Assembly: GCA_011816565.1 (NCBI GenBank)
Contig: GCA_011816565.1_3614.1
DNA: 64,000 nt
Source of the DNA: a phage
Strand: one strand, 5' to 3'
Positions within the stretch are counted from its first letter, which is position 1. The number at the start of each line of letters is the position of its first letter. Of the stretch, positions 1-64,000 are shown piece after piece. The translations under genes were made by a program, and so were the position numbers. The notes beneath the pieces were generated by a model. It had not been told where the DNA came from, did no database searches, and saw only the letters and a program-made list of their open reading frames with translations.

Positions 1-1755
1 CAACTTGGAGACAGAATAGGTGCGGTAGTTACAGAGACAACTCAGAAGTTTGAGGATGTCAATGGCAATATCACAGCGCTGGATAGGAAACTTGTTGCTG
101 CACAGAACAAGTTCACCAACGATCTGAACACTGAAAGTGGAAGATTGGCATCCCTGATTGAGACAACCAATAAAGCAACTACTGATCTTCTGAACAAAAA
201 GACAGAGGCTTTAGATGAGAAATTGGTTGCCGCCAAAGGTGAGCTGGTAGAGCAGATAGAGGGAGTTGAGAGCGGGTATTTAGCCGGAGATAAAACTCTG
301 GATGGTAAGATCAATACTCAGAGAACAGAACTTGACGCAAGCATCTTGAGCACTAACCAAGCCACTGTAGATCTTTTGAACAGGACATCTGAAACTCTGG
401 ATCAAAAGATTAGTCAGACAAACGCGACGGTATCTAAAAACTATACCACCCTTGACGGCAAGATAACTACCGCAAAAACTGACCTCAACACCTTGATTGC
501 CAATACCAACAAGGCCACCACTGACTTGCTGAATCAGAAAACATCTGCACTGTCAGAGCAGATAACTTCTGCACGTGGGGAGATTTCTACCAACAAGCAA
601 GCGATTGATGCTTTGGATGGAAAACTGACCTCCACAAAAACAGCGCTGGATGCTACAATTTCCGATACCAACAAAGCCACTGTGGACCTTATCAACGGCA
701 CAGCGTCAGCTATTCGTCAAGAACTTGCTGTTGCTAAGCAGGAGATCATTGATGATGTTGGGGATGTGTCTGAGATCAGGGCTGCAGTAGCTACAACATC
801 TAAGGCTGTAACCGACTTAGAGGGTAAAGTAAATGCTCAATGGGGCACAAAAATACAGGTAGACTCCGCAGGGAATAAATATGTTGCAGGTATTCAGTTG
901 GGGATGGAAGGGTCTGGAGGCCAAGTTCAATCCTACTTCATGGTTAGCGCAAACAATTTTGCGGTATACAACCCTGGCAATGGAACAGCAACCCTTGCTT
1001 TCGCAATCAAGAACAACCAAGCGTTCTTGAAAGACGCTTTTATAGAGAATGGCACGATCTCCTCTGCCAAGATCGCACAAGAAATTTCGTCAAACAACTA
1101 CGATGGCAACGGGTACCATAAATACGGTTGGTATATTAACAAGAACGGGCACGCCCAATTTATGGATGTGTGGGTGAAAGGCAACATCAACGCCAGTTCT
1201 GGTAACTTCACAGGGGCAGTTAACGCCACTAGTGGTACCTTCCGTGGGGATGTTTATGCCAATAATGGTAGCTTTAGAGGCACCATAGATGCAACCGGAG
1301 GTACCTTCCGTGGTCGTGTAGAAGCTTCTGTTATCCGCGCTAACCAGTTCGAAGGTGCAATTGTTGCACACAGGACTTACGGAGATTGTGCTCCAGTATA
1401 TAACTCCCAGCAAAGGGTTTGCCGTTGGAGGTGGAGATACGTAGATAACGTTTCAGGTCAGGGTAAGAACGTAACATTCTTCTTTAAACTGAATGGTACT
1501 CTTGCCAGCTCCCAACTGAATGCATGGATAGCTGGTCATCAGATCCTTGCTGGCAAGAAGTATTTTAACGACAACAACGGTATGTGTGCGGTAGGGATAA
1601 CAGGTCTGGGTGAACAAACTATAGATATTGTTATCGAGATCTACACACCGTGGTCAACGTCGAGCGTGACAGGTGTCACAATCTCCTGTCCCACTGTGAT
1701 CGTTAGTCGTTCTAACTCAAGCTTCCAGGGACCTTGGAACGAGTCTCACGACTAA
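1..1755 (+). CDS. tail fibre protein, 5' end outside window
   Basis: Frame 1 is open from nt 1 (no stop before the ATG at 145). Repetitive shaft-like units (TNKATTDLLN...LDGKI) and C-terminal G-x-F-x-G repeats (GNFTGAVNATSGTFRGDVYANNGSFRGT). Followed by an intrinsic terminator. Confidence 0.65.
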   Translation, partial: QLGDRIGAVVTETTQKFEDVNGNITALDRKLVAAQNKFTNDLNTESGRLASLIETTNKATTDLLNKKTEALDEKLVAAKGELVEQIEGVESGYLAGDKTLDGKINTQRTELDASILSTNQATVDLLNRTSETLDQKISQTNATVSKNYTTLDGKITTAKTDLNTLIANTNKATTDLLNQKTSALSEQITSARGEISTNKQAIDALDGKLTSTKTALDATISDTNKATVDLINGTASAIRQELAVAKQEIIDDVGDVSEIRAAVATTSKAVTDLEGKVNAQWGTKIQVDSAGNKYVAGIQLGMEGSGGQVQSYFMVSANNFAVYNPGNGTATLAFAIKNNQAFLKDAFIENGTISSAKIAQEISSNNYDGNGYHKYGWYINKNGHAQFMDVWVKGNINASSGNFTGAVNATSGTFRGDVYANNGSFRGTIDATGGTFRGRVEASVIRANQFEGAIVAHRTYGDCAPVYNSQQRVCRWRWRYVDNVSGQGKNVTFFFKLNGTLASSQLNAWIAGHQILAGKKYFNDNNGMCAVGITGLGEQTIDIVIEIYTPWSTSSVTGVTISCPTVIVSRSNSSFQGPWNESHD

Positions 1756-1764
1756 CCTTTAAAG

Positions 1765-1790
1765 CCCCGCTTCGGCGGGGTTTATTTTTA
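1765..1790 (+). terminator. rho-independent terminator
   Basis: Hairpin CCCCGC-TTCG-GCGGGG followed by TTTATTTTT directly after the stop at 1755. Confidence 0.6.
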
Positions 1791-1818
1791 TGCTCAGATT
1801 GACTATTGTTACAAAATT

Positions 1819-1827
1819 TGGTAAAAT
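1819..1827 (+). promoter_or_regulatory. extended -10 promoter-like motif TGGTAAAAT
   Basis: TGnTAAAAT about 35 nt upstream of the 1861 start; the same motif class recurs at 8150 and 45397. Confidence 0.3.
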
Positions 1828-1860
1828 ACCTTGTAGAGATTTTCATACCGGAGGAGTGAC

Positions 1861-3351
1861 GTGGCTAAGTATGGATTGACAGAGGCTGGTTTCGTTATAC
1901 CAACCCTAAATGACCTAATCGTTGAAACTAAGCAAAGCCTGATCCGTGCTTTTGGCGAAAACTTCAACGTACAGAGTAACTCCGTTGCAGATAAGCTGAC
2001 CACTATCTTCAACGAGCGAGAGTATCAACTTATTCTTATGGCAGCATCTGTATACGCATCACAGACGCTGTATGGGGCAGAAGGTATTTACCTGGATGAG
2101 CTTCTTGGAAGACAGGGTATTTACCGAAGAGGCCGTTCTAAATCATCAGGTACCTGCCAGTTGACAATCAACACAACTGTGCCGTACAATATGATTTATG
2201 ATTCCAAAACTTACACATTAGACAGTGGGAACTTTGTTCTTAGCAATGACGTGCAGGTAGCAGGGAATCTTATTGCTCACAGGATAAACGCTCCAGATCT
2301 AAGAATTGGGAAATACAACTTTCAAATTACCAACCAGACAGATGGAAGTATCAAAACAAAAAGTCTGGTTTTAACAGATAAGGCTCTGGACTCTTCTGAT
2401 CTGCCAAGCTTTTACGGAGAGATTAAGCAATTCATTGTCGATAATACAACTCTATTGAACGACGATCTGATTCAGATCGATATGTTGACAGGAACGTTGT
2501 GGATAGGGTACAATTCTAATCTTGATCAAGTTGGACTTAATAGCAGGGTAGATTTCAGAGTATCCCCGATTGTAGGGGAAAGAACTATCACCCTAGATGT
2601 TATAGCTAACGAGGCTGGTGAGCTGTCAAGAGAGGCAGAAACCGTGACAACAATGTCGCCTACCCCCAGTGGATTTATTAAGCTTACCAACCGAGAAAGA
2701 TTCAATGAGGGAAGGGATGTTGAAAAAGACTCAGAGTATCGCTTAAGAGCTTCCAGCACAAAACAGTTAACATCGAAGGCTACCCGTCCTGCAATCCTTA
2801 GCGCTGTAAGCGAGGTAAAAGGTGTTGAGAAAGTGAGAGTGTTCTCCAACAACACCGATAAAACTGATGCTAAAGGTATACCTCCTTACAAGTTCCAAGT
2901 GGTTGTGTTTGGTGGTGCAACGGAGGACATTTGCCAAGCACTTTACCAAACTATAGCCTGTACGAACAGGACTTATGGTAATATTTTCTACGATATCACT
3001 ACATCTGACGGTCAAACTGAAAGAATTTATTACTCCAGGGCAAATACCTACCGCCTAGATGTAAGAATTACCTATTCCGGTGCTGCGCTTTCCACAACCG
3101 AAAAAGATGCCATTGTAGAGGCTCTTTTACAGGTTGTTAACGGACTGGATGTTGCAGATACGTTGTACAATATCCAATTGGTCGGTGCTGCATCTGCTGC
3201 TGTGTCAATAGGCAGATTTAATAGACTGGTAATTCAAGTTAAACCAGTAGGAGCTTCTGATGAAGCTTACACTACAAACGATATTGTTGCGAACATGACC
3301 GAGGTGTTTGACCTCGACGAAAGTAATATAACTTTCCAACAAACTATTTAA
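1861..3351 (+). CDS. baseplate J-like (wedge) protein
   Basis: GTG start 5 nt after GGAGGAG. N-terminal pattern (LTEAGF..PTL.DL....K..L...FG.N.N...NSV; LYG.EG.YLD.L) resembles baseplate J/gp6-like proteins; position in tail module. Assignment by motif memory only. Confidence 0.45.
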   Translation: MAKYGLTEAGFVIPTLNDLIVETKQSLIRAFGENFNVQSNSVADKLTTIFNEREYQLILMAASVYASQTLYGAEGIYLDELLGRQGIYRRGRSKSSGTCQLTINTTVPYNMIYDSKTYTLDSGNFVLSNDVQVAGNLIAHRINAPDLRIGKYNFQITNQTDGSIKTKSLVLTDKALDSSDLPSFYGEIKQFIVDNTTLLNDDLIQIDMLTGTLWIGYNSNLDQVGLNSRVDFRVSPIVGERTITLDVIANEAGELSREAETVTTMSPTPSGFIKLTNRERFNEGRDVEKDSEYRLRASSTKQLTSKATRPAILSAVSEVKGVEKVRVFSNNTDKTDAKGIPPYKFQVVVFGGATEDICQALYQTIACTNRTYGNIFYDITTSDGQTERIYYSRANTYRLDVRITYSGAALSTTEKDAIVEALLQVVNGLDVADTLYNIQLVGAASAAVSIGRFNRLVIQVKPVGASDEAYTTNDIVANMTEVFDLDESNITFQQTI

Positions 3352-3362
3352 GGCGGCGAGAT

Positions 3363-4049
3363 ATGGCAGAGATTAAGTCGGATGTTAACCACATCCACAC
3401 TCTGCCAGATTTTGTTCAGGGAGGTCTTGACTACCTGCCTGGAGATTTTCTGGCTGAGAAGGTTAATTTAGTCACATTCTTAACCGTGTACCTTAAAAGG
3501 TTGGAGGATGTTGATAAGATGCTGGTAGGTTTGGCTGAAGGAAGATTGCTTAACAATGCCAGCGGAAGATACCTTGACGAAGTTGGTAATCAGCTTGGTA
3601 TTCTTAGGAATGGACTTTCAGATGCTGATTTTCGTGCCACACTAATTATTCAGCAGGCTGCAGCATCAAGGGGCGGGACTCGCGAAGATGTCATCTCCAC
3701 CTTGCGACAATTGTTCGGAAGAGACAATTTCGATACGTGGAAAGGAGACAACTTCAGGTTTGACATAAATATTAGAAAAACTTGCTTTGACATATTGCAG
3801 TCTATCGATCAGATCTTAGATATGCTACCATTACCTTGTCATTTGCGTCTTACAGAATCGCAAGGGCAAGCTTTTGGTTTTGAAGGGGACTCTACAGCTC
3901 TTGGCTTCGGATCAGTGTGGGAAGAAAGCCAATTCGGAGTTGGTGGGCTGGCTACTTTGCTATATGTTCCTGACGTAAGACCTGATTGGGACACCACAAC
4001 CATTTATTGTGAAAGTATTACAGTAAACGCAACTAGACAGGAGGGTTAA
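3363..4049 (+). CDS. putative baseplate/tail structural protein
   Basis: 228-aa ORF immediately after the J-like gene with RBS; no specific motif recognised. Confidence 0.4.
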   Translation: MAEIKSDVNHIHTLPDFVQGGLDYLPGDFLAEKVNLVTFLTVYLKRLEDVDKMLVGLAEGRLLNNASGRYLDEVGNQLGILRNGLSDADFRATLIIQQAAASRGGTREDVISTLRQLFGRDNFDTWKGDNFRFDINIRKTCFDILQSIDQILDMLPLPCHLRLTESQGQAFGFEGDSTALGFGSVWEESQFGVGGLATLLYVPDVRPDWDTTTIYCESITVNATRQEG

Positions 4050-6121
4050 TGGCAACAGCTGTTTTTAAACCTTACCGTGATTACTCTACAATGGCTGCAC
4101 AGTTTCATTACCGAACAGTTCAGGATACTGCCGTTCCTGGTAGGGATTATAATCATGTTGAGGGCGATATAACTATCCCAGTTGGGGCAACAAGTATTGA
4201 GATCCCCGTGGAAATTGTTGACAAATTACCCAACAGGTTGCCAAGAAGCTTCTTTATGGAGTTTTCATCAAAATCCCAAGGGGTAATGATTGGAACACAA
4301 AGGGCGAAATGTACAATAGTTTCAGATGAGAATCTTGACAGGATATCTTGGGATACTGTTGAGGAGAGAATGTTTCACCCAAGGTATTGGGTTACAACTA
4401 CTCAGCAGACTGAAAGTACCTGTATTGTTGCAGATAACAACTGTTGTATTAACCGTTTAGTGTCAAGAACATATGGAGGTATGGCTGGGTGTATTTGGGA
4501 AACAGTTGACAAGTATGACCATTTCGGCATTGGGTTTGATGATCACTATGAGATGAGAAACACCAAGCTCTGGTTCAGAATGTCAATAACCAACGCCAGC
4601 AACTTCTCCACTCCTGAAAAGATGATTATGACTGTAGACCTTGTTGATGGCACAATCATCTATGTTCCTTTAGCTCAATATGCTGTCAGCATCTCAGAGG
4701 ATAAGAATGTTGCAGAAATTCATATTGATTTTGAGGACTGCGTCGGGATGGACCAGAACAACAACATGATGGGTGTTGATCCTCGGCAGGTGAGAAGGAT
4801 TTTAATACCACTCATGCCTAAAGACTGGGTAAGTAACAGCACAGACCCGAGAACGGAAAATGTAGAGTGTGAGTTGCGCCTAGATCTGCTTCAGCCAGAC
4901 ACAGGCTGGAAAATGATGCAACTTAACAATATTCAGGTTAAAGAGCACGACGTTGGGATCTGCACCGCATATGACGATATGTGGAACGTATCTCCTTTAA
5001 GGGTGTTGAACAATATCAAGCGTCTGGGCTATACCGGAACCATAAACCATTATGTTGGTATGAGTCATTATTATGACTACACATGGTCAGGAACCCAATG
5101 GTCTATAAACAGAACAGGGGCGCTAAACGCTGCAGCTTATAAATGGCATGATGATTTTATGCACAATGCCAAACGACATAACTTCGACGTTATGCAATCT
5201 GTAAGTTTTGAGCTTTTCAGCGATGCCTGCCCGTTGGAATGGACCCAAAGAGACTGGAACGATAACTACGCTAAAACAGGGTATACACCCTGTAGCTACC
5301 TCCTGTCTCCAACCATTGAAGAGGGTATGAATTTCCTTACTGCAGTATTTAAGAATTTTGCATCAGCCGCTATGAGAAACAACCTGCCAGTGATTATGCA
5401 GGTTGGTGAACCGTGGTGGTGGTACAATACCGATACTCGTAGACCTTGTATTTATGATTACCCTACAAAGCAGGCGTTTTATGATGAGACAGGTGAGTAT
5501 GCATTAGATATTGGGACTATTGACGATCCTAAAACTGGCGGTGTTTACGACAAGTATGTAGCATTTTGTCGTGGTAAGCTTGGCGCTCGTATTGCGGCTA
5601 TTTCAAAGGCAATAAAGGCACACGCTGCATCAGCTCAGATGACAGCTTTGCTGTTTTTCCCAACCATTATGGAAACCGAGCTTACGCAAAAGCTGAACCT
5701 TGCTGACCAATATAAAAAGGAAGCAGGTGCTCTTGATTTCTTCTGCACCGAGTGCTACGATTGGGTGATGCAGGGAGGTATTGAAAAGGCAAAAGAGTCT
5801 GTAAACATACCTATCGTTAAGTTAGGTTGGCAACCGTCTGAAATACAATACCTTGCAGGGTTCGTTCCTAGTAAAGAGCTTGCTCCGGTATATGGATACG
5901 ACCCAACTAGGAATTACCAAGAATTTTTATGGAGATGTATTTGCGGAAACATGGCAACTATAGAGTATAGATACCCTGAGGTAAAACAGTATGTGTGGGC
6001 ATACCCGCAAGTAATGTCTGACAGCATCACTGTTACCGCTAGAGATTCTACCGTGCTTCATATGGGGCAGGTTGCTCTGAAAGGGTATGTAGAGGATGTT
6101 GTCCCGCCAGACTTCTCATAA
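4049..6121 (+). CDS. tail-associated protein, possible glycanase-like domain
   Basis: 690-aa ORF, start overlaps upstream stop (TAATG). Central region has TIM-barrel-hydrolase-like motifs (VIMQVGEPWWWYN). Enzymatic assignment is speculative. Confidence 0.45.
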   Translation: MATAVFKPYRDYSTMAAQFHYRTVQDTAVPGRDYNHVEGDITIPVGATSIEIPVEIVDKLPNRLPRSFFMEFSSKSQGVMIGTQRAKCTIVSDENLDRISWDTVEERMFHPRYWVTTTQQTESTCIVADNNCCINRLVSRTYGGMAGCIWETVDKYDHFGIGFDDHYEMRNTKLWFRMSITNASNFSTPEKMIMTVDLVDGTIIYVPLAQYAVSISEDKNVAEIHIDFEDCVGMDQNNNMMGVDPRQVRRILIPLMPKDWVSNSTDPRTENVECELRLDLLQPDTGWKMMQLNNIQVKEHDVGICTAYDDMWNVSPLRVLNNIKRLGYTGTINHYVGMSHYYDYTWSGTQWSINRTGALNAAAYKWHDDFMHNAKRHNFDVMQSVSFELFSDACPLEWTQRDWNDNYAKTGYTPCSYLLSPTIEEGMNFLTAVFKNFASAAMRNNLPVIMQVGEPWWWYNTDTRRPCIYDYPTKQAFYDETGEYALDIGTIDDPKTGGVYDKYVAFCRGKLGARIAAISKAIKAHAASAQMTALLFFPTIMETELTQKLNLADQYKKEAGALDFFCTECYDWVMQGGIEKAKESVNIPIVKLGWQPSEIQYLAGFVPSKELAPVYGYDPTRNYQEFLWRCICGNMATIEYRYPEVKQYVWAYPQVMSDSITVTARDSTVLHMGQVALKGYVEDVVPPDFS

Positions 6122-6133
6122 TCAGGAGATAAA

Positions 6134-7174
6134 ATGTCAAAACCTAGTTTTCCATTAGAGATTTGGGCAGAGGAGGATCAGGTTCTGCCTAACACCCACA
6201 GACAGAACAGGCTACGCCCGATTGATGATTTGTGGAGAAAAGGTTGGGATCTTGGTCAAAAGCCCTCATGTGAAGAACTTAACTATATTTTCAATATGCT
6301 CGGAACTTGGGCAAAATACATTGCTGACGAGCAGATCCCCGCTCAAGAAGGCCGTTATCTGGTACGTGATAATAACTTGAGTGATCTTTTGAACATTCCT
6401 GTTGCCCGTAGAAACCTTGGGATTATTACTAAGGAAGAGGCAGACGCCAGGTATGTAAAAGTTACAGGTGATACAATGACAGGCCCATTGGGTTTGCAAC
6501 GTATCAACTTTAAAGCTGCCGAGACAGATAAGGCTTGGATAGAGACAACTATTGGCCCGGATAAGACAACTCTCGACTTTGGGTTAAGTGATAATGCTGG
6601 GTCGTTTGATGATGGTGGTACATCTACGGTAGATGCGTTTCGTTGGAGATTCCAGCCAACTCAGCCGGATATTAATCCAGAGTTCACTTTGATGTACCTT
6701 AACGCGATCACGGCTAATCGTGCGCTGTTGAAAGTGGTAGGCAATGTTGAAGTTGTCGATAACATGAGGTGCAATAACCTTACTATCAGCAATACAGCAA
6801 CATTCACCAACTGTAATGTGGCCAGTCAGTTGACGGCTGGGTCAGTATATGTTAATGGTGGTGCAAGTTGTGACAGTATGGTTGTAAGAAGCCAGCACTG
6901 TGTTGTAGGTAACAGAAATGTGGTGCGCTCCGTGAATGGAGTGACGGCTAACGGTAACGGTGATGTAACGATCACTATCCCGCAGACAGGTGTGCAAGAC
7001 ATCAGAATCGGTGCAAGACTTGTGGACGGCGTTTCTGAATCTCCAATCCGCAACGGCTACGTTGTCACAGGCTGGCATTTCGGTGACAAAAAAGAGATGC
7101 GTGGTTCAACCTACTGGGCAGGACCTTTACAAAAACTTGTAAATGGTCAATGGATCACTGTTAATTATGCATAG
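6134..7174 (+). CDS. tail fibre protein (paralogue A)
   Basis: N-terminus (PSFPLEIWAEEDQVLPNT...KGWDLGQKPSCEELNYIFNMLGTWAKYI) and C-terminus (YWAGPLQKLVNGQWITVNYA) are conserved with ORF 8189-9232; centre divergent. Confidence 0.6.
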   Translation: MSKPSFPLEIWAEEDQVLPNTHRQNRLRPIDDLWRKGWDLGQKPSCEELNYIFNMLGTWAKYIADEQIPAQEGRYLVRDNNLSDLLNIPVARRNLGIITKEEADARYVKVTGDTMTGPLGLQRINFKAAETDKAWIETTIGPDKTTLDFGLSDNAGSFDDGGTSTVDAFRWRFQPTQPDINPEFTLMYLNAITANRALLKVVGNVEVVDNMRCNNLTISNTATFTNCNVASQLTAGSVYVNGGASCDSMVVRSQHCVVGNRNVVRSVNGVTANGNGDVTITIPQTGVQDIRIGARLVDGVSESPIRNGYVVTGWHFGDKKEMRGSTYWAGPLQKLVNGQWITVNYA

Positions 7175-7188
7175 ATCGGAGGACTAGC

Positions 7189-7773
7189 ATGAAAATACTT
7201 CAAGAGTTTAAACTTTACCAACCGGGATCTGGCGAATACCACTCCAACAAGGAAACCAAGGAGCTGACCCCTCAAGAGGTTGAGGATTACACCGCATACA
7301 CTGGGTATTTTTTACGTAATGATGATGGCGATTGGTATGTGCAGTCACGAACATTACGACAAGAAAATCCGGGTTGTATCTTCCTACTTGTTGACGAGAA
7401 GGGAATTCTTAAGACATCTACAGAAGAACCTGATGCCTTATGGCCTGCTCCAGGTCTTCGTGTGGTTATCGCCAAAAAAGAAGAGGTACCAGAAAACATT
7501 ATGCTTCACCACGACGCTTTGCGTTTAGTTGGTGATGAATTTGTCACAGATAATGAATTCTTTGTTCAACAGGCAGAGGGTGTCATAGAGACAGAACTTG
7601 CTTGGGCTACTGCTAGAATTGGTGCCTATCAAGACATGATTGACCTTGAATATGATCTTACTGATGACCAGAAACGTAACATCAGAGATTTGAAAATGTA
7701 CAGGGTAAAACTTCTTGAAATAGATACATCTAAAGCCCCTGACATTTTCTTCCCGGAGCGACCTACCCTCTAA
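7189..7773 (+). CDS. tail fibre assembly chaperone-like protein
   Basis: 194 aa directly downstream of fibre gene; C-terminal region (KMYRVKLLEIDTSKAPDIFFPERP) resembles tail fibre assembly proteins. Confidence 0.45.
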   Translation: MKILQEFKLYQPGSGEYHSNKETKELTPQEVEDYTAYTGYFLRNDDGDWYVQSRTLRQENPGCIFLLVDEKGILKTSTEEPDALWPAPGLRVVIAKKEEVPENIMLHHDALRLVGDEFVTDNEFFVQQAEGVIETELAWATARIGAYQDMIDLEYDLTDDQKRNIRDLKMYRVKLLEIDTSKAPDIFFPERPTL

Positions 7774-7784
7774 GAGGAGGTGTT

Positions 7785-8099
7785 GTGGAGTTGGATTTGG
7801 CGGCATTGTACGGTATCTGCATGGGTACCGTTGTCCCGATCTGTGTATGGGCTTTCAACCAGTGGCACACCAAATGGAAAGGCATTTCCAAGAGGTTGGA
7901 TGAACTGGAGAAAGACCTCATCTTAGTGAAAAACAGCATGGTTACAAAAGATAAACTTGATTCCGTTATCGAGACCCGGTTAAGCAAGCTAGAGGCCGAT
8001 ATTAACGACCTTAAGCAGGATGTCAGGACAGATGTCTCCGGTATCCGAGCTGATGTACAAAAGATTTTGCACATGCTCGTAGAGCATAGTAAAAGGTAA
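7785..8099 (+). CDS. small membrane/coiled-coil protein
   Basis: GTG start after GAGGAGG; N-terminal hydrophobic segment then heptad-like region; followed by terminator. Confidence 0.4.
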   Translation: MELDLAALYGICMGTVVPICVWAFNQWHTKWKGISKRLDELEKDLILVKNSMVTKDKLDSVIETRLSKLEADINDLKQDVRTDVSGIRADVQKILHMLVEHSKR

Positions 8100-8109
8100 A
8101 CAAAGGTCA

Positions 8110-8142
8110 GAACGGAAAGGACTCCGTTCTTGCATTTTGTTC
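8110..8142 (+). terminator. rho-independent terminator
   Basis: GAACGGA-AAGGAC-TCCGTTC hairpin followed by TTGCATTTTGTT. Confidence 0.5.
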
Positions 8143-8149
8143 TCTAAAG

Positions 8150-8158
8150 TGTTAAAAT
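8150..8158 (+). promoter_or_regulatory. extended -10 promoter-like motif TGTTAAAAT
   Basis: TGnTAAAAT about 30 nt upstream of the fibre gene at 8189, directly after a terminator. Confidence 0.3.
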
Positions 8159-8188
8159 AGTCCTAAGGAATTTTCTCAGGAGAACGCG

Positions 8189-9232
8189 ATGACTAAACCA
8201 GTTATCCCTCTTGATATTTGGGCCAATCAGGATGTTGTGCTTGAAAATACGGGAGAGTTGAATAAGTCTCAACCAAAAAAAGAAGAGAGATTGAAAGGTT
8301 GGGATATGACACAAAGAGTGGCATGTGAAGTTGTTAACTTTGAACTTCACATGCTTTCTGCGTGGTTAAAGCATCTAACAGAAGATGTTGTCCCAGGATG
8401 GGATAATAGATTCTTAAGGGTCACTAATAATCTAGCAGACGTTCCAGACAAAGCTGCTGCACGTCAAGTTCTCAATGTATACTCGCCTGAAGAAATGGAC
8501 GATCTGTATGTTGACAAGTCTGGAGACATAATGACCCAGACTCAAACTTTAGGCCTTCAAAGAATCGAGTTTGCATCCGCGTCAACAGACAATGCGGCAA
8601 TATATACCACCATAACCTCAGACAAGACGATGATGGATTTCTGGATTATGGACAACATCGGTGGTGCTGACGGCACAGATCTTGATGATCCTTCTCACCA
8701 AATAGACGGGTTCCGTTGGAGATTTCAGCCTTCTGGTGGGCAGCCTGTGTTTTCGGCTATGAAGCTCAATGCTATAACTGCCAACCGTGCAAGACTGGCT
8801 ATCCAAGGAAATCTTGAATGCAACGATGCAAAAAGTTCCTCTGCAAATGCCAATGCAGTTACTATACCAAGAGCCACTGTTAATGGACAACAATCCTGTG
8901 GAAGCGCTCAAATAGGTGGAAGAGTTGATTGTAACGATGAAACCGTCAGGGGCCAATATGCAACAGTTGGTGGAAGAAACGTGGTCCGCAGGGTAAATGG
9001 TAACGGCGCAGACAGTAGTGGTAACCTTACTATTCCTATGCCTAGCAGAGGGGTTGATGATGTAAGGATAGCAAACCGTTTCAAAACCACCTACAGAGAG
9101 TCAAGAGTCTACCCTGGACATGTGATGTGCTCTGGTAACTACGCTTATAAACACCCTTATCAAGGTGACTACTGGACAGGTGCTATCCAAAAACTTGTAA
9201 ATGGTCAATGGATCACTATATCTTATGCTTAA
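8189..9232 (+). CDS. tail fibre protein (paralogue B)
   Basis: Shares N- and C-terminal domains with 6134-7174 (PVIPLDIWANQDVVLENT...; GDYWTGAIQKLVNGQWITISYA); different central region. Confidence 0.6.
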   Translation: MTKPVIPLDIWANQDVVLENTGELNKSQPKKEERLKGWDMTQRVACEVVNFELHMLSAWLKHLTEDVVPGWDNRFLRVTNNLADVPDKAAARQVLNVYSPEEMDDLYVDKSGDIMTQTQTLGLQRIEFASASTDNAAIYTTITSDKTMMDFWIMDNIGGADGTDLDDPSHQIDGFRWRFQPSGGQPVFSAMKLNAITANRARLAIQGNLECNDAKSSSANANAVTIPRATVNGQQSCGSAQIGGRVDCNDETVRGQYATVGGRNVVRRVNGNGADSSGNLTIPMPSRGVDDVRIANRFKTTYRESRVYPGHVMCSGNYAYKHPYQGDYWTGAIQKLVNGQWITISYA

Positions 9233-9243
9233 AAAGAGGGTAA

Positions 9244-9510
9244 ATGAAACTAACTCAGTTTTTATGGGGACTGGTTGCGGCATCTGATGACCCTACGAAA
9301 GTGTCCCAATCTAAGCTATGGTCGAACATAGGCATGGCGGTGATGACTGGGGTGTTTATTCACATGGGGTATAATGATACGCTTCCTGAATGGTATGCGT
9401 GGATATACGCTCCTTCAGTAGCTTGCCCCCAGCTTATTAGCAAATTCATCTCGCTCCGGTGGGGTTGCCAGCACCCTGACCACGTTAAAAACGAAGAGCA
9501 AAAAGCTTAA
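9244..9510 (+). CDS. hypothetical small protein with hydrophobic segment
   Basis: 88-aa ORF with RBS (GAGGGTAAATG) directly after fibre B. Confidence 0.4.
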   Translation: MKLTQFLWGLVAASDDPTKVSQSKLWSNIGMAVMTGVFIHMGYNDTLPEWYAWIYAPSVACPQLISKFISLRWGCQHPDHVKNEEQKA

Positions 9511-9519
9511 GGAGAAATC

Positions 9520-11265
9520 ATGGCGCAAGACATGACAAGCTTTGAGCAGGCGGTAGATCAAGTAATTGTTGATTCTGAACGTTTGCACCTGATTGTCAAC
9601 GGTAACGCTGTGGATGAAGTTGTCGTAGAGGATGGGACCACCATCCCTACGGTACGAAAAGCCATGCTTGACACCCTTTATTTTAAAACGCCACCGATCC
9701 CTTGGGCGTATGGTGCATCCACAACAGTTTTTAACCAGCTGTATGAGTTTAAGGGGGACACAGGCCCTCAATGGTGGTACGCTCCCGCAGCATCAAAATC
9801 TAACCCGGTTAGAATGCCAGCAGACCCTTCACAATCTCCAAACTGGAGATTATATACCGACTCTGCAGTAATGGCAAAATACTACGCAAAACTTAACAGC
9901 CCTAGGTTCGAAGGTGACCCGCGAGTACCTACACCTCCAATGGACGATAAGTCAGAGTCCATAGCAAACACAGAGTTTGTTGTTGACTATGTTGATAGCA
10001 TATTTAAAGCCATGGAGGGGATGAAAGTTACTGTAGGGTCTTTGGTGGTAAAAGGTCTTACAGAACTTGCTAACACCATAGTTGGGGGCACACTTACCTT
10101 ACATGGGCCTGTTAATGGAGCAGACTCCACTGCACGCTTCAGGAACCTAATCCTCACGGCAAATACTTCTACACTTACTTTTGCGTGGAGCGATCCTAAG
10201 CATGCAGACTGGAGAAGCACAGAGCTGCAACCTCATGAAGTGTCCACCCGCAGGGTTATAGCTGACACTATAACTTCTGGGAAACCAGTGGCTAATAATA
10301 ACGATGTGCATTTTGATGGTCTAGGTAATAACTTTTTTGACTACGTGTACATTCGTGGTAATGCCATGAAGGCAGCAACCGAGCCAACATTGCAGGTCGA
10401 TGGGACTGCCAGGGTTAAGAACCTTGAGGTGACAGGCACCGTTACAGGGATAACCTACTCTGTCGATGGCACCATGATCTACCCTAGCTATATTGAAAGC
10501 ACGGGGGACGCATTAATAAATGGTGATTTAGAAGTTGGCGGATCTGTAGTTATTCGAGGTACAGCCTCTATCCAAAACATAGCTCTGAATACCCTAAGAG
10601 TCAATGAGCGTGCAACTTTTGAAGGGGAAGGGCTTACAGCCAACAAAGGTGTAATTACCGAGCTGACAACCACTACTTTAACTGCAACAACTGCAAACTC
10701 TGAAAACTGCAACGTTACCAGAAACTTGCAGGTAAATGGAGATGTTAGTTTAAACGCAGCAGGGACGGGCACCACCTACCTTCACAACCTTGAAATATCC
10801 GGCACAGTGACTGGGTGGCTGCCAGACTTCTCTAATGTCAACTTTGTTTGTAATGGCATTAACTCCAGTGGCAAGATAACCACCTCTCAAGAAATTGAGG
10901 CGGGTAAAACCATTACTGCCCCTACTTTCCACGCAGGAAAGGTAGATTTTGATTTAGAGGAGGTTGACGCGTCCAGTGGGACATGGACACCTAACGGGCA
11001 GGCCAGTATGTATGTTGTCCACGCGAAAGGGGATTTTACAATAGGACAATGGCCTGGTACATCAGCGGAAGATAAACCTTATCCATTCACTGCGGTTATC
11101 TATGTCATTCAGGATGCTGTAGGTCACAACGTGACTTTGCACGATAAGTATGCTATCCTGTCGGCAACGCCTGTTATTAATAACAAGGCTAATAGTGTTA
11201 CCTTGCTGCAATTAACATATTGTGGTGTTGGTGATATCGTAGACGTAGTAATTGCACAACGTTAA
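9520..11265 (+). CDS. tail fibre protein
   Basis: N-terminal region contains the widespread fibre anchor motif (SPRFEGDPRVPTPPMDDKSESIANTEFV) seen in T7 gp17-like fibres; beta-rich repetitive remainder. Confidence 0.6.
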   Translation: MAQDMTSFEQAVDQVIVDSERLHLIVNGNAVDEVVVEDGTTIPTVRKAMLDTLYFKTPPIPWAYGASTTVFNQLYEFKGDTGPQWWYAPAASKSNPVRMPADPSQSPNWRLYTDSAVMAKYYAKLNSPRFEGDPRVPTPPMDDKSESIANTEFVVDYVDSIFKAMEGMKVTVGSLVVKGLTELANTIVGGTLTLHGPVNGADSTARFRNLILTANTSTLTFAWSDPKHADWRSTELQPHEVSTRRVIADTITSGKPVANNNDVHFDGLGNNFFDYVYIRGNAMKAATEPTLQVDGTARVKNLEVTGTVTGITYSVDGTMIYPSYIESTGDALINGDLEVGGSVVIRGTASIQNIALNTLRVNERATFEGEGLTANKGVITELTTTTLTATTANSENCNVTRNLQVNGDVSLNAAGTGTTYLHNLEISGTVTGWLPDFSNVNFVCNGINSSGKITTSQEIEAGKTITAPTFHAGKVDFDLEEVDASSGTWTPNGQASMYVVHAKGDFTIGQWPGTSAEDKPYPFTAVIYVIQDAVGHNVTLHDKYAILSATPVINNKANSVTLLQLTYCGVGDIVDVVIAQR

Positions 11266-11278
11266 TATATATATATCT

Positions 11279-11310
11279 AACCGCTCCTGACGGGGCGGTT
11301 TTCTTATCTG
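11279..11310 (+). terminator. rho-independent terminator
   Basis: AACCGC...GCGGTT hairpin followed by TTCTTATCT after the stop at 11265. Confidence 0.45.
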
Positions 11311-11319
11311 GAGAACACA

Positions 11320-14300
11320 ATGCTTCCAATCCCTTTGCTAAAACTTGGTCGTCATTTCCTCGATAAGAGGGGTGGAATTAAGGAACTTGCTGTTCTGTCA
11401 TACCCAATAGACAACAGTGATGGTACAAGCAACACAGTATCCTATGTAAATAGCTTAGCTATACTTTTTGATGATGGTCAGCTTAATATTACTGGCTATA
11501 ATAGGTTCGGAGAGTGTCGGACTGGAGATCTTGATACAATAAACTATCCTAATGAGGCAGCTTGGAACGTAGACCATGTTTGGAGAGCTGACCGTGCATT
11601 TGTAATCCGCACATTCGATAATAAATTTTTCTATATTGGTTGCACAGCTGGTCTTATCGGATCGGAGGCAGCAGGTGGAAACGATGTTTGTGTCAGAGAG
11701 TGGACACCTTTGCCGGAACAGATCGTAACAGGGTTGCATTTGGACACCCATCCTGAGAGACTTGTTGAAGTAATGGGTGGCGTAAACAATACAGTGTGGG
11801 TAATTGCTGCACCAGAGGCTGATGGTATGCTTCACCTGTACGGCTCTGGCAATAATACTTACGGCTCTCTTCATGTTGACAAAAATCAGCATGCAACCCC
11901 TGTAAAGATTGGTGAGACATCGGAAAATCCTGAAACAGGTCCTTGGAAAAACCCAAGCATCAACTGCGAGGTGCATGACAACTCTGTTATTTTCGGTGGT
12001 CCTAGAGGTTTCTGGATTGCTGGATACGACTTTCTGAGAAATAACAGTAGAAACGACCTTGTTTGGCCTCCTGTGCAGATTACTCGTAACGATTTGAGGG
12101 GCATTCCTGCAGATGAGGAGTGGAAAGGGTTTATGTGCGGTCCTAACGGGGCAATAATTGCCACACAGAGGATGCACAAACCTGATGACCAACAGCTTGT
12201 TAATGTGTTTTATGGTCAGGATGTTTGGGGTGACGACACGTGGAGAAGCCTTAACATCACCTATACCCATGAAGTAATTATGGCTCGCGGGTACGGGACT
12301 AGTGGAATTTTCTTCAATAATGGTACAAAACAGTACCGTGGTTTCTCCAGAAACCTGTGTAACGATATTGGTGCTCAATCTGCTAATAATAGTCCTAGGG
12401 CCAATTTTATTCATTACAGAGCGCTGGCAACAGCTAAGTTTGTTGAACAGACAGAGCCAGTAAGCTGGACAGAAAGCGTTTATTTTCAAGGGATCCACAG
12501 GGAAGGTTTCTTAGGCACATTCTGTGTGGTAAATGGAAAGCTTTGGTGGTCAGGAATACCACGTGGTAGTTTTTCAGGATCTAATAACCTCTTTGGCGGC
12601 AGACTTAACAGCCAAGGGTTCACAGAGATTCCGGAGAATTGGTATAAAAATGTCCCGGTAGATAGCTGGGGTATCGAAGACATCTTTGATGTCAATGGTG
12701 TGAGCAATGTTAGCAACATTTACATCGGAGATACTGTCAAGATGAAATTGAAACCTCAGCCGGAGGGTGCTACGTTCATTATTGACAAGATTGAGTTGGT
12801 AAATGCTGCAGGCACTGTTGTTACAGATGCAAACTATCAGTTCTCCACTAACTGGAACCATGGTGGTGCTAACGAAGTTGTGGTCACCCAGTATAACCGT
12901 AACATCAACAGACGTGGTTTGTATTCTATCAAGATCACCTACCATGACAAGCATGGCACTGGAAGAACCTATACGACAAGGACTTTGAACTGGAACACTA
13001 TAGTTCCTGCGTATCCGTCCAACGGCAAGTGGCATACCGTTGGTAGAAACAAGCAGTTCCATGTTAACGATACTGTATACTTTGGGCTGAATGGGACCCA
13101 GCCTGCAGTAGAAGGGGATACATCGTATATGGTCAGACTCCACAGAATGGATGCTGGATCAGTCACTTATGATGTGACCCAAGAGATCTACGATCAAAGA
13201 CGCGCCACGTATGACAATATTGTAAAAACACAAGCCTTGTGGGAGTTCAATCCTAATGGCAAGGGTGGTAAAATGTTGCAGGTTAATGAGCAGAACGGAA
13301 CGTCGTTGACTGTTCACGAACACCCAGACCCTTGGCCTGATCCTGGAAAACCTCACCCGGGAGCTCGTACACTGAAAATTGTCAGCCATGATGCAGGATA
13401 TTTCGGAATACGCTGGGAAGCTACAGTAAGATATGTCGACGGGACAACAAACAACATAGGGATTACACTTGGCGGCACTAGTGAAGATAACTCGCTGAAA
13501 ATTGCCTACACGCCCAGAGGTATCTCTATTGATAATATGGATGTTGTTCGCAATGGCTACGGCGATGTGAATGTCAAAGTTACTCTTGGCGAACATCTTG
13601 GTGGGGAAAGGATCATCATGTATGCCTTTGATCATGATCCACGCACCAATGGAACTTATGCAAATCAGGCATGGAGTTACCTGATAAATGCACCTGAGCC
13701 GAATACTAAAGAGTTCTACTACGGTATGAAGCGAGATGTGTGCAAGAAAACAGGAACACATGACTGGATTGCTATCTGCGTTAAAGATGAGCGCACAGCT
13801 TGGGATGAGCCTGTTAACAGATGGTTCATAGGTATTCCTACCAGAAGTGATAAGTATGTCGCAGAATATATTGTATGCATGGGTGGTACCAACCTAAACA
13901 TGTGTTGGAACGAAGATGTAAACAAATACTCTGATTATGACTATATGAGGGATTACTCTTGTAATTTGTGGTTTAACCAAACTACAGGTTACCCTCCAAG
14001 ACAGGCAAGGGTAAATCCTGCAATCTTTACAGATACTCAGGTTTTCTTGACAAAACAGGCAAACGAGGTTCAGACCTTCAAGAATAACTATGACCCTAAC
14101 AAGTGGTTCTATAATTGTTACGGGGCATACTTTTGGGGGCCTGCTGAACTGCCTGACAGCGGTTCTTGCTTCGAGGCTGCAACCTACGGCAGCGACTATA
14201 TCATGGGACAGGTCAAGAAGTACAAGATGATCCCAGGGCCTGAAACTTTAGGTAACGCTGTTGACCCATACATAAATTTCGCAGCTTTGCATGCGAATAT

Positions 14301-16947
14301 GGATGGTGCAAGGTATCCGTTCGACGTTCCAGTTGCCAATGGGTACAAACGTGTTGTGATGATCATTAAGTGCGACCTGATAGGTAAACAAGTTCTTGCA
14401 GAAAACGGGACATCCACACATCCTTTTGAGATCGCTCTGCACTATCAGTTTGCTGACTCACCTTTTGCAGGGGATAAGAGAATATCTGATACAGACGCAC
14501 AGCGTTGTAAGAAAGTATTGTTGGGTGCAGGTTGGTGGTGGTACGAGTTTGATTTGACAGATAAGTTCACAGATGATACCAAAACTCTCACAGGTATCCG
14601 TCTGGACCTTGGTGAAAACATGCACAAAGCTGTTTGTGATGGCACCTACGGTGATCCTACAGTATACTTGAAGTATGTCTCTCTTGAGCATCCAGAGGAT
14701 GCTGTAATCGGTCCTAAACTGAAATTGTTCGGCTCATGGATTGCCAAGGATAGGATAGGAATGGGTAAGAAAGTGAGAGGATTCCTGATAGACGCAGGGA
14801 CAGAGGACATGCTGGTTAATGCAGTGTGGCCTACGCTAGAAGGCACCGCCTACAACAATGCAGCCAGGTCTATAAATTGGTTCAACATTCACAGAGCTAT
14901 GTGGACCACTAACTGCTACTTGTGGAGAGAGCTTAACGATCAGGCCTTTGGCTTTAGTGACGGCAGAAGGATGGCGATCATTTGCTGGACAACATTGCAA
15001 AGATGTTATGACCATGACTACGAGATTGGCGGTAGAGCATGGAAAGATATCAGAGATAGGGTTATATACAATTTTGCAGACGACAACGGTGGTGGAGCAT
15101 ATAACTTTGGCACAAGCCGACTCATCCATTTGAACGGATCCTCAGCCTACAAGAAAGAAGGTTACTCCGGGTCCATGATCGAGTGGGGTCTGGTGAAAGA
15201 TGCTCGTGTATTGATGGGCCAGCAACTTGCTGCTGCAATAGGGCCTAGTGCAGTGCAGTCTGCTAAACCAGCGTGGTTCGATATCCCATTATGGTCCTCT
15301 GGAACACCAGGAGCTGCTGCAATCAACCCTACCACTGGGGATCTGGAAATCTCCTGGGAAGACCTGAAGCAGGTCGGTGGCTGGGATAAGACCGGGTACC
15401 AGGTGCAGTGGTGGAGGGCTGACGGATCTTTAGCCGCTGATGAGTTTGTTAAGGACAATTTCTACACTATGTCTTCTGCAAAAGCACAGGAATTGTTCGG
15501 TCAGGCAACTCCGTCAACGATCACCATGTCTATGTGCTGTAAAGACAACAGGACTGGAGCTTTGGGGCCAAGGGTTGCTAAAGTTTTCTCAGGTATTAAA
15601 TGGAATCTACCTGTCCAAAGTATTTCATGGAAGCAAATAGGTGATAACAAGCTGCTGGTTACCCCTGCCTGTCAGTTCAACGCAACTCTTAACGTTGATC
15701 CTGCTGTTGCGGCAAACTCAGCTAAAGCTTCTGACTTCTCTGTGTCTAACACTGCTATGGCAGATGTGAGGAAGATTGACACGCTGAACGCCAGAATTAC
15801 CTGTAAAAACACTTATGGCACATTCCAAATCATCAACAACTTCACAGATGCTGATTCTAAGGTAGTGAGGACAGCAAGCCAGACTCTGAGTTTAGGAACT
15901 CTGGCCTATGCGGCCCTGATCACCGAGCAGTCGGCAACACTCCAAGGAGGTGGTGTAGGCAAGTCCATCGCAACACCTGTGTGGAAGCCAAATGAGTGGG
16001 TTGTGTTTGATTTGACTGTTGACTTCTCTAGCGATAATAACTGGACGTGGGTAAGGAATTGCTTACCTCAGTTGATGGGTGGTCCAAGCTCTGTCAGCGA
16101 TAGCCACGATTCTACTGACCCCAGCGTGTTCCAGGTTGGTAAAACTCACCCAGAGACTGGAGAAACGTTGCCTGACAGGAAGTATGCGTTGGTTTGCATC
16201 TCTTACGGGAAGGCAGATGTCACATTCTCAGGGACACACACTTATAACGGAACTTACAACTTCTCAAGGAAGTATAGTCTCAAAGCAGGGAACATTATAG
16301 ACGAGGTCGGTGTGCTGTATAATCCTGGCAACGGCATAGGGATTGTGGGCGGTAAACTGCAGATGCAGGAACCTTCTATCACCCCTTCCAACGTATCCGG
16401 GATTAGAAAGACTTGGGAAAGTAGTAATACCAACATTGCAACAGTGGATGCCACCACAGGGCTGGTAACATTTAAAGCTACTGGGAATGTCACCATAAAG
16501 TTTGTAGTTAGAGATGATGCAGGCCGCAAAACGTCTTCAACATCGTTTACTGTCAGACAGATGGCACCTCAGTGGTTTATTTGGGAAGGAAATCCTCTTG
16601 ACGGGGCTTACCCTAGACCTGCAGGAACGTCCAATATGAGGGTCTTTACCGGTCCGGTCATGAACAATCCGACCACAACCACCAACCCTACATTTTTTGG
16701 TGCTTACATACCTGAAATTATTGGCCTACCAAGGAACCAGATACAACTGCTTTTCGGAGCAGGTGTTGATGGTCTAGCCACTTTTGGGTACAGTGACAAC
16801 ATTGATGCAGCCAGAAGCTCGGGTTGGATTGGATTTAAGTTTCAGTGGAACCCTGGTGGTAGAACATTAGGTCTTGCAAGTATAGGTATTATGCTACCTG
16901 GTAACCAGCAATACCATCTCGAAGCTTATACAAACTTCCCTAGTTAA
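11320..16947 (+). CDS. large tail fibre/adhesin with RCC1-like repeats and C-terminal Ig-like domain
   Basis: 1875-aa ORF. N-terminal repeats resemble RCC1/beta-propeller blades (LHLYGSGNNTYGSLHV); C-terminal Big_2-like segment (ATVDATTGLVTFKATGNVTIKFVVRDDAGRKTSSTSFTV). Confidence 0.6.
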   Translation: MLPIPLLKLGRHFLDKRGGIKELAVLSYPIDNSDGTSNTVSYVNSLAILFDDGQLNITGYNRFGECRTGDLDTINYPNEAAWNVDHVWRADRAFVIRTFDNKFFYIGCTAGLIGSEAAGGNDVCVREWTPLPEQIVTGLHLDTHPERLVEVMGGVNNTVWVIAAPEADGMLHLYGSGNNTYGSLHVDKNQHATPVKIGETSENPETGPWKNPSINCEVHDNSVIFGGPRGFWIAGYDFLRNNSRNDLVWPPVQITRNDLRGIPADEEWKGFMCGPNGAIIATQRMHKPDDQQLVNVFYGQDVWGDDTWRSLNITYTHEVIMARGYGTSGIFFNNGTKQYRGFSRNLCNDIGAQSANNSPRANFIHYRALATAKFVEQTEPVSWTESVYFQGIHREGFLGTFCVVNGKLWWSGIPRGSFSGSNNLFGGRLNSQGFTEIPENWYKNVPVDSWGIEDIFDVNGVSNVSNIYIGDTVKMKLKPQPEGATFIIDKIELVNAAGTVVTDANYQFSTNWNHGGANEVVVTQYNRNINRRGLYSIKITYHDKHGTGRTYTTRTLNWNTIVPAYPSNGKWHTVGRNKQFHVNDTVYFGLNGTQPAVEGDTSYMVRLHRMDAGSVTYDVTQEIYDQRRATYDNIVKTQALWEFNPNGKGGKMLQVNEQNGTSLTVHEHPDPWPDPGKPHPGARTLKIVSHDAGYFGIRWEATVRYVDGTTNNIGITLGGTSEDNSLKIAYTPRGISIDNMDVVRNGYGDVNVKVTLGEHLGGERIIMYAFDHDPRTNGTYANQAWSYLINAPEPNTKEFYYGMKRDVCKKTGTHDWIAICVKDERTAWDEPVNRWFIGIPTRSDKYVAEYIVCMGGTNLNMCWNEDVNKYSDYDYMRDYSCNLWFNQTTGYPPRQARVNPAIFTDTQVFLTKQANEVQTFKNNYDPNKWFYNCYGAYFWGPAELPDSGSCFEAATYGSDYIMGQVKKYKMIPGPETLGNAVDPYINFAALHANMDGARYPFDVPVANGYKRVVMIIKCDLIGKQVLAENGTSTHPFEIALHYQFADSPFAGDKRISDTDAQRCKKVLLGAGWWWYEFDLTDKFTDDTKTLTGIRLDLGENMHKAVCDGTYGDPTVYLKYVSLEHPEDAVIGPKLKLFGSWIAKDRIGMGKKVRGFLIDAGTEDMLVNAVWPTLEGTAYNNAARSINWFNIHRAMWTTNCYLWRELNDQAFGFSDGRRMAIICWTTLQRCYDHDYEIGGRAWKDIRDRVIYNFADDNGGGAYNFGTSRLIHLNGSSAYKKEGYSGSMIEWGLVKDARVLMGQQLAAAIGPSAVQSAKPAWFDIPLWSSGTPGAAAINPTTGDLEISWEDLKQVGGWDKTGYQVQWWRADGSLAADEFVKDNFYTMSSAKAQELFGQATPSTITMSMCCKDNRTGALGPRVAKVFSGIKWNLPVQSISWKQIGDNKLLVTPACQFNATLNVDPAVAANSAKASDFSVSNTAMADVRKIDTLNARITCKNTYGTFQIINNFTDADSKVVRTASQTLSLGTLAYAALITEQSATLQGGGVGKSIATPVWKPNEWVVFDLTVDFSSDNNWTWVRNCLPQLMGGPSSVSDSHDSTDPSVFQVGKTHPETGETLPDRKYALVCISYGKADVTFSGTHTYNGTYNFSRKYSLKAGNIIDEVGVLYNPGNGIGIVGGKLQMQEPSITPSNVSGIRKTWESSNTNIATVDATTGLVTFKATGNVTIKFVVRDDAGRKTSSTSFTVRQMAPQWFIWEGNPLDGAYPRPAGTSNMRVFTGPVMNNPTTTTNPTFFGAYIPEIIGLPRNQIQLLFGAGVDGLATFGYSDNIDAARSSGWIGFKFQWNPGGRTLGLASIGIMLPGNQQYHLEAYTNFPS

Positions 16948-16964
16948 CAGGAGGCAAATAAAAA

Positions 16965-16990
16965 GGGGGCCAAACGGCCCCTTTCTTTTT
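16965..16990. terminator. bidirectional rho-independent terminator
   Basis: GGGGGCC-AAAC-GGCCCC hairpin flanked by A-run upstream and T-run downstream, between convergent gene blocks. Confidence 0.6.
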
Positions 16991-16994
16991 ATAA

Positions 16995-17195
16995 TTAGTA
17001 ATATTCCCAACACGACCCATCTTCAGACGGCTGGACACGCTTACCTTCATGATCGACATAGGTGTAACCACAGCCTTCACAAATAACAGGTGCTGCATAG
17101 CCTTCCTTCCACTGATCCTTAGTGATCAATCCTTTCAGATCTCCGCAGTCACGACCAAACAACTCTTCAGAACAGTCTTTACAAAAATCAGCCAT
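16995..17195 (-). CDS. small Cys-rich (zinc-ribbon-like) protein
   Basis: 66 aa with CxxC...CxxC pairs (CKDC...CEGCG); first gene of minus-strand block after the terminator. Confidence 0.45.
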   Translation of the reverse strand: MADFCKDCSEELFGRDCGDLKGLITKDQWKEGYAAPVICEGCGYTYVDHEGKRVQPSEDGSCWEYY

Positions 17196-17264
17196 CTCTA
17201 TCAGTCTCCATATTTAACCAATCTATATTACATATTGCCGAAGAAACAGTATTTCATTTCATCA

Positions 17265-17483
17265 TCACAGATCTCCAACAACTTCCCAAATACCCCAGTG
17301 AGCATCTATATCCTTGATAAAGTATCTTTCTCCACGGTTTGTCCACACACCTATCCCAACTTTACCATCTATCCCATTGTATACATCTGCCTCATACTCT
17401 TTGCCCGGTGTAAAGTGTACACCCATCATAAGGGCTATTATTCCATTAGGATTTTTAAATTTAACAAATTTTACTTTGCTCAT
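17265..17483 (-). CDS. hypothetical protein
   Basis: 72-aa ORF in minus-strand array, start abuts the next gene. Confidence 0.4.
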   Translation of the reverse strand: MSKVKFVKFKNPNGIIALMMGVHFTPGKEYEADVYNGIDGKVGIGVWTNRGERYFIKDIDAHWGIWEVVGDL

Positions 17484-17484
17484 A

Positions 17485-17814
17485 TTACTTAATCCTTGCA
17501 GTTACAGTAGCGCTATACCCCATGTAGTTATGAGACATAAAGAATGTAAGCCCTTTAAGTTCAGGATTCTTTCTAAGAAATCGTTTCAATTTTCGAATGC
17601 AATTAACACCATGATCATAGTTTGAGAAATTAAATTTAATACCCTGCTCCATCATAGTGCACACTTCTTCATGGGTATGCCATTGTCTATCGTGGTCACA
17701 AAACCAGTAACCAATACCTTCTTTTTCTTGGATATGCAATCCCCAAAATACTTTATGCATTGGATATTTTGGTTTTCTACCATGATAATGTAGTTTAATA
17801 TTCACATGTGCCAT
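17485..17814 (-). CDS. hypothetical protein
   Basis: 109-aa ORF; TTGACA-N17-TATTCT promoter-like sequence on the minus strand upstream. Confidence 0.45.
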   Translation of the reverse strand: MAHVNIKLHYHGRKPKYPMHKVFWGLHIQEKEGIGYWFCDHDRQWHTHEEVCTMMEQGIKFNFSNYDHGVNCIRKLKRFLRKNPELKGLTFFMSHNYMGYSATVTARIK

Positions 17815-17981
17815 TTTTTGTTACTCCGTTCTGTATCTGTGATAATGAGAATAGCAAACTGGGGTGTGTGCTGTCAACAACATTTTTAAGCGTTTTGGGG
17901 AAGTTTTTGAAAGGTGGGTGTAATCACAAGAGAGGGTGGAGTTATTGAAGGCACAGGCCTCTTTTGAGGCCTTAAAATCGA

Positions 17982-18362
17982 TTATGACACTTTGACGTAG
18001 CGCTCTGACAGAGCTGGAAAGCCAAAAGCAGTACCTATACTACCGTATGCTACCCACCATTGAAGTTCATCGTGACACCATTTTCCGATCAGGAAGGTGC
18101 TGGGGTAGCGGGTCAGTATTTTGGCATAAGCTTTAGGGTCTGCATCTTCTGGGATAATGATACTTGGAACATCTTTGTTATGGCCACAGCAGCAGTTTAG
18201 AGTTTTCAATCCTGCCGCCCATAGACTCATGATAGGCTTAGCCATGCACTTATCAAGGCACACACGTTTTTTGCCGTCACGGAGCTTTTTAGGCACATCA
18301 ACGATAACATTTTGATGCTTGGCACCTTTCACTTTCCAATTATAGGATTTACACTTGCACAT
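17982..18362 (-). CDS. hypothetical Cys-rich protein
   Basis: 126-aa ORF with clustered cysteines (CLDKC...CCCGHNK). Confidence 0.45.
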   Translation of the reverse strand: MCKCKSYNWKVKGAKHQNVIVDVPKKLRDGKKRVCLDKCMAKPIMSLWAAGLKTLNCCCGHNKDVPSIIIPEDADPKAYAKILTRYPSTFLIGKWCHDELQWWVAYGSIGTAFGFPALSERYVKVS

Positions 18363-18392
18363 TTAATCAGTCTCCATCTAGAAAGCAATACT

Positions 18393-18563
18393 TTACTTAA
18401 AATCTTTGTCACCTATTACGATTGCACGAATCCACTCATTGTGATGTTCAATGGCGGTAAGGTGTAACATAATGCAGTGATTGTCATTACCAAACACGGT
18501 GCGGTAAGCTTTAGCAGCACCATGATATAACTTCCACATCAGGTAATGATATCTTCTCCTCAT
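18393..18563 (-). CDS. hypothetical small protein (56 aa, not in ORF track)
   Basis: ATG overlaps the upstream stop (ATGA) suggesting translational coupling; below 60-aa cutoff. Confidence 0.3.
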   Translation of the reverse strand: MRRRYHYLMWKLYHGAAKAYRTVFGNDNHCIMLHLTAIEHHNEWIRAIVIGDKDFK

Positions 18564-19039
18564 GGCTCTTTCTCCGGTTCAGGATCTGGGTAATCTTCAA
18601 TAATAAAGGGCCATCCGTTCCGCTTAGCCTCAGACTTGTACTCAATCTCCTTCATTGCAAACTCTAACTGATTTTTAGCCGGAATACATGCCGGAGAATC
18701 ATCAACCCAGATATCTGGGTAGATATCAAACTGCGCCAGGTAGGCTGCCTTCTGAACACCGCCAGTATAAAACACACCAACATCGAGCTCCTTGCGCCAA
18801 TACTCAATGTCCACATTGTCTTGAGTAATGAATCGGAAAGTCACAAGGTATACTGTCCACCCCTCCTTCTTCAGGTCCCTGATCAGGCGGGAGAAGATGA
18901 AAGGGCTCGCATTAAACGTTCCATCAAAGTCAATGGCAATGATGTGTGTGCCGTGGCGAGTCTCGTATGGATTGCTTGTGGTAAGATTACTGTAGTTAAA
19001 AGGAACTTCTTCCCCGCAGTAGCTGTAGTCCATATTCAC
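18560..19039 (-). CDS. HAD-superfamily phosphatase-like protein
   Basis: HAD motif I (IIAIDFDGT) and aspartate-rich motif (IWVDDSP). Confidence 0.5.
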   Translation of the reverse strand: MNMDYSYCGEEVPFNYSNLTTSNPYETRHGTHIIAIDFDGTFNASPFIFSRLIRDLKKEGWTVYLVTFRFITQDNVDIEYWRKELDVGVFYTGGVQKAAYLAQFDIYPDIWVDDSPACIPAKNQLEFAMKEIEYKSEAKRNGWPFIIEDYPDPEPEKEP

Positions 19040-19311
19040 ACCTTCTCGTTGATAAATTTACGGGCGGTTTGGTGGGTTGTTTCTGCTGTCTTCAGAATGA
19101 TATTAATTTTATTGTCAAGATCATTCATCTCTGCAGTTAGTTCAGGAATCTCTCCGGCATGCATAGTGAAATCATACATAGACATGCCCAGAATCTCATT
19201 GATGCGACGGTTGCATTCTGCAGCACGCTGGTTCATTTTCCAAGCTAACACCAAAGCCTCCTGCGTAGCCTCTAGTGCAAAATCTAATACGTCTGCCTCT
19301 TCTTTCGTCAT
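19036..19311 (-). CDS. hypothetical protein
   Basis: 91-aa ORF overlapping downstream start by 4 nt. Confidence 0.45.
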   Translation of the reverse strand: MTKEEADVLDFALEATQEALVLAWKMNQRAAECNRRINEILGMSMYDFTMHAGEIPELTAEMNDLDNKINIILKTAETTHQTARKFINEKV

Positions 19312-19369
19312 CTCAGTCTCTCCTGTTGTATTGTTGGTAGGTGTATGAATACCTTATAACTCACCTTTT

Positions 19370-19936
19370 TTATTCAAACTGCAATAGTAAGTCCACCACC
19401 GCGCTAGGTCTGTCAACAAATTCTCCAGGTCCACATGCCCACAGAGGGTATCCGTCCACATACCGCCAAATCCAACCTGCAGTGTGGAGTTCGAGCAGGG
19501 CAGTACCGTCCTTACTGTCAACCACTCTTTCCCACAGTGTTGGGCAGCGAAGCTTGAGAATCGGATCACCTCCCTTATACCCGTCCATGTAGATACCCAT
19601 TGCAAAGTTCAGCATCATCTTTTTGTGCACTGATCTCTTACTGAGGGTGCTCATCACTTCCTCTTTGTGAATGTTTGTAAGCTTCTCTTTGGCTACCCGC
19701 AGATCATTGCAACCATTGTTCAGCAGATCTTCCAGACACTTGATCCGAAGGTCGTGAATGTCTTTGTCGTGTACAGTTGGCACGGGGTCGTAGCGGTATA
19801 GCACCGTTGATACAAGGTTGCTCGGGTGTGGGTCTGACAGCAACCCATAGCCCCAATACTCTTCTGTATCTGAAAGGACAAGACACCCAATGTCTCTGTC
19901 AAGCTTTCCTGTGTTGTAAGCCACATTGACCGCCAT
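19370..19936 (-). CDS. hypothetical protein
   Basis: 188-aa ORF in minus-strand array. Confidence 0.5.
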   Translation of the reverse strand: MAVNVAYNTGKLDRDIGCLVLSDTEEYWGYGLLSDPHPSNLVSTVLYRYDPVPTVHDKDIHDLRIKCLEDLLNNGCNDLRVAKEKLTNIHKEEVMSTLSKRSVHKKMMLNFAMGIYMDGYKGGDPILKLRCPTLWERVVDSKDGTALLELHTAGWIWRYVDGYPLWACGPGEFVDRPSAVVDLLLQFE

Positions 19937-19938
19937 GA

Positions 19939-20184
19939 CTATAGCTCCACTAGCAAAGTGCTTTCAAAGTGCCGTTCATGCAAACCGTTGTAAGGGACCA
20001 CTTCTACAACGCCATCACGGACATATGGGGCCATCATGGTGGTATAATCTCCAAACGGGTTGGTATTGTCACTAACCACAACCACCTTCTGCCCTTCCTT
20101 GGCAGAGTGCCAAATAGATCTGCACTTCATCAGGTGTTCGAGAGCTCCAGGTAAAATTTTGTTACGTTCTTTACGGGTCTTCAT
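19939..20184 (-). CDS. hypothetical protein
   Basis: 81-aa ORF tightly packed with neighbours. Confidence 0.4.
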   Translation of the reverse strand: MKTRKERNKILPGALEHLMKCRSIWHSAKEGQKVVVVSDNTNPFGDYTTMMAPYVRDGVVEVVPYNGLHERHFESTLLVEL

Positions 20185-20630
20185 AACAGATATAGCTCCT
20201 TATGAAAGTGGTCTTTTAATTTCTCACTGAGAAACTTCTTGATACCTTCCTCTAAAGTGTTTTCGATGTAGTCCAGCTTAACTGCTTCGATGGACATATC
20301 ATAGATCGCCAGCTCTAAGCTGTCAAGTCCCATCATAGCATGAACCATAAGATTTTCATCTTCAGATACATTCAGGGGACTTCCTATAACATCTGTAGGT
20401 AGGATAGTTTCCCAATTATTCTGGGGGGTAGTTCTCCCACCATCCACTTTACGGCGCAGTTCGAAGGTGTTCTTAGTGTAGAACACTTCATAAGAAACGA
20501 TACGACTATCGCTCTCATAATAAACGAAGTTCAGGTAGGAGCCTAGCCGCAGTCGGCAAACTTCTACCCCAAACCATTGTTTCTTATAAGAATTCAGGCT
20601 AATGCTGTCGCATTCACGCTTGCTCAACAC
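20181..20630 (-). CDS. hypothetical protein
   Basis: 149-aa ORF, 4-nt overlap with downstream gene. Confidence 0.5.
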   Translation of the reverse strand: MLSKRECDSISLNSYKKQWFGVEVCRLRLGSYLNFVYYESDSRIVSYEVFYTKNTFELRRKVDGGRTTPQNNWETILPTDVIGSPLNVSEDENLMVHAMMGLDSLELAIYDMSIEAVKLDYIENTLEEGIKKFLSEKLKDHFHKELYLL

Positions 20631-20646
20631 GGCTATCTCCTTTTTG

Positions 20647-20880
20647 TTAATCTTCGTAAATCAGGATTTCTGCTTTAGGTTTTCGTGCTTTCAAGTCCAG
20701 CTCTATCCAGTGCACCATAGCTGTTTCAAGAAAAACAGCTTGGATGCATCCGTCCTCAGCGTGCCCCACCAACATAACAAGATCTTCACCTTCGTCATCT
20801 GCATCACGAACATACAGAATCTCTCCAGATTCAAAGTCTTTCACAACCTGATTGCTGGATAATTTACGAATTTTTGCCAT
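20647..20880 (-). CDS. hypothetical small protein (paralogue set)
   Basis: 77 aa; loose pattern (F..GE[IV][VL]) shared with the two adjacent small ORFs. Confidence 0.4.
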   Translation of the reverse strand: MAKIRKLSSNQVVKDFESGEILYVRDADDEGEDLVMLVGHAEDGCIQAVFLETAMVHWIELDLKARKPKAEILIYED

Positions 20881-20881
20881 A

Positions 20882-21145
20882 TCAGAAACCCTCTAAAAAG
20901 CTCTTGTAGAAAATAATTTCAGTATCAACACCAGTCACGATCTTGTCGTTCCTGATTTCATCGGTAAGATAGGTGTCAAAACGCAGAACCTGTGTGGTAT
21001 TGTCGCACATCCACTCAGCTGTGACCATGGCGAAAATCTTAGCATCTTCATTATCTGGTGTAAATGTTACCACCTCACCACATTTAAATTTTTCGATAGG
21101 TTGCGTGTTAGCTTTCGGTTCTGCAATAGTGATTTTCGTGGTCAT
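20882..21145 (-). CDS. hypothetical small protein (paralogue set)
   Basis: 87 aa; similar size and pattern to neighbours. Confidence 0.4.
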   Translation of the reverse strand: MTTKITIAEPKANTQPIEKFKCGEVVTFTPDNEDAKIFAMVTAEWMCDNTTQVLRFDTYLTDEIRNDKIVTGVDTEIIFYKSFLEGF

Positions 21146-21411
21146 TACTCTTCCTCCATAGTTTCACCAAATACTTCGATACGAGCATCGAGCTCGGTTG
21201 CTTTCAGCTCCCCAACAAAATATTTTAGTTCTTTCTTGTCCAGATCGTAAGCCCACACACAAGAAGAACATGCAGATTTCACAATCAGCAGCGTAGATAC
21301 ACGACCTGACTCTGTGATCATGCTCACAATGGTTCCCACAGGGAACGTGTTGATAGCTTTTTTAACTGGGCGTTCAGCTTTAATTACTACCTCTGTTGCC
21401 ATAAATAACAT
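21145..21411 (-). CDS. hypothetical small protein (paralogue set)
   Basis: 88 aa; similar size and pattern to neighbours. Confidence 0.4.
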   Translation of the reverse strand: MLFMATEVVIKAERPVKKAINTFPVGTIVSMITESGRVSTLLIVKSACSSCVWAYDLDKKELKYFVGELKATELDARIEVFGETMEEE

Positions 21412-21417
21412 CCTCTC

Positions 21418-22899
21418 TTACTTAGCGTACTCGATTAATTCCACAGTTTTCCCAAAGCTAGGGATATAATTTTTATTATACCCTTCGGTGAGAACCCATA
21501 AAGTATCGTACTTTTTCCACTTGTTGTCAACAGCCTTTTGTTCAAAGTTATGCTCAAAGTATAGGTCGGTCAGGACGATGACATCTTTTGCATTCGGTAT
21601 GTTGGCATCCAGATACTCGAACACGCAAGCAGCTGTTGTGCCCCATGTTGAGTGTACCTCATAGTTGATCATCTCGTCTATGTTGCCGCGAGTGTATACT
21701 TTAACCTCTCCGACTTCAGTTGACCAACAGAACATTGTAACCTTAAACTCTTTATACAGATTGCACAATCCGGTGATTTCATTGAACATTTTCTTTAAAG
21801 TTCTTTGAGAGATCGAGCCAGAAACGTCTAAAGCTACCACAATATCTATGGTGTTTTCCGGATTACGACCAGGAACAATAACGTGCTGGTTCTTGTTTAT
21901 AGCCCCAACTTTTCGCATTGTGCTGGTCAAAGACCCAGATCGGCGACCAGGTTTTCTGTAGGTCAGTTCAGCCTTTCGTTTAGACAACATGCGTTGCTTG
22001 ATGATGTCTATATAATTAATTACAGGCTTACCTCTATTCTTGACAAACTCACGAACCGCCTCAGGGCAACGGCCTCCGGAAGCTTGCATTGCTGCCTCCA
22101 GCATGTCACCAGAGTCCTGCATGGCCTGATCTTTATCAGATTGACTGATTACAGGTTGTGGCTGATCATACCCCATAGCCTTTCCAAGATCATCACTGGT
22201 GCCACCGTTACCACTCATGTGATCATCGGTTTGTCGCTTATCTTCTTGAGAGTTCTCACCTTTACCGCTCTTACTTTTACCGTTATTCTGATCTCTTTGC
22301 TTATCAAGAACTGCATAAACGTTCTCAGCAATCCATCCATGAAACTTCATGTCGCAGTAGCAGCTGGCTAAGAAGCCAAAAGGCTTACCTTTCACGAACG
22401 TAGTGCTTTTCCCCTTCGAGAAGAAAACACAAGGAGGTTTGCTAAAGTCAACCACAAGGCCTGTGTTGATAACGTGATCACAAGCAATATTGAACAGTTC
22501 CGGCTCAAAGCTTTTACCACGGACCAGGTGATCACAGATAATATGCCCCACCTCATGCGACAGAAGAAAGGCCACCTCTTTCACAGATTTGGGGGAATAG
22601 AAAACCTCAGCCATCTCAAACTGCTTGTCAGTTAGAGAGGCCTTAAGAATAGCCTTGCGTTCATCAGCCAATCCCATAATGAACTCAGGGCTGTAATAGA
22701 TGCGTTTATGGTCGGTTGCCATGGTGGAGCACCATGTGTGGTTTTCTACGAACTGCAACCCTGACAGCAGTGTGCCATAAAACGGCAGCTTTTCAAGGAG
22801 ATACATACGTGCAGCCTGCAACATTCTCAGGGCATCATCTTTCTGTGAGGCAACGATTTCTGAACTTCTGCTATCCATTAAAACTCCAGAAGGGGCCAT
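21418..22899 (-). CDS. putative metallopeptidase (HExxH) / VWA domain protein
   Basis: N-terminal HEVGH motif; C-terminal MIDAS-like motif (VVALDVSGS); acidic/Gly-rich linker. Architecture typical of partners of MoxR AAA+ ATPases. Confidence 0.55.
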   Translation of the reverse strand: MAPSGVLMDSRSSEIVASQKDDALRMLQAARMYLLEKLPFYGTLLSGLQFVENHTWCSTMATDHKRIYYSPEFIMGLADERKAILKASLTDKQFEMAEVFYSPKSVKEVAFLLSHEVGHIICDHLVRGKSFEPELFNIACDHVINTGLVVDFSKPPCVFFSKGKSTTFVKGKPFGFLASCYCDMKFHGWIAENVYAVLDKQRDQNNGKSKSGKGENSQEDKRQTDDHMSGNGGTSDDLGKAMGYDQPQPVISQSDKDQAMQDSGDMLEAAMQASGGRCPEAVREFVKNRGKPVINYIDIIKQRMLSKRKAELTYRKPGRRSGSLTSTMRKVGAINKNQHVIVPGRNPENTIDIVVALDVSGSISQRTLKKMFNEITGLCNLYKEFKVTMFCWSTEVGEVKVYTRGNIDEMINYEVHSTWGTTAACVFEYLDANIPNAKDVIVLTDLYFEHNFEQKAVDNKWKKYDTLWVLTEGYNKNYIPSFGKTVELIEYAK

Positions 22900-22911
22900 T
22901 GGCCCCTGTCA

Positions 22912-23955
22912 TTATTTAACGTGTTTGAAAATACCTGCCAACTCAGTCATTGTCATGCGAGTGGTCTTCATAAGATCTGTCATGGCTTTTTCCATAATTG
23001 GAGATACTACCATAAAGTTTCCTTTAGTGAAACCTTTATTCCAGTCGGTCACCAACAGCGGTTTAAGTCCAGCTCCGAGACGTTCACCAGTTAAAGCACA
23101 GCATTTGCGAATATATGAACTCTTAAATTGGCTGAACGACAGATCAACTTTCATACCTGCATCGTAGAACGTTTGACAATAGAAAGTGTAAGCCTTAGCA
23201 ACCTCAACATCATCAGGCAGTGCAGGAACCTCTTCTGCAATCTCCTCTTCGACCTCCTGAGGCTCTTTTTCCTCTTCAGAGTTCTGTTCTTCAATTTCTT
23301 CTGTCACAGTTTCGTTTACGATATCTGAAATGTGTTTGTTGGCTGCACGATCAGCCATGAAATTTTTAAAGTCCTGCATTGGTGACATATCTTCTTCCTC
23401 TTCGTCAAAAAGTGCTAGTTTATCTTCTTCTGTCCCGTATTGCAAGATGAAATCTTCGAAAGTATAATCACCTTTCAATTTCTCCATACGCTCTTCGCTC
23501 AGGTGGAGCATCATCTGCTGGACAATTTTTCGATCAGTTTTGTCTTTTATCAATATTGCAGTCTTTTTATCTACCAGACAGTCCTTCAGAGCGTTGCACC
23601 TCAACCCTACCACACAACAATTATCAATTGCGTAAGGACCTTCATCATCTATCCGCTCCAGAGATGGATAGAAAGGATTTCCCAGTCCGTTTTCATCTGT
23701 GTGCATGTCGAAAGGTATAAGGGTGTAGTCGCATACCCCTTCCCCTAAAAGTTTTTTACCAAATAGTAGGTATTCTTCCCACGACAGGTCGAACTCTATA
23801 TCTCGTTTCCGTGCATTATTCTGTTTGCGTCTATATTTTTTGAGCAGGCGCTCTAACTCTTCTGGTGTATAATATTTTTCAAGATTCATGAGTTGTCTCT
23901 CGTGCTCTGTAAGTGAAGAAATCTTATCAATTGTCTCAACAGATGTCAACATCAA
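22912..23955 (-). CDS. tandem HNH-like nuclease-domain protein
   Basis: Two repeats of a C..YT/TG ... S-L-E-R-I-D-D ... DN motif separated by a highly acidic linker; motif resembles zinc-ribbon/HNH homing-endonuclease cores. Confidence 0.4.
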   Translation of the reverse strand: MMLTSVETIDKISSLTEHERQLMNLEKYYTPEELERLLKKYRRKQNNARKRDIEFDLSWEEYLLFGKKLLGEGVCDYTLIPFDMHTDENGLGNPFYPSLERIDDEGPYAIDNCCVVGLRCNALKDCLVDKKTAILIKDKTDRKIVQQMMLHLSEERMEKLKGDYTFEDFILQYGTEEDKLALFDEEEEDMSPMQDFKNFMADRAANKHISDIVNETVTEEIEEQNSEEEKEPQEVEEEIAEEVPALPDDVEVAKAYTFYCQTFYDAGMKVDLSFSQFKSSYIRKCCALTGERLGAGLKPLLVTDWNKGFTKGNFMVVSPIMEKAMTDLMKTTRMTMTELAGIFKHVK

Positions 23956-23962
23956 AAACGTG

Positions 23963-23991
23963 TTGACTTTACTCTAAATCTCCGATATAGT
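23963..23991 (+). promoter_or_regulatory. sigma70-like promoter (TTGACT-N17-TATAGT)
   Basis: Near-consensus -35/-10 with 17-nt spacer in the divergent intergenic region upstream of 24032. Confidence 0.5.
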
Positions 23992-24031
23992 GCACCCATT
24001 CGAAAGAAAACTAACATAGGAGCACTCACTC

Positions 24032-24931
24032 ATGGCAAATCTTAACAGTTTTAGTACGCGGTGGCAACAGGATATAACAACCAATCTTTCAGCTGGAGAC
24101 ATCCTTTCTGCAATTTACGAGGCTTTAGATGATAAAGCTACTTCAAAAGCGGTTTGTACCAACCCATTAATTCCTATAGTGATGAAGGTTATTGAGCGTA
24201 GATTGGTATCTGGGTCTGATAAGTGGACATATTTAGATAATGAAGGACACACCTATTCCAATGGGTACGTCGATATAAAAGTAGAATACGCGGTATCATA
24301 CCGCCGGAGCGGTTCTGTAACTTTCAACTTCTCTGGAGGTTTTCGATCTCTGGCTACCTCACCTTTTGTTTCCGCAGAGGAGAAGTATGAGCTGCCATTT
24401 CTTTGGATGATGGCTAACGCGACAGGAAAAACCCCCGTTAGCATCCGAGTAAAATACAACTACAACGGATCTAGTAAGATCTATGCCGAAAGTGTCTCAG
24501 CAAGTTTTTATTTTGTGATGGGGGATGGAATCCTCAAACATATAAAGATGTGCGATATGCATGATGTTATAAATGAAGTGACTGATAAGAATGTTCTAGT
24601 GAAAGACCTCAACAATTTTTATACACCCGGAGACTATTACGTCAGCCGTCCACTGTGCATCTTTAATGCCGCACACCCTTTAGGTGAGTATTTGATCGCC
24701 AATAGTGATATTGCCAATAACCGCTTCGAGGTAGCAAGAGTACAGAATGAGGTATTGACATCTTGCAAGAGCGGTGATAAGTTCACCGAAGAAGAGATGG
24801 GCGTTTTAGAAATGATGGGATATAAGTGTAGCCTTTGGGTAGATGAGGTGTTTAATGACGGCATCTATGGACAGGATATTTACCCGTTAAAGAAGTATAC
24901 TGATTCCAGTTTAATTTGCGCGGAGATTTGA
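24032..24931 (+). CDS. hypothetical protein
   Basis: 299-aa ORF with RBS (AGGAGCAC) downstream of promoter. Confidence 0.55.
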   Translation: MANLNSFSTRWQQDITTNLSAGDILSAIYEALDDKATSKAVCTNPLIPIVMKVIERRLVSGSDKWTYLDNEGHTYSNGYVDIKVEYAVSYRRSGSVTFNFSGGFRSLATSPFVSAEEKYELPFLWMMANATGKTPVSIRVKYNYNGSSKIYAESVSASFYFVMGDGILKHIKMCDMHDVINEVTDKNVLVKDLNNFYTPGDYYVSRPLCIFNAAHPLGEYLIANSDIANNRFEVARVQNEVLTSCKSGDKFTEEEMGVLEMMGYKCSLWVDEVFNDGIYGQDIYPLKKYTDSSLICAEI

Positions 24932-24933
24932 CT

Positions 24934-25206
24934 ATGATGAAGGCATGTGGTAGTGTATACTATGTGGGTGAAAATGTTCAGGCAGACAATGTGTGGAAAT
25001 CCATTAAGTCCACCACCGATGATGCCTTCTTGAGCGGGTTATGTTTCCCCAATCCAGGGGACATCCTTCCTCACCCTGGAGATTTTGTTGTTAACAAGAT
25101 GGACGGTTATACCGTGTGCCTGATGGTTGAAAAAATCTTTTTAGACACTAGACACAATCACCGTCTTGTGTTAAAATTTCAAGAATGTAAAATGACAATT
25201 GCCTAA
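24934..25206 (+). CDS. hypothetical protein
   Basis: Start moved to the in-frame ATG after the upstream stop (track ORF began at 24916). Confidence 0.4.
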   Translation: MMKACGSVYYVGENVQADNVWKSIKSTTDDAFLSGLCFPNPGDILPHPGDFVVNKMDGYTVCLMVEKIFLDTRHNHRLVLKFQECKMTIA

Positions 25207-25219
25207 GGAGGCCTTACCG

Positions 25220-25576
25220 ATGTCTAAAGCTACTTATCGTGCAGCTATTTACTGCAATGAACACCCCATCAATAATGATGGTCACTGCCTTTTTAAAGAA
25301 AATCAGTTGGGCTGTATTGTCCTACCTGATGAAGGGAAAGGTTATCTGATTGCATTGACAGGGTTCGAGCCTGAAGCTTTGGAAGCCAATCTGGACTATC
25401 TGGTAGAAGAGGGTGCTGCAGACCTGGTTTCCAATGGCCTCGCCATAAGCCTTGACGAGGTGGAGCGCTTCATGGGCAATTACCGTGTAGTGCGTGAGTT
25501 TACTATCGAGGTGGAAACTCCAGAGTGGGGTAGCACTGAAACTAACGCCGAAGAAAAAGAAGAGGAGGCAGAATAA
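25220..25576 (+). CDS. hypothetical protein with acidic C-terminus
   Basis: Start at internal ATG preceded by AAGGAGG (track ORF from 25199). Confidence 0.45.
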   Translation: MSKATYRAAIYCNEHPINNDGHCLFKENQLGCIVLPDEGKGYLIALTGFEPEALEANLDYLVEEGAADLVSNGLAISLDEVERFMGNYRVVREFTIEVETPEWGSTETNAEEKEEEAE

Positions 25577-25833
25577 TGAAAGTGCAGATCTTGACTAATG
25601 CCGAGAAGATGTTTATTGAAGATACACCTTTTGAAGCTGGTGAGCTACAGTTCGTTTATTTTGTTGACTTAGATAAGGTGTTCCCTGCACTGAATCTGGG
25701 TCTGGATGAAGTTCCTCATAAAGTTTTGTGCCAAGTTGTTCGTGCCTTAGCGGCAGATGGGGATTTCCACACCCTTGAAGATATCCAGACCTACGGGTAT
25801 CTTGAACTGCAACGAGAAGAAGAGGTGGACTGA
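25576..25833 (+). CDS. hypothetical acidic protein
   Basis: 85 aa; start overlaps upstream stop (TAATG). Confidence 0.45.
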   Translation: MKVQILTNAEKMFIEDTPFEAGELQFVYFVDLDKVFPALNLGLDEVPHKVLCQVVRALAADGDFHTLEDIQTYGYLELQREEEVD

Positions 25834-25835
25834 TA

Positions 25836-26216
25836 ATGGCCCGGTGGAAGACAACAGTTGACCTTCATGATCAGTGGTTAGGACGCATCGCTGAAGACGG
25901 GAAACTAGTAGAGTGGGACAATAAGCATGTTAGCGAGTTGGCAAGCATTGTGGCTGGCAAGTTACGCTCCAAGTTCCCTGAACAACTGGATCCTGATAGT
26001 TCAAAGTTCGATCCTGAGTTGGAGGATGTTGTATACTACTTCGATACCGTGGATGACTACGATGCGTGGTTTGCAGCACGGGAGCTTTACCCACAAGGCT
26101 CTGCTATGCGCCAGATGGAAGAAGATTATCCTCCGTGTGAGCAATTCAATAGTGCAATGACTTGCCTCTATGATTGGGCAGATAAGAACCTTGTCTGGAT
26201 TCGGACTGCATTTTAG
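25836..26216 (+). CDS. hypothetical acidic protein
   Basis: 126-aa ORF in operon-like array. Confidence 0.45.
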   Translation: MARWKTTVDLHDQWLGRIAEDGKLVEWDNKHVSELASIVAGKLRSKFPEQLDPDSSKFDPELEDVVYYFDTVDDYDAWFAARELYPQGSAMRQMEEDYPPCEQFNSAMTCLYDWADKNLVWIRTAF

Positions 26217-26260
26217 TGGGCAGGAATGGCGGCAAGGATGCTGCTTAAGGAGTAGTAGAG

Positions 26261-26530
26261 ATGTTATACCAGCAATATGAACTTCGTGCAGAAAAAGAGT
26301 TAAATTTTGACAAAGATATTCACAGATATTATTATGGGAAAGTTAGAGGGCAAGCAAGAAAGTGTACTCCAACACTCTTTTATGCCAGCAGACGACTAGC
26401 GCCAGAAGAGGCAACAGCAGAAAGGGTTGCGTACAACTGGAGAGTCACGTATGATATTGACAGATTCGATGTGATATCTGTTTTGGAAAACTTTGAAAAC
26501 ACTTACACACAAGTAGAGGACTTTTACTAA
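26261..26530 (+). CDS. hypothetical protein
   Basis: 89 aa; stop overlaps start of the AAA+ gene (TAATG). Confidence 0.45.
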   Translation: MLYQQYELRAEKELNFDKDIHRYYYGKVRGQARKCTPTLFYASRRLAPEEATAERVAYNWRVTYDIDRFDVISVLENFENTYTQVEDFY

Positions 26531-27714
26531 TGTCAAGAAACGTATTCGAAAGTGGTCAAATCACTGTCCGTGAGTTGCCAGCTATTATTCAGTTTGCCCA
26601 ACGTCATAGCCGATCTGTCCTAATTTTGGGACCAATGGGTGTGGGTAAAAGCCAGGTGATGAAGCAGATCGCTGATAATATGTTCGGTGAGCGAGATGAC
26701 AACCTTGTTGACGTGCGACTGTCAGATAAAGATCCTGCCGACTTATCTGGGCTACCTATCCCTGTAGAAGCGGATGGAACTACACGTACAGTGTTTGCAA
26801 TTCCAGAATTTTGGCCTGCGGATCCTGACTGGAGCGGAATTATCTTTCTGGATGAGCTCACTCATGCAGATAACTACCTGCAAAAGGTTGCAATGCAAAT
26901 TATGCTTGACCACAAGTGCGGCACCTATGCATTCCCTAAGGGTTCTGTTTTTGTGGCTGCGGGTAACCGTTCTACAGATGGTGCGGTTCTTTCGGCGCTC
27001 GAAGCCCCTCTGGCTAACCGTTTTATCATTGTAGAGGTTACAAGCAATGCAGAGGTGTTTATTGAGGACTACGCATTCCTTAATGGGGTGCACTCCTCTG
27101 TAATTGGATATCTGAAAAGAGTTCCATCAGCTATCGATAATTATGAGGCCATGGCTGAGATTAATTGTCCATCTTTTGCCACACCGCGATCTTGGGTTGC
27201 TGCATCTGATATCTTGCACGATTTTGACAGCGGTATTATTTCTGACGCTATGGCCCGTGTTCTTCTGCAAGGTGCTATTGGTCACACTGCAGCGGTAGAG
27301 ATCTGGACATACCACACCAAGAAACGCAATTTACCGGAAATCGGTCGGATTATGGCAGGTGGCTGCAAAGAATACGTAGGCCCTAAGCAGCCAGACATTT
27401 TGTGGATTCTTGGATCTGAAGGTTGTATCGCTATTCGTAATATGATGGAAAATGCAAGTATCTCCGACGAAGATCTTGTTAGCTGTGTGGCAAACTTCCT
27501 CGATTTCCTTTGGGAAAACTTCAAGGACGAGAACCGAGATTTTGTATTCTCAGTCTTTATGGCGATGATGAAACCTAATGCCTTAGGAAATGCCTTGCTT
27601 ATCGGTAAAGGTCGTGACAAGATTGTTGCTCAGCTGATCAAAGCATACCCAAACCTGATGAAGATTGTAAAAGAGTTTGGTGAAGAGTTTAGCGCCATTT
27701 TGGCTAAAGCTTAA
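26530..27714 (+). CDS. MoxR-like AAA+ ATPase
   Basis: Walker A (GPMGVGKS), Walker B (IIFLDELTHA), length and layout of the MoxR/AAA_5 class. Confidence 0.6.
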   Translation: MSRNVFESGQITVRELPAIIQFAQRHSRSVLILGPMGVGKSQVMKQIADNMFGERDDNLVDVRLSDKDPADLSGLPIPVEADGTTRTVFAIPEFWPADPDWSGIIFLDELTHADNYLQKVAMQIMLDHKCGTYAFPKGSVFVAAGNRSTDGAVLSALEAPLANRFIIVEVTSNAEVFIEDYAFLNGVHSSVIGYLKRVPSAIDNYEAMAEINCPSFATPRSWVAASDILHDFDSGIISDAMARVLLQGAIGHTAAVEIWTYHTKKRNLPEIGRIMAGGCKEYVGPKQPDILWILGSEGCIAIRNMMENASISDEDLVSCVANFLDFLWENFKDENRDFVFSVFMAMMKPNALGNALLIGKGRDKIVAQLIKAYPNLMKIVKEFGEEFSAILAKA

Positions 27715-27723
27715 GGAGGTTGT

Positions 27724-28104
27724 ATGGCTAAAGTAGGTAAGCGGGGAAACTACCTGGTGGTATTGACCGAGGAGCCGGAGAAGGAGTACGAATGCAGCTC
27801 CACTTGCGTGATCGATATCCGAGAAAAAGATGTAGATGAAATCTGGTTTAAAATATTGGACGCTTGCGATAGCAGTGATTATTTCTTCATCTATGTCAAC
27901 GATAAGGCTGGGTTCTTCCATGACGACGGAGAGTTGCCGTATGAAATCTATGAACTTGTAGAGGCTTGCCATCGTGGAGATGCGGAGTTGTTTGGCTTAC
28001 GGCTGAAAAGCGGTAAATTCTTCTATCAAGATGAGTGCATGAATCTTCATAACTTTGTAGAGGGAACTTGCAACGATGGAGAGATTTTGGCACACTACGA
28101 TTAA
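27724..28104 (+). CDS. hypothetical protein
   Basis: 126 aa with RBS (AAGGAGG); followed by terminator. Confidence 0.45.
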   Translation: MAKVGKRGNYLVVLTEEPEKEYECSSTCVIDIREKDVDEIWFKILDACDSSDYFFIYVNDKAGFFHDDGELPYEIYELVEACHRGDAELFGLRLKSGKFFYQDECMNLHNFVEGTCNDGEILAHYD

Positions 28105-28116
28105 TTTCTAATACCA

Positions 28117-28143
28117 CCCCGCTTCGGCGGGGATTTTCTATTT
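28117..28143 (+). terminator. rho-independent terminator
   Basis: CCCCGC-TTCG-GCGGGG hairpin (identical stem-loop to 1765-1780) followed by ATTTTCTATTT. Confidence 0.6.
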
Positions 28144-28152
28144 GGAGTTATT

Positions 28153-28653
28153 GTGAAAATTAAGATCTTTGCTATTATTTTGAGCGCATTTTTATCGCTG
28201 CCTGTTGTTGCAGCACCAAAACAAAAAGTATATCATACTTGCAAGCCCTCAGATACTAAGGAAAACATTTTGGCATGTAATATCTACAGGGAAGCTAGAG
28301 GGGATGGCACGATGGGTATGCTGGCATCTGGGTTTGCCACATTAAACAGGAAATCTCACCCTAAATACCCAGACACTATAAGAAAGATTGTCTACCAACC
28401 TAACCAGTTTTCGTGGACAAACCACGGCAAAACTTTTAAGGTGACAGAAAAAGATTCATGGGATCACGCTAAAAGTCTTGCAAAGATGCTTCTAAAGGTC
28501 TATAATAACAACCATGTTGCATACATGGCTATGGATATAACAGGTGGAGCAACACACTACCATACAACCAAAGTACGACCGAAATGGGCAAAAAAGATGC
28601 AGAGGACAGCTCAATTCGGGAGCCATATCTACTACAAGGAGCGCAATAAATGA
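28153..28653 (+). CDS. secreted SleB/CwlJ-like cell wall hydrolase
   Basis: GTG start; N-terminal signal peptide (MKIKIFAIILSAFLSLPVVAA); Hydrolase_2 family signature (NIYREARGDG...GM...NR...IVYQPNQF). Confidence 0.55.
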   Translation: MKIKIFAIILSAFLSLPVVAAPKQKVYHTCKPSDTKENILACNIYREARGDGTMGMLASGFATLNRKSHPKYPDTIRKIVYQPNQFSWTNHGKTFKVTEKDSWDHAKSLAKMLLKVYNNNHVAYMAMDITGGATHYHTTKVRPKWAKKMQRTAQFGSHIYYKERNK

Positions 28654-30632
28654 TTGTAAACAGTAATGAAACTAAAGCAGTGCTAACCGGAAATATGGAG
28701 GTCACCAGGGGCTCAATTTCTCTGAACAAAGAGACTTTTGGGCTAATCATTAAAGGGATTTACGAAGATAAGGTGCTGGCAAGCTGCCGTGAACCAATCT
28801 TCAACGCTGTAGACTCCCATGTTGAGTCTGGACGGGGTGATGTACCGATCATCATTCACTCTCCTACAGACCTTGAACCATACTTCTTTGTGCAGGACGT
28901 TGGATTGGGCATGTCAGAAGAGATGGTCCGCAACACGTTCATGAACCTTGGAGAGTCAACCAAGCGCAACAGTAACGCTCTGGTAGGTAATAAAGGTGTT
29001 GGTTCAAAGGCTCCGTTCAGCATGGTGGACACTTTCGATGTTATCAGTGTGCACAATGGTGTTGAAAGCACATATCTATTGTTCTTGGATCAGGGTATCC
29101 CAAACGTTACCAAGATCCGCGAGCGGAAGACTGAAGAGCACAACGGGGTAAAAGTTCAGTTTCATGTTAAGAAAGAGCATGTCCTGAAATATCGCACTGC
29201 TATTGCATCGTGCTTACGCTATGCGAAGTTTCCGTTCACCGTCACCGATCCCATGACCAGTAAGATGTTAGAAGGTGACAAGGTTGAGGCACAGTATCAT
29301 TACGAGAAGGATGGCTGGAAAATGACCATCCTGAAAGGTTATACCAGTTCTGATGAGAGCCGTGTTGTGATGGGTCACCAACCTTACCGCTCTAAGTTCC
29401 TGGAGACATTGACCGATTACCCTGCAATCTGCGTGGAAATTCCTATCGGGGATTGCAATATTAACCCTGGGCGTGAATGGACCATTGAGGGCCATGACGA
29501 CGGTGGATTCCAGGATCGCCTGGAGGCCTTTGTTAAAGAAGGTATACGTCTTCGCGGGGCAGAAGTTGTTGCAGAACTGGAGACGGCAAAAACCTCAGCA
29601 GAAGCACGTGAAATGATGAAGAATAGTGGGGTGTTCGGACACATCTTCGGCAAAAACTTTATGTGGAACCGTTGGGAAGAAACAGGGCTTGGCGACTTAG
29701 GCGATTGTGAAATTTTCGCTGGCGGCTTAAATAAAGGCCGCATAGGCTATGCTCGTTACGGAAAGTCGGAGTTCTTACGAGGTGTATACCTTGTATTTAA
29801 CGACGGAGACGGCAAATATAACCGAAATAAGTGTAACTACTTAAGCGAGATCACCGGACGCAACGTTTTCTATTGCCGTAACACGGATCTGGTGGAAGAG
29901 TTTAAAGAAGCGGCACACCACCCGTTCTTTGCAGATACGGTCAAATTGTTATCAGAGCTCCCTCGCCGACCTGCGAAGAAAGGTGAAACAAAAACTCATT
30001 ACGAGCCAGGTTATTGGGTTAAAAAGCTTGAGAAGGATGGTTACTTCCGTCGTGAACGTATTACTAAGGCAGAGTTCAAGAAGATTAAGCACTGCATTCC
30101 TTATGAGGGTGATATCCAACGTGGAAGTTGTTGGCTGGGACAGCTGAGTAACATCTACCAGCAAAATTATGACCGTGTGCGTGCGGCACTCCAGATTCCT
30201 GAAGGGGAAGACCTGTACCTGGTATCAGAATCCCGTCTGCTTTGGACTAATCCTGATTGCCAGTATGTTACAGAGAAAAATGTGGAACATTTGTTGAAAG
30301 AGGACGCCTGGAAATTCTTACTGACTCGCGCAGCAAATGAAACTTCATATGACAGCCTGTATAGACAATTAGGGAAAATTATCCCCATGCAGGATTTTGG
30401 AAATTATCGGCCACATTTCCACAAGTGGGAAGGTAACACCGCGTGGAAGCACAGTGAGCTAAATCATCGTGCCAAAATCTTAATCGCCAACCGGGTTAAG
30501 TGCGGGAAGGCCTATATTGCAAGATTGGAAAAGAAATATCCACTTTTGAAGCATGTGGGCTTGAAATATTGGGACACTCCTGCTATGATTGAATACCGTG
30601 AACTGATCGATACAAAGAATAACATCAAATAA
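28650..30632 (+). CDS. rIIA: rIIA-like protein (GHKL/Bergerat-fold ATPase domain)
   Basis: N-box (EPIFNAVDSH), D-x-G-x-G (DVGLGM) and G2 box (GNKGVGSKAPFSMVDTF) match the ATPase domain of T4 rIIA as recalled; followed by an rIIB-like gene. No TOPRIM, so not a topoisomerase subunit. Confidence 0.55.
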   Translation: MIVNSNETKAVLTGNMEVTRGSISLNKETFGLIIKGIYEDKVLASCREPIFNAVDSHVESGRGDVPIIIHSPTDLEPYFFVQDVGLGMSEEMVRNTFMNLGESTKRNSNALVGNKGVGSKAPFSMVDTFDVISVHNGVESTYLLFLDQGIPNVTKIRERKTEEHNGVKVQFHVKKEHVLKYRTAIASCLRYAKFPFTVTDPMTSKMLEGDKVEAQYHYEKDGWKMTILKGYTSSDESRVVMGHQPYRSKFLETLTDYPAICVEIPIGDCNINPGREWTIEGHDDGGFQDRLEAFVKEGIRLRGAEVVAELETAKTSAEAREMMKNSGVFGHIFGKNFMWNRWEETGLGDLGDCEIFAGGLNKGRIGYARYGKSEFLRGVYLVFNDGDGKYNRNKCNYLSEITGRNVFYCRNTDLVEEFKEAAHHPFFADTVKLLSELPRRPAKKGETKTHYEPGYWVKKLEKDGYFRRERITKAEFKKIKHCIPYEGDIQRGSCWLGQLSNIYQQNYDRVRAALQIPEGEDLYLVSESRLLWTNPDCQYVTEKNVEHLLKEDAWKFLLTRAANETSYDSLYRQLGKIIPMQDFGNYRPHFHKWEGNTAWKHSELNHRAKILIANRVKCGKAYIARLEKKYPLLKHVGLKYWDTPAMIEYRELIDTKNNIK

Positions 30633-30642
30633 GGAGACCAAG

Positions 30643-31848
30643 ATGATTTTCATCTACGAACATTTCAAAACTCGTAAAGAAGCACGTGACCGCCGTGCAG
30701 AACTTGAGAAGAAGGGTTTCACATGTGCCATTGAGAAAGGCGACACAACCTGGACACTGGCAGTTGGTGCCCCAGAGTTGTTCGATCCTGACCGTGACAG
30801 CGTCTGCTACACCCGTGAGGATTTTGAAACCCGTGAAGAGGCCCGTTTATTTAGATATGGGCTGGAAGATAACGGTAAGTACGCCATGATCTTAGACTTA
30901 GGCGAAGGTTCCGTTAAACGTTGGGGCGTGGTATACCCACTGTGTGTTGTTCACGGTGTGGGGTTTACTGGGGTAGCAATCAAGTCAGAAGAACCTTTAG
31001 TAGAAGTCAAAGATCCGGTGCTGGAAGTGGTGAGCAGTGTGTCTCAGCAACAGACTCGAAGCATCGAGCCTTTGGTAGTTATTTGCGGGGAACTCCTCCA
31101 GATCACCTGCAACGAAGGAATTTTTGAAATTCGCCGCAGCGAAAGTGAGGAAGTTTACCAGAAAGTCTTCGACCATATCTCTGTTCAGGAATATGATGAG
31201 GCAATTGGTGAAATCCTTGTCTGGCTGGAACGCAAGAGTGAGTTCACCACACTTGCAGACAACCTGATCATGAAAGATGGTAAGCTCTACTACTACGGTG
31301 TAGAGATGCGATCCACCATTGCAAAGAAAATTGAGAAAGATTATGCAGACGGAACGCTGGATGACCGCTATGTGAAATTCCTCGTTCGCCTGCTACGCAA
31401 TCCTTCTGCAAAATCTGTAAACATGCTCTACGATTTTATGCAGGCCAATGATATTCAGATTGCAGAAGATGGTCGAATCATTTGCTACAAAGGGGTTCAG
31501 TTTAACGGCAGCAAGTGGGTGGATTGGCACAGTGGTAAAGTCCCACAATACCAAGGTGCTTTTGTATCCATGCCTCGTAACTTTGTAGAGGATGATCCTG
31601 AAGCTGCGTGCTCCTATGGCTTACACTGCGCCAGCAAAGAGTATGCAAAGAGCTACGGCACTGTAATGACTGTCATGGTTGACCCTGCAGATGTAGTTAG
31701 TGTGCCATATCAACACAATAGCGCTAAGTGCCGTGCATGCCGCTATGAGATTGTGGTAGCTCCGGAAGCACGCAAAGATGGAGACCCTATTGAATATGTA
31801 GTTGATCGTGACGGTAACACTATCGACATTCTTTACGAGGAGGCGTAA
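30643..31848 (+). CDS. rIIB: rIIB-like protein
   Basis: 401 aa directly downstream of rIIA-like gene; segment FLVRLLRNPSAKSVNMLYDFMQANDIQIAEDG resembles the conserved rIIB core (from memory). Confidence 0.5.
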   Translation: MIFIYEHFKTRKEARDRRAELEKKGFTCAIEKGDTTWTLAVGAPELFDPDRDSVCYTREDFETREEARLFRYGLEDNGKYAMILDLGEGSVKRWGVVYPLCVVHGVGFTGVAIKSEEPLVEVKDPVLEVVSSVSQQQTRSIEPLVVICGELLQITCNEGIFEIRRSESEEVYQKVFDHISVQEYDEAIGEILVWLERKSEFTTLADNLIMKDGKLYYYGVEMRSTIAKKIEKDYADGTLDDRYVKFLVRLLRNPSAKSVNMLYDFMQANDIQIAEDGRIICYKGVQFNGSKWVDWHSGKVPQYQGAFVSMPRNFVEDDPEAACSYGLHCASKEYAKSYGTVMTVMVDPADVVSVPYQHNSAKCRACRYEIVVAPEARKDGDPIEYVVDRDGNTIDILYEEA

Positions 31849-33218
31849 TGGAAAAAGGGCAGTATGATGTAGGCACAGATGCTGCCCTCGTTGCAATCAT
31901 GAGCGGTGAGAATGTCTTCGTTTCAGGACCTGCAGGTTGTGGGAAGACGTATCTCATCAACATGATCCAGTCAATGTATGGAGACTCTTGCATAACGGTT
32001 GCCCCGACAGGGGTAGCCGCTTTAAACGTTAATGGAGCAACAGCACACCGAACCTTCGATCTTGCAGCAGGTGTGAGCATGGAGTCAGACTGGACCGCAA
32101 TAAGGGCAAAAACAGCAAAGCCTTTGAAAAGCAAGGCATTTACCATCCTAATTATCGATGAAATCTCTATGATCCGTGCTGATAAGTTTATAGAGATGGA
32201 TAGGAAACTTCGCTTCCTTCGAAAAAATGACAAACCTTTCGGAGGCATACAGGTCATATTGTTTGGCGATTTTTACCAGGCACCTCCTGTTGTCTCTTCT
32301 ATGGAGAAGGAGGCCTACTTCAACTTCTACCACACAGACCTATGTTGCTATACCGAATCTTGGAAAGAGCTGGACCTTCACAACATAGCCCTAATAGACC
32401 AGTTCCGACAGGAGTCTATTCGATTTGCCACAATGCTCAACTGTGTTCGTGAGGGTCGTCGCATAAAAGAGGTTGTAGCAGAACTTAATGCTCGCTGTTA
32501 CAAAGGCGGTGTACCAACAGACGCTCTCACAATTTGCGCCACCAACAAACAAGCAGAGGAAGTGAACAGAAGGTTCTATGATGCCATCAACGCCCCAGAG
32601 AAGGTATACACTGGTGAAATGAAGGGTAAGTTTCCCTCCACCCTGCCAGTTGAGCAGGAGATGAAGTTGAAAATTGGCATGAAAGTTATGATAACCGCCA
32701 ACGATGTTGACCCGACGCACAAAGTACCTTATTATGTTAACGGAACACGTGCCACAATTGTTAAATTTAAGAACAAGGCGGTGGTGGTAGAGCTTGAAGA
32801 TGGAACACAGGTTGACATAGAGCAGAGGTTGTGGGAAAATAACGAGTATAAGCCATCTCAGAGATACAACATTGCAGAAAGGAAGATGGAGAAGTTTATA
32901 GAGAGGGTAGTGATTGGGTCATACAGGCAACTCCCTCTGAAATCTGGGTATGCCGTAACATCTCATAAAAGTCAAGGACTTACGCTAGATTGTTACAACC
33001 TGGACCTTGGAAAGAACGGAGCTTTCTCTCCTGGGATGACGTATGTTGCTTTGAGTCGGGTTAAGACAATACAAGGAATAAACTTGTTGCGTCCACTAAG
33101 AGAAGTTGACATTATTGTTGACCCGCGAGTCGTAGAGTTTTACAATACAACATTCCCTGACTTAGACAAAATTGTCAGGAAAGATTTTGAAACCAGAGCC
33201 GAAGAGGGGGACGTATGA
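31848..33218 (+). CDS. dda: Dda-like SF1B DNA helicase
   Basis: Walker A (GPAGCGKT), motif Ia (APTGVAA), Walker B (ILIIDEISM), GDFYQAPPV, motif V/VI (YAVTSHKSQGLT; YVALSRVK). Confidence 0.65.
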   Translation: MEKGQYDVGTDAALVAIMSGENVFVSGPAGCGKTYLINMIQSMYGDSCITVAPTGVAALNVNGATAHRTFDLAAGVSMESDWTAIRAKTAKPLKSKAFTILIIDEISMIRADKFIEMDRKLRFLRKNDKPFGGIQVILFGDFYQAPPVVSSMEKEAYFNFYHTDLCCYTESWKELDLHNIALIDQFRQESIRFATMLNCVREGRRIKEVVAELNARCYKGGVPTDALTICATNKQAEEVNRRFYDAINAPEKVYTGEMKGKFPSTLPVEQEMKLKIGMKVMITANDVDPTHKVPYYVNGTRATIVKFKNKAVVVELEDGTQVDIEQRLWENNEYKPSQRYNIAERKMEKFIERVVIGSYRQLPLKSGYAVTSHKSQGLTLDCYNLDLGKNGAFSPGMTYVALSRVKTIQGINLLRPLREVDIIVDPRVVEFYNTTFPDLDKIVRKDFETRAEEGDV

Positions 33219-33556
33219 GTTTGTGGAGAAATATAGTTAACTACGTGTGTGGCAATCCAACTCCTGAAGAGAAGGATGTTGTGATTCACGATTTTACTAA
33301 AAGATCCCGTGAAAAAGATCTACTGTTAACAAAGGTGACTGATAAAGACCCTGCAGTAGGGGACTGGGCAGGTTTTGCGTTTACATCGGACAAATACACC
33401 TTTAACAAAGGTGACTACCTTGTTGTGGATTTTAACGAAGACATTGAGGGTGCTGAACCTTACTATCAGACCCTTATTGTTGCAGGGTGTGTTAATCTAT
33501 CTGCAGGCATGCACAGTTTGATTCTTTTTGAGCTTGACTCTGAAGACCTTGAGTAG
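33215..33556 (+). CDS. hypothetical protein
   Basis: 113-aa ORF overlapping the helicase stop by 4 nt. Confidence 0.45.
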   Translation: MSLWRNIVNYVCGNPTPEEKDVVIHDFTKRSREKDLLLTKVTDKDPAVGDWAGFAFTSDKYTFNKGDYLVVDFNEDIEGAEPYYQTLIVAGCVNLSAGMHSLILFELDSEDLE

Positions 33557-33617
33557 TAAGATGTGAGTATAAAGGGGAGGCCTCCTCCCCACAAAAAACT
33601 AAGGAGAGCACCAAACG

Positions 33618-34943
33618 ATGAGCAAAACCAAATTAGAACTTACCTGGATAGGTAAAAACGAGCGCAAAAAGTTAGAGCCACACATTTTGTTAGAAGATTC
33701 TAGCAAATCTTACCACAGCCAGAAAGTGACCGAAAACGATATTTTTGATAATAAACTGATTTTTGGAGATAACTTATTAGCATTGAAGGCGCTAGAGCAA
33801 GAGTATGCAGGCAAAGTGAAGTGTGTTTACATAGACCCACCATTCAATACCGGGAGGGCTTTTGAGCATTACGATGATAGCCTGGAGCATTCCATTTGGC
33901 TGGGCTTAATGAGGGATAGGTTAGAAATAATTCGTAATCTTCTAAGTGATGATGGGGTAATATTCGTTCACTTAGATGATTGCGAAATGGCGTATTTAAA
34001 AGTTTTGATGGACGAGATTTTTGGTCGTGCAAATCAGTTAAATACCATATCGATGACCACAAATTCCCCTTCGGGATTTAAGGCAACAGGAGCCACAGTT
34101 TTCTCCACAGCAAACTTTTTGCTTGTATATGCAAAAGATCGCACCCAGAAACCGCTTAACAAAATCTATATACCTAAAGGGTATGATACAGGATATAACA
34201 AATACCTATTAAACCCGGATGACCATTATAAAAATTGGACGTGGTGCGGTATTGCCGATGCGTTTGCAAAGGCCAATGGCTATAAAGATGCAAAAGAAGC
34301 CAAGAAAAAACTGCCTGATACATTCGATGATGAATTAGCACAATTCGCAATTGATAATGCAGAACGTGTATTTCAATCTGTTGCAATTGGTGGTGGTGCT
34401 AAAATAAAGAGAAAAGAAACTATCGAGAAGTCAAAGAAAGATAGGGATAAGGTTTATGTACATCCAAATGAGGATGTTGAAGGATTTTATATCGCAAATG
34501 GTAGGCAAATGGTCTTTTACTCCAATAGGCTTTTGGAAATTGACGGTGAGATGCAACCTGCGGAACTAATAACTGATGTTTGGACAGACATTAGTTGGAA
34601 TGGAATAGCAAATGAAGGCGGCGTTAGTTTCAAAAATGGGAAAAAACCAGAAGCGCTTTTGAAGCGGATTTTCGAAATGTGCACGCGAGAAGGCGATTTG
34701 GTATTGGATTCATTCGGTGGTTCGGGAACTACTGCTGCTGTAGCTCACAAGATGAAAAGACGTTGGATCTCAATCGAGCTAGGTGATCATTGTCATACCC
34801 ATATTATTCCGCGCTTGGAAAAAGTGATCGATGGTGAAGATCAAGGGGGTATTTCTAAGTCTGTAAACTGGCAAGGTGGTGGTGGCTTCCGCTATTACAA
34901 ACTTACTCCGACCTTAATTACGAAAGATAAGTCTGATCAATAA
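33618..34943 (+). CDS. DNA methyltransferase (N6-adenine/N4-cytosine class, type III Mod-like)
   Basis: Catalytic motif IV (VYIDPPFNTG) precedes SAM-binding motif I (DSFGGSGTT); strong RBS (AAGGAGAG). Confidence 0.65.
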   Translation: MSKTKLELTWIGKNERKKLEPHILLEDSSKSYHSQKVTENDIFDNKLIFGDNLLALKALEQEYAGKVKCVYIDPPFNTGRAFEHYDDSLEHSIWLGLMRDRLEIIRNLLSDDGVIFVHLDDCEMAYLKVLMDEIFGRANQLNTISMTTNSPSGFKATGATVFSTANFLLVYAKDRTQKPLNKIYIPKGYDTGYNKYLLNPDDHYKNWTWCGIADAFAKANGYKDAKEAKKKLPDTFDDELAQFAIDNAERVFQSVAIGGGAKIKRKETIEKSKKDRDKVYVHPNEDVEGFYIANGRQMVFYSNRLLEIDGEMQPAELITDVWTDISWNGIANEGGVSFKNGKKPEALLKRIFEMCTREGDLVLDSFGGSGTTAAVAHKMKRRWISIELGDHCHTHIIPRLEKVIDGEDQGGISKSVNWQGGGGFRYYKLTPTLITKDKSDQ

Positions 34944-34956
34944 AGAGTACAATCAA

Positions 34957-35262
34957 ATGATGAAACGTTATAAACCATACACTTTTGAAATCGATTTCGA
35001 ACTAGACGATATGTTCACTGTGGAAGCTCAGGCAGTTGTCCAGTTGCCAGACCCAGAGTGCCGTGATTCTGATGTTGACTATTATGGATTTAGACAGATC
35101 ACTGATGTGCATGTTTACCACAACGGTGAAGAGGTGGACTTCCACAAACTGCCAAACGATATGCGCCACTCAATTTACAAACGTGCAGCCCGTGAACTAG
35201 AGTCCTATCTTGATGCAGCGACGACAGCAGCTGCATTTGCCGAAGAAGTGGGAGGTTTCTGA
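34957..35262 (+). CDS. hypothetical protein
   Basis: 101-aa ORF after the methyltransferase. Confidence 0.45.
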   Translation: MMKRYKPYTFEIDFELDDMFTVEAQAVVQLPDPECRDSDVDYYGFRQITDVHVYHNGEEVDFHKLPNDMRHSIYKRAARELESYLDAATTAAAFAEEVGGF

Positions 35263-35657
35263 TGATTACAGATGTGAAGATTGTCCAATACCACTTAACC
35301 AAGTTGGAAGATGCTGAGAAAGAGCTTGCAGAAGTTCTGAATAGTGGATATACTTTGCTATCATGCGCCTGCTCAGACACCTACGCTGTGTGGACACTTA
35401 TCAGGAAGGAAGAGCCTGCAGGGATCTTGGTGCCAAACCCTAAGATTATTAGTGAGGTGGATGACTACCCCCAGGACGGCCTGCCAGAAGGCTGGGAAGT
35501 ATGGGAAGGTGGTGAAAACCCTGCACCAGGTAAGTGGGTAAAATACAAACTACGTAGTGGTGCACAGTACGCTGACTACTCTGATGACCTAGACTGGAGT
35601 CATTCTTCACCAGGATCATCTGCAAGTTCATATGATATCGTTGCTTTTCAGGAATAA
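35262..35657 (+). CDS. hypothetical protein
   Basis: 131 aa; start overlaps upstream stop. Confidence 0.45.
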   Translation: MITDVKIVQYHLTKLEDAEKELAEVLNSGYTLLSCACSDTYAVWTLIRKEEPAGILVPNPKIISEVDDYPQDGLPEGWEVWEGGENPAPGKWVKYKLRSGAQYADYSDDLDWSHSSPGSSASSYDIVAFQE

Positions 35658-35669
35658 GGAGAGGGTATT

Positions 35670-36152
35670 ATGTCAGATTTTATGTGGAAAGTAGGTTACG
35701 CAGCTCCTGAAATGTGTGAGGCTTGCTTTGTGAAAATAGGCCGCGAGGATATCGACAAAGTGATCCTTAAGTTTCGTGATGTGGCTGTGATCGGCAACCG
35801 AGTGCTTAAGCACTTAAAGAATCTGAAGCTCACCAAAAAGAAATTCTTCGGACTTTTCGAAGAGAAAGTTGATGCTTGGACCCATTGCATTCAGGAAGCT
35901 AAATCTCACTACAGTGCTATCGTTACCCCAGAACGGGTAGCCAAGATGGAAGGACTCATCAACAGCACAGAGTTTGAGTGTCTGAAAGCTGCACTCGATA
36001 GTTATCCGAAATGCCTCAAGCACTTGGACAAGTATGTAGAAAAGGATGGGGAAATGTATCTCACCCTGGACGCATATTATGAGATGCAAGAAATTTTAAA
36101 TTTAGATTTGACATTGGTATCCACCGAGTATACAATAGGTATCCGGGTTTAA
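35670..36152 (+). CDS. hypothetical protein
   Basis: 160 aa with RBS (AAGGAGAGGG); followed by terminator. Confidence 0.5.
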   Translation: MSDFMWKVGYAAPEMCEACFVKIGREDIDKVILKFRDVAVIGNRVLKHLKNLKLTKKKFFGLFEEKVDAWTHCIQEAKSHYSAIVTPERVAKMEGLINSTEFECLKAALDSYPKCLKHLDKYVEKDGEMYLTLDAYYEMQEILNLDLTLVSTEYTIGIRV

Positions 36153-36158
36153 CACTAG

Positions 36159-36186
36159 GCCCTGCCCGAAAGGGTGGGGCTTTTTG
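36159..36186 (+). terminator. rho-independent terminator
   Basis: GCCCTGCCC-GAAA-GGGTGGGGC hairpin plus TTTTT; identical hairpin recurs at 47697. Confidence 0.55.
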
Positions 36187-36203
36187 CATTAGGAGACAGC
36201 AAA

Positions 36204-36968
36204 TTGAAATTTATCTACAAAGAACACTACCACAAAGGTGTTGTGTGGAGTCTATTTGACGGGTCTGGTGGTGCAGTCATTGACTGGGCAAAAGCTGGGT
36301 ACCTGTGCCTGTGCTTTAATGCAGAAGGCGCTGATCACGGCAGTTATGCAGAGGTGATCACCGATCATCCCAACATTCACTATGTGGACTATTGGATTGA
36401 CCCGTGGTTCCCTCAGGAAACTTTTTGCATGTATCCGGCTCCAGATTTTATTCTTGCATTTCCTCCGTGCACGCATTTAGCGGTATCAGGTGCTGCACAT
36501 TTTAAGAAAAAGCTGGCTAAGGATCCTTTGATCCAAATTAATGCTGTAAAGGATGCTCGGGTTGCGGAAGAGCTGGGAGAGATTTACGATTGCCCGTGGC
36601 ATGTAGAGAATCCTGTTGGTGTTATGTCCACACTGTGGCGCAAACCTGATTACCGTTTTCATCCTTCTGACTATGGCGGGTATTTACCGGAGGATGATGT
36701 AAACCCCTGGTTTCCTGAATTTATAGCTCCACGTGATGCCTATCCAAAAATAACTTGCGGCTGGATAGGTAATGGATTTATAATCCCGGCCACAAAACCT
36801 GTCCAGCAAATAGTTGACGCGGTTAGCGGGTATTCCATGCAACACGCCAAGCTGGGTGGAAAGAGTGCAAGAACGAAGATGATCCGAAGCCTCACACCAC
36901 GTGGCTGGGCAAAAGCCGTATTCTTAGCAAACGAGCCTGCAGTAAGGAGCAGAATTAATGGGAAGTAA
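36204..36968 (+). CDS. C5-cytosine methyltransferase-like protein (start uncertain)
   Basis: Motif I-like (LFDGSGG), Pro-Cys motif IV-like (FPPCTHLA, T in place of the usual Q) and ENV-like motif VI (HVENPVGV). Track start 36174 (GTG) lies inside the terminator hairpin; TTG at 36204 follows AGGAGA. No ATG available. Confidence 0.4.
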   Translation: MKFIYKEHYHKGVVWSLFDGSGGAVIDWAKAGYLCLCFNAEGADHGSYAEVITDHPNIHYVDYWIDPWFPQETFCMYPAPDFILAFPPCTHLAVSGAAHFKKKLAKDPLIQINAVKDARVAEELGEIYDCPWHVENPVGVMSTLWRKPDYRFHPSDYGGYLPEDDVNPWFPEFIAPRDAYPKITCGWIGNGFIIPATKPVQQIVDAVSGYSMQHAKLGGKSARTKMIRSLTPRGWAKAVFLANEPAVRSRINGK

Positions 36969-39036
36969 ATTTATGGCATCTGCATACAACCGTTTCGGTG
37001 AGCCAAACCCGAAAGCAACTAAGTATAAAAGTGGGGGAAGTGTGAAACGAGACTATCGTGATGAAAAAGAAGTTGAAACTGTAGAGACTGTTTTAGAAAA
37101 TACTAAAATTGTCCCTGTCCCACAACAAAATATCGGTCTGATGGCTGCACAATATTTTGGTGTGCGATCAGCATTGTCCCAAGAAGACGGTGTGACAGTC
37201 ACTGCAACATATTTCCCATATTACGACCGCTACGGAAATCTGTCTGGTTTCAAAAAGCGTGACTGGACTATTCCTAAAGAGCAAAGGGGCCATTTCTCCG
37301 TTGTTGGCATCGTAAAGGCCAACTCCCAGATGTTTGGTCAAAAGCTGTGTGCATCTTCCAACAACCGTAAGCAGATTAACGTTTGTGAGGGAGAAGGTGA
37401 TGTTATTGCAGCATGGCAGGCTGCATATCAGATACAAGTAAAAGGGATTCTCACCAACGCTAAAGCCCCGGCAAAGGTGAAGCAGTGGGCTAAAGAGGTC
37501 CAGGACGGGATCGACGCAGTTATCAACGGTGGTGATCTGGCAGGAAAACCCTGCCTGCCTTTTGTTGGAATTAACTGTGGATGTGCAAACGCAGTAGATA
37601 CTTTTGCAAACAATGAGAAGTTTATCCGTAGCTATGGAACAGTTGTGCTGGCAATGGATAACGATGCAGCTAACGAGGTAGAGAAGCAAAAACACGTCAT
37701 TAAAGGTGTTGAGGCCACGCACAATATCGCAGCATTTTTGATGGCTGATAACGTTTACCACGTAGAATACCCTGGTGAAGTAAATGACCCTGACGGTGTA
37801 AAAGATATCCGAGACATGCTGAAGGCTAAAAAGCTGGAAGATATTGTCAACATGTTCCGGCACCCTGTTAAATATGTGCCTGATGCTGTGTCGGATTTAG
37901 AAGACTTCTCTATCGAGTCTTTGCGGAAAAAGACTTCCAACGGGGTAGATATCAGTGCAGAGTTCCCAAAACTGCAAAAAATGCTAAAAGGCTTGCACAA
38001 AGGGACACTTGTAATGCTTACAGGTCCATCAGGCGGCGGTAAAACAACCGTGGCTAAAAAACTGGAACACTGTATTGCAAGATACCTAATGGACCCGACA
38101 TGCCCGAAGGCCGATGACTATGAAGAGGATGATCGTCTATGCATGATTCATCTTGAGGAGGACCCAGAGGAAGCAATTAACTCCTTGTATGCAAACCAGT
38201 TAGGGTTTGATGTTAAAGAGTTTGTTGAAGATCCTAGCCAGTTTTTAACTGATCAAGAACACGCAGAGATTCACCAATCATGGGCAAAAGCTGGAAAAAT
38301 CAAAGTGTTCAAACATTTCGGGTCTATTCCAGTGGACGAGTTGATTACCAAGCTTAAGCAAATGGTTTGCCTGTACCATTGTCGTTATATTGTGCTGGAT
38401 CACCTGTCCATGGTAATTTCAGGGCTTAATGTTAAGGATGAGCGAAAAGAACTGGACATGGCTATGACCCAACTGGCTGCGTTTTGTAAGCAGTTTAACG
38501 TGTTTATCTTGGTGATCGCTCACCTCAAACGTACAGAGATTGTGCCCCCTAAGGACAAGGATGGTAACCCATTACCTTTCTGGTATCCTGTGCGAAAAGA
38601 GAATTTGCGAGGATCGGCTGGGCTTGAACAGTTGAGTTGGGTAGTCATAGGTGTCGAGGCCGAAGAAATGGTGGATCGTTCTCGTGGGCGTGTCCGTCTG
38701 GTAGGTCTTAAAAACCGTCCAGCAAAAACTTTAGGTATTGCTGACACTTTAGTTATGGACCCACATACAGGTAAGTTCCATGATGCCAGTAATTGGTACT
38801 GGGACAAAGAAATGCAAATGTTTACAGATGGAGAAGGTGGGGAGGTTGTTTGGAGACCTCAGGCTATGTTTGAGGATCAGGAGCATGCAGTTGTAGAAAC
38901 ACCTATGGGCAAGGTTGTGGCTGATAAGGTTGTAACTCCTACTGTTAAGCCTGTTGACACGCAGGAAGACCTCCAGTACGATGATCCGTCCTCTGACCAG
39001 GTTCCTGGTTTTGAGGATGATGAAACGCCTTTTTAA
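36958..39036 (+). CDS. DNA primase-helicase (TOPRIM + DnaB-like)
   Basis: TOPRIM motifs (VCEGEGDVIAAW; VVLAMDNDAANE), Walker A (GPSGGGKTT) and DnaB-like helicase motifs (RYIVLDHLSMV). Confidence 0.65.
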   Translation: MGSKFMASAYNRFGEPNPKATKYKSGGSVKRDYRDEKEVETVETVLENTKIVPVPQQNIGLMAAQYFGVRSALSQEDGVTVTATYFPYYDRYGNLSGFKKRDWTIPKEQRGHFSVVGIVKANSQMFGQKLCASSNNRKQINVCEGEGDVIAAWQAAYQIQVKGILTNAKAPAKVKQWAKEVQDGIDAVINGGDLAGKPCLPFVGINCGCANAVDTFANNEKFIRSYGTVVLAMDNDAANEVEKQKHVIKGVEATHNIAAFLMADNVYHVEYPGEVNDPDGVKDIRDMLKAKKLEDIVNMFRHPVKYVPDAVSDLEDFSIESLRKKTSNGVDISAEFPKLQKMLKGLHKGTLVMLTGPSGGGKTTVAKKLEHCIARYLMDPTCPKADDYEEDDRLCMIHLEEDPEEAINSLYANQLGFDVKEFVEDPSQFLTDQEHAEIHQSWAKAGKIKVFKHFGSIPVDELITKLKQMVCLYHCRYIVLDHLSMVISGLNVKDERKELDMAMTQLAAFCKQFNVFILVIAHLKRTEIVPPKDKDGNPLPFWYPVRKENLRGSAGLEQLSWVVIGVEAEEMVDRSRGRVRLVGLKNRPAKTLGIADTLVMDPHTGKFHDASNWYWDKEMQMFTDGEGGEVVWRPQAMFEDQEHAVVETPMGKVVADKVVTPTVKPVDTQEDLQYDDPSSDQVPGFEDDETPF

Positions 39037-39094
39037 TGTTTAACAAAGAGTGGGAGGGGTAGTACAACCGCCTCCCCTTTAAGGAGAACACTTT

Positions 39095-39829
39095 ATGAAC
39101 GAGTTCAGAGATCACTGTGTAGCCAATCACTTGTGGTCAGAAATATTGGAGTATGACGGTCAAAATCTTTTTTGGAAGATAGACATTCTGGCAGGCAGCG
39201 GTGTAGGATATGTTAAAACTTCAGCAGGCTCCAGAGCTGACAAGGGGCAAGATGCTGATGGCAGGCCTGTGGTTAGTCTAGGAAAGCATTGCACTAAAGG
39301 TGCCCACGTTATAATCTGGGAAATGTTTAACGGTCCTGTACCAGAAGGGTATGAGGTTGACCACATCAAGGAGATAAGGGAAACAGGTGGTGTGGCTGAC
39401 AACAGTATTCAAAATTTGCAACTACTCGAACCTACAGATAACAAAAAGAAAAGTTGCAAGATACCTCGTAGCAACAACAAATCTGGCAGGGTCGGGGTGC
39501 ACTATTCTGAAGAAAGAGAGGCGTGGGTAGCTCAAGGCACAGACTCTGTAGGTGAAAGGGTCTGGCTAGGCCAGTACAGAACTTTTGAAGAGGCAGAGTG
39601 GGCAAGAAAGTTCTTCGAAGATAATGGTTTTTCGCACAAGAGTGGAAGAGCCGTGCAGTATAATAACACCAGCGGTTGCTCAGGGGTGAATTGGGATAAA
39701 ACCCATGAAAGATGGGTAGCCAGAATTTATGTAGATGGTAAAAGGAAATGCCTTGGGTATTTCAAGAACAGGGACGATGCAATAGCTGCAAGAAAGAATG
39801 CTGAGAAGACACAGGAGGAGACAGTATGA
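39095..39829 (+). CDS. HNH homing endonuclease with AP2-type DNA-binding domains
   Basis: HNH core (YEVDHIKEIRETGGVADNSIQNLQLL) and two AP2-like repeats (SGRVGVHYSEEREAWVAQ; SGVNWDKTHERWVARIYVDGKRKCLGYF); free-standing between primase-helicase and polymerase; stop overlaps polymerase start. Confidence 0.65.
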   Translation: MNEFRDHCVANHLWSEILEYDGQNLFWKIDILAGSGVGYVKTSAGSRADKGQDADGRPVVSLGKHCTKGAHVIIWEMFNGPVPEGYEVDHIKEIRETGGVADNSIQNLQLLEPTDNKKKSCKIPRSNNKSGRVGVHYSEEREAWVAQGTDSVGERVWLGQYRTFEEAEWARKFFEDNGFSHKSGRAVQYNNTSGCSGVNWDKTHERWVARIYVDGKRKCLGYFKNRDDAIAARKNAEKTQEETV

Positions 39830-42603
39830 GTAATTGGTGCTTCGATCTGGAGGCCTCCGGGCTCTTGGAAGACCCAGATCTTTATTATCACTGCGGTCTG
39901 TTTAAAGAGCTGAATAAGAACCGTTTTATGCTGTTCCTTCCTCTAAATGACCGCACACACTACTCCGAGGAGGATATAGAGAAGGCTAAGAACTTTATTC
40001 TGGCAAAGAAAACTCTTTATAAAGATTTTGAAGTTCGCATAGCAGATTTTTCGGAGTTGGAAGGTTGGCTTACAGGAAATTCCGACTGGTCACCAACAGC
40101 TTTGAACTGCCATAACTGCTACAGTTATGACTTTATGCTGATGGAGAGATTATCCGGTATTCATTTTGATATGTTCCGTGATCCTAAATGTATGGGGACT
40201 ATCAACGACCACCAGGTTAACCTGTTCGATACGTTGGCGATGAGCCGAATCTTGTGGCCTGATCGCCCTTTACCAAAAGGTTGTCCGGACTCTGTATTCA
40301 ACCCGGTTACTAAGAAAATGCAGCCTGTTGGTCCTCACGGCCTTATGGCATGGGGCTACGCCCTTGGTAACCAGAAAGTTCAAATTGATGACTGGCGCGA
40401 TCTTCCGTTGTGGAAGTATGTGGATCGTGTATTTGAGGACGTTATCATCCAGGAGCTGCTCTGGAAAGAACTGGTAGCGGAATCAAAAGGTGTATTCTAC
40501 GGCAAATCTGACATGCAGAACTTTATGTACGATCCTGCCAAAGAGAAGCCGAAAGGGTTCAAGAAGATCACCTGGAAGAACGCATTACGCCGAGGCATGC
40601 TGCAGCACTTCCTGATGGAGCTGCAGGCCCGTCAGGGTGTGTATTTCGACATAGACGGGGCTATTGCTTTACGTGACCGTTGCGATGCGTGGATGAAAGA
40701 AATAGCTGATCGTGTTGAACCACAACTACCTTTAAAAGAGCTGTCAATGTCTCAGCGGCCTAAGTTCCCTGAAAAGCCGTTTAACCAGGATGGGACAATC
40801 TCCAATAATGGTTGGAAATGGTTAAAAGACAAGCTTGGCTACCCTGTGGACATGAGTGCTTTAGAATTCAAAGCTCCTCCTAAGCGAGCATTTACCTCCA
40901 CAGGAGATGTCAGTAAGATGGGGATAAAATGGTGTGAAGAGATGGGCTGTAAAGACCCAGACAAGATGGCTGATTTCTTGAGAGGTTATATTAAGGGCAC
41001 CTCCACACCACAACCTTTACCTAAAGAGCTGATGGATCAGGCAATAAGCGATCTGCAGCAGAAGCGAATGCCTGACTGCAAGATACCTATGAAAATCAGC
41101 AATCAGGACGATATTAAGCGATACCTGATCAGTGCTGGTTGGCTTCCGACAATGTGGAGAACTAAGGATGTAACTAAAGACAGCAAGAAGAAAGCTCTAC
41201 CTGATGCAGATGTTGATGCACGAGTATATGCATATATGGACGAGCTTTTAGAGTCAGAGTATTGTGACCTGATTATCAACTTCTGGAACAAAACTGATGC
41301 TAAGTTCCAGACAACCGTGCACAAGTTCCGAAGCTTTCCTAACTCCGAAAGGATTAAAAAGGAAGTATTCGGGAAAATACGTAGAAAAGCTAGGGCACTT
41401 ATTACTTCTCCGCAACTGAAAGATACGTTTGGACACCTATGCCCGAATCTTGAAAAATTGAACGGAGAGATGGCTAAAGATATCGTCTTGTGGTTATCAT
41501 TGCGAAACCGCAGATCGGTCCTTGATCCAATCAAGGAGGATAAGGTTGATACTGGTCTTCTTAATCACCCACGTTTGAAGATTGACCATAAGCTTCCTGC
41601 TAAAAGTTCTGGATTAACAAACACTTCCCGACAGAAACACAGTATTTGTGCAAACATGCCTAAACCATCTCCTAAAGTGGTTATGGGTAAAGAGATGCGT
41701 AGTCTGTGGGGTGTTCCTCCAGGATACTTTGAGATCGGTATTGACGGGTCCAACTTAGAGCAGCTTATCGGGGCTTGGGGTGCCTTTGAGTTCGACAACG
41801 GCCTGTATTACGATGTTGTAAGTAACGGGGACGCACACCAAAACAATGCTGAGGCATATACAAAAGTAGCAGGTAGAGAGGTGTCTCGTAACGACGGTAA
41901 ACCTATCACGTATGGGGTTATGTATGGGGCACAAAAAGATAAAGTTGCAGATATGCTGGACATCTCTCCAGAGTTGGGACAAAGGGTAATCGATGCACTC
42001 TGGGATGCCAACCCTGGTCTTAAGGGGCGTAAAGAAGATCTGGAGAAATTCTGGGAAGCAACGGGTAAGAAGTTTATCTACTCTTTTGATGGTCATGCTA
42101 TCTGGACCCGATCTAAACACTCTTTACTTAATGCATACCAACAAAATGGCGGCGCATCGTTGTGTGACTTAGTTGGGATACTCATGCACCATCAAATGGT
42201 GAAGCGTGGGTGGTACGATGAAGGTGTTCGTCGTATTATCTATTACCATGACGAATATCAGCTTCAAGTCCCTGACACACCGAAGTATAAGACTGTGTAC
42301 ACCTTCGACACAATCGAAGAACTGGAAGCATTTAAGGCAGAGCAGGAGGCCAAACTTCATGTGTTCGACGGTCATAAGTACAAAAAGGCACGCAAGGATG
42401 AGGACGGAAACGAAGTGGTTGACAGAGACGGAAACACGGTGTACGATCCTATCCTGAACGATGACGGAAAGCTTGAACTTATCTGGAGCCCTGTGGGTGA
42501 AATGGTGGTGCATTGCTTCTGGCAAGCTTCTAAAATGATGGGCGTCCCGTTCCAGATCACAGGTGAATACTTGTGTGGTCGTAATTGGGGTGATTGTCAC
42601 TAA
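39826..42603 (+). CDS. family A DNA polymerase with 3'-5' exonuclease domain
   Basis: Exo I motif (CFDLEASG), motif A-like (IGIDGSNLEQ), motif B-like (KPITYGVMYGAQ), motif C (YYHDEYQL). Confidence 0.7.
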   Translation: MSNWCFDLEASGLLEDPDLYYHCGLFKELNKNRFMLFLPLNDRTHYSEEDIEKAKNFILAKKTLYKDFEVRIADFSELEGWLTGNSDWSPTALNCHNCYSYDFMLMERLSGIHFDMFRDPKCMGTINDHQVNLFDTLAMSRILWPDRPLPKGCPDSVFNPVTKKMQPVGPHGLMAWGYALGNQKVQIDDWRDLPLWKYVDRVFEDVIIQELLWKELVAESKGVFYGKSDMQNFMYDPAKEKPKGFKKITWKNALRRGMLQHFLMELQARQGVYFDIDGAIALRDRCDAWMKEIADRVEPQLPLKELSMSQRPKFPEKPFNQDGTISNNGWKWLKDKLGYPVDMSALEFKAPPKRAFTSTGDVSKMGIKWCEEMGCKDPDKMADFLRGYIKGTSTPQPLPKELMDQAISDLQQKRMPDCKIPMKISNQDDIKRYLISAGWLPTMWRTKDVTKDSKKKALPDADVDARVYAYMDELLESEYCDLIINFWNKTDAKFQTTVHKFRSFPNSERIKKEVFGKIRRKARALITSPQLKDTFGHLCPNLEKLNGEMAKDIVLWLSLRNRRSVLDPIKEDKVDTGLLNHPRLKIDHKLPAKSSGLTNTSRQKHSICANMPKPSPKVVMGKEMRSLWGVPPGYFEIGIDGSNLEQLIGAWGAFEFDNGLYYDVVSNGDAHQNNAEAYTKVAGREVSRNDGKPITYGVMYGAQKDKVADMLDISPELGQRVIDALWDANPGLKGRKEDLEKFWEATGKKFIYSFDGHAIWTRSKHSLLNAYQQNGGASLCDLVGILMHHQMVKRGWYDEGVRRIIYYHDEYQLQVPDTPKYKTVYTFDTIEELEAFKAEQEAKLHVFDGHKYKKARKDEDGNEVVDRDGNTVYDPILNDDGKLELIWSPVGEMVVHCFWQASKMMGVPFQITGEYLCGRNWGDCH

Positions 42604-42652
42604 TGTAAACTATCAACACATGGAAGTGTTGTTGAGCAAAGAGGAGACTTTT

Positions 42653-42970
42653 ATGGTAGTAGAACCAACAAAAACATTTACATCCATGACTATCCCTGTT
42701 ATTATGCAGGTGGAGTGTGTTCAGGTATCTCAAGTGTGGCCTGGCACTAAAATCCCGACAGGGCCTGATTTCTTTCAGGTTGGGAAAGTGTACAATGTCT
42801 GGAAGGCACCAGATTGTTACCCTTTCATTAAAGAGAAGGCACCAAATTGCTACCCCTTCATTAAAGATGACCGTGGGATGCTGTGGTATCTTGGAAATGA
42901 TTTGACACTGCACCTTGGGAATGCTATTATTGCAGTATTCAGACTTAACAAGAAGGAGACCGATCAATGA
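42653..42970 (+). CDS. hypothetical protein with internal 11-aa tandem repeat
   Basis: Start at ATG after GAGGAG (track ORF from 42563 overlaps polymerase); contains APDCYPFIKEK/APNCYPFIKDD encoded by a 33-bp tandem duplication. Confidence 0.45.
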   Translation: MVVEPTKTFTSMTIPVIMQVECVQVSQVWPGTKIPTGPDFFQVGKVYNVWKAPDCYPFIKEKAPNCYPFIKDDRGMLWYLGNDLTLHLGNAIIAVFRLNKKETDQ

Positions 42971-43194
42971 CAACTTTGGTTAAAGCTACTTTTGTAGAAG
43001 AAAAGATGACAGACCTGTCATTCTTTAAAGAAGGAAAGACCTACGAGGTTTATTACGATAAAGCTCGTGCAAACAAGATGATTAAAGACGAGGAAGGGAT
43101 TGCCTGGTTTATCTCCCATCTGGCAAACGGTGAGTATCATATCTACGGAACCACCCTGCTTGCCAAGTTTGTAGCTGTTGAAGAGGACCTATGA
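42967..43194 (+). CDS. hypothetical small protein
   Basis: 75 aa; overlaps upstream stop. Confidence 0.4.
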   Translation: MTTLVKATFVEEKMTDLSFFKEGKTYEVYYDKARANKMIKDEEGIAWFISHLANGEYHIYGTTLLAKFVAVEEDL

Positions 43195-43385
43195 AAGTAA
43201 AGTATCTGGCTGAGGGTATGAGTAGGTATTTCACCCTTGGTGAAGAATATTGGCCCTTTACAAGCAACGGTGATGTCTACGTGAAAGATAATTTCGGCAC
43301 TCCGTGGTTTCTGCACTCTAATGGGCTGGGATACTCCATTTACTGCGGTGCAGTGAACAACACAACCCTTGCAGAGTTCGTTTAG
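43191..43385 (+). CDS. hypothetical small protein
   Basis: 64 aa; overlaps upstream stop. Confidence 0.4.
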   Translation: MKVKYLAEGMSRYFTLGEEYWPFTSNGDVYVKDNFGTPWFLHSNGLGYSIYCGAVNNTTLAEFV

Positions 43386-43395
43386 AGGAGGTAGA

Positions 43396-43767
43396 ATGTT
43401 AGTAAAAGGTACCCACACAGTCAAGCAACGTATTGAAGTTGAGATTGATGATTGTGAGCTGAAGCATATTCTACGGTCATGTTCTAACGTTTTGCTCCTT
43501 AGTATTCTCCAGGAGCGAGCGGAGAACGAGTTCTTAAATGCACTGGCAGGCCGTCCTGGTGACTTCTGTGTGCGTAAGCGTGGTGACAACAAGTCATGGC
43601 TGTGGGAAATCGATGCCGACTGGGATTACCACAAAAATGAGGGTATAGATGAGCCTATTCGTGAATTGACAGACAAAGAGGTTCAGATGTACAATGAAGT
43701 TTGTCATTGGGCAACACGCCAACAAATTTACCTCGACCCTGTGTGGCTGATTGAAAACAGTCATTGA
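43396..43767 (+). CDS. hypothetical protein
   Basis: Start at ATG following GAGGAGG (track ORF from 43369). Confidence 0.45.
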   Translation: MLVKGTHTVKQRIEVEIDDCELKHILRSCSNVLLLSILQERAENEFLNALAGRPGDFCVRKRGDNKSWLWEIDADWDYHKNEGIDEPIRELTDKEVQMYNEVCHWATRQQIYLDPVWLIENSH

Positions 43768-43792
43768 CAAGAAGTAAGATTAGATATAAGAT
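43764..43792 (+). promoter_or_regulatory. sigma70-like promoter (TTGACA-N17-TAAGAT)
   Basis: Consensus -35 with 17-nt spacer upstream of 43844. Confidence 0.45.
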
Positions 43793-43843
43793 GCTTCACA
43801 AAAACAGAGCGTTGATTTTTAAATAACTAAGGAGACTGCTAAG

Positions 43844-44098
43844 ATGAAAATTACTTTGAAGTCAGAATGCGTTGCAAATGACCGAGCTTTTAAAGATTGC
43901 ACAGTCGGTGCAATTTATGAAGCAGAGTTTTGTGAGAACCCTCTGGTAAAAGCCCTCCTGGAAGAAGGGGCCCCTTTATCACAAGAAGAGATCGATGAGC
44001 TGGAAAACTCAGCACAGTGCCTTACCTTTAAAGATGATGAAGGAGACTCTGTCTGGTGCACTGTTAATGAGGTAGTTTTTGTAAAACCTGAACATTAA
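43844..44098 (+). CDS. hypothetical small protein (tandem paralogue 1)
   Basis: 84 aa; shares motifs with 44162-44422 (AF[KR]DCT...Y; D.V.CT..E). Confidence 0.5.
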   Translation: MKITLKSECVANDRAFKDCTVGAIYEAEFCENPLVKALLEEGAPLSQEEIDELENSAQCLTFKDDEGDSVWCTVNEVVFVKPEH

Positions 44099-44101
44099 TA
44101 C

Positions 44102-44130
44102 TTGACAACAGTGATGGGGCCTAATATAAT
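44102..44130 (+). promoter_or_regulatory. sigma70 consensus promoter (TTGACA-N17-TATAAT)
   Basis: Perfect -35 and -10 hexamers with 17-nt spacer upstream of 44162. Confidence 0.6.
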
Positions 44131-44161
44131 GGCCCTATCAAAACGAAAGGGGACCACAGCA

Positions 44162-44422
44162 ATGACCAAACAATATCAACGAATTAAAGCCAAGGTTAAG
44201 CCAGACTATCTGGAGAAAGACTCTGCTTTTCGGGACTGCACAGCCGACAAAGTTTACACAGGGGCTGTCCTGTTGAACGATAAACTTGAAGTAGATGTGC
44301 TGGGTAAAGAGGCCGTTATCGAGGATGACAACGGTGACTGTGTTTTCTGCACCACACGGGAGCTAGAAGTCTTAGAATACTTCGGTGAAATCTTCAACTC
44401 CTTAGACGACGAGGAAGCGTGA
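44162..44422 (+). CDS. hypothetical small protein (tandem paralogue 2)
   Basis: Start at ATG after AAAGGGGA, downstream of the consensus promoter (track ORF from 44102 begins inside the promoter). Confidence 0.5.
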   Translation: MTKQYQRIKAKVKPDYLEKDSAFRDCTADKVYTGAVLLNDKLEVDVLGKEAVIEDDNGDCVFCTTRELEVLEYFGEIFNSLDDEEA

Positions 44423-44811
44423 TGAAAAATATTTGGGATATTGATATCTTTGAAGCCTCTAAGCTTGACGGTGCTGATGGAGTTATTATGGTGTCTGATG
44501 GCAAGGCAACACTAACTTCCGGAGATATCATTTATGCCTTGGACGAGCTGGCGCTTCTGAAATCTACCGGTAACACTTTAGAGGAGCGTCTTCAAGGCTT
44601 CGCCTTCAAAGAAGGCACAAATACCGCCATGATGTGCACCACACGGACAGTCCAGGTTGGTAACGGTGTCTATATGATCATTGCTGTGTGTCCTAAATTC
44701 AGCAACGTCAACAAAGATGATGCTGACGCTGTCAACGATGTGGTTGTTCTCTTCGTGGGTGACGCTATGGCAGACCTGATGAATGCAGGAGAAGCGGCAA
44801 ATGAAGACTGA
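44419..44811 (+). CDS. hypothetical protein
   Basis: 130 aa; overlaps upstream stop. Confidence 0.45.
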   Translation: MMKNIWDIDIFEASKLDGADGVIMVSDGKATLTSGDIIYALDELALLKSTGNTLEERLQGFAFKEGTNTAMMCTTRTVQVGNGVYMIIAVCPKFSNVNKDDADAVNDVVVLFVGDAMADLMNAGEAANED

Positions 44812-45103
44812 AAACATTACCCCAGCAGGGTTCTTAAAAGTATACCGTGAACTGCTATATACTACAGAGGACAGTGTTCTAGAGTATCCAGAATATCTTT
44901 TGCTGTATAAGTATCTACAGGAAGCTGGTGAAAATCTGCCAGTTAGTGCAGAAGGTGGTCCGAACTGGATATACAGCGCATGGAGAAAGGTTGACATTCT
45001 CCCAGATCCAGGTAAAGATATGGTAGTTTGGCAGCTTATCAACAACGTCGGGATTCCAATCTTTGATGAAGCTGTTAAAATCTATTTTGAACTTGACGAT
45101 TAA
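44801..45103 (+). CDS. hypothetical protein
   Basis: Start at ATG after GGAGAAG (track ORF from 44783). Confidence 0.4.
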   Translation: MKTENITPAGFLKVYRELLYTTEDSVLEYPEYLLLYKYLQEAGENLPVSAEGGPNWIYSAWRKVDILPDPGKDMVVWQLINNVGIPIFDEAVKIYFELDD

Positions 45104-45120
45104 TATCAGGAGACCTTAAG

Positions 45121-45366
45121 ATGGCTGAAGTAGTTGCTCGCGCAGGACAGAAAGTACGTTGTGTGGAAGTAGGTTTTGGTGGCAAAGGGTGTCAAAACTT
45201 GACTCAAGGTAAGGAATACGCTGTTATTTCTGGTGGTGGCGACGAGAGTATTGTGTTCGAGGGCCACATCCTGGATGCTGAAAACTTTGAAATCTTTGAC
45301 GACGATGGAGATCCGATCACCTGCCTGCTGGACGGGAATTGGGGAACTTTCGAAGTGATTGGCTAA
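45121..45366 (+). CDS. hypothetical small protein
   Basis: 81 aa with RBS (AGGAGACC). Confidence 0.45.
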   Translation: MAEVVARAGQKVRCVEVGFGGKGCQNLTQGKEYAVISGGGDESIVFEGHILDAENFEIFDDDGDPITCLLDGNWGTFEVIG

Positions 45367-45396
45367 CAAATACCTATTGTAATTTACAGAAGGGGA

Positions 45397-45405
45397 TGCT
45401 AAAAT
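45397..45405 (+). promoter_or_regulatory. extended -10 promoter-like motif TGCTAAAAT
   Basis: Third copy of TGnTAAAATA, upstream of 45450. Confidence 0.3.
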
Positions 45406-45449
45406 AGTGTCTCCTTCTATGTTGTTCAAATAAAATCGGAGATTCCATA

Positions 45450-45815
45450 ATGGAACAAATGAACGATCAAGCGTCGGTTGCGATGAACGAGCAAGAACAA
45501 CCTCAAGAATTTTTCTTAGGGTTAAGTAAAGATCAAGTGTCTCTTCTGCTAGTGCTTTCTTCTTTCATGGGAAGACTTCAGGAGCTCACACAACAGCCAG
45601 AGGCTGAACAATTATTCCAAGCTTTGCGTGAAGAAGAAAAATATCGTCGTTTGGACTATGCCTTAGGTTGGGTAGCTCAACAACGAGATATGCTGATGGC
45701 CCTCTCTGGGACCACAAGTTTTGCAATGGGCCTGCTGGCTCAAGTTCAGGACAAATTAATTCAAGCAGGGTTTGCACACACGGCAAACACTAACGAAGAA
45801 CAAGGAGACAAATAA
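45450..45815 (+). CDS. hypothetical protein
   Basis: 121 aa with RBS (CGGAGA). Confidence 0.45.
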   Translation: MEQMNDQASVAMNEQEQPQEFFLGLSKDQVSLLLVLSSFMGRLQELTQQPEAEQLFQALREEEKYRRLDYALGWVAQQRDMLMALSGTTSFAMGLLAQVQDKLIQAGFAHTANTNEEQGDK

Positions 45816-47086
45816 TGAGCGTTATTCAACAATTTGCTAACCCGATGAATCCGCGTGAAACTGTTTTACTGGCTCACGGCATGATTAAACGTGTCAGCAT
45901 CAAACCTATCAAAGGTGCTGATCCTACAACAGGTATTAAAACCACTGTGTGGCAAGGTAAGAAAATTGAGTCCAGCCACACCATCTCTTTACTGATTTCT
46001 GAACTGGATTCCTCTGATAACCTGCTTCAAGGTGGTGAAGAAGTCTGGATCAGTATGGGTGATAAACTGCTTAAACCGGGTCATCAAGACTCTGTCTCTG
46101 TTAAAATTGATGACAAGTGGGAAACCGTAACGCCAGGATGGATCGTAAATATCCCTTTGAAGGCAAACGAGCATAACGGTAAGACCTATTACAAAGGCTC
46201 ACTGGCTAAGATGGTTAAGCTGGGTGCAGGAGAGGCTCCAGCAGCGACTCAGCAGCAAAAACAGCAACAAGGTGCACAATCACAAGGCCAGAAGCAGAAA
46301 CCTCAGCAGAATGCCAATCAGGACGTTTTACGCATCTATGGTGATGTGACTCAGATTGTTGGCAACGTGGTTACTGTTAATGACCACAAGATTGGCGAAG
46401 GTGCTATGGTTGTCACTGATGAGCAGCTTAAAGACCTGGTGGTAGGTGGTCGTGTTGCAGCCATTGTTGACAAAGACACCGGAAACATTATCAGTGGTTT
46501 CAAAGCCTACCCACCTAAGGCAGAGAACGGCACTCAAGGCTCTGGTGGCAAGCGTAAATCCTCTTACGACCCTATTGGTGTGGAGACGGGGCATAGCATC
46601 AATGCGTTGCAGATCATCCTGGATCGCGGGTTTAAGGTGGACGACCCACTAGGCGTGGCTAAAACACTGCACGTAGTCACCATTGAGCTTAAGAAAGAGT
46701 ATGCTCAAGCCACCAACCGAACTGAAGATGAGGTAGGTGCCAGTGTCGGTAATGCGGTGTTGAACGCTTGTCGCCGTATTGACAAGAAAACGAAAGTTGA
46801 TGATTTTGCAGTGGCAATTACTGCAGAAGCAAAAGATGTCTTGACTAATCTGGCTGAGCCGTTGTACGATTGGATCAAGAACGGTGCTGAGTCCACTGAC
46901 CATCAAGAACCTCAAGCTGCCAAACAGGAAGCCGCTCCACAGCAAAACACTGTAGACGCTCCTCCTGTAAATGATGCGGAAGATGACCCAATGGATCAGA
47001 ATCCAGCACAGTATGACTTCTGTGATGACATACCTTTCGCTCCGGTGGGTTTGCAATATGGCAAAAGTAGAATCCACGCATTGTAA
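45815..47086 (+). CDS. hypothetical protein with SSB-like acidic C-terminal DDIPF motif
   Basis: Two domains joined by a Gln-rich linker; C-terminal acidic tail ...[19 protein letters not shown] followed by 16 extra residues that overlap the start of the downstream nuclease gene. Confidence 0.45.
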
Positions 47087-47681
47087 GAGGTGCATCAAGT
47101 GCGGAGAGGTGAAAAACCTCTCCGAGTTCTACAAACACCCAAAGATGTCTGACGGTCATCTTAATAAGTGCAAAGAGTGTTGTAAGAAGGCCAGTAGGGA
47201 GGCTGACCAGTTTTCCCACGACTCTTCAGAAAAAGGTGTAATACGCGTGTTGTACAAGGCTCAAAAGTGCAACAGCAAGCAAAGAGGTCACCCTCCTCCG
47301 ACTTACACCAAAAAAGAGTTTAAGGAGTGGCTATACCTGAACGGTTACAAAGAGTTGTATGACCAGTGGGTAGCCAGCGGATACGACAAAAGGAAAAAGC
47401 CCTCTTGTGACAGGATAGATGATTTCAAAGGGTACTCTTTTGATAATATCCGTTTAACGACCTGGGGAGAAAATAAAGACAAGCAGACGGAGGATATTCT
47501 GTTGCATAGAAGCACCAGCGGTAGACGGTGTAAAAATGTAAGGAGGTTGGACATGAATGGCAACGTTCTTAAAGAATGGGTATCCCACAATTCTTGTAGA
47601 AGAGAAACCGGAATATGTGTTGATTACTACATTCATGAAAAAATTCCAGCTCCCGATGGATACCTCTATGAATACTTTTAG
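47058..47681 (+). CDS. zinc-ribbon / HNH-like endonuclease (possible homing endonuclease)
   Basis: Start at in-frame ATG (track ORF from 46971). N-terminal Cys pairs (CKRCIKCGE...KCKECC); HNH_3-like core with Arg in place of His ([24 protein letters not shown]). Confidence 0.4.
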
Positions 47682-47696
47682 CACCTAACTGACATA

Positions 47697-47726
47697 GCCC
47701 TGCCCGAAAGGGTGGGGCATTTTTGT
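47697..47726 (+). terminator. rho-independent terminator
   Basis: Same hairpin as 36159 (GCCCTGCCC-GAAA-GGGTGGGGC) followed by ATTTTTG. Confidence 0.55.
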
Positions 47727-47743
47727 ATAAGGAGATCTGAAAA

Positions 47744-48160
47744 ATGACATTAGAAGATATCATTGTTAAACCTGAGAACTATGACCAATACAACCTGTCA
47801 ACTCAATCTGTAGACCTTGGATGCGCCACGGTCAGTGCGTGGCTGGTTAACGGAAAAGAGCTGGACAAGTGCTTAGAAGCTCACATGTCTATTAACAAGT
47901 TTCTGGATGAAAATACTCACTGGCTTGAGGGTGCAGGAGTATATGCTTCATGGTTGGAGAGTATGGGATTCGACTACCAATCTGAAGAAGGGTGGTGGAG
48001 CTATTTAGCTATCTGTCCAGAGACGCTACAATGCTTCATGAAATACTCTGAAGATTTAGAGTACCGGGCGGTGGTTGATAGTGCTATTGCCCGTTATAGC
48101 CGTAAACCTTTTTCCCACGACATTAAAACTGTGGAAGAGTTTGTTGAAGTTTTCTGTTGA
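47744..48160 (+). CDS. hypothetical protein
   Basis: 138 aa with RBS (AAGGAGA). Confidence 0.5.
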   Translation: MTLEDIIVKPENYDQYNLSTQSVDLGCATVSAWLVNGKELDKCLEAHMSINKFLDENTHWLEGAGVYASWLESMGFDYQSEEGWWSYLAICPETLQCFMKYSEDLEYRAVVDSAIARYSRKPFSHDIKTVEEFVEVFC

Positions 48161-48256
48161 CACAGGTTGAAAGGTGTGCAATTATAACTTCATATGACTG
48201 GAGGACGTGATGAACGAAGAAAACTGGGATGTATAACTAACAGGAGGCCACTGCCC

Positions 48257-48454
48257 ATGATTTATCGAATCCGTGTAAGAGAAGATGCACCAGGCTGTTA
48301 CTTTGACTGGCGTGGGTGGTGGTTTCTCCACCCAATGGATGGACTCACAGATAGAATGCTGGATGCTGCCCTTTATACAGATACCGACATAGAGTATAAT
48401 CTCTATCTGAAGGACGGTATAGATAACGGCCTGTTTGAAGCAATTCCTGTGTAA
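48257..48454 (+). CDS. hypothetical small protein
   Basis: Start at ATG after AGGAGG (track ORF from 48194). Confidence 0.4.
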   Translation: MIYRIRVREDAPGCYFDWRGWWFLHPMDGLTDRMLDAALYTDTDIEYNLYLKDGIDNGLFEAIPV

Positions 48455-48522
48455 GAGACTGTGATAGCCATGTTTTATGATCTTCCTGTAGCACCACCAC
48501 CTGTTGAACCCGGAGAACTAAG

Positions 48523-48948
48523 ATGATCTATGAAATGCCAAAACTGATTCGTGACGATGCCCAAAACGCTCACACCATTATTATGGGCAAACGCATGGAT
48601 ATTATTTGTCATAAAGATTTCTGGGAAGGAAGTTACTTCACAGAGTATTTTGGTAAACTGGACAATGGTCTGCTGATCCAGTTCTACACCGATGCGGAAA
48701 ACAACATTCACTGGGAGTTCGAAACTGAAGATATCCATAAACTTTTCACCTTCCTCGGTATTAAGGTTGAGGCCAAGTTTGAAGAAGGTGAGTGCGACGA
48801 TTGTGGATTCTATGAGGTAACAGATTTCTATCTTCCAAGTGGTGAGAACCTTTACTATGAAAGCCACTTCGGCAACTCCAATATGCCACAGTGCTGGACT
48901 GAGTTTTTTGAAATTGCGGAAGAGGAGCTGGCATACCGTGATTATTGA
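48523..48948 (+). CDS. hypothetical protein (upstream partner of macro-domain gene)
   Basis: 141 aa; stop overlaps the GTG start of the macro-domain ORF. Confidence 0.5.
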   Translation: MIYEMPKLIRDDAQNAHTIIMGKRMDIICHKDFWEGSYFTEYFGKLDNGLLIQFYTDAENNIHWEFETEDIHKLFTFLGIKVEAKFEEGECDDCGFYEVTDFYLPSGENLYYESHFGNSNMPQCWTEFFEIAEEELAYRDY

Positions 48949-49396
48949 TACTGTAGGTGGAGATCTAATCTCCATTTTCAAGAAAGGGTCGGGCCACATG
49001 ATCCACGGTTGTAACTGCTTTCACACAATGGGTGCAGGCATAGCGAAAGACATTGCCCGTGAGTTCCCTCAAGCACTGGCAGCCGACAAAGAGACTGCTT
49101 ATGGTAATCTAGACAAGCTGGGTATGTTTTCTTGTTGGGAGCATTTTGCCAAGAACAGGGTCGTATATGGAATCAACCTGTATACCCAGTTCTACCCAGG
49201 GCCAAATGCTGAATACTTCTCAATCATGAAAGGTTTTGAGCGAGTCAACGAGGTATTCAAAGGTGTGTCATTGCCGTTCTACATTCCTAAAATCGGATGC
49301 GGTATTGGCGGTCTAAAGTGGGAACATGTAGAAGATGTAATTAATCTTGCAACCACAGATATTGATGTGGTTGTAGTAGAGTACAAAAAGTGTTGA
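48938..49396 (+). CDS. TARG1/OARD1-like macro-domain protein
   Basis: GTG start overlapping upstream stop. Signature segments (GDLISIF...HGCNCFHTMGAGIAKDI and PKIGCGIGGLKWEHV) match the TARG1-type macro domain pattern (...C..MGAGIA... and P.IGCGL..L.WE.V). Confidence 0.55.
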   Translation: MIIDTVGGDLISIFKKGSGHMIHGCNCFHTMGAGIAKDIAREFPQALAADKETAYGNLDKLGMFSCWEHFAKNRVVYGINLYTQFYPGPNAEYFSIMKGFERVNEVFKGVSLPFYIPKIGCGIGGLKWEHVEDVINLATTDIDVVVVEYKKC

Positions 49397-49421
49397 CGAC
49401 CATCTTCTGAGGGGATATAGT
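49393..49421 (+). promoter_or_regulatory. sigma70-like promoter (TTGACG-N17-TATAGT)
   Basis: Located after the macro-domain gene, upstream of small ORFs. Confidence 0.4.
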
Positions 49422-49450
49422 CTCCACAACAACTAAGAGAGGAGAGCACT

Positions 49451-49621
49451 GTGGAGACTAAAATCTTAATTCTTGCTGTGGTAGATACAACCGAAGGAGC
49501 TATATTCGAATCTGCAGGAGGGTATTTCTACCTACCATACGGAAAAAGAACTTCCGAGCCAAGTAAAGATTCAATCCTCAAAGTGTTCCCGTGTGTTTTC
49601 TGGCTGGAGATTTTGGTATAA
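49451..49621 (+). CDS. hypothetical small protein (56 aa, GTG start; not in ORF track)
   Basis: RBS GAGAGGAGAG then GTG; below the ORF-track cutoff. Confidence 0.25.
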   Translation: METKILILAVVDTTEGAIFESAGGYFYLPYGKRTSEPSKDSILKVFPCVFWLEILV

Positions 49622-49647
49622 GATTGCAGAGGATTTGTGAGAGAATT

Positions 49648-49842
49648 ATGAGAAACAAGAAAGAGCTTTACTCTGGTGAGTGGATCAACGATCAACAGGT
49701 GGGAGAGGTAACCTGCTTCCGATGTTTTACCAGGTACAATCTTAAAACTGCACCAAAAAGTGTTCCAAAGACTGATGGTTATTACATAAAAGAGCCTTAT
49801 TGCCCAAAATGTAAATGCCGATTATACTGGAGTAACCTGTAA
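49648..49842 (+). CDS. small zinc-ribbon protein
   Basis: Start at ATG (track ORF from 49591); CxxC...CxxC (CFRC...CPKCKC). Confidence 0.4.
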   Translation: MRNKKELYSGEWINDQQVGEVTCFRCFTRYNLKTAPKSVPKTDGYYIKEPYCPKCKCRLYWSNL

Positions 49843-49846
49843 AAGA

Positions 49847-49874
49847 TTGACATCTGAAAACTTCAGTGTATAAT
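49847..49874 (+). promoter_or_regulatory. sigma70-like promoter (TTGACA-N16-TATAAT)
   Basis: Consensus hexamers upstream of 49906. Confidence 0.5.
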
Positions 49875-49905
49875 ATATGCATAAACTAACAGAGAGTGAT
49901 GTATT

Positions 49906-50097
49906 ATGGTAATTTTTAACCGGGATGGTATCATAGTTAGACAGCACCCGTTCCTTGAATACTATCAAATTGAGCAATGGTGCTACGGGGATTGCAGTCA
50001 CTCCTATGGGCAAAGTTGGGGATATCGCACAGTTTTTGAATCAACAGACCTTGACAAAGTAAGACAGAAAGTTTTAGAACTTATTAACAACAAGTGA
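49906..50097 (+). CDS. hypothetical small protein
   Basis: 63-aa ORF downstream of promoter. Confidence 0.4.
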   Translation: MVIFNRDGIIVRQHPFLEYYQIEQWCYGDCSHSYGQSWGYRTVFESTDLDKVRQKVLELINNK

Positions 50098-50106
50098 GTA
50101 TGATAT

Positions 50107-50439
50107 ATGGTAACATTAGAAAGACGTAAAGCTATCGCCGCCACACTGGCAGACATCTTTTGGGATTGCAACTTAAAAGATACTCGAAATTGTGGCGCAT
50201 CTGTAGATGTATTATTCCCACGGCCCACCATTGTTGCAATGGGAAACCTGTTAAACGTAGTGTACGGAGCATGGGACAAAGAAGGTGGATTCTATATCTG
50301 GCAACCTGACTACGGAGCCTGGAAAGAGGTAAGGGGTGCGGATTACTTTGGGCCTACAGTTGCTAAGATGGATGGCTGGGAAATTTATGTTGGAAACGAC
50401 ATGAAGCTGAAAGGCGAGATTGTTTACTGGTTACCTTAA
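50107..50439 (+). CDS. hypothetical protein
   Basis: 110-aa ORF. Confidence 0.45.
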   Translation: MVTLERRKAIAATLADIFWDCNLKDTRNCGASVDVLFPRPTIVAMGNLLNVVYGAWDKEGGFYIWQPDYGAWKEVRGADYFGPTVAKMDGWEIYVGNDMKLKGEIVYWLP

Positions 50440-50459
50440 GAAAGCGCAGGAGATAAAGT

Positions 50460-50705
50460 ATGAGCAAAGGGTGGACATTTGTAGACGGCGTTAAAAACAT
50501 GCCTCTTGGAAAGTATATCGTAGCCATGGCTGATGAGGATGGCAATGTAGATTTCGGAGCTTGCGAGGTTGTTCTTGCAGGATCTGGTAACTATGTGGAC
50601 AAAACCGGGATAATTAACGGTCAGTTCTACTTTGATCACAACCCTGTTGTAGCGTATATGGCTATGCCAGAGTTCAAGTTCCCAAAGGAGGGTGCAGATG
50701 TTTAA
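50460..50705 (+). CDS. hypothetical small protein
   Basis: 81 aa with RBS (GGAGA). Confidence 0.45.
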   Translation: MSKGWTFVDGVKNMPLGKYIVAMADEDGNVDFGACEVVLAGSGNYVDKTGIINGQFYFDHNPVVAYMAMPEFKFPKEGADV

Positions 50706-50895
50706 GCTTAAATCTGCATGGAACATCGCTGTGGGGGACGAGATCCGTATCCCAGGTGGAAAGACCATTATGAAGATATCTCGTATTGAGTACGAAGGTG
50801 ACCGTGTATTCCACATCTTCGCAGAAGGTGGTCGAGAAATTTATATACAGGCAGGTTCTCACATCTATATCCGTAAGAAAGGGGACGACAAATGA
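50692..50895 (+). CDS. hypothetical small protein
   Basis: 67 aa; overlaps neighbours. Confidence 0.4.
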   Translation: MQMFKLKSAWNIAVGDEIRIPGGKTIMKISRIEYEGDRVFHIFAEGGREIYIQAGSHIYIRKKGDDK

Positions 50896-51224
50896 CAGAG
50901 ATCATCGTTTCAACTGCAGGGTATGTATTCCTGACAATCATTGCGCTGGCTATTCTGGTGGCGGTGTATGGATTTGTTATCCTGCCTATTCTTGAGACAT
51001 TTAGTTTGTGTCGGTGTTGGAGAAAAGCTTACGGACCACAACCGTGGAAAGACTGGTTCCATTTGGTGCGTATAGCGTTCTCTTATGCCTATGACCACTC
51101 TAGCAGTGCATGCGTAACCGGGTACCATGCCTACAACTGGAACTGGGAAGGGCTGGGGAGATGGACTGTTACAAAAACTATACCCTTACGGTTGTACAAA
51201 GGAAAGAACACACTGGGAGCCTGA
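50892..51224 (+). CDS. predicted membrane protein
   Basis: 110 aa with N-terminal hydrophobic segments (YVFLTIIALAILVAVYGFVILPIL). Confidence 0.45.
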   Translation: MTEIIVSTAGYVFLTIIALAILVAVYGFVILPILETFSLCRCWRKAYGPQPWKDWFHLVRIAFSYAYDHSSSACVTGYHAYNWNWEGLGRWTVTKTIPLRLYKGKNTLGA

Positions 51225-51253
51225 TATTTTAAGTTATCAGGTTGCCAGAGATC

Positions 51254-51712
51254 AGGAGGATTTCTAAAATGGATTTCCTCCTTTTGATATTTTACCTGCC
51301 AGGATATTTTAAAATCCTTAGAAAATCAGAAAATGGATCGAAAACTAAAATGGATTTTTCAGAGTAGGCGCGACAAGCTGAATCACTCATCCTACCGTTT
51401 GCACCATATTCCAGACCACCATTATAGATTTCCCGCACATGCTTACATCTCGCTACTAGAACTTCCTCCACTTACCCTTGACCTTTTATAGCAATAATCC
51501 AACCACTATCTTGAAGTTGCGGTGCAGCTTTCCAGGTACTCGATCTGTTTTTCGTTTCAAAGATTGAATTTTCTGAAAATTTTTCTCGATAAATTTCTCA
51601 GTACTCGATCTGTTTTTCGTTTTCTGAATCGGATTTTCTGGAAATCGCTCCGGCTCTTGGCCTAAAATTTTTGGGGACGAAATCGATTTTTCGTTTTCAG
51701 AAATGGATTTTT
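51254..51712. repeat. AT-rich iteron-like direct repeat region
   Basis: Three copies of (GTAC)TCGAT(CTG)TTTTTCGTTTTC at about 51536, 51601 and 51681, each with TTTTCTG(A/G)AAAT; at least four copies of (C/A)AAAATGGAT; hairpin AGGAGGA...TCCTCCT at 51254-51282. Confidence 0.55.
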
Positions 51713-51830
51713 AAAATTTCTATACGGGAATATTTTATGGGATACTGTTTTATAGGAAATTGTTACGGAGGGTAATTAGCGTGCTAATTAAATTTATTAA
51801 ATGCGAGGAGTTCTCATTTAGAATTTTGAA

Positions 51831-52034
51831 TGATAATCATTCTCGTTTGCAGAATAACGGGCAGGCCCGGTGATTGTCTCCCGGCCCCTACTGCCCCGGC
51901 TTGTTATTATAGTAACACACAGGACAAAGAAAGCAAGAAGTTTTTGCATAAATTTTTAGACGATAATGATAATCGTTCTCATTTCATGCAGCGCCCATCC
52001 CCGGTGGTTGTCTCCCCCGTCACCGGTGCCTGCC
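51831..52034. repeat. GC-rich structured repeat (two tandem units)
   Basis: Units at about 51831-51890 and 51967-52020 share TGATAATC(A/G)TTCTC...CCGGTG(A/G)TTGTCTCCC; 5' GGCAGGCCCGGTG and 3' CACCGGTGCCTGCC are complementary. A shorter inverted copy lies at 60983-61025. Confidence 0.5.
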
Positions 52035-52058
52035 GTCCTTTCGATAGGTATATTTTGC

Positions 52059-52198
52059 CACCTGGCGGGGCCGCTGTCAACACTTTTCAAAAAAAAATTC
52101 TAACCTGATGCGCTGACCGCTGCAACCTGGCGGGGCCAGCCTGGCAGGGCCTAACTGACCAGGTAGGAGAGAATGAAGGCTTGCAAACCTGGTGGGCC
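52059..52198. repeat. direct repeats of ACCTGGCGGGGCC
   Basis: CACCTGGCGGGGCC (52059), CAACCTGGCGGGGCC (52123), AACCTGGTGGGCC (52186); a fourth variant lies inside the next small ORF. Confidence 0.45.
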
Positions 52199-52239
52199 TA
52201 TGCTATAGGATAGGTAACAATTGAAGAGGAGGTACAAAA

Positions 52240-52416
52240 ATGGAAGGTAATATGATCCCCCTGGAAAATGTAGCTATTAATGACGCTGAGGCTATCGCCC
52301 TGGTTGAAAAGGCTATGGCGGGAGCGTTGGAACATAAAGAAGAGTACGAAAAAATGATGGTTAACCTGGCAGGGGCGGCGGCTGGAGAATTCCGCCCAAA
52401 AAATAATTTTAACTAA
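52240..52416 (+). CDS. hypothetical small protein (58 aa; not in ORF track)
   Basis: ATG 7 nt after GAAGAGGAGG; stop overlaps the next track ORF start. Confidence 0.35.
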   Translation: MEGNMIPLENVAINDAEAIALVEKAMAGALEHKEEYEKMMVNLAGAAAGEFRPKNNFN

Positions 52417-52502
52417 TGGTTGACAGCTCGGACAGTTCTTGTTATTCTTATCCTCGCAAGGTGAACAACACCACACTAATTAACAGAGAGGATAAAAAAA
52501 TC

Positions 52503-52700
52503 ATGAACGCCTACGGAATCAAAGTACGTCGCAACGCTCGCCAGGTGGTCACCGATCAAATGGTTTGCCAGGTGGACGTAACCATCAACAACGGGCAAGG
52601 CCTTTATAAATTCCGTCGCGGTCAGAGCTATACCCGGCACCAACTTAATCGTTGCGCCCTGACAAAAGGTCAGATCAATCACTGGTTTAATAAAAAATAA
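52503..52700 (+). CDS. hypothetical small basic protein
   Basis: Start at ATG after GAGAGGATAAAAAAATC; the track ORF start at 52416 lies in a TTGACA-N17-TATTCT promoter-like sequence. Confidence 0.4.
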   Translation: MNAYGIKVRRNARQVVTDQMVCQVDVTINNGQGLYKFRRGQSYTRHQLNRCALTKGQINHWFNKK

Positions 52701-52703
52701 GTA

Positions 52704-52732
52704 TTGACATATAGTCCGACACCAAATACACT
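52704..52732 (+). promoter_or_regulatory. sigma70-like promoter (TTGACA-N17-TACACT)
   Basis: Upstream of 52765. Confidence 0.45.
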
Positions 52733-52764
52733 AAAAGCACAAAAGACACTAAGAGGATAAAATC

Positions 52765-53163
52765 ATGAAAACCACTACCTTTAATTTTGATAATGCAGAC
52801 TTTTCTTTTTCTGATGTCAAGAACTGCCGCCGTGATCGTGGATTTTACAAGGCTTATAATCTGGTGGGCCTGGACGATGACAATAATTTGCACGAAGTAG
52901 CTGAGATCCGGTATTATGCCGCCGCCAGCGGGAACACTTACTACTGCGTTTTTTGGATACACGACAACAAGAACAATAAGTACGGCTATACTGGCGGCAA
53001 GGCGAGCGGTCACGGTTATGATAAAGCTAACGCAGCACTTGAGAGCGCATTAAATGCTATGGGGATCACTGCCAACGGCTGGATCTACGAAGAAGAGTTT
53101 TTGTCAGCACTTGCTGACCACCTAGGCTATAAAAAGCACATTGTAACATGTGCCCACGAATAA
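52765..53163 (+). CDS. hypothetical protein
   Basis: 132 aa with RBS (AAGAGGATAAAATC). Confidence 0.5.
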   Translation: MKTTTFNFDNADFSFSDVKNCRRDRGFYKAYNLVGLDDDNNLHEVAEIRYYAAASGNTYYCVFWIHDNKNNKYGYTGGKASGHGYDKANAALESALNAMGITANGWIYEEEFLSALADHLGYKKHIVTCAHE

Positions 53164-53212
53164 AAAAAAAATTATTGACACGCTGCAAAATTCAAGTAAA
53201 CTAGACACAAAA

Positions 53213-53231
53213 GGCGGGAATGTTTCCCGCC
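53213..53231 (+). other. 5' leader hairpin GGCGGGAA-TGTT-TCCCGCC
   Basis: GC-rich inverted repeat between promoter and RBS of 53251; near-identical hairpin at 55764 and related ones at 53897 and 56479. Confidence 0.5.
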
Positions 53232-53250
53232 AGCACAAAGGAAAAAGATC

Positions 53251-53655
53251 ATGAATAAGAACGTACGCCGCATCATGAACGAGTTGGCAAACGATGAAAA
53301 AATTATTGACATGCATTTGATCAACATTTGCCGCCGTTGTGTAACATATAACAACCGCGCCGCAAAAGCGCGTGAGATGAACGCAAAAGGCACCTTAAAG
53401 CCATTCCAGGTGGTGGTAAAGGCCATTAAAGATGTAACTAATACGGCAAACCAGGTACAGGGGAACACCAACGAGAGTACCAATATTGATCCGGCTTACA
53501 TCATGAAACGGATCCGGACCTGCAAGAACAAAGAGCAAGTGTATAATATCATAGACTGGTTGGATTCTATGGGCGATGTGGTTTACAATAGGTTTTCTGC
53601 AGCTATCGAGATCCAGCTTGACAGGTTGGACGGTAAAGTACTGAAAACTTACTAA
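53251..53655 (+). CDS. hypothetical protein
   Basis: 134 aa with leader hairpin and RBS. Confidence 0.5.
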   Translation: MNKNVRRIMNELANDEKIIDMHLINICRRCVTYNNRAAKAREMNAKGTLKPFQVVVKAIKDVTNTANQVQGNTNESTNIDPAYIMKRIRTCKNKEQVYNIIDWLDSMGDVVYNRFSAAIEIQLDRLDGKVLKTY

Positions 53656-53703
53656 GTTTATTTTTAGATGGCCTTGACTTCAGGGCCATCAATAAAGTAA
53701 ACT
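53656..53703. repeat. 48-bp intergenic hairpin repeat, copy 1
   Basis: GTTTATTTTTAGATGGCCTTGACTTCAGGGCCATCAATAAAGTAAACT; stem GATGGCC/GGCCATC with TTGAC in the loop. Confidence 0.55.
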
Positions 53704-53856
53704 AATCTCAACTAAGCGAAAAAATGGGGCTTTAAGATGAGCACTACACGCCAATACACAAAGGTAACTATTATCGTTTGCGTTGTCGGTTACATCCTGG
53801 CGCAAATGTTAATGAGTAGCGCTAACAGTTTTGCAAAATTTTTCTTAAATTTTTAA

Positions 53857-53884
53857 TTGACAAACTAACTTAGATCGATATACT
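53857..53884 (+). promoter_or_regulatory. sigma70-like promoter (TTGACA-N16-TATACT)
   Basis: Upstream of 53936, followed by leader hairpin GGGAA-AAC-TTCCC. Confidence 0.45.
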
Positions 53885-53935
53885 TAAACACGTAAACGGG
53901 AAAACTTCCCAGAGCACACAAAAGGAGAAAACACC

Positions 53936-54277
53936 ATGACTACTATGACCGCCGCAGAAAAAGCTATGCAGATCGCCGCGCTGAAAAAACAGATCGCAGA
54001 CCTTGAGAACAAGATCGATAACTTTGAAATCGACGAGGACAAGTACGACGAAAACTATGATGAATGGTTAGACGAGATCTACGGCGAAATTATGATCGGA
54101 AACATTTCTTTTCTTCCGTCGCGTATCCTCAAGGAGCTAGATCCTATCGCTTACCGCTGCGGATTTAGCGACTACATCGACAGCCTGGATATTGAGGAAG
54201 ATGAAGAATACCAGGAACTACAGACAGAGTTAGAAGAAGCAAAAGAAGAGCTTGCGGAGCTGGAAGAAAACGAGTAA
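53936..54277 (+). CDS. highly acidic small protein
   Basis: 113 aa, very rich in D/E (DNFEIDEDKYDENYDEWLDEIYGE...LDIEEDEEYQELQTELEEAKEELAELEENE), coiled-coil-like N-terminus. Confidence 0.5.
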   Translation: MTTMTAAEKAMQIAALKKQIADLENKIDNFEIDEDKYDENYDEWLDEIYGEIMIGNISFLPSRILKELDPIAYRCGFSDYIDSLDIEEDEEYQELQTELEEAKEELAELEENE

Positions 54278-54278
54278 G

Positions 54279-54325
54279 ATTATTTTTAGATGGCCTTGAC
54301 TCCAGGGCCATCAATAAAGTAAACT
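54279..54325. repeat. 48-bp intergenic hairpin repeat, copy 2
   Basis: TTATTTTTAGATGGCCTTGACTCCAGGGCCATCAATAAAGTAAACT directly after the stop at 54277. Confidence 0.55.
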
Positions 54326-54366
54326 TTATACTGTTAACACTGAACTAATTCAGAGGAGTTAAAACC

Positions 54367-54612
54367 ATGGCAGCACTAATCACCAAATATTATGCCCCTA
54401 CCAACACCAAAAGCGCCCGTATCATGGTAAAAGGTTTCGGACGTAAAAAGGTTTACACCTGGGATTATGCCTTAGACACGGAAGACAACTACACCAACGC
54501 AATGACCGATTTTATTAATGATCTGAACACGCGGATCTTGACAAATTATAAAATTACCGATATTGCCTATATAGGGGAAGGCGGGATCTGTTTTGTCGGT
54601 ATCGTCAAATAA
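54367..54612 (+). CDS. hypothetical small protein
   Basis: 81 aa with RBS (GGAG); followed by a degenerate copy of the hairpin repeat (54613-54660). Confidence 0.45.
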   Translation: MAALITKYYAPTNTKSARIMVKGFGRKKVYTWDYALDTEDNYTNAMTDFINDLNTRILTNYKITDIAYIGEGGICFVGIVK

Positions 54613-54687
54613 GCTGTTTTTTCGGTGGTCCTGGTAGCAGGGCCATCTATAAAGATAGTTTATCAACACAATGAAAGGAGAAAGTAC

Positions 54688-55041
54688 ATGATCAGCGGGG
54701 CAAGTTTTATTATTGGCGCTATTGCTACGGCTTTAATTGTAAACAAGATCCAATCTAAAAACGAAAAAGAGAGCAACGCGCTCACAGAATACCCATTTTG
54801 GGTATTCAACGACAATGAAGACTACATTATCAAGTACAAGAATGAGAAGGGCGACCAGGTAACACCGCGACCGATCCCAGCTTACAAGATGCAAGAAACA
54901 CTATACCGCCTAAAGGCTGGAGGCGCAAAAATCGTAGACTTTTGGGGATATGATTGCAAGGATCAGGAGGTTATAAAGCGCCGTATCCGGGCTATTCAGG
55001 CCAATATTGAAGTTAGCAAGGGGGGAATATATGAAGATTAA
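54688..55041 (+). CDS. predicted membrane-anchored protein
   Basis: Start at ATG after AAAGGAGAAAG (track ORF from 54625); N-terminal TM segment (ISGASFIIGAIATALIV). Confidence 0.45.
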   Translation: MISGASFIIGAIATALIVNKIQSKNEKESNALTEYPFWVFNDNEDYIIKYKNEKGDQVTPRPIPAYKMQETLYRLKAGGAKIVDFWGYDCKDQEVIKRRIRAIQANIEVSKGGIYED

Positions 55042-55228
55042 TTTTGAGAAGATTGTAAAGCGATCTCATGATTCCAAAGAGCTGCCGGAACGACGCCAGC
55101 GCAACAATAAACTGAATAAGCCAAAAAGATTTGGGAAGATCTGGCGGAATCATTATGATCGTAAATTGCCGGGCCTACTTTTGGAACGTGAACGACAGGC
55201 GGAACGATACCGCCACAAAGGCAAATAA
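55031..55228 (+). CDS. hypothetical small basic protein
   Basis: Start at ATG after AAGGGGGG (track ORF from 55007); Lys/Arg-rich. Confidence 0.4.
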   Translation: MKINFEKIVKRSHDSKELPERRQRNNKLNKPKRFGKIWRNHYDRKLPGLLLERERQAERYRHKGK

Positions 55229-55236
55229 CAACCAAC

Positions 55237-55264
55237 GCCCCGCCATTGTGCGGGGCTTTTTTAT
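55237..55264 (+). terminator. rho-independent terminator
   Basis: GCCCCGC-CATTGT-GCGGGGC hairpin followed by TTTTTTAT. Confidence 0.6.
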
Positions 55265-55410
55265 TTCTATCCTACGAATATCGCCCCTGGTTGGCCCTGT
55301 AAACGCCATAAAAGCCCCTACCTATGCAATCCCCTTTCTTAACCTGAAAACAGCGTCTAGGGCCGTTTTATGGCGTTAAAAATGTTATTGACAGTGATTT
55401 TATTTAAAGC

Positions 55411-55439
55411 TTGACACCTTGGAATAGTCCGGATATACT
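55411..55439 (+). promoter_or_regulatory. sigma70-like promoter (TTGACA-N17-TATACT)
   Basis: Second of two TTGACA hexamers upstream of 55475. Confidence 0.45.
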
Positions 55440-55474
55440 GACCACATCAAAGCAAGAAGGAAGGAGTAAACGCC

Positions 55475-55735
55475 ATGCGTAAATTGAAAAATTTTGATAA
55501 GGTAGATGTAGTACTGAATAATTTTTACTACTGCAATAATAAAGCCGTTTGGTGGCGTGATAGTTCCACCGATAAAGTTAAGGCGCGCTTTCTCCAAGGG
55601 CACTGGCAAAGCCGTCCAGTGATTAAAATCTTGGGGCAATTGGTAGCGTTTAAAAATTGCCGCCGTGTTGACGACGTTGAAGAGATCTTGAACATTTTGC
55701 GCCACAATAATTTAAAAAATAGTGTTGACAAGTAA
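55475..55735 (+). CDS. hypothetical small protein
   Basis: 86 aa with RBS (GGAAGGAG). Confidence 0.45.
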   Translation: MRKLKNFDKVDVVLNNFYYCNNKAVWWRDSSTDKVKARFLQGHWQSRPVIKILGQLVAFKNCRRVDDVEEILNILRHNNLKNSVDK

Positions 55736-55752
55736 ATCTCAATAAGTATAAT
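55725..55752 (+). promoter_or_regulatory. sigma70 consensus promoter (TTGACA-N16-TATAAT)
   Basis: Followed by leader hairpin GGCGGGAAAACTTCCCGCC (55764-55781) and RBS of 55810. Confidence 0.55.
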
Positions 55753-55809
55753 TAAAAACACAGGCGGGAAAACTTCCCGCCACTAACAAAGAAAACAGGA
55801 GAAAATATC

Positions 55810-56433
55810 ATGACCACCGTTAACATTACCACAGGTTGCAATTTATCTTTCGACGTGCTGACCGACGAACAAAAAGAAAAAGCTATTGAAATGGTCCGCG
55901 AAAGAGAAGAACACAGCGGAGAGGATTTTTTCGCAGAAAGTGTAATTGAATATTATAAAGAGCAAGTTTTTCCAGAGTACGGCCTTGAAGATACCGATGT
56001 ACATTGGTCCGGCTTTTGGTGCCAGGGTGACGGCGCGTCAATCAGTGCTGAAAACGTGGATTTAGAAAAATTCTTGCGTAAAGTAAAGGCCCTGACCAAG
56101 TTCCGATCAATTCGTCACTTGTTTGGCACAATGCATGATGGCGAGTTATCAGCCAGTATTGAACGCGACAAGTACAGCCATTACAGCCATGAAAACACTG
56201 TAAGCGGATACATTGATACCACCTGGCTAGATCTGACCGCCAAACAAGAAAACAAAGTGGAAGACCTGGAAGAGCTGATCACCGAGACGGTACGGGAGCT
56301 ATCCCGCAAGGTTTACGTAGACCTGGAGGAGGCCTATCTAGAACAGTTCACTACCGAAAACCTGATCGGCCTTATTGAGGCCAATGATTGGCGGTTTGAT
56401 GTGGATGAATATGGAGAGATGAGTTTTTCATAA
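55810..56433 (+). CDS. hypothetical acidic protein
   Basis: 207 aa; promoter, leader hairpin and RBS (AGGAGAAAA) upstream. Confidence 0.55.
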   Translation: MTTVNITTGCNLSFDVLTDEQKEKAIEMVREREEHSGEDFFAESVIEYYKEQVFPEYGLEDTDVHWSGFWCQGDGASISAENVDLEKFLRKVKALTKFRSIRHLFGTMHDGELSASIERDKYSHYSHENTVSGYIDTTWLDLTAKQENKVEDLEELITETVRELSRKVYVDLEEAYLEQFTTENLIGLIEANDWRFDVDEYGEMSFS

Positions 56434-56522
56434 ATAAAGTGTTGCAATAATCTAAAAACTTGCTATATTAAAACTCAAGGGGGCAAGACGTTTGCCCCAC
56501 ACAAAACAAAGAGGAAAACATT

Positions 56523-56903
56523 ATGAAAAACACTACTAAAGCTATTGACACCGTTATGTTTAACCTGGTTACCTTTCGCGAGGATATGAAAGATCTTCCA
56601 CGTGAAACAGTGTGCGATCACATTGAAAACTATCGCAAACTAATCAAAGAGTTGCCTTTAAAACGTGACCAGTATGCGGCTAACGCTATGCTCAACGCCA
56701 TGATCAAAAAGATGATTCAGTGTGATTTAACCCTGGCCTATGATTATGCAGGTGGTCGTTTTGCAGTATACAATCAGCCCGTGCCTGGTATGGGCACCAC
56801 CAAAGAATTGCACGCGCTCAATCTAAAACAAGACGTGTGGGATAGTATGCCCCGCGTGGTGGTGTGGGCAGAAAGCGGAAAGATTTACGGCGATAATTTT
56901 TAA
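56523..56903 (+). CDS. hypothetical protein
   Basis: 126 aa; TTGCAA-N17-TATATT promoter-like sequence and leader hairpin GGGGCAA-GACG-TTGCCCC upstream. Confidence 0.5.
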   Translation: MKNTTKAIDTVMFNLVTFREDMKDLPRETVCDHIENYRKLIKELPLKRDQYAANAMLNAMIKKMIQCDLTLAYDYAGGRFAVYNQPVPGMGTTKELHALNLKQDVWDSMPRVVVWAESGKIYGDNF

Positions 56904-56967
56904 TCAGGTAACAGGCGGCATATTTGCCGCCTTATTGTTAAACAGAACTGCAAAAGAGGTACATAGA

Positions 56968-57339
56968 ATGGAATTTATTATTTTGGCCGTATTAGTTTCC
57001 TTGTTTAACGCCTGGATCGCTGGCAAGATGGGTAGATCCGCCTTTTTATGGTTTATTATATCTATTTTCCTGGGGGTGGTTGCAACTATTGTACTTGTTA
57101 TCCTTGCAATTGTTGACAAAGGCGATAATAGAAAGGGTAAAGTATTTTCCGACCTGTATGACGCGCAAACATTTGTCAACGCCTATTATAGTGATCTTCC
57201 AGTCTCCCTACGCTGCAGCCTTGCACAACAGGTTTTCGATGAAGCTAAAACCAGAGATCACGCCCATGAGATTTGTTTAACTGAGGCGGATCGCCTATTT
57301 GAGAGGAATAGAAAATATGTGGGCCAGCCGTTTAAATAA
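56968..57339 (+). CDS. predicted membrane protein
   Basis: Start at ATG after AAAGAGG (track ORF from 56935); two hydrophobic helices (FIILAVLVSLFNAWIAG; LWFIISIFLGVVATIVLVILAIV). Confidence 0.45.
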   Translation: MEFIILAVLVSLFNAWIAGKMGRSAFLWFIISIFLGVVATIVLVILAIVDKGDNRKGKVFSDLYDAQTFVNAYYSDLPVSLRCSLAQQVFDEAKTRDHAHEICLTEADRLFERNRKYVGQPFK

Positions 57340-57562
57340 TACCACGTTAATTAATCCCTTTGATGAAGATTTGAAGCCAGCCGCCTGGCGTGATGGATTC
57401 AATAACGAACGCTTTATTTTCAGGCCTGATCTTAAGGAATTTTATAACAATGGATCGAACAACGACAGAGATAATTTTTCTTGTGATGTGCGTGGTGATG
57501 GTACTCCTGGGGGCCATTGTAAACCACGTCACTACTACCAGGATGAAAGGGGGAGACGATGA
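57317..57562 (+). CDS. hypothetical small protein
   Basis: Start at internal ATG after GAGAGGAATAG (track ORF from 57299). Confidence 0.35.
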   Translation: MWASRLNNTTLINPFDEDLKPAAWRDGFNNERFIFRPDLKEFYNNGSNNDRDNFSCDVRGDGTPGGHCKPRHYYQDERGRR

Positions 57563-57678
57563 CAACCAAGGATAAGCCCCGCACCGATAAGGTGCGCCGG
57601 GTTATGGTATGGCTTGAGATCATCGCCTTTGAAATATTGTTAGGCGTAGGGATGTATTTTATCGCTGTAAGTAACTGA
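57559..57678 (+). CDS. hypothetical small membrane peptide (39 aa; not in ORF track)
   Basis: ATG overlaps upstream stop (ATGA); hydrophobic C-terminal half; followed by terminator. Confidence 0.25.
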   Translation: MTTKDKPRTDKVRRVMVWLEIIAFEILLGVGMYFIAVSN

Positions 57679-57682
57679 TAAC

Positions 57683-57713
57683 GGCCCCCGATCCCTGGGG
57701 GCCTAACTTTTTC
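57683..57713 (+). terminator. rho-independent terminator
   Basis: GGCCCCC-GATCCCT-GGGGGCC hairpin followed by TAACTTTTT. Confidence 0.55.
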
Positions 57714-57818
57714 AAAAAATTTTTCTTCCGGGGTGTTGCAATCCGGTCCGAAATATGGATAATAATAATCAACGGGGAGCTAATCCCCACCAACACAAAA
57801 ACAGAAAGGAGAAACAAA

Positions 57819-58019
57819 ATGAGCAACAATATCCGCGTTATTAACTTCAAAAAAGAAGAAAAAATTGCCGTGCTGATTGACGGTCAAGAAATCTTCAAGG
57901 GCTATTATGAAGATCATCAAACTGCGATTAGTATCACTCGCGTGATCGGTTACCATAATTTCTACCCCCAAGGCGCTGAGGCAGCAGTTAAACGAATCAA
58001 AGAGATTGTAGGCCTGTAA
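57819..58019 (+). CDS. hypothetical small protein
   Basis: 66 aa; TTGCAA...ATATGGATAATAA promoter-like sequence and RBS (AAAGGAGAAAC) upstream. Confidence 0.45.
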   Translation: MSNNIRVINFKKEEKIAVLIDGQEIFKGYYEDHQTAISITRVIGYHNFYPQGAEAAVKRIKEIVGL

Positions 58020-58068
58020 ATTTATTTTTAGATGGCCTTGACGCCAGGGCCATCAGTAAAGTAAATTT
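58019..58068. repeat. 48-bp intergenic hairpin repeat, copy 3
   Basis: TTTATTTTTAGATGGCCTTGACGCCAGGGCCATCAGTAAAGTAAATT directly after the stop at 58019. Confidence 0.55.
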
Positions 58069-58111
58069 TAATCGTGGTAAAATAACACGCAGTTAACAAG
58101 GAGTGATAAAC

Positions 58112-58411
58112 ATGTTTATCCTGGCTAATAATCTTTATTTCTTTGATGGTCAGATCGTAGACGGTGTGGAAGTGGAGATCACTGGGTGCCCTGGTGGTCA
58201 GGCTATGACTTTTCGGAATAATGCCTTTGATGATTCTCATATCGTTATGAGAATGGAAGTTACAAAGCTGGACGACAAGAAAACGCTCATTGACTATTCC
58301 GTGAAAGATCATCCAGACTACCACATGATCTATGGTGATTTGTGCATTGTTGACCGTGACAAGGTGGGCGGCATTGTGATCGCTATTGTGAACGATGTTT
58401 TCTCTGTATAG
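58112..58411 (+). CDS. hypothetical protein
   Basis: Start at ATG (track ORF begins at an upstream GTG, 58103) after AAGGAG. Confidence 0.45.
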   Translation: MFILANNLYFFDGQIVDGVEVEITGCPGGQAMTFRNNAFDDSHIVMRMEVTKLDDKKTLIDYSVKDHPDYHMIYGDLCIVDRDKVGGIVIAIVNDVFSV

Positions 58412-58471
58412 TTCCGGCAAATGATGCAAAATAAGGCCCCTAGCAGGGCCTGCAGCGATATAATCACATAA

Positions 58472-58503
58472 AGGCTATGCGGTTGCATGGCCTTTATTAT
58501 TTT
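58472..58503 (+). terminator. rho-independent terminator
   Basis: AAGGCTATGC-GGTT-GCATGGCCTT hairpin followed by TATTATTTT. Confidence 0.5.
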
Positions 58504-58636
58504 GGCGTTACAGCGGCCTCCAAGGCACTTAAAAATTTTTTAAAGAAGTACTTGCATCAAGCCCTACAATATGGATAATAAGAGTTGTCGAGGGGGGTTA
58601 TGCCTCCAATCATTAACAGAAACAGGAGTTAAAACC

Positions 58637-58921
58637 ATGGCTATTGTTACCGCTGGCGATGTAGTAAAAATGGAAGCGAAGTATTTAAAAGCTGGTATGC
58701 ATATCATCCGCAATGATCTTGAACTGGTCCTCACTATGGTTGATTATAACCCTGGTCAAGATTATCCAAGCATCGACTACTTTTTTGAGTATGTTGATGA
58801 AGAGTTGAAAGAGGATGAGGCCTATTGCGGTGAGTTCTGCAACTTCTTTTGTCCTGATGAGGTTGTAAAGGTTATCTATCAACCTGGCGTACCTTTCCCG
58901 CTACACGCTATCAATAAATAA
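58637..58921 (+). CDS. hypothetical protein
   Basis: Start at ATG after ACAGGAGTTAAAACC (track ORF from 58571); conserved leader as in neighbouring genes. Confidence 0.45.
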   Translation: MAIVTAGDVVKMEAKYLKAGMHIIRNDLELVLTMVDYNPGQDYPSIDYFFEYVDEELKEDEAYCGEFCNFFCPDEVVKVIYQPGVPFPLHAINK

Positions 58922-58976
58922 ACCGGGCGGGGCCGAAAAGGCCCCCAATTATGAAAATAAAGAGAGGCAAATCATC

Positions 58977-59210
58977 ATGATGGAACAAATTAAACGCGCC
59001 GAGGCTATTAATGGCAACGTGATCTATTTTGTCAGCAAAAACGAAAAAGGCGTACCATATGCGGCAGTAATAGTACAACCTGACGGCGATTATTGGTTTA
59101 CTGTGTACGGCGCTTATTCTTTTGGGCGTCCAGTGCATGATAAAATTTTGAAAGTAGCGAACCCTACCGGGAAGAATATCACAGCAGAAAAATTTTTTGA
59201 AAATAGTTGA
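58977..59210 (+). CDS. hypothetical small protein
   Basis: 77 aa with RBS (AAGAGAGG). Confidence 0.45.
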   Translation: MMEQIKRAEAINGNVIYFVSKNEKGVPYAAVIVQPDGDYWFTVYGAYSFGRPVHDKILKVANPTGKNITAEKFFENS

Positions 59211-59234
59211 CATGACCATATAAGACTGTAATAT
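59207..59234 (+). promoter_or_regulatory. sigma70-like promoter (TTGACA-N16-TAATAT)
   Basis: Overlaps the 3' end of 58977-59210; upstream of the 59286 small ORF. Confidence 0.45.
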
Positions 59235-59285
59235 ATAAATCAAAGGGGGCAACGAACCCCACCAACTACAAAGAGGATAAAAATC

Positions 59286-59465
59286 ATGGCTATTATTGCA
59301 AAGACTGAGATCGTAGGCTTAGATTCTATTCTCCTCGCATATGAGGAAGCTATAGAAATGTATGTGGTTTCCTATGGTGAGTATATCCGTGAATATAAAT
59401 CTATTGATCTGGCTTTTGAATGTTATATCCGCCAGGTTAATAAAGCGTACGATGATTATCGTTAA
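59286..59465 (+). CDS. hypothetical small protein (59 aa; not in ORF track)
   Basis: ATG after AAAGAGGATAAAAATC, same leader style as neighbours. Confidence 0.35.
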   Translation: MAIIAKTEIVGLDSILLAYEEAIEMYVVSYGEYIREYKSIDLAFECYIRQVNKAYDDYR

Positions 59466-59552
59466 AATAGTTTGACAACAGCCATCTTACAAAGCATAAT
59501 ACATAAGGCGGTGGAATGGTCCGCCACCTGGAACAAAGAAGAGGTAAACACC

Positions 59553-59798
59553 ATGAAAAGCAATAAAGGTTATAACGGTTACAAAAACAAAACTCATTGG
59601 AATGTAAGCCTTTGGATTAATAACGATGAGTCATTGTACCGGTTGGCCCAAGACTTTATTAACGCCAATGCTAATCGTAATGATGCGGCGCGGGATATGA
59701 TGCTTTTTCTGGAGCTAACCGGACAAGATAAGACCCCGGACGGCTTCAAGTACAGCACTACGGCGATCCGTGCCGCGATGGTTGGAATGAAACACTAA
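59553..59798 (+). CDS. hypothetical small protein
   Basis: Start at ATG after AAGAAGAGG (track ORF from 59472 begins at the TTG of a TTGACA promoter hexamer). Confidence 0.45.
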   Translation: MKSNKGYNGYKNKTHWNVSLWINNDESLYRLAQDFINANANRNDAARDMMLFLELTGQDKTPDGFKYSTTAIRAAMVGMKH

Positions 59799-59875
59799 AA
59801 GCACATAGCCGCCTTACCCTGGGGCTGTGGTAGCGGCCCCATGAATAAGGTTACTAACAGAAGAGAATAAACACC

Positions 59876-59980
59876 ATGAAACAGAAATTAATCGATGCAG
59901 TGATCTTGGTTATTGTCCTGGGTATCGGCCTGATTGCAACCATGGCTAATGTGATCTTGTCTTCCAACGGTATCGGGTGA
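59876..59980 (+). CDS. hypothetical hydrophobic peptide (34 aa; not in ORF track)
   Basis: ATG after AGAAGAGAATAAACACC; mostly hydrophobic (AVILVIVLGIGLIATMANVILS). Confidence 0.25.
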   Translation: MKQKLIDAVILVIVLGIGLIATMANVILSSNGIG

Positions 59981-59989
59981 GGTTGGCAA

Positions 59990-60205
59990 ATGATCACTAA
60001 CAAAACAGGCAAAACAGAATTTTTACGCAACTTACAGATCGGCAAGCCTGAGATCTGGCATTGCACTAAAACACCACGGGACGAAATGAAAGACTTCACC
60101 GCCACGCTACAACGGGTAAAGATATCTATCACGCAGAAAAAGGCCTTACTAGTGGTGGAAGGGGAGATCCCCCAAACCGTTGTTATAGTTGAGCGTACAG
60201 CATAG
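59990..60205 (+). CDS. hypothetical small protein
   Basis: 71 aa with RBS (GAGG); preferred over the antisense ORF 59854-60246. Confidence 0.4.
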   Translation: MITNKTGKTEFLRNLQIGKPEIWHCTKTPRDEMKDFTATLQRVKISITQKKALLVVEGEIPQTVVIVERTA

Positions 60206-60296
60206 TTTAATTTATACCGATACCCGAAAATTAACCGACAAAGCATAAACAGGCGGTTACCGCCGCCTTAAACGTAGCAGAAAGAGGATGGACACA

Positions 60297-60581
60297 ATGA
60301 AAAAGATGATCGCAGTGGTTGCCCTGGTTGTTGGACTTAATGCGCCTGTAATGGCTAAAGAGCTGGCAAAAGAGGTTAATCTAACGGATATTCATGCCGT
60401 CAATCAAATCGGGGTTACTTATCGCTTATGCCTTGCCGCTAAAACTTTTAAGGACGGCACAACAGAGTACTACGGATTCGAGGGTATCCGGTGCGGTGAG
60501 CTTGCTCGCGACCTTAAGGAAGATCCAGACCTGGAGGATCTGCCCATAACCGTGAACGGGAAAACTTACGTGAACCGTTAA
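60297..60581 (+). CDS. small secreted protein (signal peptide)
   Basis: Start at ATG after GAAAGAGG (track ORF from 60288); N-terminal signal peptide (MKKMIAVVALVVGLNAPVMA). Confidence 0.45.
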   Translation: MKKMIAVVALVVGLNAPVMAKELAKEVNLTDIHAVNQIGVTYRLCLAAKTFKDGTTEYYGFEGIRCGELARDLKEDPDLEDLPITVNGKTYVNR

Positions 60582-60583
60582 CC

Positions 60584-60718
60584 ATGAGAAAGATAATTAT
60601 CACCTTGGGGATTGTGGTGGCAATATTGGCGCTCTTTCCCCTTATGGTTAGATATGTACTGATCGGTATTGTCCTGGCAGTCAGTGATCTATTGGAAACG
60701 GTTGGCACCTTGTTTTAA
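60584..60718 (+). CDS. hypothetical membrane peptide (44 aa; not in ORF track)
   Basis: ATG 3 nt after upstream stop; predicted single/double TM (IIITLGIVVAILALFPL...LIGIVLAV). Confidence 0.25.
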   Translation: MRKIIITLGIVVAILALFPLMVRYVLIGIVLAVSDLLETVGTLF

Positions 60719-60730
60719 AGAGCGGTAAAA

Positions 60731-60922
60731 ATGAATATCGAACAAGTCAGAAAGGTATTGGCGGTACTGCGTTATCATAATCATAGAAAGGTCATAGACG
60801 ATCCTGATTATGTCGATTCAAGCCTGGAAGGGGATACACTACAAGCCATAAGCAACATGCAAGAATTGCTAAAGCGCATGACAGAGAAAAACCGACCGGA
60901 CTACATAGGCGAAAAAATATAA
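60731..60922 (+). CDS. hypothetical small protein
   Basis: 63 aa; followed by terminator. Confidence 0.4.
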   Translation: MNIEQVRKVLAVLRYHNHRKVIDDPDYVDSSLEGDTLQAISNMQELLKRMTEKNRPDYIGEKI

Positions 60923-60936
60923 TATTTATAAACTAC

Positions 60937-60968
60937 AAAACAGGGCTTGCAATGGTCCTGTTTTTTGT
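60937..60968 (+). terminator. rho-independent terminator
   Basis: AAAACAGGGC-TTGCAATG-GTCCTGTTTT hairpin followed by a T-run. Confidence 0.5.
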
Positions 60969-60982
60969 TATACTTGTTTCAC

Positions 60983-61025
60983 GGCAGGCACCTGGCGACG
61001 GGGGGAGACAATCACCGGGCCTGCC
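60983..61025. repeat. GC-rich element, inverted copy
   Basis: GGCAGGCACCTGGCGACGGGGGGAGACAATCACCGGGCCTGCC; its reverse complement joins the 5' part of the 51860 unit and the 3' part of the 52001 unit. Confidence 0.5.
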
Positions 61026-61050
61026 TGTCATATAAGAACTATAAAAACCG

Positions 61051-61079
61051 TTGACATCTGCCATGGGGTGGGGTAACAT
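61051..61079 (+). promoter_or_regulatory. sigma70-like promoter (TTGACA-N17-TAACAT)
   Basis: Upstream of 61134. Confidence 0.4.
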
Positions 61080-61133
61080 TTATCTTGAAGGGGCAAAAGT
61101 ACCCACACAACAACCAGAAGAGAGGAAAACACT

Positions 61134-61406
61134 GTGTCAAGCTGGATTAATCAAGAAGTAGAATCACGTTTTAATGCTATCTGGGATCTCATCGAAAAAG
61201 AGGACGGAACATCAAGCCCCTACCTCAACAATTTGGAATTCCATTTTGTGGAAGCGATGAACGCAGAACATGATCACGAAGGTGGCGCGGATGATTTCGC
61301 TAAAGGTTATGGCTTTAACAATGCCAACGAAATGATCGAGGCGGTCGTACTCCAGGCTGAGGAAGATTATCAATTAAAAACGCTTGAATTCTGCCGCCAT
61401 AAGTAA
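61134..61406 (+). CDS. hypothetical acidic protein
   Basis: GTG start after AGAGAGGAAAACAC; 90 aa. Confidence 0.45.
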   Translation: MSSWINQEVESRFNAIWDLIEKEDGTSSPYLNNLEFHFVEAMNAEHDHEGGADDFAKGYGFNNANEMIEAVVLQAEEDYQLKTLEFCRHK

Positions 61407-61466
61407 TAAGATAATGACACGGGCCAAAAGGCCCACTAATCAGAACCGCATAAAGAGGTAAACATC

Positions 61467-61730
61467 ATGAAACGTCTTGATCAGCTCAAACTAGTTCAGT
61501 ACATGGCCTACAAAGTTCTTGAAGTCCAAAAAGGTAGCAAAAAAGAGGTTTGCGAGAAAGCATATAAGATCTTTACCCGTAAAAAAGATGATTGGATGTT
61601 ACGCCAGACCAAAAAAGCCGATATCCTGGGGTACCTGGAAGAAGAGATCCGACTTGAAGAGCAAGAAGAGATCCGCCGCAGTGAAGCAGATTATCAGGCA
61701 GCTTGGGAAAACTGGATGAATAACAAATAA
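61467..61730 (+). CDS. hypothetical protein
   Basis: 87 aa with RBS (AAAGAGG); preferred over the overlapping frame 61519-61719. Confidence 0.45.
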   Translation: MKRLDQLKLVQYMAYKVLEVQKGSKKEVCEKAYKIFTRKKDDWMLRQTKKADILGYLEEEIRLEEQEEIRRSEADYQAAWENWMNNK

Positions 61731-61797
61731 TACAACAAGTTACATGGTCAGGGGGTAATAAAGCCCCTTGATCACATAAAAATTATGCTATCCCTGG

Positions 61798-61826
61798 TTG
61801 ACAGGGATCGGCAGTTTTGCTATATT
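61798..61826 (+). promoter_or_regulatory. sigma70-like promoter (TTGACA-N17-TATATT) with palindrome over -35
   Basis: CCCTG-GTTGAC-AGGG palindrome spans the -35 hexamer. Confidence 0.5.
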
Positions 61827-61875
61827 CTTTTTTGAAGGGAAGTTGTAAGAAAATTAACTAAGAGGTAAAAACACC

Positions 61876-62295
61876 ATGAACATCAAATCTAATAATCCGG
61901 CATATAGCTTTGATAACGCTTTTTGTCACGGTCCGGCGGCGAAAGGATTCGAAATCGATGGTAAACTAATTATTGTCAATGTTGACGGGGAAGAGGTTGC
62001 AGTATATCCGGTGGCAGACGTAAAAAGCCGTTTACAATGCCGCATTGATGTTACCGCCTATCAGCTTGATCCGGTCCGCATAGTTGCCCTGGTCCTGGAA
62101 GAAGAAATTAAAGCCATGCACCATAGCAACAGGTTTATTGGTGACGCTCAGGACAATATGAAGGTGTGCCGCCATAAAGTTAATGAAGTGCTTAAAGAAT
62201 ACGGCTTTAAAGATCTGATGATCAAACGTGAGGAAAAATTCCGCTACCGTAACGACCTGGCAAATCGGATTTTTGAAATATACGAATCATTATAA
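61876..62295 (+). CDS. hypothetical protein
   Basis: 139 aa with RBS (AAGAGG); last gene of the small-gene array; followed by terminator. Confidence 0.5.
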   Translation: MNIKSNNPAYSFDNAFCHGPAAKGFEIDGKLIIVNVDGEEVAVYPVADVKSRLQCRIDVTAYQLDPVRIVALVLEEEIKAMHHSNRFIGDAQDNMKVCRHKVNEVLKEYGFKDLMIKREEKFRYRNDLANRIFEIYESL

Positions 62296-62313
62296 TTTTT
62301 AACTGAATTATCA

Positions 62314-62338
62314 AGGGGCCTTAGCCCCTTTCTTTTTG
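62314..62338 (+). terminator. rho-independent terminator
   Basis: AGGGGC-CTTA-GCCCCT hairpin followed by TTCTTTTTG. Confidence 0.6.
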
Positions 62339-62947
62339 TCTGCTCTTCCCCCTACCATAAACGGCCCTACCTGACAAGTGGAATAATTGACGAGCCATCA
62401 ATCCCGCACACTGTACAAATATACATGTAAAATAGTTATTGCATAACCTTTCATTGTGTGGTAGCAGGGCTATTTTTACCCGTTTTCCCTTCCAAAATTG
62501 CACGTAATGCCGCTATTGCACAAATTTTAACCTGATGCAGATCTTCAATATCTTGTCAACAAGTAAAAATTCTTATAAGTCATACACTTACACAAACTAA
62601 AAAGCGTGTTCTACGCGAAAAATCGAGTATAACTATAGCCGCCAGATCTCAGAATTCACGTACGCACGCCATTCTATAGCCTGCAAAGTATTTATTCCAA
62701 CCACAGAATAACGGAATAGCCAATACCTGCATAAAATAATTATTCGTGTAAACTGCATAACATAAATCAGCTCAGGTGTCAACATTTTTCGTAAACAGTC
62801 CGAAATTATCACGATGAGTTATCATAAACAGAGAAATCTTTAGTCGTCTAATGTTTACTGTACATTACTATACTGACTGGAATCATTAGATGACTAAGAG
62901 AAAGATAAGAAATAATTAATAATGTGATTATTTTACCTGTAACAATA

Positions 62948-63172
62948 AGGCAACTATGCAAACGAATGGCATGGCGCGACGGAGTCGCGACATAATATAA
63001 AAGCAGTAACCATCACCCCCGTGATAGTTTGTCTGCAAACTATTAATCAGATCATAGTTGCCTTGTATTTAGTTAATCATGACATAACAAGCAAGGCAAC
63101 TATAGATCTGCTAATAGTTGCCCTGCTTTTATATTATGTCATAGGAACGCCCGAAGGGGTGACCTAGTCACC
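62948..63172. repeat. palindrome/inverted-repeat cluster in AT-rich non-coding region
   Basis: ATAGTTTG-TCTG-CAAACTAT palindrome (63024-63043); AAGGCAACTAT/ATAGTTGCC in both orientations (62948, 63054, 63093, 63112); inverted pair CGCGACATAATATAAAAGCAG (62986) / CTGCTTTTATATTATGTC (63123); GGTGACCTAGTCACC palindrome (63158); ATGCAAACGAATGGCATGGC direct repeat (62956, 63230). Confidence 0.55.
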
Positions 63173-64000
63173 TGGCATAGCCAGCGAAAGATTATTAACT
63201 TGTCGATTGTTATCTTGTTAATTGTTTTCATGCAAACGAATGGCATGGCTTATCATCTATGCGTGAACAGTGAGGCATGCAATAGTAACAATTGTTATTG
63301 TATCCAGTGTGTTGAGTATGCCCAGTGTGTCACTATTATGTCATATTATGTCACAGTATGTCAGACAAGTTTTTCTCCTCTTTGTCAAGTGCTGCATGAA
63401 AAATTTACAAGCTTGTATGGTAGCATTTTTGCGGCCCTGTTTACATTCAGTAGTGTATGTATAATCCTTGTTGTGTGGGCGTTTAGACGTCTAGACGGTT
63501 GGAAGTCCACAGGTCAATATCTAATCTATCGGCTGCTAACTATATCCCACACAAATAGTAAGAAATATGATTGTTATATGCGTAAACTGTAACTCATGTT
63601 ATCAATCCCTGTATGGATCGCCAGTGGTGCGCATAATGGGTATTATGTTAAATTGCCAGTAATGATAACTATTCTCACAATGATAGGTATTCTCATTCAC
63701 TCCCACAAGATAGGTTGCAAATGTTGTGCCACTGTGTGAACGGCCTCACCTATTAATTTGCCTCACTGCCTCGATATTTGAGAATTGTTATAAGAATGAG
63801 AAGTATTCCCATTTCGTCCGCCTGGCAGCACTCCAGTCGCTACCGGCTCCTGACAGGGAGGCACTCCTGTTGGTCAGGTCAAAATCGGGGTAGAACTGGG
63901 CCTGTTCAGATATTTCTGGCTGACGCTTCAGGTCTGTGTGGGAAAAGACAACCTCCCCGACGGGGCAGGGGGGTGTCTGCTGGAAAATTGCAGGTCAATT

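Follow-up and report, generated by a model that had tools for sequence, protein, structure and literature searches.

Two orphan methyltransferase genes in an rV5-like phage

The replication module of an rV5-like E. coli phage was found to contain two real, intact DNA methyltransferase genes without a restriction partner, of which one, judged from its sequence, was captured recently and represents a shortened Type III Mod subunit from the E. coli chromosome, and the other encodes a short Dcm-like C5-cytosine methyltransferase. The window analyzed, a stretch of 64,000 nucleotides (NCBI GenBank assembly GCA_011816565.1, contig GCA_011816565.1_3614.1), is a segment of a Vequintavirus (rV5-like) genome with ~98% identity to phage WalterGehring/Bas51 (hereafter Bas51), where the counterparts of both genes are already annotated. 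The finding is sound and largely ordinary, the family of the second enzyme having previously been shown to make 5-methylcytosine (5mC).

An earlier note, made from the sequence alone, had described both reading frames, assigned them to different methyltransferase classes, and placed them in a replication module, and the present analysis agreed on each point. ORF1 (33618..34943) encodes a beta-class amino-methyltransferase and ORF2 (36204..36968) a C5-cytosine methyltransferase; both genes, and the ribosome-binding sites, motifs, and hairpin described below, are on the + strand. The pair is flanked by a Dda/PIF1-like helicase gene on the left (31848-33218), a primase/helicase gene directly after ORF2 (36958-39036), and a DNA polymerase gene downstream of the latter (39826-42603), while the space between ORF1 and ORF2 is occupied by three small, conserved, unrelated ORFs (34957-36152). 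Additionally, another two adenine methyltransferases, missed by the earlier note, are encoded beyond the window in Bas51 and its genus, which brings the number of methyltransferases to four per phage.

ORF1 as the core of a Type III Mod subunit

ORF1 encodes an orphan beta-class N6-adenine DNA methyltransferase of 441 amino acids with an ATG start, 10 nt upstream of which a ribosome-binding site, AAGGAGA (33601..33607), was read from the sequence. The translation contains the catalytic motif IV DPPF at residues 73-76 (33834..33845; YIDPPF at residues 71-76) and the AdoMet-binding motif I FGGSG at residues 366-370 (34713..34727). The beta-class assignment, previously proposed from the position of DPPF well before FGGSG, was thus upheld: motif IV is N-terminal to motif I with the target-recognition domain (TRD) between them, and the protein matched Pfam PF01555 with 145.1 bits against a cut-off of 26.7, covering positions 1-216 of the 221 in the domain. 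Among 60 homologues, D73, P74, and P75 of motif IV and F366, G368, S369, and G370 of motif I were invariant. ORF1 matched Type III Mods in Pfam, PADLOC, and PDB sequence searches and resembles the solved Type III Mod subunits in both sequence and fold. With EcoP15I Mod, the structural prototype, it shares the beta-class order and a TRD inserted between motifs IV-VIII and motifs X, I-III, while the EcoP15I specificity, CAGCAG, is not expected to be common to the two.

The closest counterpart of ORF1 was a Mod protein of E. coli (P0273; WP_024226319-type, 567 amino acids). The two share 97% of their amino acids along the first ~440 residues, have the same DPPF and FGGSG motifs, and are 96-100% identical in the TRD region (residues 151-335). 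At the DNA level, the two genes are 94.3% identical between a point 13 nt before the ATG and codon ~445, where the homology ends. The homology begins at position 33605, and therefore part of the ribosome-binding site, which ORF1 shares with the E. coli gene, was co-transferred. In the E. coli genome, the mod gene lies within a defence island and is directly followed by a gene for a 910-residue Res (PADLOC REase_III, 8.8e-191). Of 5,426 complete E. coli genomes, 29 (~0.5%) contained this source system; strain 2014C-3011 is one carrier. Among phages, ORF1 occurred only in Vequintavirus-type genomes (87 records at an identity of at least 90%, some of them deposited as "Campylobacter phage"), and the next best match fell to 42%.

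The near-identity of ORF1 to a specific E. coli Type III Mod with a shortened C-terminus had been missed by the earlier note. The E. coli locus is a conserved, SNF2-helicase-linked defence locus. A MADS system was considered as its identity since RefSeq names a small HTH gene there "MAD1"; it was rejected because a MADS system needs MAD6-8 and a methyltransferase with a bipartite site, and the Mod and Res of this locus match Type III models strongly.

In contrast to its E. coli counterpart, ORF1 lacks the last ~125 residues, has no Res, and sits in the replication module of a lytic phage. It comprises the core of a Type III Mod, namely the N-terminal, methyltransferase, and target-recognition domains, and ends at the boundary where Res-linked homologues run on for the additional ~125-residue module. 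Several independent forms of ~440 amino acids in other lineages stop at the same boundary, while Res-linked forms possess the extra module. In the EcoP15I structure (PDB 4zcf), the C-terminal domain of Mod (residues 539-644) contacts Res and lies outside the dimer and the catalytic core, while Mod2 dimerises via its N-terminal and methyltransferase domains and is a stand-alone methyltransferase (PMC4490356). ORF1 ends before the position equivalent to this C-terminal domain. By analogy, the missing module may be equivalent to the Res-docking domain, an equivalence by position only: the E. coli module and the C-terminal domain of EcoP15I showed no detectable sequence similarity, and a phmmer search with the E. 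coli module against PDB sequences gave no meaningful match. Hence, two features of a Type III Mod, the C-terminal Res-docking domain and an adjacent res gene for an SF2 helicase-nuclease partner, were absent from ORF1. Because an adjacent res gene is absent, ORF1 is regarded as Mod-derived, yet not part of a Type III system.

The absence of the last ~125 residues could also be taken to mean that ORF1 is a decaying, truncated, and functionless remnant of a captured mod gene. This is very unlikely, as the ratio dN/dS was 0.085 at a dS of 0.18 over 436 codons, indicating purifying selection, ORF1 retains the whole Pfam domain and every catalytic motif, and 83 of the 87 Vequintavirus-type records retain the gene at 95-99%. 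The recurrence of the ~440-residue form at the same domain boundary in other lineages and the position of the EcoP15I C-terminal domain outside the dimer and catalytic core likewise speak against decay.

ORF2 as a short Dcm-like C5-cytosine methyltransferase

ORF2 encodes a protein of 254 amino acids. A G+C-rich hairpin that resembles a terminator and precedes a run of T (36157..36182) separates it from the preceding ORF, and the mechanically assigned GTG start at 36174 falls within this hairpin. A ribosome-binding site, AGGAGA (36191..36196), was read 7 nt upstream of a TTG codon at 36204, and this start agrees with the CDS annotated in WalterGehring and with the database protein P0001; the non-ATG start reported earlier is thus TTG. 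The 3' end of the gene overlaps the start of the primase/helicase gene (36958) by 11 nt.

All of the C5-type motifs that had been recognized in the earlier note (LFDGSGG, FPPC, and ENP/ENV) were present, the latter two as FPPCT and VENPVG. Motif I, FDGSGG (residues 18-23, 36255..36272), aligned with its equivalents in M.HaeIII and DNMT3B. Conservation and alignments identified motif IV as FPPCT (residues 86-90, 36459..36473) with Cys89 as the catalytic residue, where the alignment partners were PPCQ in M.HaeIII and PCN in DNMT3B. Motif VI, ENP (residues 135-137, 36606..36614), aligned with E128 of the Dcm of phage K42. Among 67 family members, P87, P88, C89, and ENP were invariant and T90 was at least 90% conserved. 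The predicted structure (pLDDT 92) has a complete C5-methyltransferase core fold.

Compared with the classical C5-methyltransferases M.HhaI, M.HaeIII, and E. coli Dcm and with the catalytic domain of DNMT3, ORF2 shares the Rossmann-type C5 fold, motif I, the PC nucleophile, and the ENV-type glutamate. In contrast, it is ~70-220 residues shorter than the classical enzymes, has a very small target-recognition region, has Thr where Gln would usually follow the catalytic Cys, and scores below the gathering threshold of Pfam PF00145, for which no match was found at E <= 0.01. Of 17 family members, nine matched PF00145 weakly (best 1.2e-5). Searches of NCBIfam and PADLOC with ORF2 gave no match, a phmmer search against the PDB returned only a spurious sperm-protein match and a weak match to motif I of M.HaeIII, and motif IV was the only part that aligned when the family was compared by hhalign with the single sequence of E. 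coli Dcm.

The relatives of ORF2 were found among phage proteins. PHROG 757 (phrog_757) matched at 8.6e-87, with residues 10-261 aligned to profile positions 3-226 of 247; the family comprises more than 3,500 proteins, and a homologue was present in 1,506 phage records. The characterised member, the Dcm of phage K42/KarlJaspers (Bas06), shares an identity of 54% with ORF2 over 235 residues (E 1e-86), and its C82 and E128 align with Cys89 and Glu135. Both proteins belong to the same length class, contain the FPPCT, ENPV, and RSLTPRG motifs, and are orphans in lytic coliphages, while K42 is a Drexlerviridae phage rather than a Vequintavirus and the 5mC and retron results are those of K42. K42 Dcm produced 5mC on msDNA as detected by LC-MS, and the quadruple mutant C82A, E128A, K175A, K176A did not. 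The protein also triggers retron Ec86/Eco1, which is cited as established in PMC12916289. Its CCWGG specificity was assumed, not mapped.

For ORF2, the earlier note had raised a divergent or non-methylating variant as a possibility; such a protein could be a catalytically dead C5 derivative that, for example, binds DNA or AdoMet. The missing PF00145 match of ORF2 itself, its shortness (254 residues, compared with more than 300 in classical enzymes), the Thr in place of Gln, and a motif I that reads GSE or GSD in two close relatives could be seen in this light. However, PPC and ENP are invariant throughout the family, the fold is a complete methyltransferase core, and K42 Dcm makes 5mC unless a set of residues that includes the catalytic Cys and Glu is mutated. 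The Thr that had been reported is indeed present, but it is the norm among the more than 3,500 family proteins and hence no sign of oddity; moreover, DNMT3 has Asn after the Cys, so Gln is not obligatory at this position. A dead enzyme is accordingly highly improbable, and the suggestion was not supported.

A transfer of a non-methyl group, for example of carboxymethyl from carboxy-SAM as in CmoX to form a handle for hypermodification, has an even slimmer chance. Although E. coli provides Cx-SAM via CmoA, the CmoX candidates have an SPPC motif and a carboxylate-binding Arg and usually occur beside phage cmoA or ligase genes (PMC12783734). ORF2 has FPPC rather than SPPC, no cmoA or amide ligase gene is annotated anywhere in Bas51, and the product of the characterised family member was 5mC.

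Methylation in the sister phage Bas51 and site frequencies

Methylation calling on virion DNA, which the earlier note had proposed, has already been performed in part, by nanopore, for the sister phage Bas51, covering 6mA only, and extra m6A classes were found. GTAC was fully methylated (509 of 516 adenines), along with ~349 further m6A sites, and both classes persisted after inactivation of the GATC enzyme bas51_0176 (PMC12548924). These extra classes may be the work of bas51_0200, the other adenine methyltransferase, rather than of ORF1; Pfam and PDB sequence searches with bas51_0200 gave no match. The "N6 adenine methyltransferase" of Bas51 that methylates GATC and triggers the retrons Asa1 and Squ1 was also considered as a candidate for ORF1 and rejected, as the residues that were mutated in it (D69, D79, and T83) match bas51_0176, a Dam-like protein of 177 amino acids encoded outside the window, and neither ORF1 nor ORF2. 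A literature search for Vequintavirus methylome work found none beyond the retron paper.

In the window, CCWGG was not depleted (138 observed, 138 expected) and RCCGGY, GGWCC, and CCGG were depleted, frequencies that cannot identify the target of ORF1 or ORF2.

Orphan status and role of the two enzymes

The absence of a nearby restriction partner, claimed in the earlier note, was borne out. No Res or restriction endonuclease was found in the window, and the cognate E. coli Res as a tblastn query had no match either in the window or among 50,697 phage records; the endonucleases in the Bas51 annotation across the window are homing endonucleases only. Since both genes are orphans, the anti-restriction or epigenetic functions suggested for them are reasonable readings.

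The explanation that we favour, and consider likely, is that ORF1 and ORF2 are active stand-alone methyltransferases that pre-methylate phage DNA against particular restriction systems. Both would be expressed together with the phage replication genes, the progeny DNA would be modified, and virion DNA would enter the next host already protected against those systems. ORF1, captured from an E. coli chromosomal mod-res locus, retains the N-terminal and methyltransferase domains, those of the Mod2 dimer in EcoP15I. Because its TRD is 96-100% identical to that of the E. coli Mod, ORF1 is expected to methylate the same short site, which would confer immunity to the corresponding Res and to isospecific systems, and the loss of the C-terminal module may allow it to methylate without nucleating a restriction complex. 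In ORF2, Cys89 would attack C6 of the target cytosine and Glu135 would protonate N3, with AdoMet providing the methyl group to form 5mC; the inner cytosine of a CCWGG-type site is the leading guess for its specificity, by analogy to the characterised family member. A side effect is that methylation-triggered retrons can sense enzymes of this type.

Among the points counted against pre-methylation were the rarity of the cognate E. coli system, the position of ORF2 under the PF00145 threshold, and the results of the BASEL study, where Vequintavirinae were exceptionally susceptible to all tested restriction-modification (R-M) systems. Because of this susceptibility, any protection by ORF1 and ORF2 is narrow and putative.

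The same sensitivity would suit a mainly phage-internal epigenetic role, such as the timing of replication or packaging, control of transcription, or the marking of phage against host DNA. The location of both genes in the replication module, the overlap of ORF2 with the primase/helicase start codon, a comparable overlap of a Dcm-like gene with a helicase gene in the Dhillonvirus "bob", and the presence of four methyltransferases in the phage overall point in this direction. However, ORF1 is nearly identical to the Mod of a restriction system and has the same TRD, for which selection to evade that system is the simplest explanation, and no phage process known to need such marks was identified in this analysis. 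An internal role is therefore considered unlikely.

ORF1 could also inhibit one particular Type III enzyme in a dominant-negative manner, either through mixed dimers with the host Mod, conceivable because the two proteins are 97% identical across the dimerisation surfaces, or through occupancy of sites in a form to which Res is blind. This possibility is given a low probability; if true, the phage would counter restriction through subunit poisoning, using a host subunit that it had stolen and trimmed.

Implications for rV5-like phages

The rV5-like phages, candidate agents in phage therapy, belong to the coliphages that are isolated most commonly. ORF1 is a clear case of a phage that took from a host defence no more than its self-marking half, and it predicts a host-range determinant, in that the phage would be protected on strains with the source system (~0.5%) or with isospecific ones. 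Since a member of the ORF2 family triggers retron Eco1, ORF2 may harm the phage as well as shield it. More broadly, the possession of four methyltransferases, yet a high sensitivity to common laboratory R-M systems, suggests that the protection afforded by phage methyltransferases is narrow rather than general.

Phage Identity and Gene Neighborhood

The 6.1-kb stretch around the two methyltransferase genes shared 98.7% identity with Escherichia phage WalterGehring (Bas51, MZ501111.1) and 97-99% with about a hundred further rV5-like Vequintavirus phages, and Bas51 30,688-95,428 was collinear with the whole window. In Bas51, the counterpart of ORF1 is annotated as a "putative N6 adenine methyltransferase" (bas51_0070) and that of ORF2 as a "Dcm-like C5 cytosine methyltransferase" (bas51_0074). 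The surrounding genes included rIIA, rIIB, a Dda/PIF1-like helicase, three small conserved ORFs, a primase/helicase, a homing endonuclease, and a DNA polymerase. Since helicase, primase/helicase, and polymerase genes are among these neighbors, the setting was rightly called a replication module in an earlier note, and every motif that it quoted for the two ORFs was present.

The DNA polymerase gene (39826-42603) was unbroken in the window, while in Bas51 it is split by an insertion of approximately 840 bp with a homing endonuclease (MZ501111.1 73087-73930; comparison point 42249-42250 of the window). In addition, about 16-26 entries in GenBank, including MG065661, MG065662, and MG065677, bear the name "Campylobacter phage" and give C. 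jejuni as the host. In the ORF1/ORF2 region, they shared approximately 99% identity with Vequintavirus genomes from E. coli, and they are probably mislabelled.

ORF1 as a Shortened Copy of a Bacterial Type III mod Gene

ORF1 (33618-34943, plus strand) encodes a protein of 441 amino acids and has a good ribosome binding site. The protein passed the threshold of the Pfam family PF01555 by a wide margin, matched solved Type III Mod subunits in a sequence search, and aligned to the PADLOC Type III methyltransferase model (2.8e-205), where only profile positions 2-444 of 575 were covered. A database search identified a 567-aa E. coli protein with 97% identity across the full length of ORF1. At the DNA level, 33605-34952 of the window was 94.3% identical to this E. 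coli mod gene; the homology begins 13 nt upstream of the ATG and ends at about codon 445, where the phage copy terminates and the E. coli copy runs on for approximately 125 codons. The E. coli gene is followed immediately by one for a 910-912-aa protein that matched the PADLOC Type III restriction enzyme model (8.8e-191), and the mod-res pair lies within a genomic island together with a DrmD-like SNF2 helicase and homologues of AbiD and AbiU. E. coli carriers of the gene made up 29 of 5,426 complete genomes, and its location was chromosomal in every case.

Among 50,697 phage records, 87 contained a homologue of at least 90% identity to ORF1. All 87 were Vequintavirus-type genomes, some of which had been deposited under the name "Campylobacter phage", and the next best phage match had an identity of 42%. 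Because full-length homologues of 60-77% identity are scattered across many bacterial phyla, the transfer ran from host to phage.

Related loci (L004 4106-14464, L016 366-9571, and L010 3985-9112) were also compared. In E. coli and Acinetobacter, a DrmD-like SNF2 helicase of approximately 950 amino acids lies 5' of the Mod-Res pair, and the defence genes in between differ, with AbiD and AbiU in one and AAA_21 and DUF4276 in the other. In a third, environmental locus, a Mod-like gene of 442 aa was flanked by genes for a short SNF2 and a TnsA-like protein. Instead of a plain Type III system, the loci may represent a conserved system of several genes that includes a cargo slot.

Predicted Activity of the Shortened Protein

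The phage and E. coli copies differed with a dN/dS of 0.085 at a dS of 0.18, and the central region of ORF1 that contains the target-recognition domain (TRD; residues 151-335) shared 96-100% identity with the E. coli Mod. A 444-aa form on a second phage-like contig was a mosaic, with a TRD of 95-99% identity between flanks of 60-78%. Several independent forms of approximately 440 amino acids shared the same C-terminal boundary, and the full-length Acinetobacter form has a Res gene after it, as in E. coli. The structure of EcoP15I shows a Mod dimer that is joined through its N-terminal and methyltransferase domains and works as a stand-alone methyltransferase, while the main Res contacts are made by the C-terminal domain of one protomer (PMC4490356). 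Taken together, these domain roles, the TRD identity, and the shared boundary suggest that ORF1 would retain all that is needed to recognize and methylate the site of the E. coli system, with the Res-docking module gone. The missing module of approximately 125 codons would correspond to the Res-docking domain of EcoP15I by position only, and no sequence similarity was detectable between it and PDB chains. As the earlier note proposed, ORF1 has no restriction partner: the cognate E. coli Res was found neither in the window nor in any of the 50,697 phage records.

Directly 3' of ORF1, 34957-35262 encodes a 101-aa conserved hypothetical protein (phrog_4240) that weakly resembled (1.1e-5) the C-terminal portion of PHROG 1573, a family annotated as "DNA methyltransferase". 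A tblastn comparison of this region with the missing Mod C-terminus returned only noise.

ORF2 as a Member of a Short Dcm-Like Family

The longest mechanical frame for ORF2 opens with a GTG at 36174, inside a terminator-like hairpin (36157-36182). A TTG start at 36204 (36204-36968, plus strand) has AGGAGA 7 nt upstream and agrees with the annotated CDS as well as with protein P0001 from the database, which bears out the non-ATG start proposed earlier. The end of the preceding ORF contains a near-consensus sigma-70-like promoter (TTGACA-17-TACAAT, 11/12), directly followed by the hairpin just 5' of the ORF2 ribosome binding site (together 36108-36182); a transcript from this promoter would open with the hairpin.

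Searches of Pfam, NCBIfam, and PADLOC with ORF2 gave no match, and PHROG 757 matched at 8.6e-87. The family had 3,540 matches in a collection of 5.8 billion proteins (2,029 representatives at 50% clustering). By tblastn, homologues occurred in 1,506 phage records, including Vequintavirus, Drexlerviridae, Dhillonvirus, Krischvirus, and many Klebsiella, Salmonella, Vibrio, and Shewanella phages. The proteins of this family span only about 225-260 amino acids. Their PPC and ENP motifs and a C-terminal RSLTPRG are invariant or almost so, and the Thr following the catalytic Cys is at least 90% conserved. PF00145 was weakly reached by nine of 17 members, and motifs I-IV of the family profile aligned to M.HaeIII and to DNMT3B, the latter with Asn after the Cys.

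Two relatives from phage contigs of approximately 137 kb (P0002 and P0003; 79-80% identity to ORF2) have GSE or GSD in place of GSG in the AdoMet-binding motif I, and their cofactor binding may be altered. In Escherichia phage bob (Dhillonvirus; L018 1077-4771), the end of a helicase gene overlaps with the Dcm-like gene, after which come genes for an HNH endonuclease and, separately, a Dam-like methyltransferase. Unrelated phage families repeatedly combine a Dcm-like gene with one for an adenine methyltransferase close to replication genes.

A relative of ORF2 has been characterized in phage K42 (KarlJaspers strain), where all mutants escaping retron Ec86 mapped within a 711-bp "Dcm-like" gene (retron Ec86 preprint). 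In the same preprint, expression of K42 Dcm activated the retron and raised 5mC on msDNA as measured by LC-MS, while a C82A, E128A, K175A, and K176A mutant did not raise 5mC; a later peer-reviewed paper treats the result as established (PMC12916289). KarlJaspers Dcm and ORF2 shared 54% identity across 235 residues, with C82 aligned to the PPC cysteine and E128 to the ENP glutamate. The earlier suggestion that ORF2 might be a non-methylating variant is therefore unsupported.

The CCWGG specificity of K42 Dcm was taken over from the host Dcm, with an msDNA site mutation as its sole support (preprint), and CCWGG as the target of ORF2 would be a guess. Site counts for window positions 1-64000 were judged against 200 second-order Markov simulations. 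CCWGG was not depleted (138 observed, 138 expected), which is compatible with CCWGG methylation but no proof of it; GATC and GATATC were likewise not depleted. The restriction-type sites with strong depletion were RCCGGY (5 observed, 38 expected; z -5.3), GGWCC (57 and 86), CCGG (100 and 134), and AGACC (49 and 68). Methylation of the inner cytosine of CCWGG is not known to produce the R-mC sites cut by McrBC, which agrees with many of these phages having been isolated on MG1655.

Adenine Methylation in Bas51

Nanopore sequencing of Bas51 virion DNA with 6mA calling found 1,405 methylated adenines at GATC, 509 at GTAC, and 576 elsewhere in the wild type; 35, 511, and 349, respectively, were left when "the N6 adenine methyltransferase" carried the T83P mutation (PMC12548924, a 2025 study). 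The reconstructed Bas51 genome contains 703 GATC and 258 GTAC sites. Since these sites, counted on both strands, match the numbers of methylated adenines, the GATC and GTAC adenines are essentially fully methylated on both strands (approximately 99%).

ORF1 and ORF2 were both rejected as the published mutated enzyme, as D69, D79, and T83 fit neither of them and fit bas51_0176, a 177-aa Dam-like GATC enzyme encoded outside the window (MZ501111.1 108091-108624, approximately 108 kb). Retrons Asa1 and Squ1 are triggered by this enzyme (PMC12548924). A fourth Bas51 methyltransferase, the uncharacterized bas51_0200 (272 aa, GNPPF; MZ501111.1 124069-124887), also lies outside the window. With bas51_0176 and bas51_0200, the genus has two adenine methyltransferases in addition to the ORF1 and ORF2 enzymes. 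The GTAC methylation and the approximately 349 other m6A sites are phage-dependent, and because they survive T83P, the ORF1 orthologue and bas51_0200 are left as candidate enzymes for them. An asymmetric motif methylated on one strand, within the class of other sites, would be a better fit for a Type III-derived enzyme.

Potential Functions

In the most economical reading, both enzymes would pre-methylate progeny phage DNA. ORF1 would thereby counter the E. coli Type III system from which it was copied, as well as isospecific systems. The benefit of ORF2 would be less specific, such as a shield from 5mC-sensitive restriction by EcoRII-type enzymes, and it would bring a known cost, detection by methylation-triggered retrons. 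Any protection that these methyltransferases confer is narrow, because the Vequintavirinae were exceptionally susceptible to each restriction-modification system tested in the BASEL study. Regulatory or epigenetic roles may also apply to either gene. With genes, motifs, and context confirmed, the earlier observation was correct, and its broad interpretation as anti-restriction or epigenetic functions is reasonable.

Close relatives already carry annotations for both genes, and the ORF2 family is experimentally characterized. What is new is the exact origin and architecture of ORF1, which lead to a testable prediction of host range.

Follow-up and report, generated by a model that had tools for sequence, protein, structure and literature searches.

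The window analysed here, the whole stretch of 64,000 nucleotides, is an rV5-like Vequintavirus, an E. coli myophage. In 123 phage records there is a match of 90-99% identity to its region 36900-42700, which holds, between a primase-helicase and a DNA polymerase gene, the reading frame for an endonuclease with HNH and AP2 parts. The locus is built up as follows.

36958..39036, plus strand: primase-helicase gene, the upstream neighbour (PHROG 239, E 7e-160; DnaB_C, AAA_25).
39047..39080, plus strand: conserved stem-loop, GGGAGGGG / invariant loop AGTACA / CCTCCCC (RNA folding, covariation).
39081..39086, plus strand: Shine-Dalgarno sequence AAGGAG (read from the sequence and from comparison with empty loci).
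39095..39829, plus strand: free-standing HNH-AP2 endonuclease gene, ATG start, 244 aa (ORF list).
39813..39820, plus strand: replacement Shine-Dalgarno sequence for the polymerase, AGGAGGAG, within the last codons of the endonuclease gene (sequence).
39826..42603, plus strand: family-A (T7-like) DNA polymerase gene, the downstream neighbour, uninterrupted, 925 aa (PHROG 8888/17; DNA_pol_A).

The endonuclease gene is embedded in the expression signals of its neighbour. AAGGAG sits 8 nt upstream of its reading frame and has two roles, serving the polymerase in genomes with an empty site and the endonuclease gene in filled genomes. The stop codon TGA (39827-39829) overlaps the polymerase ATG (39826-39828) in the tetranucleotide ATGA, an overlap of 4 nt. 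The old ribosome-binding site of the polymerase is taken over by the endonuclease gene, which provides a substitute, AGGAGGAG, and the ATGA overlap. These two would keep the polymerase translated in vivo, and all diverged alleles of the gene retain a motif of the GGAGG type at 6-9 nt upstream of the polymerase ATG. The stem-loop in front of AAGGAG folds with -22.8 kcal/mol (z -3.2) and has 11 pairs, with compensatory changes in 5 of them across three clades. It is identical in empty-site phages and, being common to filled and empty genomes, is therefore context that lies outside the mobile unit. With no more than three T behind it, this hairpin was not scored by the terminator scan, and the promoter scan gave nothing above chance (11 promoter-like sites, 10.9 expected).

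The endonuclease gene is a separate reading frame with its own Shine-Dalgarno sequence, and the polymerase frame behind it is intact. An endonuclease encoded in a group I intron was considered and rejected, as an Rfam scan of the window returned neither an intron nor any other match and the gene lies upstream of the polymerase gene, not inside it. A profile built from homologues found this reading frame as its sole match in the window and no other copy of the HNH_3-AP2 type. The nearest solved relative of the polymerase is T7 DNA polymerase (E 5e-16 with the full-length query); its N-terminus alone gave no match in the PDB. As a separate observation, relatives of the phage have a group I intron elsewhere in the polymerase gene.

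Three domains can be placed on the endonuclease.

39296..39442, plus strand: HNH_3 nuclease core, residues 68-116 (Pfam PF13392; D89, H90, N103, N107, N116).
39476..39625, plus strand: AP2 repeat 1, about residues 128-177 (Pfam AP2 stretch; beta-beta-beta-alpha at 135-177 in the model).
39662..39814, plus strand: AP2 repeat 2, about residues 190-240 (best Pfam AP2 stretch 194-223; pLDDT 84-89; Foldseek).

The nuclease part matches HNH_3 (PF13392) with E 5.2e-12 and 45.7 bits, well over the Pfam cut-off of 24.8, and the protein matches PHROG 99, 'HNH endonuclease', with E 1.8e-51; the generic HNH model PF01844 stays slightly under its Pfam cut-off. Aligning the window protein with ten database homologues, 11 sequences in all, shows D89, H90 and N103 in every sequence and N107 and N116 in nearly every one. 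The protein has a recognised homing-endonuclease family domain with intact catalytic residues, and its core reads D89-H90 ... N103 ... N107 ... N116, an H-N-N variant without zinc-binding Cys pairs. The preliminary description had called this core canonical, a wording that holds for the assignment to HNH and has to be qualified for the variant. It had also named two AP2-type repeats and the overlap of the endonuclease stop with the polymerase start, and both were borne out, the latter by the ATGA at 39826-39829. The AP2 family PF00847 gives two stretches with E 3.3e-7 and 30.9 bits, slightly under the cut-off of 33.3 bits, and the signature NTSG..GV...W.ARI....LG of repeat 2 is invariant in the 11-sequence alignment. 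An AlphaFold2 model built from this alignment has a mean pLDDT of 58.5 and is usable in the AP2 parts only, where it forms beta-beta-beta-alpha units at residues 135-177 and 198-243. In a Foldseek search the AP2 part matches TEM1 (7et5) with an rmsd of 1.5 A over 42 columns and probability 1.0; further AP2 matches are DNA-bound WRINKLED1 (7wq5) and a Plasmodium AP2 domain. The protein thus has two AP2 domains, the model and the Foldseek matches backing the sub-cut-off Pfam score. In the HNH region and the N-terminal 64 residues the model has low pLDDT. The HNH part is modelled as a strand at 87-90, a strand at 108-111 and a helix at 113-120, with pLDDT of 47-76, and Foldseek with this low-confidence model returned no HNH structure. 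A phmmer search of the endonuclease against the PDB gave chance-level matches only (E > 0.4), with no solved HNH relative found by sequence.

The gene is sporadic among close relatives. Two junction queries gave the same result, with an uninterrupted, empty site in 108 and a split, filled one in 10 of 118 related GenBank records, so that about one record in twelve carries the gene. The ten carrier records stand for eight distinct phages, JES2013, O157 typing phage 4, HdK5, navn, the 'Campylobacter' phages C2 and C5, WalterGehring and FFH2, and their proteins are 98.8-100% identical to that of the window, with 100% for JES2013 and O157 typing phage 4. Non-carrier records cover only 87% of the region query. 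In empty loci the polymerase ATG stands at locus coordinate 2696, the very coordinate of the endonuclease ATG in filled loci; the junction is otherwise collinear, and the indel boundaries are the same in 9/9 filled loci examined. The carrier records label the gene 'HNH endonuclease', 'AP2 domain protein' or 'putative homing endonuclease'. In JES2013 (P766_gp211, 'HNH endonuclease'), O157 typing phage 4 (ECTP4_00442, 'AP2 domain protein'), FFH2 (FG37_gp077), navn (navn_182) and WalterGehring (bas51_0076, 'putative homing endonuclease') it occupies the same slot with the same ATGA. A comparison of this junction in related phages had been proposed in the preliminary description, and the 10 filled and 108 empty sites contradict a universal presence of the gene. 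The insertion polymorphism, the separate reading frame and the lack of an intron agree with the earlier claim for the locus, that of an HNH-AP2 homing endonuclease which is free-standing and lies between primase-helicase and polymerase. All these population counts come from GenBank records; a scan of IMG/VR with the polymerase N-terminus added 7 loci, too small a number for such counts, that served as outgroups.

Comparison of filled and empty loci suggests that more than the reading frame is exchanged.

39090..39865, plus strand: inferred mobile cassette, made up of a 5-nt spacer that is replaced, the endonuclease ORF and 40 recoded nt at the start of the polymerase gene.
39833..39865, plus strand: polymerase nt 8-40, candidate recognition/immunity segment (33 bp) with 12 gene-linked differences.
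Filled allele, polymerase 5' end: ATGAGTAATTGGTGCTTCGATCTGGAGGCCTC(C/A)GGGCT(C/T)TTG, protein MSNWCFDLEASGLL.
Empty allele, polymerase 5' end: ATGAG(T/C)ATGTGGTC(T/G)TTCGA(T/C)TTTGAGTCATCCGGTTTGCTG, protein MSMWSFDFESSGLL.

Filled and empty genomes are alike up to ...CCCCTTTAAGGAGAAC, after which the spacer reads ACTTT in the former and TGTAT in the latter. The insertion point falls exactly between the Shine-Dalgarno sequence of the polymerase and its coding sequence, and the cassette of 776 bp replaces 45 nt of empty genomes, a net addition of 731 bp. Fixed differences were determined in a sample of 9 filled and 9 empty loci over 2695 nt upstream and 2400 nt downstream. There are 15 of them in these flanks of about 5.1 kb, and none lies outside 39090-39093 and polymerase nt 8-40. 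Upstream they occupy 39090, 39091 and 39093, within 5 nt of the gene, and in the polymerase nt 8, 9, 14, 15, 22, 24, 28, 30, 36, 37, 39 and 40. The divergence between filled and empty loci is 27% in polymerase nt 1-50, compared to about 2% elsewhere. Since the fixed differences are confined to these two stretches, the segregating unit should extend over approximately 39090-39865. The linked polymerase changes comprise M3N, S5C, F8L and S10A besides synonymous ones. They surround the DxE motif (D7, E9) encoded by nt 8-40, of which both residues are kept in filled and empty alleles and align with D5 and E7 of T7 DNA polymerase. From what is known of family-A polymerases we take D7 and E9 to be the Exo I motif of the proofreading exonuclease.

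The association between the gene and this polymerase 5' end is tight. The full filled-type sequence occurs in 0/108 empty records, with 92.7% identity for the best full-length match. Three empty GenBank phages (HMD-6, PDX and phita32) and one IMG/VR locus (L004) have hybrid alleles, empty-type at nt 8-15 and filled-type at nt 22-40, and these latter positions are therefore not strictly diagnostic. These hybrids may have arisen by recombination, may be escape variants, or may represent the background that the gene settled in first. A further polymerase 5' allele was seen in genomes of the AlexBoehm type.

The history of the cassette differs from that of its surroundings. Among seven distinct carriers its nucleotide diversity is 0.57%, compared to 2.2-2.9% in the adjacent 1-2.7 kb. 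The window copy and the JES2013 copy are identical, and the flanks of these two genomes are about 2% apart. Judged by flank sequence, carriers frequently have a non-carrier as nearest relative; over the left flank, WalterGehring differs from inoa at 4/2689 nt, C2 from inoa at 8 and the window from I29 at 24. Taken together, this pattern points to horizontal movement of the gene with co-conversion of adjacent sequence.

A similar picture emerges at a greater evolutionary distance. Database homologues of 62-85% identity were traced to contigs, and the four that were examined come from two other phage clades (64-84% amino acid identity) and all occupy the same slot between primase-helicase and polymerase, again overlapping the latter by 4 nt. 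Three of them (L028, L029 and L030) belong to a second clade, and their flanks are 91-95% nucleotide-identical to the non-carrier contigs L006-L010; the fourth (L026) belongs to a third clade and groups with the non-carrier L009. The identity of the endonuclease to the window protein fails to track that of the flanks: it is 81% in L026, where helicase and polymerase reach 56-58%, 84% in L030 (flanks 73-74%) and 66% in L028 (flanks 74-76%). Within the second clade the polymerase of non-carriers starts with MALF[CL]YDFE and that of carriers with MS[MVI]W[CL]FD, which is like the first clade, and in L029 the polymerase reverts to the second-clade type beyond roughly nt 40. The gene thus carries the polymerase's first codons along. 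The endonuclease of L029 is itself a mosaic, with an N-terminal part like that of L028 and a C-terminal part like those of the window and L030. Pairwise dN/dS between alleles is 0.07-0.24, and the protein is therefore under purifying selection.

These data bear on whether the gene is still functional. A relic, inactive or decaying and passively carried, would also be found sporadically if one old gain had been followed by recombination and loss. The low frequency of carriers (10/118 records) fits this view, as do the hybrid empty alleles of HMD-6 and L004, which could stem from loss or recombination. In HdK5 a 1-nt deletion in a G run shifts the frame, so some copies may indeed be decaying. 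However, 8/9 of the copies in the first clade are intact and differ at most at 7/735 nt, the dN/dS values between diverged alleles are low throughout, and the residues D-H...N...N are invariant or nearly so. In addition, the diversity of the cassette is 4-5 times below that of the flanks, and across clades the endonuclease is better conserved than its flanks (81% versus 56-58%), pointing to recent horizontal movement. We consider it unlikely that the gene is such a relic. In our view, ORF 39095-39829 probably encodes a free-standing homing endonuclease (HNH_3 plus AP2 type) that is active, or was so until recently, and has the polymerase 5' end as its target, a conclusion drawn from comparative sequence data.

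According to this homing model, the gene would move among co-infecting rV5-like phages by 'intronless homing'. The two AP2 repeats are proposed to bind the polymerase 5' end, that is the DNA of the Exo I motif, in genomes without the gene, and the HNH centre, with H90 as general base and D89 and N116 as metal ligands, would nick or cut the bound DNA. Recombinational repair from a co-infecting carrier would then introduce the gene and, along with it, a polymerase 5' end that is recoded and no longer cuttable, and the 12 linked substitutions would render carriers immune. Within about 2.5 kb on each side, the spacer and polymerase nt 8-40 hold the only gene-linked differences. The cut sites of free-standing T4 endonucleases often lie hundreds to thousands of bp away from the endonuclease gene (PMC2988022), and for this reason the true cut site could fall beyond the approximately +/-2.5 kb compared; the linked differences at the polymerase 5' end could then be plain hitch-hiking from the donor.

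A different benefit to the carrier is conceivable, in which the enzyme is mainly a weapon or exclusion factor that damages the polymerase gene of competitors and copying of its own gene is a by-product. The inferred target, the 5' end of an essential replication gene, would suit such a role, the molecular evidence is the same as that for homing, and marker exclusion by homing endonucleases is established for T-even phages (PMC2988022). On sequence data the two readings are inseparable. Nevertheless, the tight linkage of gene and recoded site and the fixed slot in three clades are predicted by homing and not required for a weapon, and we regard exclusion as the main role as improbable. Domestication for a phage function, as an AP2-type protein regulating the replication module or as an accessory HNH factor of the terminase-associated type, could draw on the two DNA-binding AP2 repeats and on the position of the gene downstream of signals normally serving the polymerase, a conserved hairpin and a ribosome-binding site, but it is most improbable, given that 108/118 otherwise near-identical phages do without the gene, which is hence dispensable, that no terminase adjoins it and that the nuclease residues are conserved. 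The narrower assignment as a terminase-associated HNH packaging factor was rejected because the neighbours are primase-helicase and polymerase and the gene is absent from 108/118 relatives.

If homing takes place as proposed, it might also affect the recipient. Each event would rewrite M3N, S5C, F8L and S10A around D7/E9 of the polymerase, and the endonuclease gene would displace the polymerase behind the hairpin and ribosome-binding site, a possible translational operator, so that fidelity or dosage of the polymerase could be altered. We hold this to be a rather doubtful extension of the homing model. Were it true, a selfish element would drive functional variation in an essential replication enzyme in at least three clades of Vequintavirinae.

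Two further reading frames of the window had been counted with this gene as nuclease-type selfish elements, at least three in total. This claim stands only in part. ORF 47058-47681 matches PHROG 1035, 'endonuclease VII' (E 4e-41), gave no match to Pfam and, as had been described, carries Arg in place of the HNH His (motif SCDRIDD...DNIRL in the translation). It is present in 50/118 records, and a 640-bp block (47039-47678) is missing from phage naam, which together make it an insertion polymorphism. ORF 22912-23955, for which the preliminary description gave no strand, lies on the minus strand and matches PHROG 3118, 'HNH endonuclease', as well as Srd/anti-sigma families. It was rejected as a mobile element, since it is found at full coverage in 117/119 relatives, mostly labelled anti-sigma or anti-termination factor, and therefore behaves as a core gene.

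The element at 39095-39829 is of a known kind, and the same protein has already been deposited and annotated. New here are the map of the cassette (39090-39865) and the candidate target segment over the Exo I motif. In a phage family that abounds in free-standing HNH homing endonucleases, a further one has little practical weight. The added value is modest and lies in a testable cassette map, a candidate 33-bp recognition/immunity segment and natural hybrids such as HMD-6. Isolates with and without the gene are held in public collections (BASEL, the Danish wastewater set), which makes for a convenient system, for instance for studying the way in which nicking HNH enzymes bring about homing. 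In Vequintavirus phylogenies the region is best avoided.

Homing endonucleases are common in this setting, and the BASEL paper describes larger phage genomes as infested with them (PMC8594841). Between the copies in rV5-like phages and the window copy there is no sequence difference of note, and their records hold automatic or comparative annotation only. In our literature search no study turned up in which the target site of these copies is mapped or their activity assayed. Intron-encoded phage enzymes, among them I-HmuI, have a phage family-A DNA polymerase gene as target, as is proposed for the window gene; unlike these enzymes, the window gene is free-standing. I-HmuI presumably has the same H-N-N type of catalytic motif as the window protein, and we expect it to be the archetype of the HNH_3 family.

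The best studied parallels come from T4. Free-standing phage HNH endonucleases, of which MobA and MobE are examples, act on their targets by nicking, and mixed infections lead to their over-inheritance (PMC2988022, PMC2790892); the HNH Mob enzymes of T4 are described to nick, not to cut (PMC2988022). As in the 'intronless homing' of MobA, MobE and the Seg enzymes, the window gene is free-standing and adjoins essential genes of nucleotide or DNA metabolism, it is sporadic among close relatives, and flanking markers are apparently co-converted (PMC2988022, PMC2790892). The window protein joins an HNH nuclease to a distinct DNA-binding region at the C-terminus, as MobA and MobE do, and differs from them in that its DNA-binding module is two AP2 repeats. 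A further difference to the T4 enzymes is that the linked differences of the window gene are confined to 1-40 nt from the insertion point.

Closer in domain composition are the HNH-AP2 endonucleases that are reported for phages RB49 and Felix 01, Trichodesmium and Tetrahymena (Magnani 2004, Wuitschick 2004, cited in PMC5318435; also PMC2993671). They share with the window protein an HNH part combined with one or more AP2 domains and the status of putative homing endonucleases, and differ in host genome and insertion site; the window protein has two AP2 repeats. The closest counterpart in position is CB7_54 of Pectobacterium phage CB7 (Certrevirus, same subfamily), a free-standing gene for an HNH protein, placed at the 5' end of the polymerase gene, for which RT-PCR showed that the transcript is unspliced and the gene hence free-standing (PMC7344957). 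Like the window protein, CB7_54 has an HNH_3 match (E 1e-11) and a C-terminal AP2-like segment, and its end overlaps the polymerase start. In contrast, it is only distantly related (36% identity over 58 aa), measures 188 aa with one AP2-like unit, and has a structural protein as upstream neighbour, where the window has the primase-helicase.

A stem-loop at 39047-39080 lies directly 5' of a Shine-Dalgarno sequence, which belongs to the polymerase in genomes without the endonuclease gene and to the endonuclease in those that carry it. The AGTACA loop is invariant, and a comparison of three phage clades reveals compensatory changes in five of the eleven stem pairs. Rfam gave no match. Possible roles of the stem-loop are those of translational operator, processing site or weak terminator. 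Among the phages that carry the endonuclease gene, HdK5 (L013 2696-3429) lacks 1 nt of a GGG run at nucleotide 464 of the gene, by which the gene is broken into two ORFs; the cause is a sequencing error or else the element's decay.

The polymerase gene of several relatives is itself interrupted by a group I intron, located exactly at the point that corresponds to 42249/42250 in the window, within the motif C codons IIYYH|DEYQL (loci L002, L003, L014 and L016). In navn, C2 and C5 the intron is 276 bp long and has no ORF (Rfam RF00028, 64.7 bits), while in FFH2, I29 and WalterGehring, among others, it measures about 842 bp and contains an HNH gene of 168 aa. The window polymerase is the intron-less allele, uninterrupted at 42249/42250. 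The same replication module harbors additional HNH_3 genes in two clade-2 contigs that carry the endonuclease gene:

L028:1200-1871, second gene of the HNH_3-AP2 type, close upstream of the primase-helicase
L030:7945-8604, gene of the NUMOD4/HNH_3 type, downstream of the polymerase

Genes for the primase-helicase and the polymerase are far longer, or split, in other clades. In a clade-2 non-carrier (L006), a clade-3 carrier (L026) and a clade-2 carrier (L029), the helicase ranges from 996 to more than 1311 aa, compared to 692 aa in the window, and the polymerase has 1149-1150 aa or is split at about 600 aa. This suggests that these genes contain inteins or introns which the window lacks.

Two further ORFs have nuclease-like annotations:

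47058-47681, + strand, EndoVII-like ORF (PHROG 1035)
22912-23955, - strand, 347-aa protein (PHROG 3118)

The EndoVII-like ORF contains a CDRID motif, with Arg at the position of His in HNH proteins, and one BASEL record lists it as a putative homing endonuclease. It is found in 50 of 118 relatives, is missing in naam, and forms a 640-bp presence/absence block (47039-47678), whose insertion also gives the upstream gene a different 3' end (423 aa vs 408 aa).

Sixteen GenBank records (MG0656xx, e.g. C2, C5, C7 and A147) are labelled 'UNVERIFIED Campylobacter phage'. Since they are 97-99% identical to the window's E. coli rV5-like genome, mislabelled hosts or contamination in these submissions are suggested.

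The ORF at 22912-23955 is kept in 117 of 119 relatives and is therefore a core gene. Both PHROG 3118 and PGAP label it 'HNH endonuclease'. The protein has ERID in place of the D-H motif, the T4 Srd/anti-sigma families match it as well, and its nuclease annotation looks doubtful.

What the first reader, a model, noticed from the sequence alone, without database searches (positions are those of the whole stretch)
48523..49396. TARG1/OARD1-like macro-domain gene coupled to an upstream unknown gene: candidate anti-ADP-ribosylation (counter-defence) module
ORF 48938-49396 carries the two signature segments of TARG1-type macro domains (HGCNCFHTMGAGIA and PKIGCGIGGLKWEHV), the same fold class as the DarG antitoxin macro domain that reverses DNA ADP-ribosylation. 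It starts with a GTG overlapping the stop of a 141-aa gene of unknown function, so the two look like one unit. A phage-borne stand-alone macro domain is a plausible way to neutralise host ADP-ribosyltransferase defences. The partner protein has no recognisable motif.
Basis: partly seen in the sequence, partly recalled or inferred. Interest (0 to 1): 0.68.

Follow-up and report, generated by a model that had tools for sequence, protein, structure and literature searches.

The report
Phage AdfM-type macrodomain, unlinked acidic neighbour
This is the rV5-like phage copy of the T4 Tk.4/AdfM macrodomain, an enzyme family recently shown to protect phages from the DarTG2 DNA-ADP-ribosylating defence. 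The upstream gene is an unrelated acidic orphan that only happens to overlap it in this phage genus.

Summary
A 141-aa ORF (48523-48948) and a 152-aa GTG-started macrodomain ORF (48938-49396) overlap by 11 nt in a Vequintavirus (rV5-like) genome.

**Macrodomain**
- The fold is a confident macrodomain (AF2 pLDDT 94). Its best structural matches are TARG1, Poa1p, DarG and SCO6735.
- It is not a TARG1 equivalent. TARG1 Lys84/DarG Lys80 is an invariant Gln84, and TARG1 Asp125 is Gly124. This is the arrangement of SCO6735, which removes ADP-ribose from thymidine in DNA using Gln85.
- It is a full-length homologue of T4 Tk.4 (39% identity, same PHROG 335, same HGCNCFHTMG and NLYTQ motifs).
- Tk.4 was named AdfM in 2025 as T4's anti-DarTG2 factor. 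rV5 has carried the "tk.4" label since its original annotation.
- The counter-defence reading is therefore well supported, but it is already known in kind.

**Upstream gene and the two-gene module**
- The two-gene module idea is not supported.
- About 2,800 phage records carry the macrodomain, but only 177 carry the partner.
- In Krischvirus the two genes lie 9 kb apart. In a third lineage the order is reversed.
- The partner is a very acidic orphan (net charge -20) with no sequence or structural relatives.

**Dispensability**
- Both genes are dispensable in Bas54 on K-12.
- One natural genome has deleted both.

The parts
48938..49396 (+). Macrodomain gene (152 aa, GTG start), orthologue of rV5 gp204 'tk.4' and bas54_0092; member of the T4 Tk.4/AdfM family
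   Evidence: PHROG 335 at E 5.5e-59, the same family and region as T4 Tk.4 at E 1.3e-65. BLASTP to T4 Tk.4 gives 39% identity, E 3e-43, full length. AF2 pLDDT 94.4. Foldseek top hits are TARG1, Poa1p, DarG and SCO6735.
49004..49015 (+). Codons for His23-Gly24-Cys25-Asn26. Asn26 is equivalent to DarG Asn22 and SCO6735 Asn27; the H-x-C-N segment is shared with SCO6735 and BT1257.
   Evidence: HMMER alignments to 5e3b, 2fg1 and 5m3i. N26 is invariant in 60 homologues. The role of Asn27 in SCO6735 is described in PMC9411070.
49187..49189 (+). Codon for Gln84 (motif N-L-Y-T-Q). It occupies the position of the catalytic Lys80 of DarG and Lys84 of TARG1, and equals Gln85 of SCO6735.
   Evidence: Alignments. 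Invariant in 60 homologues, including T4-type and Krischvirus Tk.4. SCO6735 Q85A is inactive.
49286..49312 (+). Codons for P117-K-I-G-C-G-I-G-G125, the glycine-rich diphosphate-binding loop. Gly124 sits where TARG1 has the catalytic Asp125.
   Evidence: Profile alignment to TARG1 4j5r, PRIGCGLDRLQW against PKIGCGIGGLKW. P117, G120 and G122 are invariant.
48523..48948 (+). Upstream 'partner' gene (141 aa; PHROG 8157; rV5 gp205, bas54_0091). An acidic orphan protein with a conserved C-terminal segment G-E-C-D-D-C-G..Y.V.D..LPSG..Y.E.HFGN.N.P..W.EFF.
48938..48948 (+). 11-nt overlap between the 3' end of the partner gene and the GTG start of the macrodomain gene
   Evidence: Read directly from the sequence. 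The same overlap is annotated in A51.2, rV5 and Bas54.
48920..48927 (+). Shine-Dalgarno-like AAGAGGAG, 10 nt upstream of the GTG. The macrodomain gene has its own ribosome-binding site.
   Evidence: Read directly from the sequence.
48678..48687 (+). First copy of the 10-bp direct repeat CCAGTTCTAC; left endpoint of a natural 508-bp deletion that fuses the partner and macrodomain genes
   Evidence: Three copies in the window against 0.15 expected. Fusion protein P0015 is on a 135.5-kb Vequintavirus contig.
49186..49195 (+). Second copy of the direct repeat CCAGTTCTAC; right endpoint of the same deletion. It overlaps the Gln84 codon.
49648..49842 (+). 64-aa zinc-binding protein gene (Pfam PF23903, PHROG 4864). 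In Krischvirus its 77%-identical homologue overlaps the stop of the macrodomain gene, so it travels with the macrodomain more consistently than the upstream gene does.
   Evidence: Pfam E 7e-22. BLASTP 77% identity to the Brandy gene. Gene order in L004, L010 and L011.
49451..49621 (+). 56-aa ORF (PHROG 15268, unknown function) between the macrodomain and zinc-binding genes. It is annotated in other Vequintavirus records; tblastn found it only in the two Vequintavirus loci examined.
   Evidence: PHROG E 2.7e-42. tblastn hits only in L001 and L006.
47697..47718 (+). Terminator-like hairpin with a T-run upstream of the gene run. Together with sigma70-like sites at 48157-48185 and 49847-49874 it brackets a short, probably early, transcription unit.
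   Evidence: Consensus scan only. rV5 annotates the promoter equivalent to 49847-49874 as P205.
48475..48999 (-). Antisense 174-aa ORF; not a gene
   Evidence: 17 non-synonymous against 3 synonymous codon differences from rV5.

Best explanation
The 152-aa protein is a stand-alone ADP-ribosyl-glycohydrolase of the T4 Tk.4/AdfM family. It is probably made early in infection from a host-type promoter.

Its most likely job is to strip ADP-ribose from thymidine bases that a host DarT2 toxin (the DarTG2 defence) puts on single-stranded phage DNA, so that replication can proceed.

Chemically it should work like Streptomyces SCO6735 rather than like DarG or TARG1:
- Gln84, held by Asn26, positions the distal ribose.
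- The Gly-rich loop (residues 117-125) binds the diphosphate.
- Hydrolysis goes through an activated water, not through a catalytic lysine.

A fast-turnover Gln-type enzyme would suit a phage protein that lacks DarG's toxin-binding domain.

The upstream 141-aa gene is a separate, very acidic accessory protein of unknown role. It is not needed for the macrodomain's function, and its overlap with the macrodomain gene is a packing feature of this genus.

Shown: fold, family membership, active-site residues, gene distribution, and dispensability on K-12. Inferred: substrate, target defence, timing of expression and mechanism.
For: - **Family membership.** 39% identity to T4 Tk.4 over the full length, E 3e-43. 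Both fall in PHROG 335 over the same profile region. The motifs HGCNCFHTMG and NLYTQ are shared.
- **T4 genetics.** tk.4 was the single T4 hit in a transposon screen on a DarTG2 host, and its clean deletion sensitised T4. It was named AdfM.
- **Independent phage example.** Chimallivirus macrodomain AdfM removes DarT2-made ADP-ribose from DNA in vitro (PMC13309987).
- **Fold.** AF2 pLDDT 94.4, pTM 0.89. Foldseek gives TARG1 at E 8.5e-10 and also hits both DarG macrodomains, Poa1p and SCO6735, with TM 0.7-0.79.
- **DarG similarity.** NCBIfam and PADLOC DarG models match the macro part at E 1e-11 to 1e-12.
- **Active site.** Gln84 aligns with DarG K80, TARG1 K84 and SCO6735 Q85, and Asn26 aligns with N22/N27. 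SCO6735 cleaves thymidine-linked ADP-ribose on DNA, needs Gln85 and Asn27, and turns over faster than DarG or TARG1 (PMC9411070).
- **Accessory behaviour.** bas54_0092 (98% identical) tolerated insertions at 31 of 31 TA sites on K-12, as does T4 tk.4 at 45 of 46. Natural deletion and frameshift alleles exist.
- **Independence from the partner.** 2,822 against 177 phage records. No partner homologue was found in the 5-6 kb fetched around tk.4 of T4 and of the T4-like phage ime09. The genes are 9 kb apart in RB49.
Against: - No experiment has tested a Vequintavirus macrodomain against DarTG2. The Bas54 library was run only on K-12, CFE303 and CFE311.
- The T4 result is from a preprint, is genetic only, and concerns a protein that is 39% identical.
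- The same residues (His23, Thr30 and the Gly loop) also resemble the active segment of the ADP-ribose-1''-phosphate phosphatase Poa1p. Profile scores do not separate DarG, BT1257, SCO6735, TARG1 and Poa1p; E values run from 1e-14 to 4e-12.
- The window protein lacks the longer lysine-bearing mobile loop that the SCO6735 paper credits for processivity on DNA.
- Early expression rests on consensus promoter matches only.
Confidence: 0.66

Rival explanations
1. The macrodomain is a general eraser aimed at a different ADP-ribosylated target. Candidates are host or phage proteins, RNA modified by toxins such as CmdT, or 5'/3'-phosphate ends of nucleic acids. DarT2-modified DNA would be only one substrate, or not the main one, in this phage.
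For: The ALC1-like class is promiscuous. SCO6735 also acts on auto-modified PARP1, and TARG1 and Poa1p are equally good structural matches. The family is in 2,822 phage records across many hosts, which may be wider than DarTG2 alone explains.
Against: In T4 the only defence phenotype found for tk.4 was DarTG2. No ADP-ribosyltransferase, NADAR or Nudix gene was found among the roughly 80 window ORFs scanned. That covers only 64 kb of about 137 kb.
Confidence: 0.15
2. It is a metabolite-processing enzyme, as the database label 'phosphatase' implies. It would be a Poa1p-like ADP-ribose-1''-phosphate phosphatase or an O-acetyl-ADP-ribose deacetylase, clearing NAD-derived by-products during infection.
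For: Poa1p structures are among the top fold and profile hits (6lfr at E 4e-9; 6lfu at E 3.6e-12). The segment IHGCNCFHTMGAGIA aligns with Poa1p IHSCNCNGSWGGGIA. Poa1p mutant entries target a His and a Ser in that region (entry titles). PHROG 335 and RefSeq call it a phosphatase.
Against: The 'phosphatase' label comes from the old A1pp motif name, not from an assay (note in the T4 record). No 2'-phosphotransferase or RNA ligase domain was found among the window ORFs scanned. The T4 genetics point to defence evasion.
Confidence: 0.09
3. One reading: the 141-aa protein and the macrodomain form one two-component module. The partner might bind or inhibit the toxin, like the C-terminal domain of DarG, or it might target the enzyme to DNA.
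For: There is an 11-nt overlap in every Vequintavirus examined. Both genes are still within 1.6 kb of each other in a more distant relative (L008). T4's NADAR factor AdfN is reported to need an unknown helper, so helpers are conceivable.
Against: - The partner is absent from over 90% of genomes that carry the macrodomain.
- T4 AdfM acts without it.
- In RB49 it abuts dam, 9 kb from tk.4.
- In L012 it overlaps a QueC-like gene.
- In L008 the order is reversed, with four genes between.
- The macrodomain gene has its own Shine-Dalgarno sequence.
- There is no similarity to DarG models or to any solved structure.
Confidence: 0.08

Closest known systems
T4 Tk.4 / AdfM (anti-DarT factor, macrodomain; bioRxiv 10.1101/2025.11.20.689424)
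   Same: Full-length homologue: 39% identity, E 3e-43, 152 against 155 aa. Same PHROG 335, same HGCNCFHTMG and NLYTQ motifs, stand-alone macrodomain in a run of small non-essential genes of a large virulent E. coli myovirus.
   Different: Different neighbours: vs and tk.3 in T4, the acidic orphan and a 56-aa ORF here. No phenotype has been measured for the Vequintavirus protein.
Krischvirus (RB49-like) Tk.4
   Same: 67% identical, the closest relative outside Vequintavirinae. The 64-aa zinc-binding gene that overlaps it is 77% identical to window 49648-49842. rV5's annotators already noted several RB49-like genes clustered here.
   Different: In Krischvirus it sits in the T4-like vs-tk.4-tk context, and the partner homologue is 9 kb away, next to dam.
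Streptomyces coelicolor SCO6735 (PDB 5E3B) and Bacteroides BT1257 (2FG1)
   Same: Same fold class. The same Gln replaces the catalytic Lys, and the same H-x-C-N and G-C-G-x-x-G-G segments are present. SCO6735 hydrolyses thymidine-linked ADP-ribose on ssDNA and protects against DarT.
   Different: About 22% identity. The window protein lacks SCO6735's longer lysine-bearing mobile loop. SCO6735 is a cellular, not a viral, protein.
DarG2 antitoxin macrodomain (Thermus aquaticus 5M31/5M3E, M. tuberculosis 5M3I)
   Same: Macro fold with TM 0.72-0.76. Conserved Asn (N22 / N26). The presumed substrate is the same.
   Different: Catalytic Lys80 is Gln here. There is no C-terminal DarT-binding domain and no adjacent DarT. 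The NCBIfam DarG score is 44 bits against a cut-off of 250.
Chimallivirus AdfM (PhiKZ gp104; PMC13309987)
   Same: A phage-encoded stand-alone macrodomain that counters DarTG2 by removing ADP-ribose from DNA.
   Different: That protein keeps the DarG-type Lys (K78) and is imported into the phage nucleus. The direct sequence relationship to the window protein was not tested here.
Human TARG1/OARD1 (PDB 4J5S)
   Same: Best Foldseek match: E 8.5e-10, TM 0.73-0.79, similar size.
   Different: Both residues of the Lys84/Asp125 catalytic dyad are missing (Gln84, Gly124). 22-23% identity.

Membership tests
Macro domain superfamily (Pfam PF01661) | Sequence match above the curated threshold, and the three-layer alpha/beta/alpha macro fold | tested here: met
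   Pfam 25.9 bits against a cut-off of 22, on the N-terminal 32 residues only. AF2 pLDDT 94.4. 164 PDB matches at E 0.001 or better; the 50 listed are natural macrodomains or designed enzymes grouped with them.
T4 Tk.4 / AdfM family (PHROG 335) | Full-length homology to T4 Tk.4 and membership of the same phage protein family | tested here: met
   BLASTP 39% identity, E 3e-43, residues 1-150 against 1-152. PHROG 335 at E 5.5e-59 here and 1.3e-65 for T4 Tk.4, over the same profile span 54-205.
T4 Tk.4 / AdfM family (PHROG 335) | Conserved active-site motifs H-G-C-N-C-F-H-T-M-G and N-x-Y-T-Q | tested here: met
   G24, N26, C27, M31, N80, Y82, T83 and Q84 are invariant in 60 homologues, and H23, C25, F28 and G32 are at least 90% conserved. 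All the motif positions except C25 are identical in the 7-sequence alignment with ime09 and Krischvirus Tk.4.
T4 Tk.4 / AdfM family (PHROG 335) | Needed by the phage to plate on a DarTG2 host | not testable with these tools
   Published only for T4. The Bas54 library was not run on DarTG2.
TARG1/OARD1 | Catalytic dyad Lys84 + Asp125 | tested here: not met
   In the profile alignment to 4j5r, Lys84 aligns with Gln84 and Asp125 with Gly124.
TARG1/OARD1 | ALC1-like macro fold | tested here: met
   Top Foldseek hit 4j5s, E 8.5e-10, TM 0.73/0.79.
DarG2 antitoxin (type II TA DarTG) | Catalytic Lys80 in the macrodomain | tested here: not met
   In the alignment to 5m3i, NFPTK aligns with NLYTQ.
DarG2 antitoxin (type II TA DarTG) | Conserved Asn22 in the macrodomain | tested here: met
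   Asn26 aligns with it and is invariant.
DarG2 antitoxin (type II TA DarTG) | C-terminal DarT-binding domain, and a DarT gene next door | tested here: not met
   The protein is 152 aa and matches only positions 8-144 of the 338-position DarG model, at 44 bits against a cut-off of 250. The neighbours are small unknown ORFs with no defence-system match.
SCO6735/BT1257-type (Gln-type) DNA ADP-ribosyl hydrolases | Gln at the catalytic-Lys position, the Asn that locks it, and the H-x-C-N segment | tested here: met
   Gln84, Asn26 and His23 align with SCO6735 Gln85, Asn27 and His24.
SCO6735/BT1257-type (Gln-type) DNA ADP-ribosyl hydrolases | Extended mobile loop with Lys89, credited for DNA processivity | tested here: not met
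   The window has Q-F-Y-P-G-P-N where SCO6735 has Q-H-G-M-K-T-G-S-K-G-A-P, so the loop is shorter and carries no lysine.
SCO6735/BT1257-type (Gln-type) DNA ADP-ribosyl hydrolases | Hydrolysis of thymidine-linked ADP-ribose on ssDNA | not testable with these tools
   Needs a biochemical assay.
Poa1p-type ADP-ribose-1''-phosphate phosphatase | Fold, plus the His/Ser-containing N-terminal active segment | tested here: inconclusive
   Fold and profile matches are good. His23 and Thr30 align with the Poa1p His and Ser. The same residues are shared with DNA-acting members, so this does not discriminate.
Conserved two-gene module (partner + macrodomain) | Co-occurrence and conserved adjacency across lineages | tested here: not met
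   177 against 2,822 phage records. 9 kb apart in RB49. Reversed order and 1.1 kb apart in L008. The partner sits beside a QueC-like gene in L012.

The most novel reading that the evidence does not exclude
The acidic 141-aa orphan (PHROG 8157) could be a counter-defence or DNA-transaction protein in its own right, with a fold not yet seen in solved structures.

Points that fit this reading:
- It is strongly acidic (net charge -20).
- It has an invariant C-x-x-C...E.H-F-G-N segment.
- In three lineages it overlaps the start of an enzyme that acts on DNA bases: the de-ADP-ribosylating macrodomain, Dam methylase, and a QueC-like 7-deazaguanine enzyme.

These features would fit a DNA mimic or an inhibitor or adaptor that works alongside DNA-modification enzymes. 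A smaller novel point is that T4-type phage AdfM enzymes use the Gln-based, lysine-free chemistry of SCO6735, unlike the Lys-type chimallivirus AdfM and DarG.
Probability: 0.12. Interest if true: 0.55.

Novelty: new member of a known kind. Interest (0 to 1): 0.27.

Why it matters
The result gives a probable function, evasion of DarTG2, to a gene carried by essentially all rV5-like phages. These phages are widely used in E. coli O157 and therapeutic cocktails. The same family is in about 5.6% of sequenced phage genomes, where most records still call it a "hypothetical protein" or "phosphatase".

It also shows that this phage family has the Gln-type active site rather than the DarG/TARG1 lysine. 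That matters for anyone designing mutants or inhibitors.

It adds no new principle. Phage macrodomains that undo DarT2 were reported in 2025-2026. The upstream orphan is an unexplained protein, but there is no evidence that it belongs to the system.

Tried and rejected
- **Partner function by homology.** Pfam, NCBIfam, PADLOC and PDB sequence-profile searches gave nothing. PHROGs placed it only in the unannotated family 8157.
- **Exhaustive HMMER search of 1.84 billion representatives with the partner.** Only 11 hits. One was a 3,189-aa protein with seven matching stretches. It proved to be a VWD/C8/TIL cysteine-rich mucin-type protein, so I rejected it as compositional similarity to the C-x-x-C-G segment.
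- **A third iteration with the partner alignment** added only Krischvirus-type sequences.
- **A phage ADP-ribosyltransferase, NADAR, Nudix or RNA-repair partner in the window** that might suggest another role. None was found among about 80 ORFs. Only 64 kb of about 137 kb could be checked.
- **The longer ORF from the GTG at 48839 and the antisense ORF 48475-48999.** Both rejected: the first on homologue N-termini, the second on substitution pattern.
- **Literature searches.** One errored on a short term. One returned mostly irrelevant papers. No paper was found that tests a Vequintavirus on DarTG2.
- **Assigning the protein to one subclass by score.** This failed. DarG, BT1257, SCO6735, TARG1 and Poa1p all score within E 1e-14 to 4e-12, so the assignment rests on active-site residues.
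Full report
**What the window is.** The 2.8-kb stretch around the finding is 96-99% identical to about 116 rV5-like E. coli myoviruses (Vequintavirus). These include phiWec191, A51.2, rV5 itself and several BASEL phages. The finding lies 6 kb downstream of the DNA polymerase gene (39826-42603). It sits in a long same-strand run of small genes, nearly all of unknown function. A terminator-like hairpin at 47697-47718 and sigma70-like sites at 48157-48185 and 49847-49874 bracket it. The last site corresponds to rV5's annotated promoter P205. These are consensus matches only, so early expression is an inference.

**Checking the observation.** Both ORFs are present as described.
- The macrodomain gene starts at the GTG at 48938, 11 nt inside the upstream gene. 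It has its own AAGAGGAG box 10 nt upstream.
- The start is confirmed by homologue N-termini and by three independent annotations.
- Differences from rV5 concentrate on third codon positions in both + frames.
- The 174-aa antisense ORF accumulates 17 non-synonymous against 3 synonymous changes and is not a gene.

**The macrodomain.**
- Pfam Macro passes its threshold weakly. PHROG 335 ("phosphatase") matches at E 5.5e-59.
- The DarG models of NCBIfam and PADLOC match the macro part at about E 1e-11 to 1e-12, far below the full-length cut-off.
- An AlphaFold2 model built from 60 homologues is confident (pLDDT 94.4, pTM 0.89).
- Foldseek against the PDB returns TARG1, Poa1p, both DarG macrodomains, BT1257 and SCO6735, with TM 0.7-0.79.

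**The active site is not TARG1-like.** In HMMER alignments of the protein and of its family profile, the catalytic Lys of DarG (K80) and TARG1 (K84) aligns with Gln84, within the motif N-L-Y-T-Q. This Gln is invariant in 60 homologues. TARG1 Asp125 aligns with Gly124. Asn26 corresponds to DarG Asn22.

This is the pattern of SCO6735 and BT1257. For SCO6735, PMC9411070 reports the following:
- It hydrolyses thymidine-linked ADP-ribose on DNA.
- Activity is lost completely in Q85A and almost completely in N27S.
- It turns over faster than DarG or TARG1.
- It protects against DarT.

The window protein lacks SCO6735's longer lysine-bearing loop.

**Family identity.**
- tblastn finds the family in 2,822 of 50,697 phage records, largely large virulent myoviruses of enterobacteria, Pseudomonas, Vibrio and Acinetobacter. 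In T4-like phages the hit is gene tk.4.
- The window protein is 39% identical to T4 Tk.4 over its full length (E 3e-43). Both carry HGCNCFHTMG and NLYTQ and fall in PHROG 335 over the same span.
- rV5's own record names the gene tk.4 and notes its similarity to RB49 Tk.4.
- The closest relative outside Vequintavirinae is Krischvirus Tk.4, at 67%.

**What is known about the family.**
- A 2025 preprint reports that tk.4 was the single T4 gene depleted on a DarTG2 host and that its deletion sensitises T4. The gene was named adfM.
- A 2026 paper shows that a chimallivirus macrodomain, also called AdfM and retaining the Lys, removes DarT2-made ADP-ribose from DNA.
- Earlier work had shown that T4 resists DarTG2 independently of AdfA and AdfN.
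- In the same preprint's Bas54 (MaxBurger) data, bas54_0092 is 98% identical to the window macrodomain and took insertions at 31 of 31 TA sites. bas54_0091 is 96% identical to the partner and took insertions at 21 of 23. Both are non-essential on K-12, and neither is depleted on the clinical isolate CFE303.
- Bas54 was not tested on DarTG2.

**The upstream gene.** It belongs to PHROG 8157 (function unknown). It has only 11 cluster representatives among 1.84 billion proteins, and one of those is a spurious cysteine-rich mucin.
- Its AF2 model is confident despite having only eight sequences (pLDDT 90.2).
- It is strongly acidic: net charge -20, pI 4.3, conserved across homologues.
- It has an invariant C-terminal segment with C91-x-x-C94, E113 and H115-F-G-N.

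**Is it a partner?** No conserved linkage was found.
- It occurs in 177 phage records against 2,822 for the macrodomain.
- In RB49 it is ORF064c, abutting dam, 9 kb from tk.4.
- In a metagenomic relative whose macrodomain is 75% identical, it lies downstream, four genes away.
- In another contig it overlaps a QueC-like gene.
- T4 AdfM works without it.
- By contrast, the 64-aa zinc-binding gene at 49648-49842 is 77% identical to the gene that overlaps Krischvirus tk.4. A macrodomain-plus-zinc-protein block therefore appears to have moved between the two phage groups.

**Natural loss alleles.** A 135.5-kb Vequintavirus contig carries a 508-bp deletion between two copies of CCAGTTCTAC (48678 and 49186). 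It fuses partner residues 1-55 to macrodomain residues 85-152. Other assemblies carry an internally deleted and a frameshifted macrodomain. This fits an accessory gene under intermittent selection. These are single metagenomic assemblies.

**Verdict.** The macrodomain is a new member of a known kind. It is an AdfM-type, probably Gln-dependent, DNA ADP-ribosyl-glycohydrolase, most likely serving against DarTG2 (confidence about 0.66).

The rivals cannot be excluded without assays: a broader eraser role (0.15), Poa1p-like metabolite processing (0.09), and an obligate two-gene module (0.08). The upstream protein remains unexplained. Its acidity and its repeated position just upstream of DNA-base-acting enzymes are leads, not findings.

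Noticed in passing
window 48678-48687 and 49186-49195; L015 2501-2866: A full-length (135.5 kb) Vequintavirus assembly, ERR11560567, has a 508-bp deletion between two copies of CCAGTTCTAC. It creates a 121-aa in-frame fusion of partner residues 1-55 with macrodomain residues 85-152, a natural double knockout. Other assemblies carry an internally deleted (P0017) and a frameshifted (P0049) macrodomain.
   Followed up: partly
window 45815-47086: This 423-aa protein of unknown function (PHROG 4477) has a Gln-rich low-complexity middle. Its counterpart at the same position in Bas54, bas54_0087 (same 1,272-nt length), is classed as essential in the HIDEN-SEQ data (8 of 57 TA sites hit). It is an essential gene with no annotation, 1.4 kb upstream of the finding.
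   Followed up: no
window 46971-47681: An HNH / endonuclease-VII-like homing endonuclease gene overlaps the 3' end of that essential gene. It is present in rV5 and Bas54 but absent from A51.2 and from L015, where the essential gene is 408 aa. The metagenomic protein P0129 is a chimera of this endonuclease's N-terminus and the C-terminal domain of the partner family.
   Followed up: partly
window 49648-49842; L004 3446-3640; L010 3446-3640: A 64-aa phage zinc-binding protein (Pfam PF23903) is 77% identical to the Krischvirus gene that overlaps the stop codon of tk.4. rV5's annotators also noted further RB49-like genes here. This suggests exchange of a small gene block between Krischvirus and Vequintavirus.
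   Followed up: partly
L003 3501-3932 (RB49), L012 514-951, window 48523-48948: Partner-family genes overlap or abut the start of three different enzymes that act on DNA bases: Dam methylase, a QueC-like protein, and the macrodomain. With only three cases this may be chance in tightly packed early regions.
   Followed up: no
window 47700-50500 compared with GenBank MG065654, MG065666 and 14 others: Sixteen records named 'Campylobacter phage' (host C. jejuni) match this E. coli Vequintavirus region, the best at 99% identity. The host labels look doubtful.
   Followed up: no
window 17000-35700 (ORFs not pinpointed): The Pfam scan found a DUF2201 metallopeptidase/VWA-like protein and AAA-type ATPase domains. 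In Bas54 a MoxR ATPase gene (bas54_0063) was reported as needed against the predicted defence system DS-28. I did not check whether the window's genes are its orthologues.
   Followed up: no
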